Positions 1-64,000 of a DNA stretch of 64,000 nucleotides are shown in pieces. The number at the start of each line of letters is the position of its first letter. The stretch's first letter is position 1. The stretch is from positions 6,449 to 70,448 of the IMG/VR virus record IMGVR_UViG_3300042934_000768. One strand, written 5' to 3'. The notes under the pieces were generated by a model that saw nothing but the letters and a program-made list of their open reading frames with translations, ran no database searches and was not told where the DNA came from. Origin of the DNA: a virus. The position numbers and the translations under genes are program-made.

Positions 1-262
1 AGTTCACGCTGGTCGTATCCACCAGTCGTGTCCATTGCTATGGGGGTGGGGCTCCGAACGATTGGCCGAGCCGTCCATAACATACCTACTACCCCGAGCA
101 ATTTTTTTTGTGAAAAATGTCCCTATATAGGCGTTTTCTGAAATGGAGGATCCTGTATTTTTTTTTCATAGTTTTATGGGAGCTAATAGGTTTTCCCCAG
201 GTTTACCTTGTAGACGCAAAGGGAATGAATTAAAATAAAAATAAATAGTAGGAGGGATCCGG

Positions 263-1084
263 TTGGCCAGTGAAAAGGAAGTCAAATCATTTAAGGTGAC
301 GCCAGAGTTCAAACAGAAACTGAAGGATATAATTTCGGAGTCCGGATTCGGAACGGAAGATCAGTGGCTGGAACATGTCGCCACAGAGTACGAATTGAAT
401 CAAATGAAAGAGATTGTGCCGGGGTACAAGAAGATCCTCGACGAGCTGCAATACCATAAGAAACGGGAAGCTGAGATCTTCCTAAGCATCTTGAATACGG
501 AATCAGCAGAACGGTTCAAGCAGCAGCAGGAGTACGAGGGGAAAGCCCAGGCAATGCAGCTGGAGATCACCGGTCTGAACGAGAGGATCCAACTGCTCGT
601 CAGCCAGTATCAGGAGATGGAGAAAATACATAAGGCATTGGGTAAGGAAAAAGAAGGGCTGGAGAAAACGATGCAGCAGGCTGAGCAGCTCCAGGTCAAA
701 AACAATCTGCTGGTCGATGAGTACAAGGAAAAGAACGACACGCTGCTCGGCATGGTGAAGCAGGGTAAAGAAGCGGTAGACCAAAGAGGCCAGTTGCAGC
801 AAGAAGTAGACCGGTTGACCAAGTTGACTGAATCACTTAATCGGAAAATTGAGATGCTGGAAAAACAGCAGGAAAACGATCGGGAGACTTATCACCGGGA
901 CATTGAGCGAATCGCCAAGGAGAAAGAGCTGGAGCGGGAGCAGGTCGTGCTGAAGCTCAAAATCGAAATGCAGGAGCGGATTGATAAAGAGAGAGAGGAA
1001 GGGCATCGCCGGTTCTTGGAGATGCTAGGCGAGGTGGGTAGACCGAGAAGACAGCAGGATGTGTCTACTGAGCAGAAGGAATAG
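263..1084 (+). CDS. Coiled-coil protein with possible N-terminal DNA-binding region
   Basis: GGAGG RBS and TTG start; E/K/Q-rich heptad pattern over most of the length. Confidence 0.7.
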   Translation: MASEKEVKSFKVTPEFKQKLKDIISESGFGTEDQWLEHVATEYELNQMKEIVPGYKKILDELQYHKKREAEIFLSILNTESAERFKQQQEYEGKAQAMQLEITGLNERIQLLVSQYQEMEKIHKALGKEKEGLEKTMQQAEQLQVKNNLLVDEYKEKNDTLLGMVKQGKEAVDQRGQLQQEVDRLTKLTESLNRKIEMLEKQQENDRETYHRDIERIAKEKELEREQVVLKLKIEMQERIDKEREEGHRRFLEMLGEVGRPRRQQDVSTEQKE

Positions 1085-1099
1085 CGGGAGAATGGGAGT

Positions 1100-1264
1100 G
1101 TGTTCATTTTGGATCCAAAGGAAATGTTTAAGTGGTTCCAAGAGCTAGATGATCTTGACCAAAGGAGTTTTTTCACCTATCTGTCAGGCCGATTAGGAGC
1201 AGAGACTTTTGAAAGTTATTTCAAAGAATATTTGAATTTGAAGAATGACGACGCAACAAAATGA
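1100..1264 (+). CDS. Small hypothetical protein (54 aa, MFILDPKEMFKWFQELDDLDQ...)
   Basis: Read manually: GTG start after GGGAG, open frame to TGA at 1262-1264, followed by a terminator. Confidence 0.55.
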   Translation: MFILDPKEMFKWFQELDDLDQRSFFTYLSGRLGAETFESYFKEYLNLKNDDATK

Positions 1265-1284
1265 GCATACGGCATGAACAAGAA

Positions 1285-1312
1285 AGAGCGCTGAGAAAAT
1301 CGGCGCTTTTTT
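1285..1312 (+). terminator. Intrinsic terminator
   Basis: AGAGCGCTGA-gaaaa-TCGGCGCTTT hairpin followed by a T run. Confidence 0.75.
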
Positions 1313-1350
1313 GCTTTAATAAATGGGTATTCAGGTGTATAATGTGGTAG

Positions 1351-1364
1351 TGTAATGCATTACA
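1351..1364. promoter_or_regulatory. Palindromic operator TGTAATGCATTACA
   Basis: Perfect 14-bp palindrome just downstream of TATAAT (1338-1343); recurs elsewhere in the window. Confidence 0.75.
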
Positions 1365-1382
1365 TCTGGGAAGGTGAGAAAC

Positions 1383-1574
1383 ATGGCCTATTTGAATAGC
1401 AATGAGCCAGTGAGCAACAATCCCATGTTCTCTGTGGGTTTGCCGTTAGCTGGAATCGGGGTCGCTGCGTTCCTGGGAAGGAAGCAGATTGCCAAGGCCT
1501 GGAGTAAAGGGATGGGCTTGAGAAAAGGCGCAGCTCCCGCTCCGACGCAAACAATCCAGCCGAGAGTGAGGTAA
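1383..1574 (+). CDS. Small membrane-associated protein
   Basis: AAGGTG RBS; hydrophobic Gly-rich segment VGLPLAGIGVAAFLG. Confidence 0.6.
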   Translation: MAYLNSNEPVSNNPMFSVGLPLAGIGVAAFLGRKQIAKAWSKGMGLRKGAAPAPTQTIQPRVR

Positions 1575-1578
1575 GCCG

Positions 1579-1806
1579 ATGGGGCAGGGGAAATTACAAA
1601 TCACCAGGGATCTACTGGGGCAGATGATTGGGCTCCAAGACGGGATCTCGATCGGAGATATTCGAGTCGATCATTTCAGGGGAATCGTGGAAGTCCAGCT
1701 GATCGGGGAAGGGCTGCCGGAGCATTCGGAAGGTTCGATGCTAACCACGTTAGACCCAGGGCAGGTCATCCGACCACGAGATTTCAATCGGGTGAGGTGG
1801 ACGTAG
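1579..1806 (+). CDS. Hypothetical phage protein
   Basis: GAGGT RBS; tight operon packing. Confidence 0.7.
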   Translation: MGQGKLQITRDLLGQMIGLQDGISIGDIRVDHFRGIVEVQLIGEGLPEHSEGSMLTTLDPGQVIRPRDFNRVRWT

Positions 1807-1810
1807 GCGC

Positions 1811-2260
1811 ATGGAAATGATCGAAGCGTACATGAAGTCGATTTTGCGGGTCGATGATTTCTACGTGCTGTATTACGATGAATCAGAGATGACGTATGAA
1901 ATGGGCAAGGTTATTAAAGATTTCTGGAATGATATCAATCCAGATAAAAAACTCCTATTCATTCCTAAATCTTTTGAGCTGAAGAAAGCAAGCGCATTTG
2001 GATTCGAAACAGCCTCGCATCTACTGCAACATCACAAGCTTGTAGGGCGCATTGGATGGTCCTCGGGGCGATATCTGACGATCGACACAGTTTACGCTAG
2101 GCTCGTCGTTAGAAGCTACGACAACCCTAATCTGGAGATCCCATACGAGCTGACGTGCGACGACCTGTTTGCACATGATTGGATCCTGATGTTCACGCCG
2201 GAAGAGCTGCAGCAAATGCATGAGCGAGATCGGCAAATAACAACCAGATGGGAGCGATAA
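1811..2260 (+). CDS. DUF2829 / Tad2-like protein
   Basis: C-terminal half matches the DUF2829 pattern F..A...L.....V.R.GW ... D.L.A.DW (FGFETASHLL..KLVGRIGW...DDLFAHDW). Confidence 0.6.
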   Translation: MEMIEAYMKSILRVDDFYVLYYDESEMTYEMGKVIKDFWNDINPDKKLLFIPKSFELKKASAFGFETASHLLQHHKLVGRIGWSSGRYLTIDTVYARLVVRSYDNPNLEIPYELTCDDLFAHDWILMFTPEELQQMHERDRQITTRWER

Positions 2261-2264
2261 GCGG

Positions 2265-2504
2265 ATGAAAGCTGTGGAGGCATTGGATTTTACCTGCATG
2301 ATGGGGTTCCTGTCTGGGGTATTCAAGATGATCGTCTACATGGTGTATTACCAGTTGCATGGTGATCAGTTCGGCCTGTTTGCGAGCTGCCTTATGATGA
2401 TCCTATGCAACTGGATTCTGGAGCGGTTCTACGGATATGAGGTCCGGGTACTTCGCAATACCATTCTGCTGGGATATCGAAAAATGAAACGGGGGAAAAA
2501 ATAG
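2265..2504 (+). CDS. Small membrane protein
   Basis: Two hydrophobic segments and a basic C-terminus. Confidence 0.55.
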   Translation: MKAVEALDFTCMMGFLSGVFKMIVYMVYYQLHGDQFGLFASCLMMILCNWILERFYGYEVRVLRNTILLGYRKMKRGKK

Positions 2505-2505
2505 C

Positions 2506-2805
2506 ATGGCACATTGGTTCCGAGGTGGCTGGATGTACGACAACTTTGCAAGAGAGCTCATTTACATAGAGCCGCATGAACGAGAAGAAGGAACGATGTT
2601 CGACAGATCCAAAGTGGCGATCGCCATTCCAGGCGAACATTTTCATGAACTGGCCAAGGTAATGGAGGAGCACGGCTTGTTTGTGCCCAAGATGACGCAG
2701 GCGACAAGGGATCCGGACCTTAAAATCATTCATCGGCTGATTGATATTATAGAGAAGGATGGCGGGCATCATGAGGAAACTATCATCAAACATGAGCGTA
2801 TTTAG
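2506..2805 (+). CDS. Hypothetical protein
   Basis: Operon packing; the true start may be the ATG at 2533. Confidence 0.6.
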   Translation: MAHWFRGGWMYDNFARELIYIEPHEREEGTMFDRSKVAIAIPGEHFHELAKVMEEHGLFVPKMTQATRDPDLKIIHRLIDIIEKDGGHHEETIIKHERI

Positions 2806-3259
2806 GCAAAATCAATTCTCAGCAGCAATGAATTTGCCAAAGGCAAGTGTGCATCAGGCGGCGCCAACACCGCCACCAAAGAAGAACTCTCTATGGGGGG
2901 ATTTGGACGACTTGGATGATTTCGTTCCAGACAACTCCATGCAGAGTCAGTCCGAGAAATTTCTTTCTCATTTTGGAACTTCAGACGGAAGACTTGTCCC
3001 TTCTTGGGGTCGTGGGAATAGGGGGCTGAAGCAGTTTCGGTATGCGTTTGAGGGCGATACGTTCTATATCGATATGGTGGAGAACGCCGAAAGAGGCGCA
3101 TTCCGGAAGCTATGGCCCGAATTGACAAGCTATTTGAAAAATAATGGGATCAAACGAATGAGGCTTGCCGATCACTCTTATGGATCAGACAAAGACGTAT
3201 GGGGCGGTTACGGGTTCAGCGGGAAAAAGCATGATGAAAGCAGATGGCTGGATTTGTAG
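2771..3259 (+). CDS. Hypothetical protein; C-terminus loosely GNAT-like
   Basis: Disordered N-terminus, then FYIDMV..ERG...L..YL..NGI..MRL....W.GYGF, which resembles a GNAT C-terminal half. Confidence 0.45.
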   Translation: MRKLSSNMSVFRQNQFSAAMNLPKASVHQAAPTPPPKKNSLWGDLDDLDDFVPDNSMQSQSEKFLSHFGTSDGRLVPSWGRGNRGLKQFRYAFEGDTFYIDMVENAERGAFRKLWPELTSYLKNNGIKRMRLADHSYGSDKDVWGGYGFSGKKHDESRWLDL

Positions 3260-3269
3260 GGGTGATTAG

Positions 3270-3677
3270 ATGGAATTGATCGAGTCGTATGTGTGGAAGA
3301 TCAACGGGGTAAAGCACGTAAAGGACGGCGTATACACGGCGCAGATATATTCGGAGGAACAAGCGCAGCATCTGATGCATTACTGGCGGGCTCAGTACAG
3401 CGATCGCACGCTGATCTGCATGCCGCCAGACGAAGGGCTGCAGTATTTCGACCGCTTTGATTTCGGGATCGTCATGCGACTTCTGCCCAACAACTTCCGA
3501 GTGACACGCAGTTCTTGGGAGAACGAATACCTGGAGATGCGGCGCAACGGGATCTTCTGCTTAGAAGCGGGAACGGAAGGAGCCTATGAAGAACCGAAAG
3601 GCGGACCGTGGCTTCCGAAAATGGAAGACCTGATGGCCACGGACTGGCAAGTGCTGCGGCGAGATAACCAAGCATAG
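3270..3677 (+). CDS. DUF2829 / Tad2-like protein (second paralogue)
   Basis: FDFGIVMRLL..FRVTRSSW...PWLPKMEDLMATDWQV matches the DUF2829 signature. Confidence 0.7.
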   Translation: MELIESYVWKINGVKHVKDGVYTAQIYSEEQAQHLMHYWRAQYSDRTLICMPPDEGLQYFDRFDFGIVMRLLPNNFRVTRSSWENEYLEMRRNGIFCLEAGTEGAYEEPKGGPWLPKMEDLMATDWQVLRRDNQA

Positions 3678-3688
3678 GGGTGATCAGG

Positions 3689-3793
3689 ATGAAAGACGAG
3701 GGGAATCTATTGAAGGGCATTACATGGGCCTTCATCATCGAGCTCCTGTTCTTTGTAACTGCCTGCGGGGTCTATCAACTGGTTTGGGGGTGA
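3689..3793 (+). CDS. 34-aa single-TM peptide
   Basis: MKDEGNLLKGITWAFIIELLFFVTACGVYQLVWG; GGGGTG RBS; fills the gap between neighbours. Confidence 0.55.
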   Translation: MKDEGNLLKGITWAFIIELLFFVTACGVYQLVWG

Positions 3794-3798
3794 AGGCC

Positions 3799-4023
3799 AT
3801 GTCACTGTGCAGACAATGTGTGCAGCTCTGCTGGCGCAGAACCGAAAGGAGTGACGATTTTTTCTGTTGTCACTTCAAGGAGTCAGTTCAAGAGTTCAAG
3901 CAAGAGTGCCCGCATTTTTTTGATCGCAAGGACGCAACGAATCAACTTCCGCAAGAAAAAGCGAGAAAACGTAAGAAAAATAAAGCAATTGAAAAAATTT
4001 TGAAGAGCCTTCGGCTCTTATAA
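3799..4023 (+). CDS. Small Cys-rich, possibly Zn-binding protein
   Basis: CxxC..C..CC..C pattern and basic tail; ATG at 3799 after GGGGG. Confidence 0.55.
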   Translation: MSLCRQCVQLCWRRTERSDDFFCCHFKESVQEFKQECPHFFDRKDATNQLPQEKARKRKKNKAIEKILKSLRLL

Positions 4024-4044
4024 GGAACTAGGAGGACTGAGAGC

Positions 4045-4482
4045 ATGAGACCAGTAGCCAATCGAAATTATCGCCACTATAAGGGTGGAATCTATCGGGT
4101 CGTCAACACCGGAACCTATACGGAAGATAAGGATCATCCCATGTTGACGGGCCTCAAAATGCTGGGCGTGGGAAAATTTACGGAAGGCAACAACGAGCAG
4201 CTGGTCGCTTTCATGGATGAAGCGGGAGATGTCTGGATCACGCCGCCAGAGTCGATCGAAAATTACCGGGCCCTAAAGAAGCTGCGGGACAAGCCGATGG
4301 TCGTGTATTTCGACGAGCACAACGACCTCTGGTTCCGGCCACTGTCGATGTGGAATGAAGACGTGGAGTATATGGGCAAGAAACGCCCACGCTACACACT
4401 AATGGGGGTGCATGAACGTGGAATTAGTAAACCGGTATTTGGAGGCTCACGTATGGCGTTACCGCAGCGACAACGCATATAG
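4045..4482 (+). CDS. DUF1653-family protein
   Basis: YRHYKGGIYRV ... MVVY ... LWFRPLSMW ... RPRY signature. Confidence 0.75.
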   Translation: MRPVANRNYRHYKGGIYRVVNTGTYTEDKDHPMLTGLKMLGVGKFTEGNNEQLVAFMDEAGDVWITPPESIENYRALKKLRDKPMVVYFDEHNDLWFRPLSMWNEDVEYMGKKRPRYTLMGVHERGISKPVFGGSRMALPQRQRI

Positions 4483-5131
4483 GGTCTGGGATGATTTCAT
4501 TAACAGCCGGGACCGCCATATGTGTATGATTGGCGGCCGGCGTACCGGGAAGACATGGGCTGCGCTTATCCGGGCGATCCACAACAAGAAAGAAACCGTG
4601 TTTGTGTCCTGTAAGGCTGCGTCACTTTCAGGTTCGATTCAGCGAGAGTTTGCGACCGTGACGGAGCATCTGGATATGGAGTACGAGATTCTGTCGAACC
4701 GCAGTGGGATTCTGGAGATCTACTGCAACAACAAGACCATCTATTTCCTGGACGAGTATGCTTACCAGCGTCACAGCGGCTTTGATCTATGTCGGGGCAA
4801 GGAGGTCATCTTTGAAGAGCCGGAGCACATGCAGTCGATTGTCCGTGAGCTGAACAACGAGGGCGCCCTGCAGCACCTGCTCCTGATCTCGGATGTTGTT
4901 ATGATCGGTGGGCTCGCAGGACCCGGCAGATCGGCGTTTAAGGGCTTCTATCGCTATTGCCAAAGGAACGACACTCTGGCGAAGCGGATCACGCCGTTTG
5001 ACCTGCCTTTAGACGAACAGATGCTCAACGAAGTCCAGCGGCAGATGAGCCATGAGCGGTTTATGGTGGAGGTTATGTGCGAATGGAGCGAGAGAGGAGT
5101 AGAGCCATATGCATATTCGCCGGCTGTTTAG
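4412..5131 (+). CDS. Stand-alone terminase-like P-loop ATPase domain
   Basis: GGRRTGKT Walker A, VIFEE Walker-B-like, C-terminal ERFMVEVMCEW resembling the TerL linker; no nuclease domain. Confidence 0.65.
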   Translation: MNVELVNRYLEAHVWRYRSDNAYRVWDDFINSRDRHMCMIGGRRTGKTWAALIRAIHNKKETVFVSCKAASLSGSIQREFATVTEHLDMEYEILSNRSGILEIYCNNKTIYFLDEYAYQRHSGFDLCRGKEVIFEEPEHMQSIVRELNNEGALQHLLLISDVVMIGGLAGPGRSAFKGFYRYCQRNDTLAKRITPFDLPLDEQMLNEVQRQMSHERFMVEVMCEWSERGVEPYAYSPAV

Positions 5132-5270
5132 GAAGGACAATATCAGTCTGATGGTAATCTGGGCAATCGTCTATGCGGTGATGCTGAGTCCTTGGGATTT
5201 CATTCAGTTCAAGGCAGTTAGAGACGACGTATCCTATGAATATCAAGAAAAAGAAGCTTTTCAAGGATAA
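5109..5270 (+). CDS. 53-aa membrane protein
   Basis: AGGAG RBS; ISLMVIWAIVYAVML TM segment; stop TAA at 5268-5270. Confidence 0.55.
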   Translation: MHIRRLFRKDNISLMVIWAIVYAVMLSPWDFIQFKAVRDDVSYEYQEKEAFQG

Positions 5271-5283
5271 TTAAAGAAAAGTA

Positions 5284-5312
5284 TTGTAATGCGTTACACA
5301 ATATAATATAAT
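5284..5312 (+). promoter_or_regulatory. Sigma-A promoter of the tRNA array, overlapped by operator TGTAATGCGTTACA (5285-5298)
   Basis: TTGTAA-17 bp-TATAAT with an AT-rich UP region. Confidence 0.75.
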
Positions 5313-5406
5313 AGGTTTCGGCGAGTCATGTTCTATATGGGACTGACATTTGTGCTTGTGGGGGAATGGTTTTGTATGAAGCCGCCCCCATGGAGCACAT
5401 CCTTTT

Positions 5407-5496
5407 GGAGGGTTGGCCGAGAGGCTGAAGGCGGCAGACTGTAAATCTGCTCTGAATCAAGTAGGCACGGTGGTTCGAATCCATCACCTTCCACCA
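5407..5496 (+). tRNA. tRNA-Tyr(GTA)
   Basis: GCAGA-CTGTAAA-TCTGC anticodon arm, long variable arm, GGTTCGAATCC, encoded CCA. Confidence 0.95.
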
Positions 5497-5497
5497 T

Positions 5498-5570
5498 GGT
5501 GGCATTGGCGAAGCGGTAACGCAGGCGACTGTGGATCGCCCATTCACTGGTTCAAATCCAGTATGCCACA
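5498..5570 (+). tRNA. tRNA-His(GTG)
   Basis: GGCGA-CTGTGGA-TCGCC; G-1 present; discriminator A; no encoded CCA. Confidence 0.9.
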
Positions 5571-5576
5571 TTTTAT

Positions 5577-5653
5577 CGCAGGGTAGAGCAGCCAGGTAGC
5601 TCGCCAGACTCATGCTCTGGAGGTCGCCGGTTCAAATCCGGCCCCTGCAACCA
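5577..5653 (+). tRNA. tRNA-Met(CAT), initiator-like variant
   Basis: C1:A72 mismatch, CCAGA-CTCATGC-TCTGG anticodon arm, encoded CCA. Confidence 0.9.
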
Positions 5654-5658
5654 ATTAT

Positions 5659-5732
5659 GGCACCGTAGCTTAAAGGTAAAGCGCCCTGCGTGGAGCGGGG
5701 AGGTTGGCGGGTTCGATTCCTGCTTGGAGCCG
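5659..5732 (+). pseudogene. Degenerate tRNA (nominal TGG anticodon with G33)
   Basis: D arm and T arm recognisable; A:A mismatch in acceptor stem; loop CGTGGAG. Confidence 0.6.
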
Positions 5733-5737
5733 CACAT

Positions 5738-5811
5738 ATGGGCTTAGTTTAGAGGAAGAACAGCGGTCTCCAAAACCGTTAGCGGTGGTTCGATTCCATC
5801 AGCCTGTGCCA
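5738..5811 (+). tRNA. tRNA-Trp(CCA)
   Basis: GCGGT-CTCCAAA-ACCGT; GGTTCGATTCC; encoded CCA. Confidence 0.9.
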
Positions 5812-5815
5812 ATTT

Positions 5816-5891
5816 TGACTGATAGCTCAGCCGGTAGAGCAACGGACTGTTAATCCGTGGGTCGCAGGTTCGAATCCTGCTCGGTCAGCCA
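5816..5891 (+). tRNA. tRNA-Asn(GTT)
   Basis: ACGGA-CTGTTAA-TCCGT; canonical cloverleaf; encoded CCA. Confidence 0.95.
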
Positions 5892-5896
5892 ATTAT

Positions 5897-5984
5897 GGGG
5901 AATTAGAGGTTCATGTGTGCGTTGCACTGCCCGTCCTGGGGTTGCTCCCGGGGGGATCCGGCCGTTCAACTCGGCGATTTCCCA
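5897..5984 (+). ncRNA. tRNA-like RNA with 8-bp acceptor and 4-bp T stem; no canonical anticodon arm
   Basis: GGGGAATT/GATTTCCC stem, GCCG-TTCAACT-CGGC T arm, internal hairpins. Confidence 0.55.
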
Positions 5985-5989
5985 GGCCT

Positions 5990-6061
5990 GGATCTTTAGC
6001 TCAGTGGTAGAGCGGCCGGCCCTTAACCGGTTCGTCGGAGGTTCGAATCCTTCAGGATCCA
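5990..6061 (+). tRNA. tRNA-Lys(CTT) with C33
   Basis: GCCGG-CCCTTAA-CCGGT; canonical D and T arms. Confidence 0.85.
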
Positions 6062-6062
6062 A

Positions 6063-6124
6063 TTGAGGAACTGAAAGCTTAGTATGGTGCCAATCGGATT
6101 GGAACTGAAAGGCAGGTTTCTCAA
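6063..6124 (+). ncRNA. Candidate small structured RNA with two GGAACTGAAAG motifs
   Basis: Closing stem TTGAGGAAC/GTTTCTCAA, internal CCAAT-CGG-ATTGG hairpin, repeated 11-mer at 6066 and 6101. Confidence 0.45.
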
Positions 6125-6127
6125 CAT

Positions 6128-6201
6128 GCGGCGTGTAGCTCAGTGGCAGAGCAGCCCTTTAGAGGGGATGTGTCACCGTGTTCGACTCCGGTCACGCCGC
6201 A
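6128..6201 (+). tRNA. Atypical tRNA (8-bp acceptor stem, nominal TAG anticodon, bulged T stem)
   Basis: GCGGCGTG/CACGCCGC, GCTC-AGTGGCA-GAGC D arm, TTCGACT T loop; shortened anticodon arm. Confidence 0.6.
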
Positions 6202-6241
6202 CGTATTATCAAATCGGGCTTGGGTTTCCGAGCCAAACTAT

Positions 6242-6315
6242 CGGGATGTAGCTCAGCTTGGTAGAGCACCTGGTTTGGGACCAGGGGGTCGCATGTTCAA
6301 ATCGTGTCGTCCCGA
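6242..6315 (+). tRNA. tRNA-Pro(TGG)
   Basis: CCTGG-TTTGGGA-CCAGG; CGGGATG acceptor typical of Pro. Confidence 0.95.
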
Positions 6316-6324
6316 TAAAGTTAT

Positions 6325-6431
6325 GGTAAGGTTGCCGTGTGTTAGACACTAACAGGGCGAGCTGCCGGGTGCTGCCCATTGGGAGCGGCTCGAACATGAG
6401 TCCCCTTGATGCCGGTGGTGGCGACCTTATC
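6325..6431 (+). ncRNA. Candidate ~107-nt multibranched RNA
   Basis: 12-bp closing stem GGTAAGGTTGCC/GGCGACCTTATC enclosing several hairpins; lies between two tRNAs. Confidence 0.45.
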
Positions 6432-6441
6432 AATCTATCTT

Positions 6442-6518
6442 GGCCTGTTGGTGAAGTTGGTTTGCAACACACCGCCCTTTCACGGCGGCATGCGTGGGTT
6501 CGAGCCCCACACAGGTCA
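6442..6518 (+). tRNA. tRNA-Glu(TTC)
   Basis: CCGCC-CTTTCAC-GGCGG; GGTTCGAGCCC T arm. Confidence 0.92.
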
Positions 6519-6547
6519 TTTTCATACCAATATAAGGGGTGGACGAA

Positions 6548-6796
6548 ATGTTAGCAGAAAAGTTTATTGGCGTCGTCAGTATGAAAGTGGAGATGCCGGC
6601 CGAGGTCATTAATGCGATGCACGGCGAGGGAGCGGCGGAGGAAGGGATATTCGCCATCGACAAGCTGGAGAGCGATCCAGTAAACTCTTACGACGAGGCG
6701 AAAACCTACATCGCTGATCATGTCGAAGCTCCAGGGTTCCTGTATGGTCAGGTGGAGAAGGTGTTCGTGAAGGCAGAGCCAACCGATGGCAACTAA
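6548..6796 (+). CDS. Small acidic hypothetical protein
   Basis: AAGGGGT RBS; overlaps the next gene. Confidence 0.65.
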   Translation: MLAEKFIGVVSMKVEMPAEVINAMHGEGAAEEGIFAIDKLESDPVNSYDEAKTYIADHVEAPGFLYGQVEKVFVKAEPTDGN

Positions 6797-6998
6797 TCGG
6801 TGGGATGCATTCCAAACCTTTGTGATTGCCGCAGCCGTGGTCGCCGTTGTTCTGATCGTGTTCGGTACCTTTGTTAAAGGATGCGAACAGGTCGAAATGA
6901 CGAAGCGCAAGCAGGTGGATTTGCAAATCGAGCAGGTTAAAAACAATTACCATTACGAACGGTCTCAGACCACTACGGTCGGGCCGTCGCAAAAATAA
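6786..6998 (+). CDS. Single-TM membrane protein
   Basis: FVIAAAVVAVVLIVFGTFV TM segment followed by GC. Confidence 0.6.
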   Translation: MATNRWDAFQTFVIAAAVVAVVLIVFGTFVKGCEQVEMTKRKQVDLQIEQVKNNYHYERSQTTTVGPSQK

Positions 6999-7049
6999 TG
7001 GGCGCCTGAAGAGGATAAAGTCGGTCGCCGGCCACCAATAAACAGAATG

Positions 7050-7074
7050 TCCCCGAGAAATCGGGGATTTTCTT
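7050..7074 (+). terminator. Intrinsic terminator
   Basis: TCCCCGA-gaaa-TCGGGGA followed by TTTTCTT. Confidence 0.7.
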
Positions 7075-7094
7075 ATTTGCCGAAAATCTCCCAT

Positions 7095-7148
7095 TGTCCA
7101 GAATGTCTATAATGTCATTTCTGTCATCAAAATAGGGGTTGTCAGAAC
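7095..7148. repeat. 9-bp-periodic TGTC repeats (candidate parC centromere)
   Basis: TGTC at 7095, 7104, 7113, 7122 and 7140, upstream of parM. Confidence 0.5.
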
Positions 7149-7181
7149 ATATGTTCTCATATAGAATGAGAACAAAGGTTC
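7145..7181. promoter_or_regulatory. Two LexA/DinR (SOS) boxes
   Basis: GAAC-ATAT-GTTC (7145-7156) and GAAC-AAAG-GTTC (7170-7181) match the Bacillota GAAC-N4-GTTC box. Confidence 0.7.
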
Positions 7182-7203
7182 GCACGATGGATAAAATAAC
7201 TGG

Positions 7204-7232
7204 TTGCTTTTTGTGGTGTAATGCATTACAAT
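7204..7232 (+). promoter_or_regulatory. Sigma-A promoter overlapped by operator TGTAATGCATTACA (7217-7230)
   Basis: TTGCTT-17 bp-TACAAT. Confidence 0.6.
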
Positions 7233-7282
7233 GTTATTAGTCACTGATCGAACCTTGTTCAATATCCCCTATCAGATCGAAT

Positions 7283-7317
7283 CAGAAACAGCGGGCGGCA
7301 CACCCGCTGTTTCTCTG
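7283..7317 (+). terminator. Strong hairpin, probable terminator of a short RNA
   Basis: AGAAACAGCGGG-cggcaca-CCCGCTGTTTCT. Confidence 0.6.
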
Positions 7318-7348
7318 TATCTAGGACTATTTACATGGAAAATAGTTC

Positions 7349-7377
7349 TTGTTTTCTGACTATGGACATGCTATTAT
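7349..7377 (+). promoter_or_regulatory. parM promoter with extended -10
   Basis: TTGTTT-17 bp-TATTAT preceded by TGn. Confidence 0.55.
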
Positions 7378-7387
7378 TGTGGTACAG

Positions 7388-7415
7388 TGTCGGACAAAGT
7401 TAAAAATGTCCGACA
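7388..7415. repeat. Inverted repeat TGTCGGACA-N10-TGTCCGACA (candidate ParR autoregulatory site)
   Basis: Directly visible between the promoter and parM start; shares the TGTC core with 7095-7148. Confidence 0.55.
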
Positions 7416-7441
7416 AAAACAGATGGGAGATGAACGATTGC

Positions 7442-8647
7442 ATGGCGAAGGCAAAAGAGCAAGTAGTCGAGTCGAAGTTTAAGGTAACCAGTGCAATTCT
7501 TTGCCCGATTGATAACGGGTTCGGGTGGAACAAATACTTATCCAGTATCATGGGAGACTTTGCGTTTCCGAGCATCGTTGCCGAAGGCGGCCATACGACA
7601 AAGACGTTCCGAATCCCTGGCATTGATCGGACGAAGATGGTCGTAACGACAGACGACGGTACATATACAGTGGGTGACTTAGCCCGCAACAAAATGACAG
7701 GTACAATCTCCAATCGGACGGTTGAGCGGGATCGGGCGAACGATCCGGAAAGCAGAACTCTATTCAGAACGAATATCTCCCTGAACACGCCGGACGAAGA
7801 AGGCGAGTACAACGTGATCGTGCAAACGGGTCTGCCCAATGCCGACTATTCCAAGCAGATCAAGGAAAACTTGGAGGAGTTTCTGAAGCAGCCGTTTGAA
7901 ATCAGCTTCGACCTGGGCGGTGGCCGATCCATCTCAAAGAAGATCAAAGTGGAGCGGGTCGAGATCCTACGCCAACCAGAGGGAACGATCGTGCATCGGA
8001 CGATGCGGTTTAATCCGAAATTCAAGGAAGACGGCGAGTTGTTTATCCCAGTCGAAGGCGCAGCACAGTATGTCGGGGTAATCGATGTCGGCCAAGAAAC
8101 ATCGGACTACTGCATCTTTGACGGTGCTTACCTGACGGACGAGGATCGGACCTGCAAATCGGCGATCGCCACGAACGCTGTATACGACAAGCTTCGCACA
8201 AGCCTGGCAAAACGATTTGCGGCAGAAGGCTACAGTAACTTCTCAGCAACCGATACGGATCTGGATATCATCACTCGGACCGGCAGTTTCCGCTATGCAC
8301 AGGAGGATCACGATTGCTCTGCCGAGCTGGCCGAAGCCGTCAAAGAAGTCGCCGAGGTCATCGTCAGCGACGTAGCCCGATCCTGGGGCAATGAGGCTAA
8401 CCGTCTGGAGGAGATCCTGATCACCGGTGGCGGTGCCGAAATCTTCTACGATGCGCTGGTAGAAGCCTTCGAAGCCCGAAAGGTTCGTGGGCTGGTCAAA
8501 GTGGATATGAGCCAGTACAGCAACGTGATGGGCTACTACATCCGGGCCGTCATGTCGATGCTGGACGAAGGATATGATCCGCAGCTGCTGTTTGAAAACT
8601 ACGCAAAACCATACCTTGAGATGATGGGTGAGAACGATGAGGCTTGA
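7442..8647 (+). CDS. parM: ParM/StbA-family actin-like partition ATPase
   Basis: Actin motifs IDNGFGWNK, QPEG, IDVGQETSD and ITGGGA; start uncertain within 7430-7442. Confidence 0.9.
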   Translation: MAKAKEQVVESKFKVTSAILCPIDNGFGWNKYLSSIMGDFAFPSIVAEGGHTTKTFRIPGIDRTKMVVTTDDGTYTVGDLARNKMTGTISNRTVERDRANDPESRTLFRTNISLNTPDEEGEYNVIVQTGLPNADYSKQIKENLEEFLKQPFEISFDLGGGRSISKKIKVERVEILRQPEGTIVHRTMRFNPKFKEDGELFIPVEGAAQYVGVIDVGQETSDYCIFDGAYLTDEDRTCKSAIATNAVYDKLRTSLAKRFAAEGYSNFSATDTDLDIITRTGSFRYAQEDHDCSAELAEAVKEVAEVIVSDVARSWGNEANRLEEILITGGGAEIFYDALVEAFEARKVRGLVKVDMSQYSNVMGYYIRAVMSMLDEGYDPQLLFENYAKPYLEMMGENDEA

Positions 8648-8822
8648 AGCTAGGGTGCGAAAAGGAGATGCGGATACGGTGCTTCGAGAGCACTTTGAGC
8701 CGATCCCTGATGGCGACCGTTCGCACGAAGTACGTCGTCTGCTTAAAATTGCGATAGAATACGAGAATAATCAAAAGAAATTGAATAATTTAGGTAAAGA
8801 TTCGAGCCAGCAGCCCCATTGA
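8637..8822 (+). CDS. ParR-like small DNA-binding adaptor (RHH-like)
   Basis: Overlaps parM; strand-helix-helix pattern ending RSHEVRRLLKIAI. Confidence 0.65.
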   Translation: MRLEARVRKGDADTVLREHFEPIPDGDRSHEVRRLLKIAIEYENNQKKLNNLGKDSSQQPH

Positions 8823-8840
8823 TCGGGGGCTGCTTTTTTT
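8809..8840 (+). terminator. Intrinsic terminator of parMR
   Basis: AGCAGCCCC/GGGGCTGCT hairpin followed by a long T run. Confidence 0.85.
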
Positions 8841-8988
8841 GTTGCCTGCAGAGCGAGTTTTAGTTGAATAAAGGGTACGGTGTACAATTAAAGAGCAGGG
8901 GTCTAGGCACCGCCCTAACTAACACCGATTGGGATATCAGGGGGTGAGGGTGCCGACCCCTATTCTTTATTTTAGGGGGATGACAAGG

Positions 8989-9738
8989 ATGAGTACGGGA
9001 CCCAAGACAGAAGCGGGGAAGCTGACTGTATCTCAAAACCTGAGCCCTACCGCATGGACTTTGAATCCTGATGCCGTAGCGGCTATTGATGTGGCCAAGC
9101 GGATGCGAAATACAAAGCACGGCCTATATGCCAGTGTGCCAATCATTTGCAAAGGCCAGGCCTGCCCCTATCGGGAGAACTGTTTCCTATACAAAGCGGA
9201 TATGGCTCCAACGGAAGAGAAATGCCCGATCGAGATTGCAGCCATTGAGGATCTCTACGATCGCTACTGCGTGCATTTTAAGATAAATCCAGACGACCCT
9301 CGTAACATGGTCGATCTTATTATGATCCGTGAGCTGGTCGATATTGGCGTCACCATGCTGCGGTGCGACAACAAGATGGCGATCGATGCGGATTTTATTA
9401 TTCAGAACACCATCGGCATGACCGAGGATTCGGAGCCGATCACCAAATCCGAACTCCATCCGGTTGTTGAGTATAAGGAAAAACTGCGGCAGAGCCTGTT
9501 TAAGACGATGCAGCTCATGAACTCGACCCGTAAGGACAAAGAGGGCACGAAGATTACTGTCGAGATCGATCCGTCCGAACGGGCAGCGCAGATGCTCAAG
9601 CTCAAGCAGGATATGGTCATATTGGATGAGCAAGAAGACGAGCAAGAAAAAGCCTATTACGAACGCATGAGGGGGACCGCAACGGTCATCGACGTGAAGC
9701 CGATTGGGTTCGAGGAAGGGGAGGAATCTCATGGCTAG
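8989..9738 (+). CDS. Putative terminase small subunit
   Basis: STGPKTEAGK...KHGLYA motif seen in phage TerS-type proteins, a Cys cluster, and position at the head of the packaging operon. Confidence 0.6.
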   Translation: MSTGPKTEAGKLTVSQNLSPTAWTLNPDAVAAIDVAKRMRNTKHGLYASVPIICKGQACPYRENCFLYKADMAPTEEKCPIEIAAIEDLYDRYCVHFKINPDDPRNMVDLIMIRELVDIGVTMLRCDNKMAIDADFIIQNTIGMTEDSEPITKSELHPVVEYKEKLRQSLFKTMQLMNSTRKDKEGTKITVEIDPSERAAQMLKLKQDMVILDEQEDEQEKAYYERMRGTATVIDVKPIGFEEGEESHG

Positions 9739-10069
9739 TGTCAAGTTTCAAGGCTGGTTCCACAAGACCGGAGAGCGCCGGATGGATAACCTGTGGACCG
9801 GATATGAGGCCGGCAGGAACACGAAGCGGGTCGGAATGGGCATCATGGGCGGCATGGCCGGATACTCCTTGGTTAGCCAAGCGAACGAGTATCACCATGA
9901 TCTGGCTCATGTATATGCCAATGACGACCGTGGGATCCAGTCTCTGCCGTCCACGCAGGCCGACGGTCGAGGATACTGGGCTCATAATGGCGGCGAGCCA
10001 GCCCTCGGAGCTACCGGGGATTTGGTCTTTGCTCTCCATAATCTGAGGCACGGGGGAGGCGGAGCGTAA
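9731..10069 (+). CDS. Gly-rich membrane-associated phage protein
   Basis: GGAGG RBS; VGMGIMGGMAGYSL segment. Confidence 0.65.
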   Translation: MASVKFQGWFHKTGERRMDNLWTGYEAGRNTKRVGMGIMGGMAGYSLVSQANEYHHDLAHVYANDDRGIQSLPSTQADGRGYWAHNGGEPALGATGDLVFALHNLRHGGGGA

Positions 10070-10527
10070 TGCACACAGTCCCCTATCAAGCAACGCATCA
10101 GCAGAACAGTCCTGCCGGAAGAAAGACGGTCGGTCAGCATGCCAAATCCGCCTGGAAGAACTCCGGCGGGGTTATGGGCGTCGGCTTCACTGGGTTCGAC
10201 TTCTACAGCCGGGTAAAAGACGGCGAGAGTCTCCTGCCCGCCGCAGGAAAAGCGCTGGCGACCAATGCTTTCTGGTCCATGATGCCAGGAGGATGGGCAG
10301 CCATGCTTGGATTGGCGGCCGTTCAGATGGCACCTGCAGCGATGGATGCCATTGATTCGGCAGCCTCCGGCTTGGGACAGAAATCCCAGGCGTTTGGCGG
10401 CGGGTTTACCCAGAATGAGACCCAAGAGTGGATGAAGACTGAAGGAATCACGAACATGACCAATGCTCGGCAAAGCGCCGCTGCCGTGATGGCCAATCAT
10501 GCTCGTGGGGCCAGAAAGCTCTATTAA
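10069..10527 (+). CDS. Gly/Ala-rich membrane-associated phage protein
   Basis: TAATG stop-start overlap; hydrophobic helices. Confidence 0.65.
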   Translation: MHTVPYQATHQQNSPAGRKTVGQHAKSAWKNSGGVMGVGFTGFDFYSRVKDGESLLPAAGKALATNAFWSMMPGGWAAMLGLAAVQMAPAAMDAIDSAASGLGQKSQAFGGGFTQNETQEWMKTEGITNMTNARQSAAAVMANHARGARKLY

Positions 10528-10548
10528 TGAACAAGGGAGGGAAAGGCC

Positions 10549-11196
10549 ATGAATCAGCCATATCAACGAGTTACCAGCGATAGCGTATTTGATGGCGCAG
10601 CATTTGGAGCTGCAGTCGGTGCAGGTGGCGTTGGTGCAGCGCATTACTTCACCAATCGAGCAGCTCAAAGGTCGCTTGAAAATGCGAGAATGCGGAAGCC
10701 TAGCGCCGCCGCAGTTGCACCTGCCGGGCTTCCAACTGGACCCGCCGTAGCGACTGCAGCCGCATCCTTGTCTCCGGGCACGCCAAGAGGAAGACGAACA
10801 GGCGGTTCGGTGGCTACGCCGAACGTCATGTACGGTACGCCGCCAGCTGCGCTTCCGGCGGGTCGGGTAAGAGGAAACGCCAACACGGCAAACACGTCAG
10901 GTGTCATCAATATGGGCAGTGGAGGCTCTTTCGGTAGAGACAATATTTTGCCTGTGGCGGGTAATGGTGCTCCTCCAGCTGTGGTGGGTGGCGGTCCGGC
11001 TGCCGCTGCAGGAGCTGCGGGTGCAGGTCACGTCGGCAATGGCCATAACGTCATCGACCCGCCGAAGGATATGAGTGCCTTGAGGCGTCAATCCAGATTT
11101 TTCGGCAGCGGGCGTGCAAGAGCGCTCAGCTATGGAGCGGGTATTCTCGGTATGGGGCTCGTCGGCGCTGCAATCGACGGTGCCAACCGATCCTAG
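10549..11196 (+). CDS. Gly-zipper low-complexity protein
   Basis: GAAFGAAVGAGGVG and GAGILGMGLVGAA segments flanking a disordered linker. Confidence 0.65.
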   Translation: MNQPYQRVTSDSVFDGAAFGAAVGAGGVGAAHYFTNRAAQRSLENARMRKPSAAAVAPAGLPTGPAVATAAASLSPGTPRGRRTGGSVATPNVMYGTPPAALPAGRVRGNANTANTSGVINMGSGGSFGRDNILPVAGNGAPPAVVGGGPAAAAGAAGAGHVGNGHNVIDPPKDMSALRRQSRFFGSGRARALSYGAGILGMGLVGAAIDGANRS

Positions 11197-11208
11197 TAGG
11201 TGATCGCT

Positions 11209-11631
11209 ATGATGCAGAGCAATCAGCCCTACCAAAAAGCCGATGACTGGTCCTATCAATGGGATAAATCCTTGAAAGCCATCGGATTCGGGGTCGTTCA
11301 AGGTACGGTTCAAGAAGTCGCTGCTACTGCGCTTGGCGAAGGAAGGCTGGCAAACTGGCAGTTCCGTAAAGGCGACATCCAATCTGATAATCGACTTGTA
11401 AGACACTTCATCAAGGATGGAAACGTAAGCCGGGCGGTTCGTGACAACATGCTCTATCAGAACAAAAACTGGGGCGACAACCTGCAGGAGTGGGGCATGA
11501 AGGCTGACAGTCGTGCAGTGAAAGTCGCTAAACACTTACCGGATATCGGGCTGAAAACCAATTTGGGGCGTGTCTTGAACTACGGAACTGCGATTACCGG
11601 CGGGATGCTCGCCGGGTTTATGCAGGATTAA
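11209..11631 (+). CDS. Hypothetical protein with hydrophobic Gly-rich C-terminus
   Basis: Operon packing; ends TAITGGMLAGF. Confidence 0.6.
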   Translation: MMQSNQPYQKADDWSYQWDKSLKAIGFGVVQGTVQEVAATALGEGRLANWQFRKGDIQSDNRLVRHFIKDGNVSRAVRDNMLYQNKNWGDNLQEWGMKADSRAVKVAKHLPDIGLKTNLGRVLNYGTAITGGMLAGFMQD

Positions 11632-11645
11632 GGCAGGTGGAATAA

Positions 11646-13448
11646 ATGACGATCGATTTGAGCGAATTTCTACCTGATAATGACCACGAGCTGGTCACAG
11701 AGCGAATTACCGATGAACAGATGGACGAAATGGAGCGGGAGATCCGATCCGACCCCATCAAATGGGCGCTATGGAAGCTGAAAGACCCCAAGGGTAATCA
11801 GTGGAAGGCCCGGTGGTATCAGCGGAAATTGATCCGGGATATCATGAAGGGCGCTCGCCGACTGGCTGTCCGTATGGGTCGCCGGGTCGGTAAAACCGAA
11901 ACAATGGTTATCTTCTGTTTGTGGTATGCCTTTCATCATAAAAATGCACGTTTGATCATAGCGGCGCCTTACGAAAACCAAATTCGCTTGATCTTCATGC
12001 GGATCAACGAGATGATCAACGATTGCGAGGAGCTGTCAGATGCGGTTGTCTCGAACACGAAGAATCCGTTCATGATTTCGTTCGGAAATGGCTCTACGAT
12101 CATGGGCTTCACCGTCGGCGCCACGCAAGGGCAAGCCGGTGCCTCCATCCGGGGGCAGCGGGCCGACTGGATCTTCATGGACGAGATTGACTATATGGAC
12201 CGGGGTGGTATTGACGCCACAACTGCCATTGCTATGGAAGATCCGAACCGGATCGGTATCTGGTGTTCTTCGACGCCAACCGGGAAGCGGGACTTCTTTT
12301 ACGAAGTTTGCACGAATCCTCATACCGGTTACCACGCCTACCACTTCCCGTCGATGGTTAACCCGGACTGGGATGAGCGATTAGAGGGCGAGCTGCGGGC
12401 GACTATGACCGAACAGGCCTACATCCATGAGGTCATGGCAGAGTTTGGAGAAGAAACCGTCGGAGTATTCAGCAAAGCGGCGGTTGAGCGAGCAAAATCA
12501 CAATATCTGTATGCGTATCGTGAGCTGAACGTCTGGGAGCGGGAGCAGTACAAGAAGCTAGGCATGGCCGTGGATGACATCGTTTATTTCGGCCCGTATA
12601 CTAAGACTAGGCCCGCATCGAGAGCAATCCGCATCGGCGGCGTGGACTGGGATAAGTACGCAAATGCCACACAGATTGTCATCTCCGAGTTCGACGAGCT
12701 CCATAAAAAGTTCCGAGTGACGGCACGTCATGAAATTCCAAGAGGTGATTTCACCTATGACAATGCCGTTCAAACGATTATCGAGCTTAACGAGATCTAT
12801 GATCCAAAGTTCTGGTATATCGATGCCGGACACGGCGAGTATCAGATCGAGATGCTCCACAAATACGGCCTGGAGAATCCGGAGTCGGGCCTCTTGAAAA
12901 AAGTGAAGCGGGTCCACTTCTCCAATATGATCGAGATCCGAGATCCGGGTACTCGTGAAGTGGAGAAGAAAGACGCCAAAAACTTCATGATCAATCAGAC
13001 TTCCATTCTGCTCGATCGGGATCAGATCATTCTCTCCCCATTCGACGACATGATCTGGAAGCAAATGATGGATTATCAAGTTGTGCGGATCTCCCAGAAC
13101 GGAAAGCCGATCTACACCAGCGAAAACGAACATGCTTTGGACGCTTTTATGCTGACCATCATGGGCTTTACGCTGGAGTTTCCGGATATCACGAAGATTC
13201 TTGAAGAAATCAGGGTAGCTCGAAAGGCATTACCACTAAAACATAATGGGAATCAAAAGCTGGCCGAGAAAGTGTTTGGCGGCAGCCGAGATGTGTACAC
13301 CCCGGTGAAGCGAGACACCAGGGAAGCGAAGGACAATCCGAATTGGCACTGGAACAGCGTGCCGCTCGGGTATTCCAAGCAGAAATCAGCGAGCCCATGG
13401 GGCCGTGGCAGTACGAGCGCTAAGCCGATGAGAAGACCGGGATTTTGA
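11646..13448 (+). CDS. terL: Terminase large subunit
   Basis: GRRVGKT Walker A, FMDEID Walker B, STP motif, RNase-H nuclease GGVDW...EHALDA. Confidence 0.95.
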   Translation: MTIDLSEFLPDNDHELVTERITDEQMDEMEREIRSDPIKWALWKLKDPKGNQWKARWYQRKLIRDIMKGARRLAVRMGRRVGKTETMVIFCLWYAFHHKNARLIIAAPYENQIRLIFMRINEMINDCEELSDAVVSNTKNPFMISFGNGSTIMGFTVGATQGQAGASIRGQRADWIFMDEIDYMDRGGIDATTAIAMEDPNRIGIWCSSTPTGKRDFFYEVCTNPHTGYHAYHFPSMVNPDWDERLEGELRATMTEQAYIHEVMAEFGEETVGVFSKAAVERAKSQYLYAYRELNVWEREQYKKLGMAVDDIVYFGPYTKTRPASRAIRIGGVDWDKYANATQIVISEFDELHKKFRVTARHEIPRGDFTYDNAVQTIIELNEIYDPKFWYIDAGHGEYQIEMLHKYGLENPESGLLKKVKRVHFSNMIEIRDPGTREVEKKDAKNFMINQTSILLDRDQIILSPFDDMIWKQMMDYQVVRISQNGKPIYTSENEHALDAFMLTIMGFTLEFPDITKILEEIRVARKALPLKHNGNQKLAEKVFGGSRDVYTPVKRDTREAKDNPNWHWNSVPLGYSKQKSASPWGRGSTSAKPMRRPGF

Positions 13449-13610
13449 TGGTTTGGGAATGCCCCGAAGTAATGCGTTGTCCCTCTTGGCATCCCCCTGA
13501 GAGGTGGAAGGGCAACAAAATATCCCCTGTCCCCTTTTCTTTGGCTAGGCTTATCTCTTTCCCTGGGGCGGCGGAGCAATCCGTCGCCTTACATATTTTC
13601 TGGATAGGTG

Positions 13611-14888
13611 ATGATGATCATGGATTTGGATGAGCTGTATGGAAAGCCGGGGATCGACACCCCTTATGAACGAGAAAAAATCACATATCGCCCCCATGTG
13701 GCCATGTCGGATCAGGACCGATTCTACCGGATCCACCCTTCCACGATTCTTCGCATTGAGCGCTCCAAGGATTTCACCATTTCACGCAGCCTGATCGACT
13801 ACGATGCGCTGGCCAAAGAGATTGAGGAGCTGATGGGCGTCATCAAAGAACGGCACAAAGGCGCCGATCTCAATCAATACCAGGAATCCCTTAAAAACGG
13901 AGCCCATAAAGAAGTGATCGCATGGGAAGACAAATTCAGCGGCCACCGGGGGACGCCGGACATTGAGATTTACACGATGCTGGCCCGCATGAAAGCTTCT
14001 GTGGAATCCAGACGGGATTTCCTGGATCTGCACTACCGCAACCAAATCACAAGCGACAGACATGTCGATCAGGTTAAGCAGCGAGAGGAGCAGTCGATTG
14101 ACGAATGGATCCAGATGGAGATCAAGTTTCAGGAGATCGAAGAGCAGATCCATGCAATGTATCAAGATCATGGCCATGATGAGCTTTACGAGGAAGACAG
14201 TATGAGGACGCAGATTGCCGCCCTGGAAGCAGAGTTGATGAGCCAAGATGCAGCGAAGAAGGCGAGAAGCACGTTCCATACGACGCTGGCCGACACCTCG
14301 TATGTGCATCGCAACCGCTACTTGATGTTTAAGCAAGTGCTGGAGAAAGCGAAGCAGCTGGTCCGCACGCCGCAGTTGATCTTGGGTGACGGGGTGGAGG
14401 AGCTGCTCACGAGGCTGGCCACGCTCCCGGACCGACCGGGCGCCAAGAGCCACCTGATCCTTTCCTTCCGGGAGATCAAGAACAACCATACACAGCTAAA
14501 AGGTCAGTTCATGATGATCGACGACCAAAAGGAAGAGTTCATTTCGAAGCAGCAGTGGTTCTTTCAGCAGCTTCAAGTCAAATCCAACCAGACTCTGCAG
14601 GACTGGCTATACAATCAGGACGAGAATGGAGCCAGCGCCTTTCAATCATTCGCCGGCTTGATCGTCGGTTCCATGAAAACGACGGGTGAAAAATATCAGG
14701 GAAGCAATGCGGAAATCCTCAGATTTTACCAGCATGAGGCGGTTTTTTATGACGACCAGATGGGGCTAATTCAAAAAAAAGAGGAATTGCGTAGATTTCT
14801 TAAAATATTAGAGGATTTGGAAGAGGCGGGTGTTGTCACCGTGGAATGGGCTCAAGATTATCTAAAGGCACAAGGCTATCACAGTTAG
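13611..14888 (+). CDS. Helical hypothetical phage protein
   Basis: Long ORF between terL and portal; start uncertain within 13608-13620. Confidence 0.7.
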   Translation: MMIMDLDELYGKPGIDTPYEREKITYRPHVAMSDQDRFYRIHPSTILRIERSKDFTISRSLIDYDALAKEIEELMGVIKERHKGADLNQYQESLKNGAHKEVIAWEDKFSGHRGTPDIEIYTMLARMKASVESRRDFLDLHYRNQITSDRHVDQVKQREEQSIDEWIQMEIKFQEIEEQIHAMYQDHGHDELYEEDSMRTQIAALEAELMSQDAAKKARSTFHTTLADTSYVHRNRYLMFKQVLEKAKQLVRTPQLILGDGVEELLTRLATLPDRPGAKSHLILSFREIKNNHTQLKGQFMMIDDQKEEFISKQQWFFQQLQVKSNQTLQDWLYNQDENGASAFQSFAGLIVGSMKTTGEKYQGSNAEILRFYQHEAVFYDDQMGLIQKKEELRRFLKILEDLEEAGVVTVEWAQDYLKAQGYHS

Positions 14889-14895
14889 TGGAGTG

Positions 14896-14909
14896 TGTAA
14901 TGCATTACG
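14896..14909. promoter_or_regulatory. Operator TGTAATGCATTACG
   Basis: 13/14 match to the palindrome; upstream of TGTATAAT and the portal gene. Confidence 0.7.
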
Positions 14910-14971
14910 AACTTCATGTATAATTGAGAATATATGAAGCCAATTTGCGGTAAAAGGGGAGGTGTAATTCT

Positions 14972-17233
14972 TTGGCAAAGCTATTCAAACGTGCAATGGA
15001 GCGAATGGGCCTCAAGAATGCACCAACTCCTACCGGCGGCAGTGGATCCGGAGGCGGCGGAGCAGCGATTAATCGTGATCCGAAGGCCATCCAGGTGAAG
15101 CGCATTGGCTACCAGTTGCGGAACGGACCTGGGGGCGGCGGCCGGGATAGCTTTGAAAACCCGAAAGCCGACCTTACCCTGATCGCTACGGCTATTGAAC
15201 GGGACTCCTACCTGACACAAGCCGTCATGAGGTACAGGGAACTGATTTATAAATCCGGCTATCACTTCAAGGGCAAGAACGAGCAGGCACTGGATTACCT
15301 GCGAATGCGCCTTGAGATGATGGCCATCGCCACGCAAGTCCCGACAGAAGAGCTCTTTCAGGGGATCGGCGATGATATCGTGCGATACGCCAACTGCTTT
15401 ATCGTCAAAGCGAGAGCGAAAGGCGGGAAAGGGCTGATGCCCGGTATTCCAGCCATTGCAGTGCCTCCGGCTAAAGATCCGGTTGCCGGATACTTCCGAC
15501 TTCCGCCGCAGACGATTACGATCGCACGGGATACCAATGGGAATGTGGTCAAGTACAAGCAGGAGATTCAGGGCGGCGACAAACCGATTGAGTTCAACCC
15601 GCAGGATATGATCCACATTGCCGTAAATAGGCCGGCCGGCGAAGCCTTCGGAGCACCGTGGGCAGCACCGATGATCGAAGACATTCGGCTTCTGCGGAAG
15701 GTGGAGGAGAATGCAGCGCTATTGCTGTATCGTCACATCTTCCCACTCCTAGCCTACACGGTCGGGCTGGATAAGCCGGGATTCGAAGCGACGGACGAAG
15801 AGCTGGAAAGTTTGCGGGCTGTCATTGCGGATATGCCGACTGACGGCGCCATCGTGCTGCCAGAGCGACACAAGATCGATGCAGTGAACATTCAGACAAT
15901 GGACGTGCGGCCGCTGATGGACTACTTCGAAAATCGGGTGTTCACCGGCATGGGTATGAGTGCTGTCGATATGGGGCGGGGCGATACCGCTAACCGCAAT
16001 ACGGCAGATGCCATGGGCGGCATGAAAGCCGATCGGGTTAAGGGCTGGCAGCAGCAGATCCAGGTCCAGATTGACCGGTTCATCCTGGAAGAAATCCTGC
16101 TGGAAGGTGGGTTTGACTCGCTCCAGAATCCGGATTTCAACGTCGATTTCGTCTTCAACGAGATCGAACAGGAGATGCGGATCAAGATGGATACGCATGA
16201 GATCTTCAAATTCGAGCATAACGCTCAGACGTTCGAAGAGATGCGTAAGAATCTGGGATCGGAGCCGGTTGTGGATGAGAGCCGCTTGTATTACCAGATG
16301 ATCGGGATGCAGCAGGCCGAACACCAAGCCGCCTTGGATCAGGAGACAGCAAACAAGCAGCAGCCGGCTAATCAGCATGGCGCCCGCTCCGGTCCGAAGA
16401 AGTCCACCGAATGGTCTTACTCGGAGCAGTATTACCAGGAGAAATACCCAGCTGTCGGGTTGTTCAGGTATACAGGTCCGATTCGAGAACGAAAGGCCGC
16501 ACAAAACTGGGATATCGATCTTCAAGAGTCGGTATTTAAGCGATATCCGGTTGAGCGGGTTGACGAGCTGAAGCGCAGCGTCGATGTCATCTACCTTGAC
16601 ATTGAGGCTGACGTGATGGCCGAGATGCAGCGCATGCAAGAGCGCAAAGTGTTCCCGATCGTGAGCTCGAAAGAGTCTCTCTTGTCCTCGATTTACTTCG
16701 GGAAAGACAAGATGGTGCAGCAGGTTCAGAAGGTGGCCGGTCATGCGGTAGGCGAAGGCATCAAGGGAGCCATGAAAGATGCTAAGCGAGGCCGCAACGC
16801 CGCTATTGATTTGTCCATGGCGCTGCGGGTTGTTTCCGAATCAGCCAAGCAGTCGTTCGATACAACCGAAAAGCTGCTGCACAGCATGCTTGCTGAGAAG
16901 CTAGACGGTCTGGACGATGCGGTGGAAGCGGTACTTCGAGTCAAAGGTGTGTTCCAATCCTTGCGTTATCGTAATGCATTGCTCTGTCGGACGATTATCG
17001 CCAAAGCATACAACTACGGTTATGTGTTGGCCATGGCCAAATACGGTGAGTTGGAAATCTACGCCGAATATACCGAAGGATCGTGTCCGACCTGCTTGGA
17101 GAAATCGCAGATTCCTATCAACCTGAGTCACCTGTCATCCTTGGATGAAATGACTATATATGATCATATTCCGCCTTGGCATCCGAATTGCGATTGCCCA
17201 CTGACACTCGGTAAGGGAGGTGAATCGAAATGA
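14972..17233 (+). CDS. Portal protein fused to a C-terminal MuF-like head morphogenesis domain
   Basis: Portal-like core (YANCFI, MIHI, FGAPW, EEMRKNLG.EP); C-terminal CPTC...PPWHPNCDC. Confidence 0.85.
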   Translation: MAKLFKRAMERMGLKNAPTPTGGSGSGGGGAAINRDPKAIQVKRIGYQLRNGPGGGGRDSFENPKADLTLIATAIERDSYLTQAVMRYRELIYKSGYHFKGKNEQALDYLRMRLEMMAIATQVPTEELFQGIGDDIVRYANCFIVKARAKGGKGLMPGIPAIAVPPAKDPVAGYFRLPPQTITIARDTNGNVVKYKQEIQGGDKPIEFNPQDMIHIAVNRPAGEAFGAPWAAPMIEDIRLLRKVEENAALLLYRHIFPLLAYTVGLDKPGFEATDEELESLRAVIADMPTDGAIVLPERHKIDAVNIQTMDVRPLMDYFENRVFTGMGMSAVDMGRGDTANRNTADAMGGMKADRVKGWQQQIQVQIDRFILEEILLEGGFDSLQNPDFNVDFVFNEIEQEMRIKMDTHEIFKFEHNAQTFEEMRKNLGSEPVVDESRLYYQMIGMQQAEHQAALDQETANKQQPANQHGARSGPKKSTEWSYSEQYYQEKYPAVGLFRYTGPIRERKAAQNWDIDLQESVFKRYPVERVDELKRSVDVIYLDIEADVMAEMQRMQERKVFPIVSSKESLLSSIYFGKDKMVQQVQKVAGHAVGEGIKGAMKDAKRGRNAAIDLSMALRVVSESAKQSFDTTEKLLHSMLAEKLDGLDDAVEAVLRVKGVFQSLRYRNALLCRTIIAKAYNYGYVLAMAKYGELEIYAEYTEGSCPTCLEKSQIPINLSHLSSLDEMTIYDHIPPWHPNCDCPLTLGKGGESK

Positions 17234-18720
17234 GGTACACGCTCACAGAGCACCAATCCAAACGTCTTTTTCCGAAAGACGGGATTGATGAGAGACTCGG
17301 CATTACAGCCAAAGTCCATCATGAATCCGCCAAAATTTTGAATGAGTCTGCCCAAGGCAAGAAGCGCAAGCTGATTGTTCAAATGGAGGCCATTCACGTA
17401 GGGCGCACCGCCAACTACACTTACTATACGAAAGAGGGATTGCAGGGAGGGCTAGAGAGCTGGACAACTCCTCGACCAAAGCCTGTACTCACTCACCACA
17501 ACCAGTATAGCGGCGAACCGATCGGCAGGATCTTGAAAGCCGAGTTTCACGATGTGACGCAATCCGGAAAGCCCGGCTTGATGTTTACAGTGGAAATCAC
17601 GGATCCGGATGCGATTGAGAAAGTGCTGGATGGACGTTACCAGACCGTATCAATTGGGGCAAGTACGGATAAGGTGACGTGCAACATCTGCGGCACCAAC
17701 CGCATTGACGAATGGTGCGAGCACTACCCTGGCGAGAAATACGACGAGCAGACGGCCCACTTTATCATTGGGAATACGTTCGGCCGTGAAGTCAGTTATG
17801 TGAACGTGCCAGCCGACGAGTTTGCTGGAAACACATCGGTCACGGTGGTAGAAGGCGAAGAAGGCGGCACCAAAGAGTCCATTAACATGGACATCATCCA
17901 AATTGCCGAAGGATTGTATCAGAGTGCGAGCAATCCGCAGGTAAATCTGTACGAGTCTGCGGGTCAAGATGTGCGAGCGGCGCTCGACAAGCTCTTGGCC
18001 TTTGAAGAAGGGAGCATTAGACCGATGAAGGACGAACCTGAGCCTGAAAACAATCAAATTCCAAACCCAGCTGCGCCGACGGAAGGGCAGCCGCCAGCAA
18101 CACCGCCTGTAGCCGATCCGAATCCTCCAGCAGCTACGCCAACTGAAGGGCAACCGCCGGCAACACCTCCTGCTGCTGATCCGACGCCTACGCCTGCCGA
18201 AGGCAATCCGGCACCTGAACCTACGCCAGTTCCTGGAGCTCCAGTTCAAGAAAGCGTTGCTGACTTGAAGGGACGCATTACAACCTTGGAAGCATCGGTC
18301 GTCAATCTGACGACGGAATATACTCGGTTGAAAGGCGAGATGCAAACCAAGGAAGGCGAGTACCAAGCGGTACTTCAAGAAAACGCCAATCTGCAGGCCA
18401 AGATTCACCGGAGCTTGGCGGAAAAAGTCGTTGATCTGAAGCGCTCCTTGAACAAGCCCGATGTGGTGGGTGTCGATCGTGAAGAAGCGATCAATGCACA
18501 CGTCAGCCGCACGAAGGAATCGCTGGAGAACTCGGTCAACGATCTGCTTGCCGAAATGAAGCAAGTGCGTCCTGAGCCGGGCAGCGTCACCAATCCGGGT
18601 GCAGGCGCTCCTGATGGATCGACAGCAGAAGGCGACAACAAGAAACTGACCATGGCAGACGGAATCAATATGATTTCTGAGATGTTTGGCGGCGGCAACA
18701 AGAGAAAAGGCAGACGGTAA
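17230..18720 (+). CDS. Prohead protease with scaffold-like C-terminus
   Basis: LTHH...PIGR...VSIG...EVSYVNVPAD (S78-like), zinc ribbon, Pro-rich linker, coiled coil. Confidence 0.85.
   Translation: MRYTLTEHQSKRLFPKDGIDERLGITAKVHHESAKILNESAQGKKRKLIVQMEAIHVGRTANYTYYTKEGLQGGLESWTTPRPKPVLTHHNQYSGEPIGRILKAEFHDVTQSGKPGLMFTVEITDPDAIEKVLDGRYQTVSIGASTDKVTCNICGTNRIDEWCEHYPGEKYDEQTAHFIIGNTFGREVSYVNVPADEFAGNTSVTVVEGEEGGTKESINMDIIQIAEGLYQSASNPQVNLYESAGQDVRAALDKLLAFEEGSIRPMKDEPEPENNQIPNPAAPTEGQPPATPPVADPNPPAATPTEGQPPATPPAADPTPTPAEGNPAPEPTPVPGAPVQESVADLKGRITTLEASVVNLTTEYTRLKGEMQTKEGEYQAVLQENANLQAKIHRSLAEKVVDLKRSLNKPDVVGVDREEAINAHVSRTKESLENSVNDLLAEMKQVRPEPGSVTNPGAGAPDGSTAEGDNKKLTMADGINMISEMFGGGNKRKGRR
18061..18243 (+). 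repeat. Pro/Ala/Thr-rich coding repeat (PTEGQPPATPPxADP x2)
   Basis: Visible in the translation of the protease/scaffold gene. Confidence 0.7.
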
Positions 18721-18752
18721 TACCCTACACCAAATAAAGGAGTGAGCTCACA

Positions 18753-19988
18753 ATGGCAATGTTTAAAGGTGTCTCGAACCCGATTCGTGACCAAAAAGAC
18801 CAATACTTCCGCTCCAATTCCAAATTGCAAGCGGGCACGCATGATAGCCCGGGTGAAAAGTTCCTGATCGACCCTCGTTTGAAGCGGTTGTTCCGCTACC
18901 ACTTCGGCGGCGATGGGTATGTGGTAATCCCGAAAGGCCGTGTGGTAGCGCCGGCTACTGATGACGGCGGCCTGTTCCGCAACGGGATGATCAAAGACTT
19001 TGACACCAATCAATGGACGCCGGTCTTGACGCTGGCAAACGGCGGTAAAGATGTCACCGAAGACAGCAAAACCGGAGGCCAACACACTCGTAAGGCTAAC
19101 CGCCCGATCGGCGTAGCTTACGGCAACCTGTACGAACAATTCGTTGACGGTTTCAACGGCATGCAGCCAACAATCGAAAACGAAATCTACATCGAGCTGC
19201 CGTACATTCCGGCTAAAGCAGACGCTGAAGAAATGGAATGGGGCTCCTTCTACGATGCAGACATCACCCGCCCGGCTCAACCCGGCGACTACGTAATGTC
19301 TGATGCAAACGGTCGTGTGATCAAAGCCGACTTTGATAAAGTCCGCACTGCAATCGCTGCTGCTGCCGATCTGGCCGAGTTGAAAGTGGCTTTGGCTGAA
19401 GAATCCCGCCTGCGTGAGCAAGCGATCGGCCAAATCTGGGCTGTCGAAACGCCAATTAAAGACGGTTCGGCGCCGCAAGGCTGGCTGCAATGGGTTATGT
19501 GGAGCCAAGAGTCCGAGCGTGAGGATGACAAGTTCATCAACAACAGCGGATTCCGTCCAGAGGACATCGGCGCTCAAGATGGGTTCCCTGGATACCCGTA
19601 TGAGAAGACCTACATGAACATGGACCGTGACAAGTACAAGCCGAAGGGCATCCCGGGCTTGACGAACGGCGCTAACATCGAGCTGACGTTTACGGATGAA
19701 GTGATCGGTTATGTTCAGCCGGGTCAAAGCGGCCGTCACGACTTCCGCTTGCAGCGTTTGCCGGCAGTTGCCGGATCCGTCGTCGTGAAAGCAGGAAACA
19801 GCGTGATCACGCCGGACTACGTGAACCCTGAGCTTGGCTTGGTGGTTGTCACGGTAGATAACAGTGCTGGTACGTCTCCTGTCGCTATCACAGCTACGTA
19901 TAAAGCAACTGGTCAGCTGCCAGGTGTACCAACTGGCTGGGATTTCAAAGGCTCCATCGGCGCCGTAAGAATCCTGCTTCAAAAATAA
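18753..19988 (+). CDS. Capsid decoration or structural protein
   Basis: Lies between protease and capsid; IPKGRVV...PIGVA pattern; high-expression codon bias. Confidence 0.65.
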   Translation: MAMFKGVSNPIRDQKDQYFRSNSKLQAGTHDSPGEKFLIDPRLKRLFRYHFGGDGYVVIPKGRVVAPATDDGGLFRNGMIKDFDTNQWTPVLTLANGGKDVTEDSKTGGQHTRKANRPIGVAYGNLYEQFVDGFNGMQPTIENEIYIELPYIPAKADAEEMEWGSFYDADITRPAQPGDYVMSDANGRVIKADFDKVRTAIAAAADLAELKVALAEESRLREQAIGQIWAVETPIKDGSAPQGWLQWVMWSQESEREDDKFINNSGFRPEDIGAQDGFPGYPYEKTYMNMDRDKYKPKGIPGLTNGANIELTFTDEVIGYVQPGQSGRHDFRLQRLPAVAGSVVVKAGNSVITPDYVNPELGLVVVTVDNSAGTSPVAITATYKATGQLPGVPTGWDFKGSIGAVRILLQK

Positions 19989-20018
19989 TCCAAAGCTCAC
20001 AAAGGAGGGCAAACGACA

Positions 20019-21104
20019 ATGTTTAACGTAAACGAAATGGCACTTTCCGAAACGTCTTTGGACGTGTTGAAGCGCATGAAGCGTCAGTTGGACCTGAGTG
20101 AAGACTGGACGCAAATCCCGAAAGGTGAGCTGGTTACGGTTAAAGAAGCCCTGACCACTCAAGATGCCAGCATCCTCATCCCTCGTGTTGTGACGGGCAT
20201 GATGAGAGAAGCTTCCGAGCCGCTGATGATCGGTACGAACTTGCTGCAAACGGTTCGTTTGACTGAAGGTCGCTCCATCGAGTTCCCGTCGATCGGCGCA
20301 ATGCGTGCGCACGATATCGGTGAGAGCCAATCCTACCTCGAAGAAACTGTGGACTTCCAACTCCACCGTACTCAAGAGGTGAAGGTTGGTAAGTCCGGTA
20401 TGGTCGTTCGTGTCACCGACGAAATGATCAATGACTCCCAGTGGGACGTTATCGGGATCCTGGTGCGCAAAGCCGGCGAAGCGATGGCCCGCCTGAAAGA
20501 AGAAAAGGCGTTCATCCAGTTCTCCAAGCACGGCCATGTTGTATTCGACAACGACATCCGCACGAAGTATCCGGATGCAGGTACGAACGGTTACGACGAG
20601 ATGGGCAACCTGAACAACACGATGAGCACCGAAGACTTGATCGACATGTTCATCGCTGTTATGGGCAATGGCTTCACGCCATCTGACATCTTGATGCACC
20701 CGCTCACCTGGTCTGTATTCTTCAAGAACGACATCATGCAGTCCCTGACGCATGCGGCGCTAGGCGGCAGCCAGATCACGAACCTGCAGATCAGCCCTGA
20801 GCAAGTATCCGGCCGGATTCCGTTCGCCGTGAACATCAACTTCACGCCGTTCGCACCGTTCAACTACGAGACGAAGAAATTCGACATGTACGTGGTTGAC
20901 AAGTCCAATATCGGTATCTTGCTGGTCAAAGATCCGCTCTCCACAGAGCAGTTCGACGATCCGATGCGTGATATCCAAACGATCAAAGTCAAAGAGCGTT
21001 ATGGTATCGGCGTGTTGAACGAAGGTAAAGCCGTAGCGGTAGCCCGCAATCTGTCCTTCGAGAAAACATGGCCAGCTCCGGAGCGTATGCGCATCGTTTC
21101 TTAA
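20019..21104 (+). CDS. Major capsid protein (HK97 fold)
   Basis: LIPRVV, IGE..SY, KSG...VTDEMINDS, ILMHP, ERYGIGV; position and codon bias agree. Confidence 0.9.
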   Translation: MFNVNEMALSETSLDVLKRMKRQLDLSEDWTQIPKGELVTVKEALTTQDASILIPRVVTGMMREASEPLMIGTNLLQTVRLTEGRSIEFPSIGAMRAHDIGESQSYLEETVDFQLHRTQEVKVGKSGMVVRVTDEMINDSQWDVIGILVRKAGEAMARLKEEKAFIQFSKHGHVVFDNDIRTKYPDAGTNGYDEMGNLNNTMSTEDLIDMFIAVMGNGFTPSDILMHPLTWSVFFKNDIMQSLTHAALGGSQITNLQISPEQVSGRIPFAVNINFTPFAPFNYETKKFDMYVVDKSNIGILLVKDPLSTEQFDDPMRDIQTIKVKERYGIGVLNEGKAVAVARNLSFEKTWPAPERMRIVS

Positions 21105-21135
21105 TTTTAAACAACTAAATCGGGAGGGATCGTAA

Positions 21136-21684
21136 ATGGCAACGATTAAAATTGGCCTAGCGCCAAAGAAATCTAGCTTCTACGATCCCCTCACCAACAC
21201 CTACCTTACGCTGGAGAAGCCTGTGGCACCAATCAATTTCGACGACAATACGGATCTGTCCAAGATCACGCATGCCGTCTGCTGCCAGCCTCCAGCTTTG
21301 GTGTTGTATGAGGGGAATATTCCACAGCCATTCATCGATGCGTGGAAGGATAAATTCGGCAACTGGTTCAGCGGGAAAGAACAAACCCGCAAGAAAATTG
21401 ACGGTGGCGTGGAAACGTATAAGCCGATTCTGGCGCACGATCGTGCAGATGCGGTCAATGCGAAGTCTGCTGATGTCGTGACGGCGTCGGTGGGCGAAGC
21501 GGATCTGTTCTCCGCTGCAGCTGACGATGAGGCGCTCAAGGCTGCTGCAGCACAGGCAGAAGCGGATGCCAAAGCTGCTGAAGATGCCAAAGCTGCTGAA
21601 GAAGCCAAAGCTGCTGAAGAGGCAGAGAGAGCTTCCGCTGCAGATGCGGATGCTGCTGCGAAGGGCAAAGGAAAGAACAAATAA
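21136..21684 (+). CDS. Structural protein with Ala/Glu/Lys-rich tail
   Basis: Directly after the capsid gene; GGAGG RBS. Confidence 0.7.
   Translation: MATIKIGLAPKKSSFYDPLTNTYLTLEKPVAPINFDDNTDLSKITHAVCCQPPALVLYEGNIPQPFIDAWKDKFGNWFSGKEQTRKKIDGGVETYKPILAHDRADAVNAKSADVVTASVGEADLFSAAADDEALKAAAAQAEADAKAAEDAKAAEEAKAAEEAERASAADADAAAKGKGKNK
21565..21618 (+). repeat. 18-bp tandem repeat x3 (GAWGCCAAAGCTGCTGAA)
   Basis: Encodes DAKAAE-DAKAAE-EAKAAE. Confidence 0.85.
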
Positions 21685-21708
21685 CGACAGGGAAGGCAGG
21701 GATCGCTG

Positions 21709-23823
21709 ATGATGGAACCTAACAGCTCCAACCAGGCACAGCCTTCCCCTGTCAGCTTCAAAGAGCGCTCCAATGATCGGGTCTTCAAGCACATCACATT
21801 TCCAGGTGAATCGGGCCTCTATCGGGTGAAAGCGCTGAATGCAGACTCCAATGTGATCTCCGAGATCAAGCAGAAGACGCTGAATACGGGGATCCTGGTG
21901 GAGAGCGTGGATGGAGAAAAATACAGGGTCAAGGCCGTGCTTTCTCAGCCGGACTTCGGCGTCACGGAGTCGCACTGGCTCACCCTGAACCACCACGAGT
22001 ATAGCGGCGTTCAGCCTCACAACCAGTACCGGGCTCGTGGCATCTCCAAGGAGTCGTGGAAAAGCAACTGGGTTTACTCCGAAGCTCGGGATGACATGAA
22101 CCAGCTCATCATCTATGAGATGCTGTACGATCTGCTGAACATTCTCGATCGAATCGAGGATGACAAATTCGAGCTATTCCTCAGCGCATTTGTAGAAGAT
22201 GCCTACAAAGCACTCGAACTCGAAGAAAAGCTCCAGTATGCATATACCTACGATCTCTATGAAACACATGAACATCACCTGCGGGAAGAAGCTCGTCCGT
22301 TGGGCAAAGCGACATTCCGCTATTCAGAAGAAATGGGTGCCCAGCCTTTGGAGAGAGCGGTCGGTCAGGCTAGCCCAAGGGCCGAACAATTGGAGAAGCT
22401 GACAGCTGAGGTCCGTAGTTCGTTCTCGTTTATCTCCAAGGAGCTGCGCACAGCGTTCAAGGAAGAGTTCATGATCTCCAAGAAAGAGTTCTCCGAGCTG
22501 CTGCGTGTGTACCGGGCGTATGATAAGTTCACCCAGAACCCTGGCAGCATGGTAACGATCGTCATGGAGGTGTTCCTGGAGGAGTACCTTGAAAAGATCG
22601 TGAAGGCCTCGAAAATTGAAATGCTCTTAGAAAATGACGAAAATAAGGCGCTTTGGTTGGAAAGCGAATACGATTTCGATATAAAATCAGAGCTCATCAC
22701 GTATGCGTACTCCCTAATGCCAACGGACAGCTTTGTTTTACTGGCAAACAGTACGGTAAAATTAATCTCAGAGCCTGTCATGAGTGAAGAAATGGATTAC
22801 GGCATGGCCGTGTCAGTTCAAGAAGCGCTTAGGGTTCTGTCCTCGCACATACAAGAGGTTTTGGATGTCGGCATCTCAGAAGACCTTTACCTGTTTATGC
22901 GGCTCATGCTTCAAGAAGCATACATGCCGTATATTATCATGGAAAGCCGGATGACTGAAATCACGACCGAAACGAGCGATTCCACTGATTTGGATATCCA
23001 AGGTCGCTCGATCAAGTACGACCTTTACGATGAAGGTCAAGTCAACCACTACAGCTTCCTACACGACATCATCAGCACACTTTTTGAGTTCGATCTGCTC
23101 CAAAACCAAGTGCAAATCGATCTTGCCGAGAAGTTCCTGGATCATGTTGTGGATCGGCAGCGAATGGATGTAAGCTACTTTTTCGAAGAGAGCCTCGACA
23201 TGCTTTCACGGATGGGAGAGCGATTCTCCAATAGGTTCAAGGCACTGTTCTTGAATGACGAACGCATGGTATTACACAAGGATGAAACGGTTCTTTATGA
23301 TCCGAAGCGGGATGCTCAGAAGCAGGAGAACGTTCATACAGCTTTTGCAGACGGTGTGCAGCAAGATCTGGACAAGTCGAGGGGCTTCTCCGAGCAAACG
23401 GCAGCCTATCTGGCCGACTATTTTCAGAAGTCGCTCAGCATCAAGCAGATAGCGCATGACCACATGACCGTGGATTTGGTCGATAATCTTGAGTTATATG
23501 CTCCGAAGGTCCAGCATGCCGAGCTTCTGTCCGCAGATTTGGAGGATCGAACTAAGATTCGAGCCACCATCCGCAGAGGCATTCAAGAATACTACCGGAC
23601 CATCAATGAAAGCAATACGGAGTTACTGTATAAAATGCGAATCCTCGACAATGGACACATGGCCATCATGCATCTTAAACGGGAAATCGAGCTCGAAACC
23701 AGCTTGGCTGACCTCTTCGAAATGAAGGGTAGAGATCGGGTTCTGTATGCTCTGGGCGAGATGTCGGATGACGGCTGGCCGATCGGAATTTTCATTTTGG
23801 GAACCAACACTCTAAAGGGTTAG
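21709..23823 (+). CDS. Large acidic hypothetical protein, probably structural
   Basis: 704-aa ORF in the structural operon. Confidence 0.7.
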   Translation: MMEPNSSNQAQPSPVSFKERSNDRVFKHITFPGESGLYRVKALNADSNVISEIKQKTLNTGILVESVDGEKYRVKAVLSQPDFGVTESHWLTLNHHEYSGVQPHNQYRARGISKESWKSNWVYSEARDDMNQLIIYEMLYDLLNILDRIEDDKFELFLSAFVEDAYKALELEEKLQYAYTYDLYETHEHHLREEARPLGKATFRYSEEMGAQPLERAVGQASPRAEQLEKLTAEVRSSFSFISKELRTAFKEEFMISKKEFSELLRVYRAYDKFTQNPGSMVTIVMEVFLEEYLEKIVKASKIEMLLENDENKALWLESEYDFDIKSELITYAYSLMPTDSFVLLANSTVKLISEPVMSEEMDYGMAVSVQEALRVLSSHIQEVLDVGISEDLYLFMRLMLQEAYMPYIIMESRMTEITTETSDSTDLDIQGRSIKYDLYDEGQVNHYSFLHDIISTLFEFDLLQNQVQIDLAEKFLDHVVDRQRMDVSYFFEESLDMLSRMGERFSNRFKALFLNDERMVLHKDETVLYDPKRDAQKQENVHTAFADGVQQDLDKSRGFSEQTAAYLADYFQKSLSIKQIAHDHMTVDLVDNLELYAPKVQHAELLSADLEDRTKIRATIRRGIQEYYRTINESNTELLYKMRILDNGHMAIMHLKREIELETSLADLFEMKGRDRVLYALGEMSDDGWPIGIFILGTNTLKG

Positions 23824-23837
23824 GAGTTGAACACACG

Positions 23838-25937
23838 ATGAACAACAATCTTTTTCAAAAGCTTCTGAGCCTGCTTCCTGCAGGACCGAAGAAAGACGAG
23901 CTCGTGGCCAAGTATCTGAAGGCGCAGCAAGGGGCGAAAGCCAAAGACGGTCTTCATGACGTGTTCGAGTTTAAGGCTGCAGGTCACATCAAGATCGAGC
24001 AAATCGATGCCAGCGGCAACGTCGTCGGTGTTCTTGCCGATCAAGCAAACTTGGTCGTTAATGGCGCCGAGGAGATCCTGCTCCGTGCATTCTCTGGCGA
24101 CCCGGACAAGATGCTCTACAAAATCCGTATCCCGAAAAATGCGGGCGATCTGGGTACAACGCCAACGAAGCGTTTTTACGCCTCTCTGGATGCGATTACC
24201 GAAACCGGAACCGACGGCACTGTTCGATTGAAATATGCGCCGAATGAATACTGGAAGGCCGTGGACGACAGCGAGTTCAACATCTCTTATAGCTATCGCC
24301 CTCAGATCGTGTATCTGAGAGAAGAGACCTCCGATGTTGCCGGCAAAAAGGCATTTCGGATCTACTTCAAAGCGCCGAGTCCGTCTGGCTACTACCCGCT
24401 CATTTCGGAAATTCACAGCTCGCAGACGAACCTATTCATCGGGATCGGCGACGGCGAGAACTATGCGGTCGATCTGGCTGACAGCCGACTGACTTACTCG
24501 GCCGGATGGGCAACCGATTCTGCCGGTAAAAAGACTTCGACGCTTGACGACTCGATCGTCTTCAACCAAAAAATCAGCAACTTCGTTTTGGGCTACCAGG
24601 CATCGGACAAATCCGGCGCATTCGAAGTATATGTCAACGACGTGCTGAAGGAAACGGTTGATGCATATGACTCCGCCGCTGCGGTGCCGGTTGCAAAAAC
24701 GTTCAGCATGAAGGGCTTGGACCATGAGGAGCTCCAGAAGATTGAGATCAAGTTTGTGGGAACCGACCAAGTTACTGGCTCCTCGCTAGTTGTGACCGCT
24801 ATTCGATTTGACGCACTTGCCAAAAACATGAGCGGACTGATCCATGAACTGGAAAACTTCACGACGAGCTTTCAGACGCAAACGGCATACAACACGACGA
24901 ACCAGGCGCCGTTCACGATTCAGCTAGCCAACTTCCCGGTGAAGGCGAACACCTTGTCCATCTATTACGAGGGGCAACTGTACGAGAAAGTTGGCACCAA
25001 GTCGGAGGTAGCCGAGGGCAAATACTTCTTGGATGATAAAGCCGGCGTAGTGCATTTCAACCGCACGTTGAGCGGACTGATGGTTGCCTATGACACGACA
25101 GGCGAATTTGTGCTCTTGAAGCCGCTCAGCGCAGTACAATCGATCACGTTTCAACGGGATATCAAGAACGATCAGCTTGCTCGGGTCAATAGCTCGAACA
25201 AAAACCTTGTGCTCTCGGCCATCCCGTACACGTCGGGCCTGGTTTTGAAAAAGGTTAACGGGGCAACGGTAACGCCGCTGACGACTTCGGACTACACCAT
25301 TACCGATCCGGTACAAGGTACAATTACGCTGAATGTGGGCTTGGCGGAAAGCGAGTATGTGCTGGCTGATTATCGCTCAAACATCCCGGCGAAAGCCTTG
25401 ACGGTCGAAACGGATGTCGAGAAGGCCAGAGGCTTCGACTTCAATACGCAAACCCAGCTGACGTTCGTGACGGAGGCGAAAAGCTTCGGCGACGGTAAGA
25501 TTTGCGTGGACCCTGCCAATAAGAAGCGCATTATCTTCAGCGACAAGCGAGCAACCGGTGAAGCAATCCAGGATTTCGAGATCTTGTACAACACACCAGC
25601 GGCGCCTGGAGCGGTTACAGGCTACACTCGCCAAGTGATCGAGAAGCCGAAAGCCGGCATTGCGTACCCTTGGTACCAGCTGGATAAAGGTTCGGTAGCG
25701 TTTATTACGGAGTTCCCTGAGAACGTCCCGAATTACAACGTAACGATCCGGGAAATGATCCTGGCCAACGGCCCGAGGCTAGATGACAAGATCGACGGAT
25801 TCACGAACTACCCGGTAGATGCGTTCTCCATCGTTCGTGTCGGCGATACCCGCAAAGAAGTCAGCACGGGAGTGCGTATTACATGGACCATCACGCTGCT
25901 TAACAAAGACGGCGATCCGTTCTACGGCGGATATTAA
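23838..25937 (+). CDS. Beta-rich virion structural protein
   Basis: N-terminal NLVV..GA and C-terminal K...G.RITW.I motifs shared with the next gene. Confidence 0.7.
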   Translation: MNNNLFQKLLSLLPAGPKKDELVAKYLKAQQGAKAKDGLHDVFEFKAAGHIKIEQIDASGNVVGVLADQANLVVNGAEEILLRAFSGDPDKMLYKIRIPKNAGDLGTTPTKRFYASLDAITETGTDGTVRLKYAPNEYWKAVDDSEFNISYSYRPQIVYLREETSDVAGKKAFRIYFKAPSPSGYYPLISEIHSSQTNLFIGIGDGENYAVDLADSRLTYSAGWATDSAGKKTSTLDDSIVFNQKISNFVLGYQASDKSGAFEVYVNDVLKETVDAYDSAAAVPVAKTFSMKGLDHEELQKIEIKFVGTDQVTGSSLVVTAIRFDALAKNMSGLIHELENFTTSFQTQTAYNTTNQAPFTIQLANFPVKANTLSIYYEGQLYEKVGTKSEVAEGKYFLDDKAGVVHFNRTLSGLMVAYDTTGEFVLLKPLSAVQSITFQRDIKNDQLARVNSSNKNLVLSAIPYTSGLVLKKVNGATVTPLTTSDYTITDPVQGTITLNVGLAESEYVLADYRSNIPAKALTVETDVEKARGFDFNTQTQLTFVTEAKSFGDGKICVDPANKKRIIFSDKRATGEAIQDFEILYNTPAAPGAVTGYTRQVIEKPKAGIAYPWYQLDKGSVAFITEFPENVPNYNVTIREMILANGPRLDDKIDGFTNYPVDAFSIVRVGDTRKEVSTGVRITWTITLLNKDGDPFYGGY

Positions 25938-25958
25938 TCGACAAGGAGGGATACTGCA

Positions 25959-27692
25959 ATGAATGATCAAATGCAACTTACTGCCAAGGGTAGGGTCAAA
26001 CTGGAGCTTTACAACGAGAAAGACGAAGTGACCTTCACCAAGGAAAAGAAGAACCTTGTGGTTCTGACTGCAAATGAAATCGTTGGCGACGTGATGTCGG
26101 ATCCGGCAAAAATGGTCAGAGCCAACGCCGTGGACAAAGGCGACTCCTTGCAGACACCGGGAGCGGACGGCTTCTTCGTTTTCGACCTGAAAAAGGCTCG
26201 TGAAGCAAACGGCTCCTATGAGATCGACAAGGGCGGCACCAATACGGTGAAGGATCTGAAAATCCCGGACGCCGGAGTCATCACCGAGCTGTATAAGGTG
26301 ACGGCTAACGGCGCTGACCTGGTGATCAACCAAGACGTATTCATCAAAGACGCTGACAAGGCGGAGCTCGTTTTCAAAACGGCGCCGCTGAATCAGGTCA
26401 AAGTGGAGTTCCGTCATGTGAAAAATCCGTACTCCGAGATCGTGGCGGGGACGGAAGTCATCAAAGTGAACGGTGAGGCGTTTGCGCAAGGTATTACGCC
26501 ATCTGATGCCGACAAGACGTACACGATCGACTATAGAACCGGTATCGTCAAATTTGAAACCGGCAAGTTCAACGTCGAAGCGAAATACGTCTTCAAGATC
26601 AAATATGCGCTTGGTTTCATGGGGATCGGCGGAAAGCCAGCCGTTCATCCAGTCGGAAAGCCGGTGGAGTTTTCCAACGGCGACAAGCTGATGAAGTCCA
26701 TGGCCAACGAATATGCGGGCAGCCGTTCTGCGATCCAATACCCAGCTGCGGTAAGTAAAGGTGACCCGGAGATCCAGGTGCTTCCGACCAAGCCTGCAGC
26801 CTATGTGGAGAAGCAGCAGATCTTTACCGCCAACGGGACAGTGGACGTGTTCAACGTCAACAACAGCGGCAAAGTGGCCGGCATCGTCAGCATCAAGGTC
26901 AATGGCACCAACGTAACCGCTGGCGCTACGATCCAAAATGCGGTTGATGGCACGATCAAGCTGGCATCCAAACCGCCATCCGGCGCATCGGTCGATATCG
27001 TTTACCAGGAGCAGGTGAACACGGATTACTTGAACTACTACTTGGCTGAAGGTCCGGTGGTGGAGCTGGTTTCCGTAAAGCACCAGGCATTCGACAACAC
27101 GGTGACGGCCTACAAGATCGAGCCGGGCACAGGCGGACTGGAAGTCGGCAAGGGCGATGTATGGCTGGTGAACCCGACGCAAGGGATCGTGCAGTTTAAC
27201 GAGTATCCGACACAAGGCGTCCCCGTTCAAACACCGGGCCAGCTGACAATCGAGTACCGGATCAACTCGGGATCCGTGGTTCAATATATCGCCGATTTCC
27301 CGAAAGGCGTGCCGGGGCCGATGCTTCAGGAAGAGCCAAATGAGGTACTGGCGGTAAAAGCGGGAGTCGTCACTTACGCCCTTAATCATGCGATCGCTAA
27401 AGGCTCGGATGGCAACTTCATCGTAGAGGTAAAAATCAACGACACCGTGATGACCCGTGGATCGCAATACAGCATCTCCTCGGATGGGAAACAAATTACC
27501 TTTACTACAAGTCCTTCGGTATCGGATGCGATTGTAGTGAAATACAGCTGGCTAAATGAAACGCATGAGATCTACCAAGTGGCCATGTTTACGGAGCAGG
27601 AAGGCGGCAAGATGTTCAACATCAGCGGCGTCGGCCCAGTCACAAAGGACAAGAACACCGGGATGAGACTCACATGGTCTGTCACGTATTAA
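25959..27692 (+). CDS. Beta-rich virion structural protein (paralogue of the previous gene)
   Basis: KGRVKLEL...KNLVV N-terminus and KDKNTGMRLTWSV C-terminus; repeated Y.I....G.I.F modules. Confidence 0.7.
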   Translation: MNDQMQLTAKGRVKLELYNEKDEVTFTKEKKNLVVLTANEIVGDVMSDPAKMVRANAVDKGDSLQTPGADGFFVFDLKKAREANGSYEIDKGGTNTVKDLKIPDAGVITELYKVTANGADLVINQDVFIKDADKAELVFKTAPLNQVKVEFRHVKNPYSEIVAGTEVIKVNGEAFAQGITPSDADKTYTIDYRTGIVKFETGKFNVEAKYVFKIKYALGFMGIGGKPAVHPVGKPVEFSNGDKLMKSMANEYAGSRSAIQYPAAVSKGDPEIQVLPTKPAAYVEKQQIFTANGTVDVFNVNNSGKVAGIVSIKVNGTNVTAGATIQNAVDGTIKLASKPPSGASVDIVYQEQVNTDYLNYYLAEGPVVELVSVKHQAFDNTVTAYKIEPGTGGLEVGKGDVWLVNPTQGIVQFNEYPTQGVPVQTPGQLTIEYRINSGSVVQYIADFPKGVPGPMLQEEPNEVLAVKAGVVTYALNHAIAKGSDGNFIVEVKINDTVMTRGSQYSISSDGKQITFTTSPSVSDAIVVKYSWLNETHEIYQVAMFTEQEGGKMFNISGVGPVTKDKNTGMRLTWSVTY

Positions 27693-27707
27693 TGGGGCGG
27701 TGATTAT

Positions 27708-28220
27708 ATGGCAACACCAAACTACATGAAACGGATCGCCTTTCTGGATGGTCAGGTCCTGCATGACTTTCACCTGAATACCATGCAGGCCAATATCTCT
27801 GAGGCGATCAAGCTCAAAACGACACGAGAGCGCTACGACATGTTGCTATTGGTATCGCCGTATAAATACTATTTTTCCGAAGCCTTTACGGATGATAGTT
27901 TACGTGACCCGTCGAGTACAGCTGAGCGAAACCCGCTCAGCTTCACGGTGAATGCCGACTCGTGGGTCACGCCCCTCTTGCAGTTGCCGGAGAACACCGA
28001 TGAGCTATACATCCTCGCCAACATGGAGGAGGATCCGGAATACGGTTCCTTTGTGAAGTTCTTCTACCGGCACTCGACATCCAGTGCGTGGACAGAAGCG
28101 GGCACGGATAGAGCAATTTATCTCAGCGGCGCAAAGAAAGCTGTGCAGATCAAGGCGGAATGCCGGTACACCGGAACGACTCGCCCAACGCTGTACGATT
28201 TCTGTCTAATGTGGAAGTAA
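27708..28220 (+). CDS. Putative virion structural protein
   Basis: F.DGQVL...HLN.MQ N-terminus, typical of fibre or collar attachment domains. Confidence 0.6.
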   Translation: MATPNYMKRIAFLDGQVLHDFHLNTMQANISEAIKLKTTRERYDMLLLVSPYKYYFSEAFTDDSLRDPSSTAERNPLSFTVNADSWVTPLLQLPENTDELYILANMEEDPEYGSFVKFFYRHSTSSAWTEAGTDRAIYLSGAKKAVQIKAECRYTGTTRPTLYDFCLMWK

Positions 28221-28233
28221 GGAGGGGATTGGC

Positions 28234-28539
28234 GTGGCACATGTCCAACCGCATCCCAGATTTCCCCTGATCCGGATGAAAGTCGGTGTAATGGCCGACT
28301 TCTCCGGTTCTAATCAGGTTTTTCAAGAGGAACCGGTCGGGGTGAAAGATGGAGTCAACAGGCTGTTCAATTTGAAAAACGAGCCGATGAAGGACACGGA
28401 ATTGGTGTTCAAGAACGGCATGATGATGCGCAAAGGCACGGATAACGATTATGTGCTGAACGGGAAGGATATTCTGTTCGCCGAAGCACCCGGGCCTTTC
28501 ACGGTTATCGTCGTGAATTACAAATTCTTTGGAGGGTGA
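28234..28539 (+). CDS. Small beta-sandwich structural protein
   Basis: DGVNRLF...VFKNG...DY...I.F..AP module. Confidence 0.6.
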   Translation: MAHVQPHPRFPLIRMKVGVMADFSGSNQVFQEEPVGVKDGVNRLFNLKNEPMKDTELVFKNGMMMRKGTDNDYVLNGKDILFAEAPGPFTVIVVNYKFFGG

Positions 28540-29417
28540 TGGCCGTGTATAGAGAGATGGTTCTGCGTACCGACCCCCACCACACGGCACAAAAAGTTCC
28601 GCTCGACAAGCCGATGCAAGTGGTCTTCATGGTGGACATCAATGTGCAGACGCTCGATGAGGGTAGTGTCATGTTGTTCAACATGGGCGAGCAGAAGACG
28701 GAGCCGGTCCAAATCGAGTACCGGAAGCGAACGATGCAAATCACGCCGGTCCATCCGCTTCAGCCGCTGACGAACTATCAGCTCAAGGTGGTTGGTGGGG
28801 AAGACGGGATCAAGGATATAACAGGGCAGATGATGCCGGACACGTTCGTGATCGATTTCCATAGCGATGACGTGAAGGAGATCAAGCCGCCGGTGCTGCT
28901 GGCACCAACCGATCAATCGGAGCTTGTGACGGATCCTCAGTTCAGCTGGAGCCCCGCAGAGCATGCGTACTACTACCAGTTGGAGATCTCCAAGAGCAAT
29001 ACCTTCGATGTATTGGTTTGGCCAAAAGAGCCGAATCGTATCTTTGAGACGAACGTGATTCCGGAATATAAGCTGGAGAACGGCACTTATTACGCCAGAA
29101 TCCGATCGGTCAAGGATGACGGAATCCGCAGTGCTTACACCAAGCCGATCCAATTCCTGTACAGCGGAGCTGCGGCGAATCTGGCCGTGGCCGACCAGGA
29201 GCCCGAACAGGACCAGCTGAACAGTCTTCAGGATCACTTTGCCTACCAGTTGCAAAATATGGCGGGTGCTTTAAGTGTGATTCAGGTAAGCCCCGCATCT
29301 AACACCGTGAACCTGCCGATTGCCCAAATTAAGGAAATCGTCATTGAGTTCAGTGAAGATGTGGATCCGGCGAGCCTCAAGCCTGAATGGTTCTATGTTG
29401 TGGCTGAGCGGAATTAG
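28536..29417 (+). CDS. Ig-like (Big_5/SbsA-type) + Fn3 protein ending in half of a second Ig-like domain
   Basis: Complete P.....V...I.V.F...I...TL...L.P.TNY.L.V...IKD..G......F domain, Fn3-like FSW...YQLEI...YYARIRS, and a truncated second repeat. Confidence 0.75.
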   Translation: MMAVYREMVLRTDPHHTAQKVPLDKPMQVVFMVDINVQTLDEGSVMLFNMGEQKTEPVQIEYRKRTMQITPVHPLQPLTNYQLKVVGGEDGIKDITGQMMPDTFVIDFHSDDVKEIKPPVLLAPTDQSELVTDPQFSWSPAEHAYYYQLEISKSNTFDVLVWPKEPNRIFETNVIPEYKLENGTYYARIRSVKDDGIRSAYTKPIQFLYSGAAANLAVADQEPEQDQLNSLQDHFAYQLQNMAGALSVIQVSPASNTVNLPIAQIKEIVIEFSEDVDPASLKPEWFYVVAERN

Positions 29418-29469
29418 AGATATCAGGGATTTAACAGAAACCCAAATAAGCCAAAGAGGGGATGCAAAA

Positions 29470-29970
29470 ATGAACACCTTTCTAATTTTTCTTCAAGTTT
29501 TTGCTGCAACAACGATGTTAATTTCAGGTGTGGCCAAGTTAATATCATTGTTGTCCTTTCAAGAAACGCTGAAGCAGCTCGGATTTCACGAAAAGTGGGT
29601 TAAGAGTGTATCGTTTGCGGTTCCGGCAGCTGAAATTGTGATCTCAATATTAATGTTCACTCCAAGTGCCGTTCTAATTGGTGCATCTTTCATTTTGATA
29701 ATGCTCGTAGGATTTGGCTGGTCGGTCTGGAAGGCGAAGGGGAAAAATGTGAAATGTAATTGTTTCGGTGCGCTCTCTTCCGAGTATTTAGGGCTGGGCA
29801 CAATTGCGAGAATTATTGCTCTTGCGATCATCGCATTAGCCCTTCTATTCATTGACCAGATACCGACTGGAAGTTTTATTGAGATATTCCTTGCCATAAG
29901 CACTTCGATCACCATTTTGGCAATCTATTTGCTCATCATTGAAAGCAAGATATTTCATGGAAAGGAATGA
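29470..29970 (+). CDS. MauE/DoxX-family redox-associated membrane protein
   Basis: SGVAKL, P.AEI and CNCFG motifs; about 5 TM helices; ATG at 29470 after AGAGGGGG. Confidence 0.85.
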   Translation: MNTFLIFLQVFAATTMLISGVAKLISLLSFQETLKQLGFHEKWVKSVSFAVPAAEIVISILMFTPSAVLIGASFILIMLVGFGWSVWKAKGKNVKCNCFGALSSEYLGLGTIARIIALAIIALALLFIDQIPTGSFIEIFLAISTSITILAIYLLIIESKIFHGKE

Positions 29971-29976
29971 CACCCA

Positions 29977-30522
29977 ATGGCACTATATTTTGGTCTTGCA
30001 TTATGGCTGCTGGTCTTATTGAACACCGTTATCCTTATGAAACATATAAAGTTTGTTTCTAAAGTTAATGAGATGATCAGTAAGGCGCCAGAACGTCGAA
30101 CGGTTCTTCATGGCACGGAGAAAGGTATTCCTGTCGAAGGTCAGATTCCAGTAACCCAAGTTAATGGAGTGGAGCTGTTCAAGCAAAGTAAGTCAAGAAC
30201 ATTGCTTTTGTTTACTGCCATAGGATGTAAGTCATGTAATGGCTTGTACCCGATCCTCAAAACACTGACACAAAAATATCCGGATACCCACATCGTTGTC
30301 TTCATGAGGGGAAATCAAAAAGATATTGACGAAAAAATTCAAGAACATTTAATCAACGTGCCGGTTGTGCAACTTGAAGACGAGTTCATAGAGCAAGCGA
30401 AAATTCAAAGTTTCCCTTTCGCTTATATCCTTGGGTCAGACAATAAAGTTTTAGGTAAAGCAGTTATTACTCTGCCAGAGCATCTTGACGAACTATATTC
30501 AAGAACCATTGAAAGGAGGTGA
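29977..30522 (+). CDS. Membrane-anchored thioredoxin-like protein (MauD/TlpA-like)
   Basis: N-terminal TM helix, LLLF...CKSC, cis-Pro motif FPFAY. Confidence 0.85.
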   Translation: MALYFGLALWLLVLLNTVILMKHIKFVSKVNEMISKAPERRTVLHGTEKGIPVEGQIPVTQVNGVELFKQSKSRTLLLFTAIGCKSCNGLYPILKTLTQKYPDTHIVVFMRGNQKDIDEKIQEHLINVPVVQLEDEFIEQAKIQSFPFAYILGSDNKVLGKAVITLPEHLDELYSRTIERR

Positions 30523-30527
30523 AAACG

Positions 30528-30890
30528 ATGCCTAACGAAAACGAGAAAAAACAGGTACAAGACCAAAATACTAAGGACAAGGGTGATACAACCATGGAAA
30601 ACAGGAAAATGTTTATCGTAAAGGAAAAAGTCGGCACTACTATCCAGATTGATCAGGATAATCCTCCTAAAAACTTGCCGAAACCGGAAGGCGATGTTCA
30701 AGCTCAGTGCTGGTGGTGCTGCATTTTCGACAACCCCACTTCTTGCTCATATTCCGGCTCTTCCTGCTCTGGCAACATTTGTGCTATCTATGAAGGCAAT
30801 CAATACGTGTATGAGATGGAAGATTATTTCCACTGTCAGGACTGTAACGGCAGCTGGACGGAAACTGTTTCTGGCGGATGCGGCTGCTAA
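30528..30890 (+). CDS. Cys-rich precursor peptide (charged leader + 60-aa core with 10 Cys)
   Basis: AAAGGAGG RBS; leader ends GDVQAQ; core runs CWWCC...GGCGC. Confidence 0.75.
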   Translation: MPNENEKKQVQDQNTKDKGDTTMENRKMFIVKEKVGTTIQIDQDNPPKNLPKPEGDVQAQCWWCCIFDNPTSCSYSGSSCSGNICAIYEGNQYVYEMEDYFHCQDCNGSWTETVSGGCGC

Positions 30891-30905
30891 AATAAAACGC
30901 CCTTT

Positions 30906-30937
30906 AATTCACCCCTTTGGTTCCAGAGGGGTGAATT
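30906..30937 (+). terminator. Hairpin, probable terminator of the cassette
   Basis: AATTCACCCCTTTGG/CCAGAGGGGTGAATT inverted repeat. Confidence 0.65.
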
Positions 30938-31139
30938 ATCTTATCGTTCAGATGGTGTTATCCATAAAGCTGACCCTGCGGGTATTCAGAAGAATACAGC
31001 TAAAAACCTACAATTTCTTATGAATTATTAACCTATAATGAGCAAAATAGCCGAAATAATGCTGTTTTTCCACCAGAGGTAGGGATTGAGTTTTCCAAGA
31101 TGATGGTGTTATTGCAACGAATCATGCTACACTTGATTG

Positions 31140-31153
31140 TGAAATGCATTACG
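31140..31153. promoter_or_regulatory. Operator variant TGAAATGCATTACG
   Basis: 12/14 match to the palindrome; intergenic. Confidence 0.5.
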
Positions 31154-31220
31154 CTAATCGAATGTAATTAAAGATAAAAAAACCAACTGTTAGATTGATC
31201 GAAAGGATGGTGTAGCTATC

Positions 31221-31970
31221 ATGATTCCGTTGGACGAAACGTATATTCCGCCAAAAGAGATGCGAATGAAGACGGGAATCGCCACGCCTTCGATTGATCC
31301 AAGCAACCCAAGAAAAGTGATCTTGAAAATCACGGAGTCGCTAAAACTCAATCACAATTACGTGATTGTTTTAGATAAAGACATTAAATCCACATCGGGT
31401 GCGTCGTTGGGGCAGACGCAGATGGCCACATTCTCGACGGAGTATGCTCCTTTGTATGCCACACCTCTTGAGGTATTCGGCGTTATTAAGAAACTCTTTA
31501 GCCAATTCGAGCTATCTGATGTGTATCAGGCGTTGCGAAATGCTGGCCAGAAAGCACATCAGCTGCTCGGACAGATCCCAGATCCGAATGTAGTTCAGTT
31601 CAGGATGCTCACGGAGCGGGATGCTGCCTATTTCCCGGCAACCAAATTTGTGGTATATGAGGCAGCACGGGTGCTCCTGACCTCCTTGATTATGCGGATT
31701 GCCAACGATCAAGGGGTTGATACGAACGGTATTTCCGGGTCGGTAACGCTCGGCGATTTAACCGTGTCGGAGGGCACCAGCTCGGGTGGAGGTTCGGCAA
31801 AACCGGCGGATCCCACGACAATCGTGAAGAATGCCTTAACACAGCTGAACGACGAGCATAAATTTTGGCAGGATGCGATGCTTGGCCGTAATCGCAGAGG
31901 GTACACGACTCCAGTCTCGACAGGGTTTCGAACTAGCGCCGGCAGCCCGACCACCAGAGGCTTCGAGTAA
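31221..31970 (+). CDS. Head-tail adaptor-like protein starting with the C-terminal half of an Ig-like domain
   Basis: KVIL...L..NHNY.I.L...IKS..G..L......FST, then YAT..EV and S..LGDLTVS as in neck proteins. Confidence 0.65.
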   Translation: MIPLDETYIPPKEMRMKTGIATPSIDPSNPRKVILKITESLKLNHNYVIVLDKDIKSTSGASLGQTQMATFSTEYAPLYATPLEVFGVIKKLFSQFELSDVYQALRNAGQKAHQLLGQIPDPNVVQFRMLTERDAAYFPATKFVVYEAARVLLTSLIMRIANDQGVDTNGISGSVTLGDLTVSEGTSSGGGSAKPADPTTIVKNALTQLNDEHKFWQDAMLGRNRRGYTTPVSTGFRTSAGSPTTRGFE

Positions 31971-32452
31971 TGCGTGACCTGCGAAAAGACATGACGGAGA
32001 TCCTGAACAAATACGGCCATCAGATCGTGTATATCCGTCAAGACAAACGATTCCGCTGCGACTGCTATTCTGAGCGAAGCGGGGAAGCCAGAGCAGACTG
32101 CCCGAAATGCTTTGGTACCACCTATAAAGTGAAGATCGAAAAGCATCTCACAAGGCGTAAAGTCAGTACCGTCCCGGAGACGCTGCCAGGTGTTCGCAAG
32201 ACATCCGGGGGCGGGATGGTCGTGCCGACCACATACCAGTATTATCTCCTCTATGACGTAGAGCCGCAGCGAGGCGACCTGATCCTTGAAGTGGAGTGGC
32301 AAGATGACATTCCAAGAGCGATCAAGGAGAAGCTGGCGATCAGCTTGCCGGATCCCAAACAAGGGGCGACCGGGCGCATCGAGTTTTGGCAAGTCTACGT
32401 TAGAACGGACTGGAAAGGGGCGGAAGACAATGCAGCCCTCACCCAATCTTAG
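31970..32452 (+). CDS. Neck / head-closure protein with zinc-binding motif
   Basis: CDC...CPKC.G; position in the neck cluster. Confidence 0.65.
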   Translation: MRDLRKDMTEILNKYGHQIVYIRQDKRFRCDCYSERSGEARADCPKCFGTTYKVKIEKHLTRRKVSTVPETLPGVRKTSGGGMVVPTTYQYYLLYDVEPQRGDLILEVEWQDDIPRAIKEKLAISLPDPKQGATGRIEFWQVYVRTDWKGAEDNAALTQS

Positions 32453-33470
32453 TTACGAGCAGCTTCCTCATTTGTTCATGAAGGAGTATCTGCCGATCGG
32501 CAAACGGCTTGTGATAGCCGGAACCGCTGAAAAGGGTGCCCTGTACCAGCCGGTCCAGGTGAGCAGCGAAGAGCAAGCCAAGTATTTATTCGGATCTGGC
32601 ACCTTGTTGGACCGATATACTGATGCGAAAGCAGGGGCTACCCCAAATGTGTATCTTATGAGAATTGAACGTAATGCCTTTCAAGATGTATACCGGGCAT
32701 TAGCGCCATTCTCATTTGATCTCATATACATCCAAGATTTAACTTTCAACAAATTTGATGAGATGCTGCGCTTTGTGGATTTCGCCAAAGAGAAGGAGCA
32801 GCAAGGTCAGTTGATCCATGGATTTTTTGAAGTCGATGGGCCAAATGGCATGGAAGCATACCGTGCGCTATTTCCGTATATCGCTCAGCTTAGCATTCCG
32901 ACGGAAGACGGCATTGAAGAAACAGGCAAGTACATCTCTCCTGTAGCGGATCAGTTCAAGGATCGCAAAGCAGCAGCGGTGTATGCCGGTTTGGTGACGG
33001 CCCTCGACATCGGGTTAAGTCCGATCAACAAGACGATCGACACCATTGAGCTCAAGCGGGAATACGAAAACGATCAAATCGTGGAACTGCGCAAGGCGGG
33101 CATGGTTTGCTTCAGGAAGAGCTTCAAGAAGGGCGTCGTGTGCGCATCCGCTACTTGTGCGGTGGCTACGGAAGGCAGTGTGCATAAGCATATCTCCAAT
33201 TTCCGGATTGCCCAAGACACGATCCAAGAGGTGGCCGAAGAGCAAAGGGCGTACATCGGACGTGTCGGCGTTTCCTATGTCATTTCCGAGCTGGAGGAGA
33301 TTATCGAGGTGGCTTTGCTTTACAGGGTCAAGCTCGGTCAGCTCCGCCGCTACGACTTTGAAGTGACGGCAGATCCGTTAACGGGCGTCATCAACACGCA
33401 GCTGGAACTGATTCCGATCTTCTCCGTGCAGAAGATGAACGCCACATCGCTAGTGAGGGTGAGAGCATGA
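32430..33470 (+). CDS. Short tail-sheath paralogue
   Basis: IAGTAEKG...PV...A..LFG...LMRI N-terminus and sheath-like C-terminus (AAVYAGL, ELIP.F) align by eye with 34100-36868. Confidence 0.7.
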   Translation: MQPSPNLSYEQLPHLFMKEYLPIGKRLVIAGTAEKGALYQPVQVSSEEQAKYLFGSGTLLDRYTDAKAGATPNVYLMRIERNAFQDVYRALAPFSFDLIYIQDLTFNKFDEMLRFVDFAKEKEQQGQLIHGFFEVDGPNGMEAYRALFPYIAQLSIPTEDGIEETGKYISPVADQFKDRKAAAVYAGLVTALDIGLSPINKTIDTIELKREYENDQIVELRKAGMVCFRKSFKKGVVCASATCAVATEGSVHKHISNFRIAQDTIQEVAEEQRAYIGRVGVSYVISELEEIIEVALLYRVKLGQLRRYDFEVTADPLTGVINTQLELIPIFSVQKMNATSLVRVRA

Positions 33471-34099
33471 CGAAATACGTCGAGGACAATTCAACGATTT
33501 TGTTAGACCCCTATGTGGACAATCGTCTGCGATCCGATAAGCCATCAAACTTTCTTGGGTTTATCGACGAGTTGCGCCGGCTGTGGAAGCTTGCGGGGAA
33601 GCCGGGAACCTTTATCCGGCACGAGCCGCTAAAAGAGGATCTTCAGCTCCCGGCCATCACATTCCGCAAGATTCACCGAAAGGTCAATCCGGAGTTCAAG
33701 GACATCAAGCCAAGACACCGAGCCACCATTCGGCATCCCTATCGGCAAGATGAGTGGGTGGAGCTCAAGGGTCAGATCTTCGATGTGATCGTCGAGTTCC
33801 ATGTGCTATCGGAAACGGCGGAAGAGGCCGACGAGCTGATCGAAGAGTTGGAAGAGTTCATCATGATCTACAAAGGATTCTTCAAGCTTCATGGCGTTCA
33901 GGAAATGCTCTTTCACCAGCAGTTAGAAGACTCGGTGATCACGGAGTTCAGGTTCCCAATTGCCTGTCGTCCGATCCAATATACAATGCGGTTCGAGAAA
34001 ATTCTTCCGGTGTTCTTGAACCAAATTGAGCAAATGCTTGTCCAAGCGAAAGTCCAAGCCCAAGTTGTCCAGCCAAATGAAATTAATCAAGGAGGATGA
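33467..34099 (+). CDS. Tail completion / terminator protein
   Basis: LPAITF motif; immediately upstream of the sheath gene. Confidence 0.6.
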   Translation: MTKYVEDNSTILLDPYVDNRLRSDKPSNFLGFIDELRRLWKLAGKPGTFIRHEPLKEDLQLPAITFRKIHRKVNPEFKDIKPRHRATIRHPYRQDEWVELKGQIFDVIVEFHVLSETAEEADELIEELEEFIMIYKGFFKLHGVQEMLFHQQLEDSVITEFRFPIACRPIQYTMRFEKILPVFLNQIEQMLVQAKVQAQVVQPNEINQGG

Positions 34100-36868
34100 G
34101 TGACAATGGCAACTGAGAATGAAAACCTGCCTGGCGTCAAAGTGACGTATGAAGATGGCAATCTTTACTCCGGCAGACAAAACCTGCAGGCAAATACGCA
34201 ATCCATTTTGTTTATTGGTACCGCAGTAGACGGTCCGAGTGGCGAGCCTGTAAGCGTGCGTGACCTCGGCATCAAAGCAGCTGACAAGCTGTTCGGCGGT
34301 CTGATCGATCGCAAAACCAAGCGGCCTCATCAAGCCAGTTTGCTGCGTGGAATGTATGAAGCGATTCGTACAGGAAACGAAGACATTCGCTTGCTTCGCA
34401 TCGGTGGCAGATTTGCAAAGACGGTGTTGCAAGCTAAAGATGTTGCCCGCAATATGGAGCAATTCCTGGGAGCTGCAAAAGGTAACGGTGCATTCTCTGC
34501 GGAGTTTACCGTTCCGAATAGTGGCATTTTTGTCGGCGTCAACAAAATCGAAGAAATCCAAAGCGATAATACCGCTGTCAATATGACAATCAATACCGTC
34601 GTGGACTCGATCGAGAAGCCATCCGGCAAAGTGAGAGTCAACTTCAAAGCGGATAAGCTGCGACCTAACCGTAAGGTGAAAGTGTCCTACGACTATGAAA
34701 CCCGCAACTACTCGCTTGTTCCGAGATTAAATGCCGGCGTGCCGGATTATTCGGATCCGGATTACACGCTTACGAAAGACGCTTCTAACAACCACCGCTT
34801 CTATTCTGCTCGCAACAACTGGTCGGATAAATTGGAGTCGGGCCATGTGCCGGTTGTCGTGATCACGAACAACGCTGACGGCATGGTTTACACGATCTCC
34901 TCGATGACGCCTTCCGGCGATTACATTTACCGGGTAGGTAAAGGTGGCGTGACGGATCCACTGAAAGACGCATGGTCGGCACAAGACTACCGTGACGGCG
35001 GCATCTCCTTCACAGCAGCGTATGACGCCGAAGTGACGAAAGGTGTTTACCCGGCACTGTCTGGCGATATCAAAGTCACTGTGGAATACGCATGGTTCGC
35101 TGCATTCCCAGAGGAAGGCTCTTCAGAAGCTACGATCCCAGGTTCGGCTCAGAACTACAGCTTGAACTATACGCCGCTCGCAAGCGAGTTTGGAGTGTAC
35201 TACAAGCTGGGTGCGACTCAGGTGGAACTGGCTGAAGGTGTGGATTACGGCGTAAGCCTCTCGGAGAGAACGGTGACGATCAATGCGGGCGTGGCTCCTG
35301 TAGGCGCACAGCTGTACGCCGTTTACAAGACCTCCGCTTCGACGGTGGCTGACCCGAAGCTTGAAGTGTACGGGAAATTTCCTGGTTCCACTTACGGCTC
35401 GCTGACCGACATCCTGGACAAGACCACAATCCGTGGTGTGGCCATCGAGGTGGCGGCTGATCCGGAAGATCCAACAGGATACGAAAAGGTCATCACGGTA
35501 TACAAGCCGGATGAGAAGCGTTTGGCGTATCGTGACACAGCGCTCGTATACCGCACGAAGAAGTTGGAGCACATCAAGACGATCCGTCAGTTCGTAAATT
35601 TCGTCAACACGGATCCTCAAAACAACGTGACGTTCTTGGCTGCTTCTAACGAGCACGGCAGCGTTCCAGTTCAAGGATTGCTTGTCACAGGCAAGACGTT
35701 CCTTGGTCAAGAATCTCCGGGAGTGATGTTCGAAGATCTGTCCAAACCGGCTGACGATCCTGCTCGTTACCCATGGCTTGGCGATGACGGCGTGTTCGAC
35801 GTGACGAACAAAGAGCAAATGCAGCGCCTGTACGATTCGCTTGGCGGTAAGTTTGAGTTTGCTAACGGCGAATACAAGCTGATCGAACAAGGTGTGTACG
35901 GCAAGCTCGAAAACTACGTGGTTGACGAGATCGTGCTGCTTGATGTGTTCGCCAACACCGTCATTGATCCGGTTGTTCCGGAGAAGAGCTTCGCTAACCA
36001 ACTTGCCTACCACTGCGCAACGGTGACGGCAAAGACATGGGAGACGATCGGTACGATCGCTGTGGCGCCAGCGCTGAGCTCCTCGCTCGTGGATGTGCAA
36101 GAGTACATCGACGTGCTGACGAAGCCGGGGTTCCTGGACGGCGAGGAAAACGATGAGAAACGTGCCCGCTATGAGAGAGCCGGCATTCGGACCGACTACG
36201 TGAATGAGCATTACGTTTACGTTGATGCCACTCATGAATATGTCCTGAACGAAGAAGGCGATCGCATCGACATCGGCCGCTACGCCAACATCGTATTCGG
36301 ACCAGAGATCGGTCTTTCCAGCGACAAGCTCGGTAACTACGTTACCAGCGGCGCAGCCGTTTACTCGGCACTGATCTCGACGCTGCCACCAGAGGTATCG
36401 ACTACCAACCGTGTGGTTGAGGTGATCAAAGGGCTCCGTTACAAGCTATCCGAAGCGCAGCACAACCAGCTGAGCAATGGCCGCTTTGTAACTTTCGCTG
36501 ATCAAATCAACCAGTCGAACATCGTAAAGTACGTGGTCAAAGACGGCGTTACTGCAGCTCTCCCGAGCTCCGACTACTCCCGACTTTCCACGCTGCGGAT
36601 CGTACACGCTGCCGTGCAGCTGGTTCGCCGCAAAGCAAATCCGTTCATCGGGTTGCCAAACGGTTTGGCGCAGCGCAACGCACTGTCGGCGGAAATCCAA
36701 GCGGGCCTCGATCGGTTGAAAGAGCTGGGCGTCCTCCAGCGCTTCAAGTTCACCATCTTCAGCTCCGTGCAGGATAAGGTTCTGGGTAATGCCTTTATTA
36801 CTCTTGAGCTGGTGCCGCAGTTCGAAGTTCGCAGATTCAACACCTCGGTGGTTCTGAGGGCTGCGTAA
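34100..36868 (+). CDS. Contractile tail sheath protein
   Basis: LPGV...FIGTAVDGP..EPV N-terminus; DGVT...RLST.RI...FIG.PN C-terminus. Confidence 0.9.
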   Translation: MTMATENENLPGVKVTYEDGNLYSGRQNLQANTQSILFIGTAVDGPSGEPVSVRDLGIKAADKLFGGLIDRKTKRPHQASLLRGMYEAIRTGNEDIRLLRIGGRFAKTVLQAKDVARNMEQFLGAAKGNGAFSAEFTVPNSGIFVGVNKIEEIQSDNTAVNMTINTVVDSIEKPSGKVRVNFKADKLRPNRKVKVSYDYETRNYSLVPRLNAGVPDYSDPDYTLTKDASNNHRFYSARNNWSDKLESGHVPVVVITNNADGMVYTISSMTPSGDYIYRVGKGGVTDPLKDAWSAQDYRDGGISFTAAYDAEVTKGVYPALSGDIKVTVEYAWFAAFPEEGSSEATIPGSAQNYSLNYTPLASEFGVYYKLGATQVELAEGVDYGVSLSERTVTINAGVAPVGAQLYAVYKTSASTVADPKLEVYGKFPGSTYGSLTDILDKTTIRGVAIEVAADPEDPTGYEKVITVYKPDEKRLAYRDTALVYRTKKLEHIKTIRQFVNFVNTDPQNNVTFLAASNEHGSVPVQGLLVTGKTFLGQESPGVMFEDLSKPADDPARYPWLGDDGVFDVTNKEQMQRLYDSLGGKFEFANGEYKLIEQGVYGKLENYVVDEIVLLDVFANTVIDPVVPEKSFANQLAYHCATVTAKTWETIGTIAVAPALSSSLVDVQEYIDVLTKPGFLDGEENDEKRARYERAGIRTDYVNEHYVYVDATHEYVLNEEGDRIDIGRYANIVFGPEIGLSSDKLGNYVTSGAAVYSALISTLPPEVSTTNRVVEVIKGLRYKLSEAQHNQLSNGRFVTFADQINQSNIVKYVVKDGVTAALPSSDYSRLSTLRIVHAAVQLVRRKANPFIGLPNGLAQRNALSAEIQAGLDRLKELGVLQRFKFTIFSSVQDKVLGNAFITLELVPQFEVRRFNTSVVLRAA

Positions 36869-36877
36869 TGCATTGCA
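36864..36877. promoter_or_regulatory. Operator variant CGTAATGCATTGCA at the sheath stop codon
   Basis: 12/14 match; followed by hairpin 36883-36908. Confidence 0.4.
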
Positions 36878-36934
36878 ACAAAGAGGAAGGGCCCACAAGG
36901 CCCTCCTCATACTTGATAAAGGAGTGAAACAATC

Positions 36935-37660
36935 ATGTCGTTCGATATGGAGCAATACACCAGAACGTTTAGCTCGTTCGCCGGCGCTGACATCGTGGCA
37001 ACGTTTAATGGTCGCCTCATCGGCGAGCTTCAAGCCATCACCTATTCCGTCGTTCGGGAAGTCGCTCCGATCTACACCATGGGGTCGCCGGATCCTCGGG
37101 CTTACTCCAGAAACAAGCGGGGCATCAGCGGCAGTATGATCTTCACCATGTTTGATCGTGACGCTCTGATGGAAGAAATGAAGAAGTCCTATGAGGGAGC
37201 TCCGGACCTCATGACGTTCCAGCAATACCAATGGAACGTAGGTGCTGCGGAAAACCAAATCTTGAGCGGCCTGCAAGCAGCGAAGAGCACGGGTGGATAC
37301 GGCATCGAAACGTGGGATGAACAAATGACCAAGCTGGGCTACGGCGCAGTTCAAGGCCAACAAGGCTTCAGTGCCGACGGCTTGACTGGATTCTACGTTC
37401 CGGAATATGCCGATCAACTGATGCCATTCAATATCGCCATCACCGGCGCCAACGAGTTCGGCCAGCGTATGGGAATGGAGCTGTACGGCATCCAAATCTT
37501 GAACTCCGGAAGCGGATTCTCGGTTGACGATGTGGTTGCAGCAACGGCTTACACGTTCGTGGCTCGTAAGATCAAAGGCGTTGAGCGCAAAGCCAACCTC
37601 CGCACGACGGGTCAAAGCAGCGCTAACACGGCTGCCGGTGAATCTTATCAGATTGTATAA
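36935..37660 (+). CDS. Major tail tube protein
   Basis: SFAGADI...LQAITYS..RE.APIY.MG....R.KRGISGS.IF...FVAR; follows the sheath gene. Confidence 0.8.
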   Translation: MSFDMEQYTRTFSSFAGADIVATFNGRLIGELQAITYSVVREVAPIYTMGSPDPRAYSRNKRGISGSMIFTMFDRDALMEEMKKSYEGAPDLMTFQQYQWNVGAAENQILSGLQAAKSTGGYGIETWDEQMTKLGYGAVQGQQGFSADGLTGFYVPEYADQLMPFNIAITGANEFGQRMGMELYGIQILNSGSGFSVDDVVAATAYTFVARKIKGVERKANLRTTGQSSANTAAGESYQIV

Positions 37661-37678
37661 GGTTGACGGCATTCCCTT

Positions 37679-37703
37679 GGGGCAGCACTTTGCTGCCCCT
37701 TTT
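37679..37703 (+). terminator. Intrinsic terminator
   Basis: GGGGCAGCA-ctt-TGCTGCCCC followed by TTTT. Confidence 0.8.
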
Positions 37704-37729
37704 ACATAACAGGGAAAGGAGTGAGGGCA

Positions 37730-38233
37730 ATGTACAGGCGACCAACTGATGTTGAAGGATTCCACCAGACGCTTACCAGTTATGCCGGTAATGACATGGT
37801 GGCCACTTTGAACATTCCCGGAAAGGGGCCACTGGTGTTTGGAAACCTATCCAGCATTTCTTATTCCGTCTACCGGGCCAAGTATCCGGTGCTGGCACTC
37901 GGCCGGGTGACACCGAAAGGATTCACCAGGGGTATGCGCACCGTCAGCGGGATTATGCAGTTCACGGACTTTGATGAAACGATCGTCTACCGATGCCTCG
38001 AAGAGATCCGAGAGATGGGCTATAAAGTGCTGATGGACGAGATGCCCATGTTTGACGTGACGATCTCAATGGCCAATGAGTTCGGCAGCAAAAGCAAGAT
38101 GACCATCTACGGGATCACGACCTATACAGAAGGAAAAGTGATGGGCATCAACAGCATGTTCACGGAGAGTGTCTATGAGTTTTATGCGCTGGACATCGAT
38201 CCGCTGACACGAGTGGACCGATTAGGAGGATGA
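37730..38233 (+). CDS. Tail tube-like paralogue 2
   Basis: SYAG.D...ISYS..R...PV..LG....GFTRG.R.VSG motif. Confidence 0.75.
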   Translation: MYRRPTDVEGFHQTLTSYAGNDMVATLNIPGKGPLVFGNLSSISYSVYRAKYPVLALGRVTPKGFTRGMRTVSGIMQFTDFDETIVYRCLEEIREMGYKVLMDEMPMFDVTISMANEFGSKSKMTIYGITTYTEGKVMGINSMFTESVYEFYALDIDPLTRVDRLGG

Positions 38234-38239
38234 TGAACA

Positions 38240-39010
38240 ATGTATGGACGTAAACCCGCTCCGCAGGGAAATCCTTATGCCCGCCCAAACACCAGAGTCG
38301 AATACCAGATCTTCAATGAGGACTACTTTTCCGGTGCTGATGTCCATTTGTACTTCGGCAATATCTGGGTCGATGAAGCCGTCAGTTTGAATTTTCAGCT
38401 CCAGGAGAGCGTGCTGCCGATTTTCGGATATAACTCCTACACCTTTGATGCGATCTCCAGGGGACAACGCATTGTTCAAGGCAGTTTTGCCATCAACTTC
38501 AAATCGGTGGGCTATCTGCAGACCATTTTGCTAAATGCCAATGCAATTGAGTATGCGGTGGCACAGGCCGAGCAGAGCGGGACGATCAAGCCGGAAGATT
38601 TCCAGCAATACAAACTGGATGAGATCCTACAGCTTGCTGGAAAAACCGGCTTTGACGAGATCGCTGACGAATACGAGAAGGCGCTGTGGGGAGTTCAAGA
38701 AGATACCAACAGCATCCTCTCCTATGGAAACCGCCCATACTTCCCGCAGACGCAATATGGGTTCGACATCAAAGTGAACTACGGGGCCGTCTCGGAATCC
38801 ATGCGTCCGGAGATCCAGAACTACCCGACGACCAGCTACCAGGGAGTGAAGCCAATGCTAACGGTCGAGACCCTAAACGGTGTGCAGCTGACCGGCATGG
38901 TAAAGCAAGGCATTGGAACCAGCTCCGACGGGGCACCGATTACCGAGCATTATAGTTTTATGGCCAGAGACTTAAATGGGCCTTTATATGTACAGCAAAA
39001 ACGTATATAA
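38240..39010 (+). CDS. Tail tube-like paralogue 3 (possible tube initiator)
   Basis: YFSGADV...PIFGY...RG.RIVQGSF.INF...YSFMARD. Confidence 0.7.
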   Translation: MYGRKPAPQGNPYARPNTRVEYQIFNEDYFSGADVHLYFGNIWVDEAVSLNFQLQESVLPIFGYNSYTFDAISRGQRIVQGSFAINFKSVGYLQTILLNANAIEYAVAQAEQSGTIKPEDFQQYKLDEILQLAGKTGFDEIADEYEKALWGVQEDTNSILSYGNRPYFPQTQYGFDIKVNYGAVSESMRPEIQNYPTTSYQGVKPMLTVETLNGVQLTGMVKQGIGTSSDGAPITEHYSFMARDLNGPLYVQQKRI

Positions 39011-39014
39011 TATG

Positions 39015-39028
39015 TGTAATGCATTACG
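39015..39028. promoter_or_regulatory. Operator TGTAATGCATTACG
   Basis: 13/14 match; lies between TATAAT (39006-39011) and the RBS of the chaperone gene. Confidence 0.7.
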
Positions 39029-39046
39029 TAAATGGGAGGAAAACAG

Positions 39047-39574
39047 ATGAAGGCCAAGGATAAAGTCATTGGGAAACAATTGGACCTGTTTGAAGGCGCA
39101 CAGACAGAAGGGGAAACTGGCACCGGCCAAGCAGCAGGAACAAAGCCGCAGGCGCCTGTCGCACCGCCAAGCGATCCGCAAGCTCCGGGGGACCAAGAAG
39201 AAGTGGAGCGCATCGAGATCGCTTACGGTTACACGCAAGAGGAACTGAACGAAGCCATTTTCCCTGGCGGACCAAGCCGGCTTGAAGTCGAGCAGTGGAA
39301 GGAAAAATACAAAGGTGTGTACTTTACTCCATTTGATGATGAAGTGTTTGTATGGCGCACCCTGGAGCGTCCGGAGTACCGGGAAGTTCTGGCTGATCGA
39401 ACGCTGACGCAGCTGGACCGTGAAGAAATCTACACCGAAAAATGCGTGTTGTTCCCACGCAATTACACGAGGGATAAAATGCGTGATGATAAAGCGGGGA
39501 TCCCAAGCTTGCTGTCTGAGTTTATCATGGATAAATCCGGTTTCGTGGCGCAGAGCGCTCCAATCAAATTGTAA
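39047..39574 (+). CDS. Tail assembly chaperone 1
   Basis: After tube genes; WK.KY..V....F.WR.L.R.EY...VL.P pattern. Confidence 0.7.
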   Translation: MKAKDKVIGKQLDLFEGAQTEGETGTGQAAGTKPQAPVAPPSDPQAPGDQEEVERIEIAYGYTQEELNEAIFPGGPSRLEVEQWKEKYKGVYFTPFDDEVFVWRTLERPEYREVLADRTLTQLDREEIYTEKCVLFPRNYTRDKMRDDKAGIPSLLSEFIMDKSGFVAQSAPIKL

Positions 39575-39633
39575 GATACTACTCAGGCAGGGCATCCGTC
39601 CTGCTTGTTGTCTATGTAAAGAGGTGTATCCAG

Positions 39634-40479
39634 ATGGTGACGGCTCGTCAGATTCAAAAATGGAAGAACAAATATGATGAGGTCTTCAAGGTTCCGATTC
39701 TGGATACCGAGTTCTACTTCCGGCCACTGAGCCGGGAGGAGTACCGGGAGATCGTAACGCAAGAGCTTCCGATCGGGGAGTTCCAGGAAGCTGTGTGCGG
39801 GATTGGTGTCCTATGGCCAGCGGGCTTTGACTTCGCTCACGGCAAGGCCGGTTTCGCAGACACCCTATTCGATATCATTTTGGACGTATCTGGGCTCCAT
39901 GTCGGTCAGGCGCAAGTTATTCTGAACGAGTGCCGGGGAGACATGTTCATCTTCGACAACCTGGTGGACTGCCTCATTCATGAAGCTTTTCCTGAATACA
40001 AAATCGAAGACATCAAGCATTGGACGGTCCGCAAAACAATGTGGCATGCATCACGAGCAGAGTATGTGCTACAGGCGCTGCGGGGCGTGCAGCTTGTTCC
40101 TATCGACCAGCAAGCCCAGCGCATGCTCGAAACGCAGCAGAAGTTTGAGCAACAGCAGCAGCAAGCGGCGCAGCTGTCCCCGCCAAAGCAGCCGAAGATG
40201 TCGCCGCAGGAGCGGGCGATGAACTCGCCGCTTGCACGTCCAGAAGAGCCGCCGGTGCCGATACAGCGGCCGCAGCAACAGCCCGGACAGCCACCGGAGC
40301 GAGTGGAGTTAAGCGAGGAAGAAGCGATGCGCATGCTGCAGCAGGCCATGTCCAGCCACCCGCAAGGCGGCCGTCAGATCGATGTGAGGCGAGAACACAA
40401 TCCGGCCGGTCCTGCAGAGATGTTCCCGGAGCTCAATTGGTTCAGAGCCGAGGAAGAGCTGAAAGGGGAGTACGATTGA
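39634..40479 (+). CDS. Tail assembly chaperone 2 (paralogue with Q/P-rich extension)
   Basis: WKNKY..V.....F.FRPL.R.EY...VLWP pattern. Confidence 0.7.
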   Translation: MVTARQIQKWKNKYDEVFKVPILDTEFYFRPLSREEYREIVTQELPIGEFQEAVCGIGVLWPAGFDFAHGKAGFADTLFDIILDVSGLHVGQAQVILNECRGDMFIFDNLVDCLIHEAFPEYKIEDIKHWTVRKTMWHASRAEYVLQALRGVQLVPIDQQAQRMLETQQKFEQQQQQAAQLSPPKQPKMSPQERAMNSPLARPEEPPVPIQRPQQQPGQPPERVELSEEEAMRMLQQAMSSHPQGGRQIDVRREHNPAGPAEMFPELNWFRAEEELKGEYD

Positions 40480-40628
40480 TGTTCAAACTCTATGAGGTCG
40501 TCTCCCTAATATATAAAGACCGGCGGGTTAATCGCAAGTACGGAGCAGGTCAATGGTGCATCCAGGACGCATGGGAGATCTATTTTCAAAGATGGTATGA
40601 GAAGGCAGGATCCTGCGTGCCAGGGTAA
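40479..40628 (+). CDS. 49-aa hypothetical protein
   Basis: TGATG overlap with the upstream gene; GGGGAG RBS. Confidence 0.45.
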   Translation: MFKLYEVVSLIYKDRRVNRKYGAGQWCIQDAWEIYFQRWYEKAGSCVPG

Positions 40629-40640
40629 AGGAGTGTTCGT

Positions 40641-43600
40641 ATGCCAGACTTCGAGAATCAATATTCTGCTTATTTGGACCATGACACCAGACCGATGTCT
40701 CGTTTTCTGGCATCCGAAGAAGAGCGTCAGGAGATGCCGCTGATCGGCAAGATCGGCATTGGTGTCGGCCTCGGTGCTCTGGCCTTGACCGCAGCACACC
40801 GCACAGGCGGGATGCGTATGGTCGCTCGTGCTATTGAGGTGCAGGGCAAAGCCTTTGCCCAGGCGGCACGGGAAGTGTCCATGGAAAACGGCAGAGGGTT
40901 CCGTAATATCTTCAGCAACAGCTTCCGCCAGCGCTACCAGACTAATGTGGCCGAGCGGGCAGCGGCGCTTCGCCAGGGCACCAATCGGGAATACGACATG
41001 CAGCGAATCCTCACGGACATGGGCAAGTTCGTGGACAAGGAGATTCCTCACCATATCGAGGAGAGCCTTCGATACGACGCCATTATGGACGACCTGCAGC
41101 GGCGCCATAGGCTGACGAGGCAGAATCTGGACGGCATTAACCGTGCATTCAATCGGATCGACAACGCCACTAAAGGCGGGTTCTCTCTCAAGTACGCATC
41201 GGATAAGGATCTGGTGGCGAAGCTTTCAAGCTTCGGTGAAATTAATGATCCGACGCTCCACAAGGCCATCCTGGATTCACGAGCTCGTTTCCGGCAGTTC
41301 GATCCGCAGAAAATGGGCGCAGAGCTTCGTGCTCGCACCGATCGGGCGCAGCGCAAATTCAGCAACCTGTTCATTAGCGAGATGCACGAGCTCACGCAAA
41401 AACAGGGAGTTGTCGGCCGAACGATGCGTGGCCGGGATCAAGCGACTGTTGATGATGTGCTTCACCTGCACAGCGCCGGCAAAATGAAGCTGGATACGGA
41501 TACGGCTCTTCGTTTGCAAAACGTGCTCAAGAACAACCAGAAATTTGGGAAGGCCGTGTTCGACAAGCACCTGTATGTGAAGCGAGGCCGTGATGGCAAT
41601 GCGACAGATTTCTTTGATCTTCACGCCTTCGATGAGATGAAGGAGTCGTCACTGGAATGGTTCGCCACCTCCATGCTCGGCGGCCTATCGCATACCCGGG
41701 ACATTCTCAATTTCCGAAAGGCTCGGCGGGAGACAACCTTCCGCATGAATACCCGAGGAACGGTGCAGCCAGTCATTAATGCGCAGCGAGGCATGGCCAA
41801 TGATGCTTACATGGGCGGGCCGGCCGTATCGTTTAACGGGCGCTTCCGTCTCTTGAATAGCGAAGGTGGAGATCCGCTGGAGATCCTGAATAAAAAGCGG
41901 AAGGTTAAGCTCACCTCGTCGCAGTTCGGCACCATCAGCCGGATCTACAAAAATGCAGCAGGCATCGGAACCGACAATAAAGAGCGGGGATGGTTTAAGC
42001 AGGCTTTTGACCTGGGGAATCAAAACAAAGACTCGGATCTCATTTCCTACACCAGTGTATTTACCAAATTCTCGAATCCCGAGTGGGAGCGAAATGTGCT
42101 GGATAAAGCGCTGCGGGGGAACGGAGTCGAATACGATGACTTCTTCCGGATCCGGAATTACTTTGACAAATATACTTACGGCTTCTCGCCAAGGGTGCTC
42201 AATCAGATTCAAAGCCACATGCCGGATCACCTCAAGGCGTTCATCAAAGACAACGACATCAATTTTGCCAGAGACAAAGATATGCTCAAGCTCTTCGAGT
42301 ATTTGGGCAACCCGAACATGATGGTTTCCGACGGCATGGGTGGCATTGTCAAAAATGCCGGAGCCAAGCATGCAGGTGACAGCATCCAGCATTTGTGGCG
42401 GCGGTATGAGCGCAACCGGCACGACGTGCTCGGCAGGATCGATCCCATCGGAGAAGCCGGCCTATTTACGGGCGAATACACCCGAGTCCGCACGGGTATG
42501 GATCAGGTCAACCAGCAAGTGAGCTTGGAGGTCCTTCGTCAGATCATGGAGACGGGATCGGGGCCGAAGCCGGATTTTCGGGATCTGCTTGATAGCATGC
42601 GGCCGAAGGGATATGTAGGCGCTGCAGTAGGAAATGGGGCCATCAAAGAAGTAGATTACCGGCAGGCGCAGGATCTCTACGCCTACTACGAATTTAACCG
42701 AGAAGGTCGGAACATCTACAAGGCCACGGACGCCAGCTTGCAGCGGGTAAACGACCTGTTCGCCAATAATGCCTATTTCCGCACCCATGTGCAGCAGATG
42801 GCCAAGAAAACGAATCCTCTGTATGAGCGATTCTCCGGGGTCCGGCCAGTCAATCAGATCGGCGACGATTACATTGCGGTTAACCAGGCATTTGAGGAAG
42901 GCTTCCTGAAGCAGTTTACGACGATCAGAGGGATCAAAGATTTCACCAAGCAAATGAGCTGGTTCACCGGCCGCCGTAACATGGAAGACTTCACGACGGC
43001 ATCGGCTTATAACATGTTCATCCCTTACCGATTGCAAGATCAGATGGGGAACTTCGGCCTCGGCTTCTCGGATTCTTCGATGGGCAGTGCCGGTCAGCTC
43101 TGGTCATCCCTGATTTTGAAGCGGCTCTTGCCTGCCGTAGCGATCCCGACCTATGCGCAGTATATCGACGACAAGTCGGATCAAATGACGGGCACCAGTA
43201 TCTCCGAGCGCTGGGAGATCTACAAGGCTACGAGGGAGCTTGGAAAAGCCCAGAAGCGGGATGCGACCGGTGAAACGGAACGCATGAGGCGGGAGTTCAT
43301 GCTTCATCCCGGGATCGAGCATTTCAGTGCAATGCCGAATGTATACTTGCCGGGTGTCGGAGAGGTCGGGATGGGCACGGCAGCCAAAGCGGCGACATTC
43401 ACGCTCGGGATACCGGATAGCGAAAGAGATACGTACTCCTATGAGGAAATGTACGACTATTATCAAAACGGTGTCGATGAAGTGCGTAAGGGGCGCTGGT
43501 GGGCATTCGGCTCCAAGACAGCCTACCGAGGTGATCGCATCATTGAGTTTCAACCGAACTCATACCGGATGGCGATGAGCGACTGGGAGTACACCAGTGT

Positions 43601-46598
43601 CACCTCCACAATGGAAGAGCGCTGGTCGCATTCGGCTTTTCCGACGCTGGAGAATCCGCTCGGGATTGGCCGGAACCTGTTCAATTCCACCGAAGATAAA
43701 TACTGGTGGGAGATGAAGCACTATTACGATCGACCCTACATGTTGACCGGATCGCTGTTTAACCCGAACACGATGTTCCTCGGGGATGTGGGCAATGCCA
43801 CAATCGGCCGGGCGTTAAAGCCGGTGCGTGAAATGCACTCCGACTATTGGGGTGATCCCGTGCTGATGCAGGCGCAAGCCGATGAGTACGGAAATCGGCC
43901 AACGACACCGGTCATGACAAAGGTCTCCCCGGGCGGCCGAATGGAGCATGTGGTGCCCGCCACGCCAGGGCAATATGGATCTTACTTCGATTCGACGGGA
44001 TCTCTGGGCAGCATCAACGGCCAAGCGCTTACAATGAACGAAGACAACAAAGAAGGCTACAATCCGATGTACCAGGACGGGAGCTATCCGGCACGATTCT
44101 ATATCCGGCATCGGTACAACGGCGAAGGGAGCTGGACCGGAGAATATGCGATGCAAGACCTGTCGAGCGGCGACACGATCTATGTACCGGCCAATATCGC
44201 CAAGCAAAACTATCCGGCCGAAAAGCTGTTTGAAATGGCGGCCGCACCGATGCCGCCGACTCCGAATCCCTGGGTGGATACGAAACCTCGGGCAATGTTT
44301 GATCAGGAGTTCGAATACCGTAAGGAAATTGAGCAGCGCAGGCTTCGGCAGCTGAATGACCCACGGAACCCAAACTGGCAGCTTCAGGAAGCGTTTGAAA
44401 ACTGGACAGAGCCGCTCGGATTCTACAAGTACGCCTTTAACGACGAGATGCTCGGGTACAACCCGTATCAGGGCAAGATCGTGATGCAGAAGGCGGATGC
44501 GGCGACGAACATCTCCAACGCTTATTGGGAAACCAACATGGGCTCCTTGGGAGGCAGCGTCTCCGAGATCTTGCGTCGTTTCATTCGTCGGGATGACGGA
44601 CAGCTGGACTACTACAACCCGATCCGAAATACGATGCCCAACTGGATGCCGGGCGGCGACTACTTCATCAATTTCCAGACAGGGGATCCTTATCAAAAGA
44701 TTCCGCATGGCGAGTATCGTTTGCCGGGCGAATCATATGAGCGGCTGAACCGGCTGCATCCGGATGAAACTGGGTACTACGGAGCGTTCGATAAATTCAA
44801 GATCCTGGCCGACGTGGCCCCGTGGAGCGATGAGTATAAGTTCTGGAAGGACTACGTGGAGCAAAACAACAACGATTCGGAGCTGCGGCGACAGGCGGCC
44901 ATTATTAAAGATCAGGTGTCTAAGCGAAAGCAGAAATATGAATTTACGGACTACCGGTTCCAAGACCAAGAGCTGGAGAAGCATACTGTCACCGTCACCA
45001 AATTCCTGGACGACTACACCTTCATGACCAAGGAGTTTGACGCACCGATCCGTCTCGCCGGGATGCAGTATCAGGCGAAAGCAGAGGGCGTAATGCGCTC
45101 CTACTTCAAGCCTGGAGACAAGGTGCAGATAGGGATCGATGCTGATCCGACACGGCAAATTGCCGACGACAGCTATGGCACAATGCGGGCGGTCGTCTTC
45201 AAGAATCTGCAAAACATCAACCAGCAGATCATCATGAATGGCCAGATGAAGGAGAACATTAACGACTATTCGGCGCCGGGTGTCTTCTCCCGCTTCACCA
45301 AGGGGGAGATTCAAAAAGGTGCCAAATGGGAGTCACTCGCTCATGCGGAATCACCATTAAATACTAAGTTCCTTCAGGTTCGAACGGCGCTTGAGGAATA
45401 CGAGCGGGATCAGATCTACGGCAAGGACTGGGCAACGTGGGAGAACTTCATGATCAGCGATTATGCCATTCCTGCGTTTCAGTCCGGTATTCGGGGTAAT
45501 GTGCTCTTCGCTGCTGGTCAAGGCGCACTGTTCGGCATATTCCCGGCATTTATTTTTGGAGGCGGGAAGACGGGGTTCCGCCGTGCAGGGATGATCGCAG
45601 GGTCCGCTGCGGTGTTTGCCGCCGGAAGCATGTGGCGATCGGCCCATGAAGCGGCCACCGGAGAGCGGTGGATCCCAGAGCGGCGGCGCACGGAGCAAGA
45701 TCTGAATCAATACTTCGATGTCCTGAAGTACATGAAATTCAGCGGCCTGTACGAGCGGGCCAAAGAAGAGCTACTGCAGCAGGGCATTGATGTTGATGCG
45801 ATCTCCACCGACCGGGATCTGAAGAAAGAAATGAATAAGGCAAAGAAAGAAGAGCTGCTCGCCGAAAAGCGCCGGCTCTACATGGATCAGCCTGCAGGAT
45901 GGGAAGCACGGCATAAAGAAATCAATGCCGAGCTGAAGCTCATTGAAGAAGACCGTGACCAGATGTTCCTTCCAAGCCCCGTATTGCAGGCGCTGGAGTA
46001 TAAGGATCAAGCGGAAACGACGCTGTACGGCGTAGATCCTTACGAGGATCGCATGAAGGTGATGCGGGCTATGCCGTATAAAGACCGTTGGTTCTTCAAT
46101 GAATTTGCGAACGCCAGGATGGAAGATCGGCAGCACATCTTGGATCTCGTACCTGACGATCAGGACCGGATCTACAAAGCGATCTGGGGTGAGGGCCTTG
46201 ACCCGCAAGTTCCGCTCGACGAATACTTCAGCAACAAGTTTCTGCCGGGACCCGACTGGGCCGGATGGCGACCGGATGTCAATCTGGAGGATTATCAGGC
46301 GAAAGCCGTTCAGCAGGCCGGGCTCGACATGAGCGACTATAATTTCTGGGATGAAGATCTGGAGGCTGCCGCTGCGCTTCCGCCTATGGATCACGCTGGA
46401 GGTACAACCGGCTTTCGGGGATACCGATCGATGCAGCGAAACATCCAAGAAGTGCTGCAGGGCCAAGGTCTTTGGGATGTGCAGGTCACAGTCACGCCGG
46501 GAGAATCCGGAGGCGCTAGGATCAACATGAATTACCAGGATGATCGAAGACGAGAGATCGATGCGTACTTGGCCTACAATATGGATTCCATTGTATAG
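40641..46598 (+). CDS. Giant tape-measure-position protein (1985 aa) with TM segments and a degenerate SNase-like domain
   Basis: Follows the chaperones; hydrophobic Gly-rich segments; VTKFLDDYT..IRLAG..DSYGTMRAVV..NINQQI at about aa 1448-1535. Confidence 0.7.
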   Translation: MPDFENQYSAYLDHDTRPMSRFLASEEERQEMPLIGKIGIGVGLGALALTAAHRTGGMRMVARAIEVQGKAFAQAAREVSMENGRGFRNIFSNSFRQRYQTNVAERAAALRQGTNREYDMQRILTDMGKFVDKEIPHHIEESLRYDAIMDDLQRRHRLTRQNLDGINRAFNRIDNATKGGFSLKYASDKDLVAKLSSFGEINDPTLHKAILDSRARFRQFDPQKMGAELRARTDRAQRKFSNLFISEMHELTQKQGVVGRTMRGRDQATVDDVLHLHSAGKMKLDTDTALRLQNVLKNNQKFGKAVFDKHLYVKRGRDGNATDFFDLHAFDEMKESSLEWFATSMLGGLSHTRDILNFRKARRETTFRMNTRGTVQPVINAQRGMANDAYMGGPAVSFNGRFRLLNSEGGDPLEILNKKRKVKLTSSQFGTISRIYKNAAGIGTDNKERGWFKQAFDLGNQNKDSDLISYTSVFTKFSNPEWERNVLDKALRGNGVEYDDFFRIRNYFDKYTYGFSPRVLNQIQSHMPDHLKAFIKDNDINFARDKDMLKLFEYLGNPNMMVSDGMGGIVKNAGAKHAGDSIQHLWRRYERNRHDVLGRIDPIGEAGLFTGEYTRVRTGMDQVNQQVSLEVLRQIMETGSGPKPDFRDLLDSMRPKGYVGAAVGNGAIKEVDYRQAQDLYAYYEFNREGRNIYKATDASLQRVNDLFANNAYFRTHVQQMAKKTNPLYERFSGVRPVNQIGDDYIAVNQAFEEGFLKQFTTIRGIKDFTKQMSWFTGRRNMEDFTTASAYNMFIPYRLQDQMGNFGLGFSDSSMGSAGQLWSSLILKRLLPAVAIPTYAQYIDDKSDQMTGTSISERWEIYKATRELGKAQKRDATGETERMRREFMLHPGIEHFSAMPNVYLPGVGEVGMGTAAKAATFTLGIPDSERDTYSYEEMYDYYQNGVDEVRKGRWWAFGSKTAYRGDRIIEFQPNSYRMAMSDWEYTSVTSTMEERWSHSAFPTLENPLGIGRNLFNSTEDKYWWEMKHYYDRPYMLTGSLFNPNTMFLGDVGNATIGRALKPVREMHSDYWGDPVLMQAQADEYGNRPTTPVMTKVSPGGRMEHVVPATPGQYGSYFDSTGSLGSINGQALTMNEDNKEGYNPMYQDGSYPARFYIRHRYNGEGSWTGEYAMQDLSSGDTIYVPANIAKQNYPAEKLFEMAAAPMPPTPNPWVDTKPRAMFDQEFEYRKEIEQRRLRQLNDPRNPNWQLQEAFENWTEPLGFYKYAFNDEMLGYNPYQGKIVMQKADAATNISNAYWETNMGSLGGSVSEILRRFIRRDDGQLDYYNPIRNTMPNWMPGGDYFINFQTGDPYQKIPHGEYRLPGESYERLNRLHPDETGYYGAFDKFKILADVAPWSDEYKFWKDYVEQNNNDSELRRQAAIIKDQVSKRKQKYEFTDYRFQDQELEKHTVTVTKFLDDYTFMTKEFDAPIRLAGMQYQAKAEGVMRSYFKPGDKVQIGIDADPTRQIADDSYGTMRAVVFKNLQNINQQIIMNGQMKENINDYSAPGVFSRFTKGEIQKGAKWESLAHAESPLNTKFLQVRTALEEYERDQIYGKDWATWENFMISDYAIPAFQSGIRGNVLFAAGQGALFGIFPAFIFGGGKTGFRRAGMIAGSAAVFAAGSMWRSAHEAATGERWIPERRRTEQDLNQYFDVLKYMKFSGLYERAKEELLQQGIDVDAISTDRDLKKEMNKAKKEELLAEKRRLYMDQPAGWEARHKEINAELKLIEEDRDQMFLPSPVLQALEYKDQAETTLYGVDPYEDRMKVMRAMPYKDRWFFNEFANARMEDRQHILDLVPDDQDRIYKAIWGEGLDPQVPLDEYFSNKFLPGPDWAGWRPDVNLEDYQAKAVQQAGLDMSDYNFWDEDLEAAAALPPMDHAGGTTGFRGYRSMQRNIQEVLQGQGLWDVQVTVTPGESGGARINMNYQDDRRREIDAYLAYNMDSIV

Positions 46599-46609
46599 GA
46601 TGTGAGTGT

Positions 46610-49600
46610 ATGGCATTAAACGATAAAATCAACGGTTTGAATAGCACAGGCATCCCGATGGTGACGCCAGGATCTGAAGAGTGGACTCTGGCCTCCACCT
46701 TTCATTCGCTCCGCAAAGCATCCTACAGTAATGATAACGAACGAGCCAGCCGAGTCGATCAGCAATTAAGCATGATTCAAAACAGCACGCCACTGGATCA
46801 GAAAACACTGAAATCCAATGACAAGGTGATCCTGAAAAACTTCAGCTCGCCGCATCAGATCTTGGGGCAAAAACAAGTCGATGCCATGATGGCCTTCATG
46901 AGAGGGGAGGCCAAGACGTTCTATGCGTTTGACATCGAGACTCTTGGTGACGTCAAAACCGGCGAAGGGTTGCATATCACCGAGATCGCCATGCAGGGCT
47001 TTCAGAAATCGAAGGATGGTTTGTTTAAGGCGGATGCCAATCGGATGTTCAGCGTCTTGATCCGGCCGGACCAGCAAAGCCAGATCTATTTGGAGAACTT
47101 GATTCGGCGGGTACGCAGTGATCGGTTTGCGTTCAATACGATGAGCGACTCCGAACGGATTACGCTCGTCAACCTGATGCGATACTCAACGGAGACCAGT
47201 CTTGGATCCAAAGCGGCCAATCTCAATCCGTCTCAGCTGACGCACAATACCGTCATTCGAACGTTGGAGGATCGCAATGGCCGATACAGCTACGATAAGC
47301 TCGTCATGAATTTTGAGAACTACATCGGGCACATTCAATCCGGCTACAACAACCTGAAGAATCTGGACGAACGAACACACTCAGTGTCCTACTCCATGCA
47401 GCGGTATCGGCAGCAAATCGCCGCCCATCAGAATGCCTTCTTCTTCTCCTATAACGGAGACAACTTCGACTTGGAGGTTCTGGATCGATTCGGGAAGCAG
47501 ACGGGACAAACGGTCATCCGTCCTCAGAATCATATCGACTACTACAGGTTGATTCAGACGGCTTATGCCAACCCACACAGCTTCCACGAGGAGTTTGCCT
47601 CGAAGAACGATTTGAAGAATCGGTATTTCCAGCAAGGCCGCCTGACGATGCACGAGATCCGCAAGACGCTTGGGATCGCCGGGGGCGAGGCGCATGCGGC
47701 GATCGCCGACGTTGACGATCGGGGCCTCGGCGGGGTCGTGTCGATGACCATCGACAAGGTATACAACCGGATCCATACGGCGAAAAACAAAGGCGCCATG
47801 GACACGATGAGCATCAGGCCGGCTTCCTTCACCTGGAACCGCAAAGATGTGCTGAAGGTCGGCGACCAGCTCTTCTCCGCCAGCGGTTATACGGCATTCG
47901 GGGATTCCCTGGACTTCCAAGCCCGCATGGAAAACGGCGAGCTCGTGCCACATGATGTCTCCTGGAACAAGACAGTCCTTAATGCAAAAACGATGTACAC
48001 GGTCAATAACCTGCGGGAGGTCAAAGATTCCTCCGGATCTGTAACCGGTCATGTGTTGGAGCTGCTTGATCAAGACACCGGGCGACTGTCGTTCATTTCC
48101 CGGAGTGGACCGAACTCGATGGATCAGCTCGCCCAGTTCGTGCAGCAACAGCTCCACTCGACGAGAGGCATGAACCGGGAAGAGCTTTACAATATCCAGA
48201 AGATCCGGGAAGAAGATCAGGCCCGCCGCCGCTACGAGCGCATGACGAGCTTGTCGGGGGCGGGCGGGGCGAGCCGATCGGCCGGCTTCCAGGCAGCGCA
48301 GCGTATGTATGGAAATATTGAACATTATCAGAAGCGGCTTTTGGCCAAGAGAAAGAACTGGCCTACTGATCAGCTTGATGCAGAGCTCGCTGATTACCGT
48401 GATCATGCTACCTTTATGAGTAAGATGGATTTCAACAGCCGGCCTGTGTTCGATGCTAACGGCAACATGAACTGGGTATATAATCCAGAGGAAGCGAGCC
48501 TGTTCTTCCGGATGGCGCCTCGCATGTCGAGCGAATATGACCACTACTCGGCAGCCATCAAAGAAATCGAGCGCATGATTCCGCTCGATCCGAAAGAGCG
48601 TAACCGGGAGCAGATCCGCAAGGTCCAGCAGCAGCGGGATATGGCTTGGCGCATCTACAATCAATCGATGGAACGATCCGACATGGCCGGCAATCATACC
48701 ACGTCCCGAATCATGGAGTCGTGGGAGAATCGGGGAATCAACCTCCATGTGGGTGGAGAACAGCGGTTTTTCAGCATGCAGTCCATCCCATCGACGGAGC
48801 GGGCAATCCGGCGCTTCATTTCCCAAGACGATTCAGAGAACCCGAATACGCAGCGGCATCGCTTGGAACAATTCATTGACAGCCTACATGAAAATGCGGT
48901 CGTGGGAGCGGGCAATACACGAAAATTCCGGATGATCAACCAGCAGAGCGGATCGATTCACGACACCATAACGCAAATCGCTATGGATCTGCACAGCCGG
49001 AACATGCCACTGGAGCCACTGGAGACCACCTCACTGGGGCAGCGAGACATGTCCAATGTGACCGCCGATCGGAATCGCACAGCCGTTCAGAAGGCCATTC
49101 AGCGGGCTCTGAGCTACGAAGGGTCTGTGTTCCTGACAGGCGGAAAGGTACAGCTCCATCCAGAAGTGGATAAGTTCTTCGGCGATCTGGAGGGCCATCA
49201 CCTTTCCGGCCTTCAGGCCAACAACCGGAATGCCGTGGAGATGGTGCTGCGATCGCTCGAAGGATCGAACCGCAATCTCATGTTCGACCTGAGCGTGAAC
49301 AACAGCCGCAGCAACCCGATGGCCAAGATCACGGTCATGACGCCGCAGCACAGTACGAGTGTGAGGGAAGCGCTGATGGAAGGGAGGAGCCATCCACGGG
49401 CAGTGGATATTCTGATCCCCCTCATCAACGAGGATGGATACCAAGTGCTGGGTAAGCGGAATCTGATCGCCCATACGGTTGCCGTCATGGATCAAGACAG
49501 CGGCAAGATCGTCCGAAGATCCACAGCTGAAGTAATCGGCATGCAGTATGCACATAACATGAATTTCATCCTATCTGCTTTGGATGAAGGCGATTTCGAT

Positions 49601-52600
49601 GGAGCTTCGTGGCGAAGCAAACATGTACTCGGTGAGGCAGTAAAAAGCATGTCAGGATCTCGTATGGATATTCATAGCTACAACGATGCCTACGAGGCCC
49701 GGGGGCGGATGGCCGACTTCGACAAGATGTCACACGTCAATATGGCTCCGGCTATGATTCATGATCTGTACCGCAAAGGAATCATTGCGAGGGACGATCT
49801 CAAAGACGAGGCATTCTACTATGATCGGGCGGACCGGCAATATAAATTGAGAACACTCGTGGGCATGGACGACCTGAAGCACGGTCATTTTGAGCGGCTG
49901 ATGGATATGCCAGGGTGGGCACAAGGCGCAAACTGGGAAGGTCAAGCTCCGACACTGTATACCTCGGGCGTGAAAGAGGGTGCGGTGCAGAAAGGGACGA
50001 TGAGCACGCAGGATTTGCGGGACTACACGCTCTACGGTCACTACATCAATATGGCCCGGCCAAACTCGATTCAGGCCCGGAACTTCTATGAGTTTTCAGA
50101 TGATGCTGCCTCCCGGGTATCCAGGGTCAATGCGTATACGAATTTCAATGGCATGCTGGACACCGAGAAGAACGCACAATACAAATCCAGATACATGGGC
50201 GGTAACGGCCGGACCGGCGTGAATCTCAAGGTAGCCTACATCACCAATGAGGAGCTGCACAGCCGTATCATGGATATGTACAACAGCGGCGGCGCCGAGA
50301 ATCTTCAGCTGCTCCGTGACGAAGGGATTCTGGTTAAGCGAAATGGACAAGAAGTTATCGACCATCGCCGCCTACCGACCGTGTACGAGCAGCAAGCCGT
50401 CATCGCCAAAGAGCTGATGGACGCCATGAAGTATACGGACTCCCAAAGCTTCGATAAGGGCACGGGCACCTTCCAGTGGCACGAGCGGTTCGCCAAGAAC
50501 GGTGCGGCTGGCGCCAATAGCGGCTTTATCGTTGGCGGTGAGGCGATCAATGGCGCAACCGTCAATCCCGGTGACGTGATCGGCCGCCGCTATGTCGATG
50601 GCAACTGGGAAGAGATCCGTTACGAGAAGCACTATACAGGGCGACTCACCGGGGTGGAGAATCAGGTTTTCAATGTGGAGTGGGACGACAAGCCATTCAA
50701 GATCTCGTTTGCCGGCGAGAAGGGAACGGATGCCGCAACGCCAAGTCTGAAGCTTATTGGGGCGCTAACTGGGGATACCGAGATCAGTGCCATGATCAGC
50801 CCGAACCCGGCCAAGCGGAAAGACTTCGGCATGATGATGGAGGGCTACGCCAAGATCATTATCAACGAGCTGATGAAAAAAGATCAACCGACTCGGGAGA
50901 GACTGATTCGACAGTTGGATCTGGCCAGCATCGGTTTGCAGTACAATAACGGTCAATTCATGGATGTCAGCGGGCGGATGCCAAACGGCATTGACATCAA
51001 GGATTTCAATCGAATCGCACAGCACCGAGAGCTCGGCATCAACTTTCAAACGAGCACAGGACTCAGTACGGGAATCTTGGAAGCCCGGATGATGCGTAGC
51101 CCGCAGTACTACAAATCTGTGGATGCCAATGGCAAAGCTGTAATTGGATACGACCCGGAAGGCAAGAAGATCTATGCCAGTGGTCTGGACGGATCCTCGA
51201 TCGGTCACCGGGAGATGAAAGTGCTGCGCCGAATGGGAGCTGACCAGACGTATGAACTCGCTTTTGAGACCATGCGTGAACAGGCGACGAAAACCGGCAG
51301 ATGGCAGGACGCCCAGAACCTATCGCACTCAATCATGGGATTTGTCGATCCGGATGCTCCGGAGATGGCGGCCTACAAAAACCGGATTCTCCAGGCCCAT
51401 CAATTCGAATCCATGCCAGAGCTTGGGTTAGATATGAACACGGTCAAGGGCACCATTTTGGATCGAGATACAGTGGCGAGGCACCTCGGGATCGACGGCA
51501 AGGAAGCTGGCCACGGGTTCTGGCTCCAGTTGCCGGAAGAAGTGGCAGTGAATGTCCATGGCGGCAGCGATCGAACGAAAGTAAATAAGATCTTCGTGCC
51601 GTTCACACATTTAGCAAGGGAAGGGTCGAATGACAAAATTCATCTGCAGAAGCTGCAACGGCAGATTGCCCAAATCAACGAGAGCATTAAATCGTATAGC
51701 CGGGCGAAGACGCAGAATGGCCGAGGTAAGGACAGTGCTGAGTATCACATGCAGCGACTGCAAGGGCATGTCACGAACTATGTGAACCAATTGTCAAAAG
51801 ATACACTCAGCTCGAAAGGAATGACCGGAGAGAGCGTCCTCAAGGCGCACATGCCGTCTTCCGCATCCGGCATTCTCAAGATCATCGGGCCGGAGTCGGC
51901 CGCTGCGATCGGCGATGAGATGACCTTTGTCTCCGTGCAGCAAGCGAAGGACATGGGCATCTATGAACATGTGATTGGCAAGCAGCATATCGGCACATCG
52001 AGGGAGAGCGAGATTCTGCAAGATTGGAGCCGGCAGCAGAACAAAAATGTGATGACGATCCGCTATCCGACCAAGCATAACTCGGCCGTCCAGTTCACCC
52101 GTGTGGCGATCGATCCTAACCTGAAGATCGGGAACATTCTGACGACAGCCTTCACGGCTGAGCGGCTCGAAGGGGATGCAGACGGCGACCAATTGCACAT
52201 GATCTACGTGGATGACGACAACATTCAGAAGGAATGGGCGCATTTGAAAGGGCAGCGGCAAGCCGAGTTCCAAGGTGGCCACGACAACTGGTCGGATTTC
52301 TTGAAGAGCCGAATTGCCGAAGAGGCGACCGGTGCGCAGCGGAATTACAATCTGGAGTCCTTGATCGAAGGGTACAACAAAGACCTGAATAATCAAGATG
52401 GCACCCGGATCCGGCAGATGGTGCCGAACTCCGAAGCGGAGATCGCCGGCAAGATCGGAAAGACGCAAATTGGCGGGATCTCCAACCTGAACTTGGCCAT
52501 TCAGGATTTCGCCGAGGAGATGTATGGTTCCTATAGCCAGGAATACAAGACGCTCGAAAACTTCGGTAGTATGCTGGAGCAAAAAGGGATCGACACGAAG

Positions 52601-53488
52601 CAGGGTGTTGCGCTTACGCATGATCGAAGGTCGCCAGTGGGTCAATTCCGTCAAGCCTTTTACAGTGGGGATTGGAAATCGATTCGACAGATCGATCGGG
52701 ATTACTACGGTAGCTATTGGTCTGAGAATCATAATCTGGATGATGTCATTGATCTGCTCTCCCGGCCACAGTCCATTAACGGTGGGCTGGATAATGCCAG
52801 CTACAAACCGGGCACCAGCTCCGGTATCGATGTCAATAAATACGGATTAAAGCGCACGTATGACACGATCTTCGGCAAGCTTAGCGAGGGCGATCAGGTA
52901 AACGCCAACGAGTACACTCGATTGTTTGGTCGCATGCAGCAAGAATCGGTAGCAGGCGCAACCCCGCCACCGCAGCAGCCGAGAATGACCGGCAGGTACC
53001 AACAGTCCTCGTGGAGATCGAGCTACACGCCGCCGCTGCAGTCGAGGCCAGCGCCTCAAGGAGCGATCCCGGATACGCTTCATGATCTCTCCGGCGGATG
53101 GATTCCGAACGATATTTTCAGCGGCATAAACGGAGCCCGCAACAAGAAAATTGCTTTGTTCGGCAGTCTAGCTTTAGGTGGTGTAATGGGTTACAATGTT
53201 CTTAGTAATACCACTGCACCGGTTTCGGCGCCCACGCCACCACCACCCGTGCCCCCTCAAATTCCCATTCAATCACCGCTGCCGCCGATCCCTGGTGAAC
53301 CGTCCGGAGCGAATGTCTTGATCTCAGGTCGGGGGCAGGCAGTAGGAGAAAACCTATCGACGCTTGTCCAAGAAGGACTGAGCCGAAGCGGGTGGCAAGG
53401 GTCGGCCAATATGACGGTTAATCACTCCGATAATACAAACCGGCTGACAAGATTGTGGTACCGGGATAAAGTCGAGGAACACATGTAA
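46610..53488 (+). CDS. Putative single-chain two-barrel RNA polymerase with N-terminal DEDDh exonuclease (2292 aa)
   Basis: DIE/YNGDNFD/HAAIAD exonuclease motifs; beta-like YEQQAVI, KISFAGEKG, ISPNPAKR and GSSIGHREM; beta'-like RYPTKH and EGDADGDQL. Confidence 0.8.
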   Translation: MALNDKINGLNSTGIPMVTPGSEEWTLASTFHSLRKASYSNDNERASRVDQQLSMIQNSTPLDQKTLKSNDKVILKNFSSPHQILGQKQVDAMMAFMRGEAKTFYAFDIETLGDVKTGEGLHITEIAMQGFQKSKDGLFKADANRMFSVLIRPDQQSQIYLENLIRRVRSDRFAFNTMSDSERITLVNLMRYSTETSLGSKAANLNPSQLTHNTVIRTLEDRNGRYSYDKLVMNFENYIGHIQSGYNNLKNLDERTHSVSYSMQRYRQQIAAHQNAFFFSYNGDNFDLEVLDRFGKQTGQTVIRPQNHIDYYRLIQTAYANPHSFHEEFASKNDLKNRYFQQGRLTMHEIRKTLGIAGGEAHAAIADVDDRGLGGVVSMTIDKVYNRIHTAKNKGAMDTMSIRPASFTWNRKDVLKVGDQLFSASGYTAFGDSLDFQARMENGELVPHDVSWNKTVLNAKTMYTVNNLREVKDSSGSVTGHVLELLDQDTGRLSFISRSGPNSMDQLAQFVQQQLHSTRGMNREELYNIQKIREEDQARRRYERMTSLSGAGGASRSAGFQAAQRMYGNIEHYQKRLLAKRKNWPTDQLDAELADYRDHATFMSKMDFNSRPVFDANGNMNWVYNPEEASLFFRMAPRMSSEYDHYSAAIKEIERMIPLDPKERNREQIRKVQQQRDMAWRIYNQSMERSDMAGNHTTSRIMESWENRGINLHVGGEQRFFSMQSIPSTERAIRRFISQDDSENPNTQRHRLEQFIDSLHENAVVGAGNTRKFRMINQQSGSIHDTITQIAMDLHSRNMPLEPLETTSLGQRDMSNVTADRNRTAVQKAIQRALSYEGSVFLTGGKVQLHPEVDKFFGDLEGHHLSGLQANNRNAVEMVLRSLEGSNRNLMFDLSVNNSRSNPMAKITVMTPQHSTSVREALMEGRSHPRAVDILIPLINEDGYQVLGKRNLIAHTVAVMDQDSGKIVRRSTAEVIGMQYAHNMNFILSALDEGDFDGASWRSKHVLGEAVKSMSGSRMDIHSYNDAYEARGRMADFDKMSHVNMAPAMIHDLYRKGIIARDDLKDEAFYYDRADRQYKLRTLVGMDDLKHGHFERLMDMPGWAQGANWEGQAPTLYTSGVKEGAVQKGTMSTQDLRDYTLYGHYINMARPNSIQARNFYEFSDDAASRVSRVNAYTNFNGMLDTEKNAQYKSRYMGGNGRTGVNLKVAYITNEELHSRIMDMYNSGGAENLQLLRDEGILVKRNGQEVIDHRRLPTVYEQQAVIAKELMDAMKYTDSQSFDKGTGTFQWHERFAKNGAAGANSGFIVGGEAINGATVNPGDVIGRRYVDGNWEEIRYEKHYTGRLTGVENQVFNVEWDDKPFKISFAGEKGTDAATPSLKLIGALTGDTEISAMISPNPAKRKDFGMMMEGYAKIIINELMKKDQPTRERLIRQLDLASIGLQYNNGQFMDVSGRMPNGIDIKDFNRIAQHRELGINFQTSTGLSTGILEARMMRSPQYYKSVDANGKAVIGYDPEGKKIYASGLDGSSIGHREMKVLRRMGADQTYELAFETMREQATKTGRWQDAQNLSHSIMGFVDPDAPEMAAYKNRILQAHQFESMPELGLDMNTVKGTILDRDTVARHLGIDGKEAGHGFWLQLPEEVAVNVHGGSDRTKVNKIFVPFTHLAREGSNDKIHLQKLQRQIAQINESIKSYSRAKTQNGRGKDSAEYHMQRLQGHVTNYVNQLSKDTLSSKGMTGESVLKAHMPSSASGILKIIGPESAAAIGDEMTFVSVQQAKDMGIYEHVIGKQHIGTSRESEILQDWSRQQNKNVMTIRYPTKHNSAVQFTRVAIDPNLKIGNILTTAFTAERLEGDADGDQLHMIYVDDDNIQKEWAHLKGQRQAEFQGGHDNWSDFLKSRIAEEATGAQRNYNLESLIEGYNKDLNNQDGTRIRQMVPNSEAEIAGKIGKTQIGGISNLNLAIQDFAEEMYGSYSQEYKTLENFGSMLEQKGIDTKQGVALTHDRRSPVGQFRQAFYSGDWKSIRQIDRDYYGSYWSENHNLDDVIDLLSRPQSINGGLDNASYKPGTSSGIDVNKYGLKRTYDTIFGKLSEGDQVNANEYTRLFGRMQQESVAGATPPPQQPRMTGRYQQSSWRSSYTPPLQSRPAPQGAIPDTLHDLSGGWIPNDIFSGINGARNKKIALFGSLALGGVMGYNVLSNTTAPVSAPTPPPPVPPQIPIQSPLPPIPGEPSGANVLISGRGQAVGENLSTLVQEGLSRSGWQGSANMTVNHSDNTNRLTRLWYRDKVEEHM

Positions 53489-53501
53489 GGGGTGTTAACA
53501 T

Positions 53502-56500
53502 ATGGCCACAACAGGCATTGATGATCGGGACTCTCTTTATGGGAGTCTCCGACCCCATCATTTACGCATCGGCGATACACAGTTCTTTGTTCCGCCGACG
53601 GCGATTACCGTCACCAAACGGATGAAAAACCAAACGGTCAACATGCTTCGAAGCAAGGGGAGCTTCATTAAGGGCAGCGGATTCTTTGATATGGTGATCG
53701 ACATGTCATTGTTTTTCCCGGACCGTGAATCGATCAACAACGAGCTGCGGCCACTTCTGGCACAAGTCAAGAAGTGTCCGTTTCTTCCTGTTGAGAACCT
53801 TCATCTCAACGACGTGTACGACATTCAGGCTGTTACGGTTGCCGGGCTTACAGTGTCTACGACGCCAGGATTTCCGCATTCACTGACAGCAAATTTTCAA
53901 TTTTACGCCTTTAATCCTTTCGTTTACATCTTCAATGAGAACGACAAAGAGTACAAAGAGTTGTTCAATTGGCCGCTGTTTCGCTGGTACTATCAGCGCA
54001 ATCTGCAACCAAGCGACGGGCGTTACACTTATTTCGAGCCGATGCGGGATGAGCTGACGGAATACTTTAAGTTCAAAACGACGTTCGAGGGCGACCTGCT
54101 CAAGATCCGTGAATGGCGCTTGGAGCGGGATCAGATGATCAAGCGGTGGGTTTCGGATAAGGCGAACAAGAAGTACATTGACCAGGAGGACTTCGACTTC
54201 ACCACATCAGCCTTTGATGAGATCGATGAGCGGATCTTCAACAGCACCCTGGACGAGCATTACAAGAAGGCCGTTTATGAGCATGACATTCAGATGGAGG
54301 ATTGGATCTTCGACGATCTGTACCTGCAGAATCTGAGCATCAGCTACCAGAACGTCATCACCTCACAGCAGATTCAGGGCCATGAAACGCCAACCCACCA
54401 ATATCTTGGATCAGCTGACACAATCATCGTGTGCAAATTCCAAACCGATGACGCCGAGACGCTGGCCAATTTTGAAGGCATGATCCGCCGCTCCAACTAC
54501 TTGGTGCGGGAATACCACAAGGAACTGTCCAATGGCTTCTTGGAGTTCGATCACCCGCTCGCTCGATTATTTGGCGTGCATTACGTAGTTGTTCAAGATG
54601 TACAGTCTTCTACCGTCGAGCGGCAGCCCGGCGTTTTCGATATTACACTGACGCTGATTGCTTACAACCGGGCCCAGAAAAAGCTGGCTGAGACAAAGTT
54701 GCTGAACGGTGAGGCGGATCCGGCGAGCTACGGTGGCTGGAAGAACTCACATGCGAAGCTGCTGTTGCCGGTCTTCGGGTGGGCCTCCTGGCTTGCCGAC
54801 CGACCGCTATTCAAAAGGGCGGGATCGGAGATTTGGAACAGTCTCATAGGCAAGGACATGCCGTATATGGATCTGGATCTGGAGAAAAAGGTGATCTTTG
54901 AAAATAAGGTGAAGCAAGGTTTCGCTGCCATTGAAATCTATCCGGATCTGGAGCTACCGACTTATACGGAAGTCGCAGAGGCAGGATTCCAAATCATTAA
55001 CAACAATAACGGATTCTACGTGGAGCCCGACTTCTTCTTGATCTATGATGATGTCTCCACGGTGAAAGACTTGAAGGGTATTCTGAACTCTTCCTTCAAG
55101 GCGGAAGCGAGAGACACCATTGGCGGGGGAGCGACGATCCAAGACAACGAGTATAAGTTGAATGAGTGGACGGCCGAATACACGCAGAAGCAGAAGACGC
55201 TGAAGACCGAGGCACTGCAGCCAAACATCAAGCAGGAGCCGCCGGCAGACGGACAGGATGGAAATATTGCGCCAGAGCAGATGGAATCTTTGATCCGTCA
55301 AAAAGCACAGAATCCTATCGACAACAAGCAGAATCCGACTGGGATGAAAGATAACCTGCTGCCGCAAGCATGGGTTGTCGCCTTCGCCAAGTCCTTTGAT
55401 GAGCAGCTTCGGCAGTTCTATTCGACTGGATATGAGACGAATCATAATCTGGGGAACGTTGTAGTGAACGAAGCAAACGTGCCGATCATGCAGACCGAGG
55501 ATATGCGGTTCTTCTCGGATAGGGACTTTATCCGGGAAGCGGCTCATATCGGCGTCATGCGGGCAAGCCGGGTCATGGGCGATCCGGAATCATTGGGGCG
55601 AAACTACGAGTTCAACATCGAGCAGGGGATTGCTCATCTCCAGTATTACTACGACCGGGTGAAAAAGTCGAACAATATCAGCCAGTACGTCTATGATGCG
55701 TTCGGCTTAAATGCGGACCTGGCGGCTGATATGAAGAAGTGCTATTTCGCAGCCGCTGTGTGCTTGTACCTTGGATTCGAGATCGAGTACAACCGGCTGC
55801 AGAAGTCGAATAAAAAGCTCAACTACGGGCTGATTCTGCAAGTGAAAAAGGTCCTGCAGCTGATTGACCAGACCAAGGATTGGGATACGGCCACGATCGA
55901 GAAGAAGGTCGCCGAACTTCCTGTCAAGGATTACAAGACAGCAAGCCTGAACAACGCTGCACCATTTGCCAAGCAAGATCCAGTGCTGGAGGAGTCGGCG
56001 TTCGAGGATCCGAATTTGACGCTGCAGATGATGTTCCATGACGTGGAGAAGTATGATCGCCGGGGACGCCTGGTTCGTGCCTTTCCAGCCTTCTTCATGA
56101 TGTTCATCGACGAGGGACAGTATATGGGCACGATCAAGCTGTCCGATAAGTATTTCGGATACCAGGCCGTGACGGATATCACCTACACCAACAGCCGCAG
56201 GATGGCGTCAAGCACGCTGGCGCTAGAGATGAGCAACGTAGCAGGAACGCTCTCGGACGGCGTGAAAGCGATGGATCTGACGCATCACGGCGCATGGGAT
56301 TTGATTCAGTCCTTGATTGCTCCGGGGTTTGCGGCCATGCAAGCCGAGCGGAGCCGAAACCGGGATTCCAATTGGTACAAGTCAATCATGCTGCGCACTG
56401 GCGCCCGGGTACACTTCCGGATGGGATATGGCTCCAACCCCATGAGTATGCCGACGTTAATGAACGGGACGATCACTCAGCTGGAGAACAATGGTGAGAC

Positions 56501-59500
56501 CGTATCGGTCATCGTCCAAGACGATGGGATCGAGCTGACCAACAAGATCAAGGCACACCCGGATGAAACGACAAGCGGGTTTATCTTCAGCAAGAAAGAG
56601 CCGACGGAAATTGTGGATGCACTGCTGCGGGATGACCAAGGGTTCCTCGGAAACCTAAAGCAGGCCATCAGTAATGCGGAGTACCTCAAACATTCGCTTG
56701 GTATCATACACTTTGGAGCTCCGGGTCGGCCAGCGGCGGCGATCGGTGGTGAACTGGGTGGCCGAGTTATGAATGAGATCAACATGAACATCTACGAGAC
56801 CGGCGGCAATTTGAATACGGAGAAAGGATTCTGGGGCAGGCTCGGTGACTTCTTCGGGGTAAGCAGCTTCGACGAACCAGGGATCAACATTAATCTGTAC
56901 GATAAGACGGTCTGGGATGTGCTGAACATCTGCGCTTCTGTGGGCGAAGACCATGTGGTCGCCGTGCATCCGTTCGATTTTCGGAGTACGATCTTCAGCG
57001 GGAAGCCTTACCATCCGATTGCCTTCGGGTATGCCGTTGACGGAAAAGACAACATCTCCTTGTACCGCAAGCCGTTCCGGCAGTTCCACATCTTCGACAG
57101 TGCGACCAACATCATCGACAACAACATCATGGCCACGGAGAACAACATGTATAACGTGGCTATCGGAACGTACTACAACGAAGGGAAGCTGGATACGACC
57201 GAAGCCATTTACGTGGACACGAACATCTGGCCGGAGAAGCTCCGAACGGTCAACATCGACACAACGCTGAACGCCCAAGGGATCCGGCTCGTGGAGAGCA
57301 TTCCGCTTGTAGGAGGATTGCTGAACAAGCCGTTCAAATGGTACTTCGACGAAGCCGTGGCGATCCGCATTGCAGCGGCGGGTCTAAAGGATCATGTGAA
57401 GAACATGTACGACGGCTACTTGACGGTGGTGGGAGATCCGGCAGTAAAGCCGTTCGACCAGCTGCTCATTAATGACACGCTGATCAACATGACCGGTCCA
57501 GCTGAAGTGCGAGAAGTCACCCAGATGATGAACCTGGAATATGGATTCATCACTATGATTAAACCGGATGCCGTCGTCGTAAACTCCGACCATACCCAGA
57601 TGAATTTCATGCAAACGTCGTATCAAGTGGCGGCTGCAGTTTCTGTAACGCACGTCATGCGCAGCATACTCGCCAATAAGGGATACCAGGGAGCCTTCCC
57701 GATTATGAATGCGGCCTGGGCGCTCATCAAGCGTCAGTTCAAGAAGATGACGCAAACGTTCAGAATCGATAAAGGGATTGAGAAATTGAAAGAAATGCTG
57801 GCGGTTAACACCAAGCCGACACCAGGATCTAACATCTGGGAGTATGACGAAGTGACAGGGAAGTGGAGAGAGTACAATCCGCTATCCGAAGAAACGAGAA
57901 GGAAATGGAAATTGAGCGGGCTAATGGATGAAATGATCAAGACTTTGGATAGCCTTGAGATGTCACAGGTCGAAGACCTCTTTGACCGAGCCGACGATGC
58001 TTTGAACAATCGCCAGTTCATGGGTTATCATAAGATTGATATAGCTAAAATAGCCAAGATGCGCTCGATCAGCTCCAAGCTCGCATTCCGTGGCGGGAAG
58101 CTCGCCGGAAAAGCCTTGAAGGGTGGACGCTGGGGAGTGCGAGGAGCTGTGGCAGCAACAGGCGTCGGCCTCATCCCCATACTCATTGAAACGTTTGTCA
58201 CGGAAATCTTGCTCGCTGGAGCTGCCGAGTATTTGGAGCGATTCCTGTTTACACGGCAAGCTTGTATTATCGCTCCACTCAAGAAAGACGGATACGAGTT
58301 CTCAGCCGGGATCAACGGCCACAAGGGCTCTGTCTTTACGGATTCCCCCGACTTGGTTCAACGAATCTTCACGGGTCCATTGCAATCCTTTTTCTTCGGG
58401 GTGCTGGGGGCGGATGTCGGGAAGTACGCAGCGCAGCCTGCTGTCGATGATGCTTTCGATATCCCAAGAGCGCAAGGCATGCGAGCGATGGCGGAGGAAG
58501 ACGACGAGCTTCCGTATGATCCTAATGTGATCGTGGCCAATTTTGTTGCAGCTCATCGGAAGGTGATTCCTTACGATGAATTATATAAGGCGCAATACGA
58601 GAAAGAGATTCTTGAAGTCCAGCAAGAATACCAGAAGCGTGTGGAGAAGCTGGATCAGGAAAATACCAGAGAGGCGGTCTATACGCTGGAAGAAACGTCG
58701 CCGGGAACTGCCACCGGAGGCAGCGGCTACACGAGAATTGACTTGAATATCCCGAGCGGGATATCGGCCGAAGCCATCAACAAGGCGTTTGAGGGTACGG
58801 GGCTCGCAGGTCTGGGTCAAACGTTCGCCAACCTGGAAAAATCCATCCCGCCAGTAAAGCATCCGAAAACGGGTGAAACGGGCAGCGTGAGCGGCGTCAT
58901 CAGTGCCCTGTATTTTGCGGCACATGCTGCGCTGGAGACAGGATGGGGCGACTCAGACATCTTCCGAGATAAGAACAATCTGTTCGGATATGGAGCGTAT
59001 GACTCCAGTCCTTACGAGTCGGCTTGGACCTTCGACAGCAAGCAGCATTGCATTAACTTTGCTGCGCAGCAGATCAAGAAAAGCTATCTGACCGAAGGCG
59101 GTGCCTACTACAACGGACCAACCCTGACCGGCATGAATGTAAAGTATGCTTCCGATAAGAAGTGGGCCGACAAGATTGCCAGTATCATGCGGAAGATTGC
59201 CAAGCTCGATCCGAACTACAAGGAGCCGGCCAGCCTGTCCACGAACGGAAAGGTCGAAGTGATCGGATCCGAAGGCAAGGTCAAGTACAGGATGAATGCG
59301 GATGAGGCCAGCAAGGTGCTGATCGACCTCAAGAAGCAGAAACTGGAGAGCATCAGGCTCACTTTGGTTTCTGCATCAAGCCTCATTCGCCAGTCTGCCT
59401 ACGATGCGCTGGAAGAGCTCGGTGCTTTGTACCTGAAGCGCACAGGAGAGAAGATTGCGATCACGAGCGCCTACCGGCCGGGAGATCCAGACTGGCACGG

Positions 59501-59750
59501 TACCGGGTTCGGTTGCGATATCGACACACCGAATGCAAAGATCATTTCAGGGGCTTACCGGCTACCGAAAGGAAGCAAGGAGAAACAAAATCTGGAGATC
59601 TTAATGGAGTTGGCGGTTCAAGTCGGGTGGGGCGGCATTATACACGGGGATGTGGATCTCATCGCCAAGATGAAAACGAAGTTCCCGGATTCCGGATTCA
59701 CGCAGATGAATGACCATTATAACCACCTTCATTTATCTTACTTGAGGTGA
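53502..59750 (+). CDS. Baseplate hub / tail lysin (2082 aa) with GH73 glucosaminidase and M15-like peptidase
   Basis: Hub motif RVHFRMGYGSN...NG.I; AHAALETGWG..NNLFG..YASD..W (GH73); ITSAYR...WH..G..CDID...HLH (M15). Confidence 0.85.
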   Translation: MATTGIDDRDSLYGSLRPHHLRIGDTQFFVPPTAITVTKRMKNQTVNMLRSKGSFIKGSGFFDMVIDMSLFFPDRESINNELRPLLAQVKKCPFLPVENLHLNDVYDIQAVTVAGLTVSTTPGFPHSLTANFQFYAFNPFVYIFNENDKEYKELFNWPLFRWYYQRNLQPSDGRYTYFEPMRDELTEYFKFKTTFEGDLLKIREWRLERDQMIKRWVSDKANKKYIDQEDFDFTTSAFDEIDERIFNSTLDEHYKKAVYEHDIQMEDWIFDDLYLQNLSISYQNVITSQQIQGHETPTHQYLGSADTIIVCKFQTDDAETLANFEGMIRRSNYLVREYHKELSNGFLEFDHPLARLFGVHYVVVQDVQSSTVERQPGVFDITLTLIAYNRAQKKLAETKLLNGEADPASYGGWKNSHAKLLLPVFGWASWLADRPLFKRAGSEIWNSLIGKDMPYMDLDLEKKVIFENKVKQGFAAIEIYPDLELPTYTEVAEAGFQIINNNNGFYVEPDFFLIYDDVSTVKDLKGILNSSFKAEARDTIGGGATIQDNEYKLNEWTAEYTQKQKTLKTEALQPNIKQEPPADGQDGNIAPEQMESLIRQKAQNPIDNKQNPTGMKDNLLPQAWVVAFAKSFDEQLRQFYSTGYETNHNLGNVVVNEANVPIMQTEDMRFFSDRDFIREAAHIGVMRASRVMGDPESLGRNYEFNIEQGIAHLQYYYDRVKKSNNISQYVYDAFGLNADLAADMKKCYFAAAVCLYLGFEIEYNRLQKSNKKLNYGLILQVKKVLQLIDQTKDWDTATIEKKVAELPVKDYKTASLNNAAPFAKQDPVLEESAFEDPNLTLQMMFHDVEKYDRRGRLVRAFPAFFMMFIDEGQYMGTIKLSDKYFGYQAVTDITYTNSRRMASSTLALEMSNVAGTLSDGVKAMDLTHHGAWDLIQSLIAPGFAAMQAERSRNRDSNWYKSIMLRTGARVHFRMGYGSNPMSMPTLMNGTITQLENNGETVSVIVQDDGIELTNKIKAHPDETTSGFIFSKKEPTEIVDALLRDDQGFLGNLKQAISNAEYLKHSLGIIHFGAPGRPAAAIGGELGGRVMNEINMNIYETGGNLNTEKGFWGRLGDFFGVSSFDEPGININLYDKTVWDVLNICASVGEDHVVAVHPFDFRSTIFSGKPYHPIAFGYAVDGKDNISLYRKPFRQFHIFDSATNIIDNNIMATENNMYNVAIGTYYNEGKLDTTEAIYVDTNIWPEKLRTVNIDTTLNAQGIRLVESIPLVGGLLNKPFKWYFDEAVAIRIAAAGLKDHVKNMYDGYLTVVGDPAVKPFDQLLINDTLINMTGPAEVREVTQMMNLEYGFITMIKPDAVVVNSDHTQMNFMQTSYQVAAAVSVTHVMRSILANKGYQGAFPIMNAAWALIKRQFKKMTQTFRIDKGIEKLKEMLAVNTKPTPGSNIWEYDEVTGKWREYNPLSEETRRKWKLSGLMDEMIKTLDSLEMSQVEDLFDRADDALNNRQFMGYHKIDIAKIAKMRSISSKLAFRGGKLAGKALKGGRWGVRGAVAATGVGLIPILIETFVTEILLAGAAEYLERFLFTRQACIIAPLKKDGYEFSAGINGHKGSVFTDSPDLVQRIFTGPLQSFFFGVLGADVGKYAAQPAVDDAFDIPRAQGMRAMAEEDDELPYDPNVIVANFVAAHRKVIPYDELYKAQYEKEILEVQQEYQKRVEKLDQENTREAVYTLEETSPGTATGGSGYTRIDLNIPSGISAEAINKAFEGTGLAGLGQTFANLEKSIPPVKHPKTGETGSVSGVISALYFAAHAALETGWGDSDIFRDKNNLFGYGAYDSSPYESAWTFDSKQHCINFAAQQIKKSYLTEGGAYYNGPTLTGMNVKYASDKKWADKIASIMRKIAKLDPNYKEPASLSTNGKVEVIGSEGKVKYRMNADEASKVLIDLKKQKLESIRLTLVSASSLIRQSAYDALEELGALYLKRTGEKIAITSAYRPGDPDWHGTGFGCDIDTPNAKIISGAYRLPKGSKEKQNLEILMELAVQVGWGGIIHGDVDLIAKMKTKFPDSGFTQMNDHYNHLHLSYLR

Positions 59751-59752
59751 TG

Positions 59753-60175
59753 CACATGGCATTGGATCAAACTCCACTACGCCAGAAGCTAAGCAAGGCC
59801 GGAACGGAGGGTGCGCTTGATACACGCACCTCCGGCCTTATCGGCTACGTGGTCAATTATCATCGCCAAGGCAGCAGCTGCAACTGCAAAAGGCACGCAG
59901 GTACCAGCATTGAGAAGTCCACGCAGCACACCGTCGATATTCACATTAGCCAGGGGAACCGTGTCAAAGAATTTCACGATGTCCCTTGCTTTGTTTATTC
60001 GCAAGGAATCATTGATAGAGGGCTGAAAGAAAACGATCGAGTTTGGGTGCAGTTCATCAATGGCGATCCGAGCACGCCGATCGTTACAGCCTATTACCGG
60101 GAGCCGTCGGTGGAAGAGAAGTTTTTACGGAATCTCGTGTACTCGATTGGCGACTTCTTCGGGAGCTTGGGGTGA
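59753..60175 (+). CDS. Baseplate spike-like OB-fold protein (gpV/gp5 N-terminal-like)
   Basis: DRVWVQFINGD...PIV motif; position after the hub. Confidence 0.6.
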   Translation, partial: HMALDQTPLRQKLSKAGTEGALDTRTSGLIGYVVNYHRQGSSCNCKRHAGTSIEKSTQHTVDIHISQGNRVKEFHDVPCFVYSQGIIDRGLKENDRVWVQFINGDPSTPIVTAYYREPSVEEKFLRNLVYSIGDFFGSLG

Positions 60176-60179
60176 TCAG

Positions 60180-60539
60180 ATGAAAACGTGGATGGAAACA
60201 TTAAACGAGTTGCTCTTGAATCAGGACGACAAGAACCTGAACCAGGTTGCCGAGGATCATACCAAGGCGAGCAGTGATGATGTCGGCTTCGTCAATCCGG
60301 TTTCCGGCGCAGGCATGCTGGCCCGTTCCAACGGAAGGCTGGAGGGATTTGCAGACTATGGTCTGGGCTTTCGGGTCGATCCGTCCAACAAGACGTTCTC
60401 GATCTATGGGTCCCGTATCCATCTGTTCTGCTCTGACTTCCAGGTGTTTGCCGGGGAGAGGGAGTTCCAGGTCATGGATCCGGAGCAGGAAGAGATTCTG
60501 GGGATGATCGGAGGCGTCGTCGATGAAAAAGTACAATGA
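60180..60539 (+). CDS. Baseplate-region protein
   Basis: ATG at 60180 after GGGGTG; beta-rich. Confidence 0.55.
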   Translation: MKTWMETLNELLLNQDDKNLNQVAEDHTKASSDDVGFVNPVSGAGMLARSNGRLEGFADYGLGFRVDPSNKTFSIYGSRIHLFCSDFQVFAGEREFQVMDPEQEEILGMIGGVVDEKVQ

Positions 60540-60933
60540 GAAAGACATAGCTTTCTATGCGGAAGGCGTTGTGGGTGACGTGGTGCTTGGGGCGCCGGAT
60601 GCCGACGGGCTCGTGGACTTTGCCTTAACCGAGCCTTATGATTGCGCCCGGCAAGATATTACGAACCGGGTACGCACGCAGCGGGGCGACTGGCGCCATC
60701 ACGGACACATCGGTGGCGACCTGGAGCTTTTGGAGGGCGAGCCGAACACAAGAGGAACAGCAATGAAAGGTGTTACGCAAATATATGACACCCTAACTGC
60801 CGATGGGCGGTTCGATCCGAAGAATCTGTATGTGCGGCCGGTTCCGGTCGATATTGAACAGATCGATTTTTATGTGCTGCTGGATGCCGGCGAGGAGAAG
60901 CCAGTCGCCGTCAAAAACAGCGTAGACCTATAG
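60523..60933 (+). CDS. Baseplate wedge gp25/W-like protein
   Basis: Q.I..R..T..GDW..H..IG.DL..L.GEPN motif. Confidence 0.75.
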   Translation: MKKYNEKDIAFYAEGVVGDVVLGAPDADGLVDFALTEPYDCARQDITNRVRTQRGDWRHHGHIGGDLELLEGEPNTRGTAMKGVTQIYDTLTADGRFDPKNLYVRPVPVDIEQIDFYVLLDAGEEKPVAVKNSVDL

Positions 60934-60948
60934 AGGCAGGTGAGCATC

Positions 60949-61797
60949 ATGCTACTAAAGCGTTCAGCGGATCAGGTGCTGCGGGATGCAATGGCGATTA
61001 TTGCAAAGAACACGCCGATCACGAACTTCAAGCCCGGAGCGATCGCCAGGGGTTTGGCCGAAGCGATGAAAGACGAGTTCCCGAAGCTGTATGACTATGC
61101 AGAGGCTGTATTGAATTACGGGTTTCTCAGTAAGGCTAAAGAGGAATATCTGGATTTGATCGGCGGCCTCTTCAGCTATAGACGCCGTAGCCGGACCGTG
61201 TATGACGAGAAGACCGGCCTCACCCGGGAAGAGCTGATCGATGATGAAACGTATCGGTACGAGATCTCTCAGCGAGTGCTGACTGCAGCCGCTGCAAACT
61301 TCCAGGCGCTGCGTCTAGCGGCTCTTGCTGTGCCGGGTGTGGACGATATCATTGGTATCGAGTATACCCACGGCACCGGAAGCTTCAGCTTCATGGTCGT
61401 TCCGTCTTTTGGCTTCTCGCCTTCTGAGGTGAAGACTGCCGTCATGCAGGTGCTCCAGGAGGTTAAAGGGTACGGGGTCCGGCGAAATGTCTTGCTTCCC
61501 CGGGAGATCCCTATGGAGCTGCAGGTGCAGCTGATCTTCCATGAGTCCACGACGCAAGCAGACCGGGAGAAGATCCGATTCGATTGCAAGTCGGCTCTAT
61601 TCAGCTACTTCGGCAATTTCAACCTGGCTCAGGGGTTCATCTATAACGATCTCGTGAAACAGATCATGGGCGCCAGTAAAGGCATCATGGATTTCACCAT
61701 CGTCAAGTTTTACTTGAACAACCAGCCCGTGTTGCTAACCAATCATTCCATTCTGAATGACGAGCTGATTGTTGCAAAATACATTGACATCTTATAA
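60949..61797 (+). CDS. Baseplate J-like protein
   Basis: TNF.PG.IAR...A..EYLDLIG...DETYR.....VPGV motifs. Confidence 0.8.
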   Translation: MLLKRSADQVLRDAMAIIAKNTPITNFKPGAIARGLAEAMKDEFPKLYDYAEAVLNYGFLSKAKEEYLDLIGGLFSYRRRSRTVYDEKTGLTREELIDDETYRYEISQRVLTAAAANFQALRLAALAVPGVDDIIGIEYTHGTGSFSFMVVPSFGFSPSEVKTAVMQVLQEVKGYGVRRNVLLPREIPMELQVQLIFHESTTQADREKIRFDCKSALFSYFGNFNLAQGFIYNDLVKQIMGASKGIMDFTIVKFYLNNQPVLLTNHSILNDELIVAKYIDIL

Positions 61798-61810
61798 GGG
61801 GGTTGTAAAA

Positions 61811-62308
61811 ATGGCAAGCACAGCAAATATGACGAAGATTCAGAAGTCGGACTTGGGCTTTGAGATCCAGGATCTAATTACCGACTTGCAAAATGCCAAT
61901 GGGGAATTTCCAACGGTGACGGAGCGGATGGACAGTCTGGATTCAACAAACGACAGCCAGGATCATCGCATCGATGGACTGGAGTCCAACTCTAGTCAGA
62001 GGCTGAACACCCACGACCAAGACATCGCTTTATTGAAAACCAAGGTCAATGCTCTCGGCGAGGTTGGAACCTTCCAAGAAGTGTTCACGTATGACGGGCA
62101 CGGCAACGTAAGCAAGCACATTGTCACTGGTGAAGTAGTCTTCACGATCGATTACGTGTACGCCGATGCAGCCAACGGTGTATTGAACTACTCCGAGAAG
62201 AAATATACGGATCAGGGTGGTAAGCAAGTCACGATCAAGAAGACGTATATTTATAACGGCACGACCGGCAACATTGAGCGCATTGACACGGCAACCACCA
62301 TTGTATAA
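61811..62308 (+). CDS. Tail fibre-associated coiled-coil/beta protein
   Basis: AAGGGGG RBS; N-terminal coiled coil, C-terminal beta hairpins. Confidence 0.6.
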   Translation: MASTANMTKIQKSDLGFEIQDLITDLQNANGEFPTVTERMDSLDSTNDSQDHRIDGLESNSSQRLNTHDQDIALLKTKVNALGEVGTFQEVFTYDGHGNVSKHIVTGEVVFTIDYVYADAANGVLNYSEKKYTDQGGKQVTIKKTYIYNGTTGNIERIDTATTIV

Positions 62309-62322
62309 GGCGGTGTAAACAC

Positions 62323-63501
62323 ATGGACGTTATTTCCCTTGGGAAAGCCAATAAGGCGTACAAAAATATCGTTGATCTGGATGAAAAACTCGTCGCCTTG
62401 CAAGCCGAAGGACGATTCCACAGCGTTGATGCACGCCTGGATTGGCTGCAAGATCAAGCTGAAAAATCCGGGATCTCCGTGGTTAACCAAGTAGATTTGC
62501 GGGATGGGGTGTTCAGCAATACAGAGCTGGTCGGCGGTAAGGTGATGCTCAAGTTCCTTTACACAATCGATAACGGGTATGGAAACGATGCCGTTCCCAT
62601 TATGACAGGTAATACGACATCTGGAGTAACTGTTACCGCTAGCGGGGTGTTTGGAAATCAATATCCTTGGTATGCATTCGACGGATCCCTCGGGACGTTT
62701 TGGTATGTAGTAGCAGCGCCGGCGCCAGCTGGCGGGCATTGGATTAAAGTGGACCTGGGGGCAGGTGTCAAGAAGAGGGTCGGAAAGCTGAGACTTCAAC
62801 CTGCTAATATCAGAACCAGCCAATGCAGCGTGAAGGATTGGAAGCTCTTTGGCTCCGATGACGATATTTCATATACGGAAGTGGCAGCAGGAACGCATGC
62901 CAATAACGAAAGCAAAGAGGAGTATATCTTTAGCAATCCAAACAGCTATCGTTATTATAGGCTGAACGTCATCTCGAACTATGATACAAGTGATCGGACA
63001 GCCGGATACGTCGAGATCTATGATATGGAACTTATACCTCTCGATGCGACAAACTACTATGCTCCAACAGGGACATGGGAGTCTCCTGTAATCGACCTCG
63101 GCGGGGGGTGGCTGAAGACAAATCTGGTGGAGCTCGTGAAGGATGTAGCTGCCGCCGGTTCTACAGCGGCGGTCGAGGTGGCCTCTTCGGTTGACGGGCA
63201 ATCCTTTACAGCGTTTGCGCCCCTAAATGCAGGCGCACCACCGAGTGGTCAATACTTGAAGTTTAAGATCACGCTCACGTCGCCATCACAAGCCGGTACG
63301 ACAAAAGCATTCGACTTTAATCAGTCCGATGTCCAAAACAAGTTCGCATTGAGCTTTGCGATTGCCGACGGTACGCTGAGATTGAAGACGAATCATTCGT
63401 TTCCAATGAACAGTGGCGGAGCTCTGGGAGCTGGAAAACTATTTTCAGCACCTATTCAGAAGAGTCTCTTCAAAGTAATTGAAAGAATTGAGGTGAGCTA
63501 A
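62323..63501 (+). CDS. Tail fibre / receptor-binding protein with discoidin (F5/8-like) domain
   Basis: AFDG...T.W...WI.VDLG...W.L.GS.D...YRYYRL motif. Confidence 0.75.
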   Translation: MDVISLGKANKAYKNIVDLDEKLVALQAEGRFHSVDARLDWLQDQAEKSGISVVNQVDLRDGVFSNTELVGGKVMLKFLYTIDNGYGNDAVPIMTGNTTSGVTVTASGVFGNQYPWYAFDGSLGTFWYVVAAPAPAGGHWIKVDLGAGVKKRVGKLRLQPANIRTSQCSVKDWKLFGSDDDISYTEVAAGTHANNESKEEYIFSNPNSYRYYRLNVISNYDTSDRTAGYVEIYDMELIPLDATNYYAPTGTWESPVIDLGGGWLKTNLVELVKDVAAAGSTAAVEVASSVDGQSFTAFAPLNAGAPPSGQYLKFKITLTSPSQAGTTKAFDFNQSDVQNKFALSFAIADGTLRLKTNHSFPMNSGGALGAGKLFSAPIQKSLFKVIERIEVS

Positions 63502-63503
63502 CG

Positions 63504-64000
63504 ATGCAAGGTACAGGTACTGCAGCAGATCCGTATTTGATCACTACACCCAATGACCTGAAGCTGGTGACAGGGGCGGCCAAACATTTCAAGCTCATGA
63601 ACGATTTGGATTTGACTGGCTTTGCATTTACCTATATGTATATTGATACAGGCGGATCGTTCGATGGGAACAACAAAAAAATAAAAAACCCTACGTCCTC
63701 GTATCGAGGGATCTTTTATTCAAATTATGGATTGATTAAAAACCTAACCATTGAGAATCCAACGATTACAAATAACACAGACAGCAATGCCGGAGGGCTT
63801 TGTGATTACAACACTGGAACTATCGAAAACTGTCAAGTTATTGGCGGTCAAGTAACGTTAAATATGACAAATGATTACCATCAGGCCGGAGGACTGGTTG
63901 GAACAAATACAAATAATGCAGTCATTCGGCGCTGCAAAACGGTAAACGTAAAGGTTAATGGAGGCAATGCTGCTGGAGGGCTTGTTGGTCGTCAAATGGG
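63504..64000 (+). CDS. GLUG-motif beta-helix fibre protein (partial, runs off the window)
   Basis: MQGTGTAADPYLIT...FKLMNDLDL...FDGN.K.I.N...AGGLVG repeats. Confidence 0.75.
   Translation, partial: MQGTGTAADPYLITTPNDLKLVTGAAKHFKLMNDLDLTGFAFTYMYIDTGGSFDGNNKKIKNPTSSYRGIFYSNYGLIKNLTIENPTITNNTDSNAGGLCDYNTGTIENCQVIGGQVTLNMTNDYHQAGGLVGTNTNNAVIRRCKTVNVKVNGGNAAGGLVGRQM

Follow-up and report, generated by a model that had tools for sequence, protein, structure and literature searches.

The window analysed here (a stretch of 64,000 nucleotides of viral DNA) encodes, at 46610..53488 on the plus strand, a 2,292-aa protein (P0001) that sequence and structural models support as a complete single-chain cellular-type RNA polymerase core joined to a DEDDh exonuclease in one polypeptide. 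We propose, with a probability of roughly 0.6, that P0001 is a virion-carried, single-chain, two-barrel DNA-dependent RNA polymerase with an N-terminal DEDDh exonuclease, which would be made late with the tail and ejected for early phage transcription; its packaging and ejection, its template and product, the transcription cascade and the target of the exonuclease are what we infer within this proposal. The source element is a large Paenibacillus-type phage-plasmid. Two features bear on its phage-plasmid nature: it carries a partition gene of ParM type (phrog_691), and homologues occur on 10 plasmid records. Literature searches found neither a published description of the P0001 family nor a published fusion of a DEDDh exonuclease to a two-barrel polymerase, and Pfam, PHROG and single-sequence PDB searches of P0001 gave no match identifying a polymerase.

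The start ATG lies 11 nt past the stop of a 1,985-aa ORF and is preceded, ~8 nt upstream, by AGGA. The gene is organized as follows:

46610..53488, plus strand: whole gene, comprising exonuclease, middle region, beta-like module, beta'-like module, hydrophobic segment and conserved C-terminal tail
46904..47779, plus strand: DEDDh (DnaQ-like) 3'-5' exonuclease domain, aa ~99-390 (AF2 pLDDT 86.2, structure match)
47780..49195, plus strand: middle region, aa ~391-862, mixed beta/helical, confidently folded (AF2 pLDDT mostly 77-96)
49196..51298, plus strand: beta-subunit-like module, aa ~863-1563, with the first double-psi barrel and the invariant lysines (structure match)
50699..50722, plus strand: lysine pair K1364...K1371 (K-x6-K), with T1373 and K1402 downstream (37/37)
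51344..52759, plus strand: beta'-subunit-like module, aa ~1579-2050, with the second double-psi barrel (structure match)
52061..52189, plus strand: catalytic loop R1818-Y-P-x-x-H ... D1856-x-D1858-G-D1860 (37/37 conserved)
53144..53206, plus strand: hydrophobic Gly/Ala-rich segment, aa ~2179-2199, a putative membrane-active helix, then a Pro-rich linker (from sequence)
53300..53488, plus strand: conserved C-terminal tail, aa ~2231-2292, with a terminal N-x-x-x-D-N-T...W-Y-R-D-K-V motif (HMM)

The polymerase motifs reported in the first-pass annotation are found in the translation where it had placed them, i.e. YEQQ at 1259, K-ISFAGE-K at 1364-1371, P1398..K1402..DFG and GHRE at 1532-1535 and, further along the chain, S1735/G1737, RYPTKH at 1818 and DADGD at 1856-1860 (nt 52175-52189). 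The two double-psi barrels that it expected are also present in the AlphaFold model, as the matched beta-like and beta'-like modules. The AF2 model of aa 1100-2050 (pLDDT 89.4, pTM 0.87) was compared with 48,161 chains, of which 26 reached Z>=8. The best matches of the first half, at residues ~1102-1563, are beta subunits of RNA polymerases with Z 13.3-15.6, including the phiKZ nvRNAP (7ogp_C, Z 15.6), plastid PEP beta (15.1), Pol I A135 (15.1), AR9 (7s00_C, 14.8) and bacterial beta (6j9e_C, 14.5), and aa 863-1148 match residues 26-711 of bacterial beta with Z 8.8. From motif and fold, K1364 and K1371 would correspond to the catalytic lysine pair of beta. Residues ~1579-2050 superpose on beta'/Rpb1 with Z 8.7-10.2 (Pol I A190, 7ob9_A, 10.2; Pol II Rpb1, 9.8; Mycobacterium tuberculosis beta', 9.0), and designed and VCP DPBB domains match aa ~1750-1870 with Z 6.6-7.2. 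Single-chain two-barrel enzymes cover both halves at once, namely QDE-1 (Z 11.8), P74 gp62 (9.7), P23-45 gp96 (8.4), RDR2 (8.3) and crAss gp66 (6.4). Foldseek returned at least 500 PDB matches to the polymerase model at E<=1e-3, with RNA polymerase chains throughout among the matches listed; TM-scores are low (0.12-0.25), since the alignments cover only part of the chains or superpose badly (rmsd up to ~50 Å).

By sequence, the family profile (RYPTFH..ADSDGD) matches the largest subunit of Pol V in the PDB (RPPTTH..ADFDGD, E 7e-5), phiKZ gp55 (E 0.0035) and AR9 beta' (E 0.19), in each case at the catalytic loop, and residues 418-483 of E. coli beta' with E 0.0093; on the beta side, E. coli RpoB is matched without significance (E 0.27).

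The N-terminal domain carries the catalytic residues D108 and E110 (FDIET), D287 (NGDNFD), and H362 and D367 (HAAIAD). By VIA-align, aa 99-390 match Pol III epsilon (1j53_A) with Z 14.5 and rmsd 2.5 over 166 aligned residues, 3'hExo with Z 14.0 and the DinG exonuclease with Z 13.3, and the family profile finds a family-B polymerase exonuclease domain in the PDB (E 1.3e-5). Fold and all five catalytic residues are common to P0001 and the group of DnaQ/Pol III epsilon, TREX and RNase T, from which P0001 differs in that a helical stretch of ~110 aa is inserted between motifs I and II and that a two-barrel polymerase is fused to the domain. For the middle region, no fold match was found among the best 50 listed, and an Atlas feature search gave nothing usable.

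Proofreading DNA polymerases classically combine a polymerase with a DEDDh 3'-5' exonuclease, and Pol III epsilon, PolC and family-B editing domains are all similar to the exonuclease of P0001; furthermore, QDE-1 aligns over both barrels. P0001 could, on these grounds, be a DNA polymerase of the two-barrel type that proofreads through its fused exonuclease (PolD-like logic), or a QDE-1-like RNA-dependent polymerase. Either is very improbable, as the best structure matches are transcribing beta/beta' subunits, including their flanking lobes, with Z up to 15.6. R-x-P-x-x-H and the Asn that precedes A-D-x-D-G-D in two Bacillus plasmid members (sequences read) mirror beta' residues which we take to be ribose contacts, the gene lies in the virion module while the replication genes of relatives (dnaN, primase-like) lie elsewhere, and no PolD chain occurs among the best 50 matches listed, a weak negative.

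Conservation was assessed in an alignment of P0001 and 36 homologues (33 of 41 search matches plus P0002, P0003 and P0005; n=37), from which seven rows were left out (six fragments of 115-209 aa, P0033-36, P0039 and P0044, and the 870-aa P0043). K1364, K1371, T1373, K1402, E1535, R1818, P1820, D1856, D1858, G1859 and D1860 are each present in 37/37 sequences, and D108, E110, N282, D287, H362 and D367 each in 36/37, the sole exception being P0029 (1,873 aa), which has a shorter N-terminus. Since the mean column identity is 20%, invariance of the lysines, R-x-P and DxDGD together with near-invariance of the DEDDh set indicates purifying selection, and the motif set is far beyond chance. DxDGD is conserved throughout the alignment, and the identification of a single-chain two-barrel RNA polymerase with a DEDDh exonuclease in the first-pass annotation is borne out by the folds, the profile-to-PDB match of the catalytic loop and the invariant catalytic residues. 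It is scarcely credible, given these intact residues, P0001 included, that the protein is a catalytically inert polymerase relic kept as tail mass, a decay which is seen in the homologue of pG9842_140. This has lost the beta barrel and, for both enzymes, the catalytic motifs, and the gene is still present, no other giant gene lying between hub and chaperone-like genes in pG9842_140. Its persistence without catalytic motifs implies that the scaffold has a role independent of catalysis.

The gene belongs to a tail module, with the order sheath (phrog_16991), chaperonin homologues, gp145 homologue, P0001 and hub:

39032-39574 and 39634-40479, plus strand: two tail-chaperonin homologues (BLASTP to 0305phi8-36 gp143, 3e-31, and gp144, 8e-12)
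40641..46598, plus strand: 1,985-aa giant, homologue of 0305phi8-36 gp145 (BLASTP 4e-114 and 3e-59)
53502..59750, plus strand: 2,082-aa baseplate hub with C-terminal glucosaminidase (PF01832 1.2e-14; phrog_20474 1214 bits; gp147 BLASTP 2.5e-58)

Synteny around P0001 is strict in at least five elements, and promoter- and terminator-like sites between the three giant genes are not above shuffle expectation (17 vs 13.9±3.6; 16 vs 18.9±5.0). Of the location first proposed, between a tape-measure-like gene and the hub, the hub side stands; the upstream gene is a homologue of gp145, a virion protein by mass spectrometry according to the 0305phi8-36 record notes and not called a tape measure, and P0001 itself occupies the slot of gp146. 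In the record of Bacillus phage 0305phi8-36, gp146 is a virion protein by mass spectrometry and is called the tape measure ('hypothetical tape measure protein'), and it likewise lies between gp145 and the hub; no other protein of this slot is shown to be in virions. It contains neither DxDxD nor exonuclease motifs and has no detectable similarity to P0001 beyond the C-terminal ~126 aa, which include the hydrophobic segment and the terminal motif; its virion location therefore transfers to P0001 only via the C-terminal tail. Among positional homologues only the last ~60 residues are conserved (PMC2147016).

The tail is common to P0001, gp146 and gp034 of KLEB27-3. An HMM built from the final 130 aa of 37 members of the family matches gp146 residues 2404-2529 with 31.4 bits (E 7.4e-11) and gp034 with 58.5 bits, as compared with <=2.6 bits for gp145 and the 1,985-aa protein and no reported match for the hub. 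Within the hydrophobic segment, K2179, L2187-L2189, G2191 and G2194-N2196 are invariant. KLEB27-3 gp034 is a full-length homologue of P0001 (hhalign probability 100, E 1.7e-80) annotated as 'structural protein', a label for which literature searches found no underlying paper. From position, C-terminal homology to gp146 and this label we infer virion delivery of P0001; the protein is probably packaged, because a polymerase made from a late tail operon alone would have little use otherwise. A folded protein of ~250 kDa would need unfolding to fit the tail tube, which is counted against a virion polymerase.

The gp146 slot, the shared C-terminus and the enzyme-free scaffold of pG9842_140 would also suit a primarily structural or pilot protein of the tail lumen, in the tape-measure position, whose enzymes would act in entry or establishment of the genome and not in gene expression, e.g. 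by transcription-driven pulling of the ~200-kb DNA, end resection for plasmid circularization or priming of first-round replication. The phage-plasmid nature of the element and retention of the exonuclease residues fit such a role, which overlaps with that of a virion polymerase more than it excludes it. As the main function it is rather unlikely: the fold closest to transcribing beta/beta' and the co-occurrence of a second polymerase suit a transcription cascade, and AF2 predicts globular domains over most of the length, where a classical tape measure would be an extended helical ruler.

The second polymerase, P0046 (1,258 aa, G000:C1:1078-4767, minus strand), lies ~1.7 kb beyond the left edge of the window and contains an ADNDGD motif. 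By its sequence it is a YonO/RdRP-type enzyme: PF05183 is found in 7/15 P0046 homologues (own record and P. rhizovicinus left out), whereas a PF05183 search of P0001 gave no match, and the P0046 profile matches a region holding a 1,246-aa frame (E 1.2e-5) in 0305phi8-36, for which an RdRP-like polymerase has been published. Genes of the P0046 type also occur on B. licheniformis and B. thuringiensis plasmids with intact P0001 homologues.

In SPbeta, the single-chain polymerase YonO serves late genes and is not part of the virion, which offers a precedent for P0001 as a non-packaged, late-expressed phage RNA polymerase whose place in the tail operon is incidental. This is improbable, as P0001 cannot transcribe the operon of its own first synthesis, its C-terminal tail is shared with a protein shown in virions, synteny is strict and a YonO-type enzyme is already encoded separately in the genome. 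YonO and the 0305phi8-36 RdRP-like polymerase (PF05183) resemble P0001 as single-chain two-barrel enzymes of Bacillales phages, but the PF05183-type enzyme of the P0001 genome is P0046, a separate gene. The accessible part of PMC7824862 lists for 0305phi8-36 only a YonO-like enzyme and no tail-module one.

Returning to the virion polymerase, gp96 of Thermus phage P23-45 (PDB 8H2M/8H2N) is, in the accessible text of PMC10770324, likewise a single-chain two-barrel polymerase with DxDGD that forms part of a giant protein of the tail module, at the tape-measure position, in a genome that also encodes a second, non-virion two-barrel polymerase. The structures align over both barrels (rmsd 3.7-4.0, 283-286 residues), with no sequence similarity detectable by single-sequence and profile PDB searches. 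In the same text, gp96 is a siphovirus protein with the polymerase at its N-terminus, followed by a tape measure of ~3,800 aa, and is 'flat', without a clamp; P0001 belongs to a contractile tail, its polymerase is central, with ~240 aa after the core, and a DEDDh exonuclease is fused to it. The crAss-like phi14:2 gp66 (PDB 6VR4) is similarly a giant (~2,200 aa), virion-packaged, single-chain two-barrel enzyme encoded with tail genes; it is from a Bacteroidota podovirus, is without an exonuclease and sequence similarity to P0001, and is the weakest single-chain match, with both barrels aligning over 424 residues. In the predicted model, P0001 has a fold more like multisubunit beta/beta' (Z 13-15.6) than like gp96 or gp66. 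The phiKZ and AR9 polymerases, AR9 likewise being a Bacillus jumbo phage, are best structure matches of the beta-like half and are matched by profile at the beta' loop; these enzymes consist of 4-5 polypeptides and are head-packaged in the accessible parts of PMC7598289 and PMC13282480, whereas P0001 is one chain in a tail-module protein.

In the proposed cycle, P0001 would be made late, together with the tail, and the gp146-like C-terminal tail and the hydrophobic segment would place it in or at the tail lumen; at infection it would be ejected with or ahead of the DNA and transcribe the first phage genes without the host RNA polymerase, plausibly including P0046. According to the accessible text of PMC10770324, the virion polymerase of P23-45, gp96, which is fused to the tape measure, has among its pre-early target genes that of the non-virion polymerase. 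In KLEB27-3 the P0001-type giant is present and a P0046-type polymerase is not detectable, so that a two-polymerase cascade would not be universal. P0001 would most likely work like P23-45 gp96 or crAss gp66, from a different family and with an exonuclease added.

The window is the half of a large temperate phage that carries its virion genes, and belongs to a 70,448-base virus contig estimated to be 36% complete. As judged from PHROG matches, its genes include those for a ParM-type partition protein, terminase, portal, protease/scaffold, major head protein and a sheath of 922 aa (phrog_16991), downstream of which lie three consecutive giant genes for products of 1,985, 2,292 and 2,082 aa. The middle one encodes what is here called the giant polymerase protein; its ATG is found 11 nt past the preceding stop codon, with AGGA upstream. 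Since promoter- and terminator-like sites across 39-59 kb are in no excess over shuffle expectation, the three giants appear to be transcribed together with the tail genes.

Features of the window
7349-8647, + strand: ParM-type partition protein (phrog_691, 1.3e-47), adjoining the terminase module
40641-46598, + strand: 1,985-aa giant, matching gp145 of Bacillus phage 0305phi8-36 (4e-114)
46610-53488, + strand: giant polymerase protein, 2,292 aa

The ParM-type gene is consistent with maintenance of the element as a plasmid-prophage.

A word-indexed search with aa 1100-2050 of the giant polymerase protein (5,941 candidates) returned five proteins, the query included, among them a Paenibacillus rhizovicinus plasmid protein that is 60% identical to it. 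Exhaustive phmmer against 1.84 billion representatives yielded 41 proteins at E≤1e-3, 29 of them at E≤1e-30, nearly all with a length of 2,100-2,730 aa. The alignment, from which seven rows were left out because six were short fragments and the other a protein of 870 aa, comprises 37 sequences and has a mean column identity of 20%. By tblastn, homologues are present on 10 plasmid records of 140-260 kb, eight of which cover at least 80% of the protein; the hosts are B. licheniformis (three records), B. paralicheniformis, B. halotolerans, B. thuringiensis (two), B. cereus G9842 and Paenibacillus (two), and a further homologue is carried by a 198-kb Alicyclobacillus contig.

The motifs by which the first-pass annotation had recognized a polymerase are all present in the translation, each at the residue assigned to it, DADGD being encoded by nt 52175-52189. 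K1364, K1371, T1373, K1402, E1535, R1818, P1820, D1856, D1858, G1859 and D1860 are retained in 37/37 sequences, and D108, E110, N282, D287, H362 and D367 in 36/37, the lone exception being an N-terminally shorter protein. This set of motifs and its conservation are not due to chance.

Conventional sequence searches are nearly silent on the identity of the protein: Pfam gives no polymerase match, only a sub-threshold RNase_H_2 (E 0.047), PHROGs hold no family for it, and single-sequence phmmer against the PDB gives chance-level matches only. The family profile, among the best 60 of 82 PDB sequence matches listed, finds its counterpart at the catalytic stretch R-Y-P-T-F-H...A-D-S-D-G-D, with the Pol V largest subunit (E 7e-5), phiKZ gp55 (0.0035) and AR9 beta' (0.19), and likewise with ASFV and Pol II Rpb1. 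The same stretch pairs in hhalign with residues 418-483 of E. coli beta' (RAPTLH, NADFDGDQM; E 0.0093), and the DxDxD triad D1856/D1858/D1860 aligns with ADFDGD of both Pol V and E. coli beta'. The pairing of G-H-R-E with the RpoB GQRFGEME stretch is non-significant (hhalign E 0.27).

The fold comparison that had been proposed as a check was run on an AF2 model of aa 1100-2050, built from the 37-row alignment (pLDDT 89.4, pTM 0.87). Foldseek gave at least 500 PDB matches at E≤1e-3, and among the matches listed all are multisubunit RNA polymerase chains; the low TM-scores reflect incomplete alignments or poor superposition (rmsd up to ~50 Å). With VIA-align, 26 of 48,161 chains reach Z≥8. Beta subunits match model residues 3-464 with overall Z 13.3-15.6, and beta'/Rpb1 chains follow on residues 480-951.

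VIA-align matches of the core model
Model residues 3-464, beta-like: phiKZ 7ogp_C, Z 15.6
Model residues 3-464, beta-like: plastid PEP beta, Z 15.1
Model residues 3-464, beta-like: Pol I A135, Z 15.1
Model residues 3-464, beta-like: AR9 7s00_C, Z 14.8
Model residues 3-464, beta-like: bacterial beta, Z 14.5
Model residues 480-951, beta'-like: Rpb1/beta' chains, Z 8.7-10.2
Both barrels: QDE-1, Z 11.8
Both barrels: P74 gp62, Z 9.7
Both barrels: P23-45 gp96, Z 8.4
Both barrels: RDR2, Z 8.3
Both barrels: crAss gp66, Z 6.4

Isolated DPBB domains match model residues ~650-780 with Z 6.6-7.2, and by these fold matches a beta-type and a beta'-type double-psi barrel, as in the two-barrel superfamily, are found in one core. 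The invariant K1364 and K1371 (37/37) are located in the beta-like barrel and are candidate counterparts of the two beta lysines that face the triad. Given the matches on both halves and across both barrels, the core is, as modelled, a single chain in the order beta then beta', and it is structurally nearer to the multisubunit enzymes than to the known single-chain phage enzymes. The beta-like module begins near aa 860, since the N-terminal portion of bacterial beta already superposes on aa 863-1148 (Z 8.8). That the core would instead belong to a PolD-like DNA polymerase has a low probability, the best structural matches being beta and beta' chains of transcribing enzymes.

The model of aa 1-1150 (pLDDT 86.2, pTM 0.75) contains at aa ~99-390 a DEDDh exonuclease of RNase H-like fold, with Exo I D108/E110, Exo II D287 and Exo III H362/D367 in 36/37 sequences. 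VIA-align superposes it on Pol III epsilon (Z 14.5, rmsd 2.5, 166 aligned), 3'hExo (Z 14.0) and the DinG exonuclease (Z 13.3), and TREX1, RNase T and polymerase editing domains are also among the matches, which include both DNA- and RNA-specific nucleases. Foldseek of this N-terminal model against the PDB gave no match at E≤1e-3, RNase T being the best at 1.3e-3, so that the exonuclease match comes from VIA-align. With the folds of both parts recognized and their catalytic residues conserved in 37/37 and 36/37 sequences, respectively, the modelled protein is very likely a single-chain RNA polymerase fused to a DEDDh exonuclease, in agreement with the first-pass annotation. Between exonuclease and core, the middle region (aa ~391-862) is confidently folded by AF2, and no match to it is among the best 50 of VIA-align; Atlas searches with aa 395-865 and with the neighbouring 1,985-aa giant yielded no usable match. 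Beyond aa 2050 the chain continues with low-complexity sequence, then a hydrophobic Gly/Ala-rich segment (aa ~2179-2199) that is conserved, then a Pro-rich linker and finally a conserved tail of ~60 aa.

The tail module is collinear, by BLASTP, with that of 0305phi8-36: the tail chaperonins gp143 (3e-31) and gp144 (8e-12) have their counterparts in the two small genes that precede the giants, the 1,985-aa giant matches gp145 and the hub matches gp147 (2.5e-58). From the collinearity of these flanking genes it follows that the giant polymerase protein fills the gp146 slot. The gene just upstream, which had been taken for a tape-measure-like one, is really the gp145 homologue, and it is the giant polymerase protein itself that fills the slot called tape measure: it lies between tail chaperones and baseplate hub, separated from the chaperones by the gp145 homologue in the same way as gp146 is by gp145 in 0305phi8-36. 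Hydrophobic segments are found close to either end of the gp145 homologue, and its C-terminal I-N-M-N-Y-Q-D-D faintly resembles the C-terminal motif of the giant polymerase protein at a non-significant 0.2 bits.

Gp146 itself has been detected in 0305phi8-36 virions by mass spectrometry, and is annotated in its record as a 'hypothetical tape measure protein'. According to the source, that assignment was derived chiefly from the way the protein correlates with tail length, and positional homologues have no more than their last ~60 residues conserved (PMC2147016). BLASTP of the giant polymerase protein against gp146 found nothing significant; only a C-terminal profile reveals the corresponding conservation here. 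Built from the final 130 aa of the 37 family members, this HMM hits gp146 at residues 2404-2529 (31.4 bits, E 7.4e-11), with no match in the neighbouring giants. Outside its C-terminus gp146 shows no DxDxD motif and no detectable similarity. An extended-helical architecture, as for a tape measure, was not found in the giant polymerase protein, whose first 2,050 residues are modelled by AF2 as compact globular domains, with only ~240 aa beyond. A full-length homologue exists in Bacillus phage vB_BauM_KLEB27-3, where gp034 (2,434 aa, 'structural protein') aligns to the family with hhalign probability 100 (E 1.7e-80, 2,009 columns), is matched by the C-terminal HMM at 58.5 bits and carries R-Y-P-T...A-D-Y-D-G-D. 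A literature search found no paper on this phage, in which the gp145-type gene is split in two, gp031 and gp033.

Virion delivery of the giant polymerase protein is likely, as suggested by its position in the tail operon, by the C-terminal homology to gp146 and by the 'structural protein' label of gp034. In the course of events that we infer, from packaging and ejection to template, product and cascade, the protein would be made late with the tail, would be incorporated into the virion through its C-terminal tail and hydrophobic segment, and would be ejected through the tube, necessarily unfolded, ahead of or with the DNA; after refolding it would transcribe pre-early genes, perhaps including that of P0046, the second polymerase candidate described below. 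P23-45 gp96 does the same for gp64, according to the report on that phage (PMC10770324). The exonuclease might proofread or trim RNA, or might resect the ends of entering DNA, either to give a single-stranded template or to let the plasmid form circularize; host nucleic acids are another possible target. It seems rather unlikely that both activities act on the same molecule at entry, the 3' strand of the incoming linear end being resected or the 3' end of the nascent RNA trimmed; the protein would then be either a promoter-independent 'resect-and-transcribe' pilot enzyme, by which pre-early transcription is coupled to the entry of DNA, or the first case of a two-barrel RNA polymerase that has a proofreading nuclease of its own. 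If true, this would make it a DNA-phage analogue of the nidovirus polymerase-ExoN pairing.

A degenerate homologue is found in the Bacillus cereus G9842 plasmid pG9842_140.

L010:8719-14052: degenerate homologue of the giant polymerase protein, 1,777 aa

Preserved in it are the N-terminal and middle regions, some of the beta'-like region and also the C-terminal tail. It is without the beta-barrel block (profile positions 1042-1593) and DxDGD, and has HYHHTL in place of RYPTFH; of the exonuclease residues, the first Exo I Asp and the Exo III His are gone. The plasmid is without most of the 1,985-aa gene, and no giant gene other than the degenerate version lies between its chaperone-like genes and its hub. 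The scaffold has thus been kept without catalysis, which argues for a structural role in the virion as well.

The record also encodes, outside the window, the second polymerase candidate, P0046.

G000:C1:1078-4767, - strand: P0046, 1,258 aa with an ADNDGD motif, ~1.7 kb beyond the left edge of the window
L009:4790-5215, - strand: non-coding leader of ~350-400 nt upstream of P0046, shared with the P. rhizovicinus plasmid

On the P. rhizovicinus plasmid a 'hypothetical protein' of 1,227 aa, which contains G-R-N-P-M...G-G-A-D-N-D-G-D, shares 78% identity with P0046. The assignment of P0046 is based on its ADNDGD motif and on precomputed PF05183 (RdRP/YonO-type) labels, carried by seven of 17 homologues, P0046 itself included, one of the labelled proteins being named 'RNA dependent RNA polymerase' in Alicyclobacillus shizuokensis. 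Neither the single sequence nor a profile of its relatives found a polymerase among PDB sequences, tblastn of P0046 against phages gave no match, and PF05183 does not match the giant polymerase protein at E≤0.1. P0046 matches a B. licheniformis plasmid (2e-105) and a 259-kb B. thuringiensis plasmid (2.6e-151); the single sequence finds nothing in KLEB27-3, 0305phi8-36 or pG9842_140, and a 17-row profile matches a 1,246-aa frame of 0305phi8-36 (E 1.2e-5) and still nothing in the other two. An intact giant and a YonO-type enzyme therefore occur together in at least four elements, namely the present record and the P. rhizovicinus, B. licheniformis and B. thuringiensis plasmids, and probably in two more. 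In pG9842_140, the one lineage examined with a dead giant, no second polymerase was detected; KLEB27-3 is a counter-example to the pairing: its giant is intact, and a second polymerase was not detected there. P0046 is a likely non-virion partner of the tail-module polymerase.

The P0046 leader is 76% identical overall to its plasmid counterpart, with long near-identical blocks separated by a 60-nt indel, has a predicted RNA fold of z -2.65 against shuffles, matches no Rfam family, and may be a structured leader or regulatory region. In the 6.3 kb upstream of the window Rfam gave sub-threshold matches only, including a Hammerhead_II at L009:5917-5989 (- strand; 26.1 bits, gathering score 37, E 0.048) that is probably due to chance. 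No k-mer of at least 9 nt is common to three of four elements upstream of P0046-type genes; the B. licheniformis and B. thuringiensis plasmids have in common an AT-rich block (T5-CTATACATTT...CCGTTTC) ~150-230 nt upstream of these genes, absent from the Paenibacillus-type ones, which is a possible promoter or operator.

To our knowledge, the only virion-delivered two-barrel RNA polymerases to be shown experimentally are those of a crAss-like podovirus, of a Thermus siphovirus and of the jumbo phages phiKZ and AR9, the latter multisubunit. By analogy, the giant polymerase protein would work like gp66 and gp96, in a functional class of packaged and injected enzymes that also takes in the N4 and phiKZ/AR9 vRNAPs, while standing outside the sequence families of gp66 and gp96: neither was found by phmmer or by the profile (best 60 of 82 matches) against the PDB at E≤10, and both match only at the level of fold (Z 6.4 and 8.4, respectively). 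The available sections of a 2021 jumbo-phage survey give only a YonO-like enzyme for 0305phi8-36 (PMC7824862), and those of a 2026 review mention no single-chain virion polymerase for jumbo phages (PMC13282480). Our full-text literature search found only the P23-45 work, whose 23 polymerase families (PMC10770324, Supplementary Data 3) could include that of the giant, and no description of a polymerase-exonuclease fusion.

Over its full 951 aa the polymerase core is matched by three predicted structures in BFVD (E 6.7e-25 to 1.8e-10): A0A8S5SD80_1, from an uncultured siphovirus and labelled 'minor tail protein' (E 6.7e-25, TM 0.59, 1,012 columns), the viral protein A0A7R7G2L5_2 (E 8.1e-18) and A0A172Q021_2 of Acinetobacter phage ME3. 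The siphovirus and ME3 matches hint that tail-embedded single-chain polymerases may be more widespread. Since homologues reside on plasmids of cultured strains, the predictions made here are directly testable, and natural degenerate versions separate the structural from the catalytic role. The family would add to the virion-delivered enzymes a contractile-tailed temperate phage-plasmid lineage in cultivable Bacillus, Paenibacillus and Alicyclobacillus, a polymerase-exonuclease fusion, and a single-chain enzyme whose structure is closer to cellular beta/beta' than that of its single-chain phage counterparts, a point relevant to the relation of beta and beta' to their fused forms.
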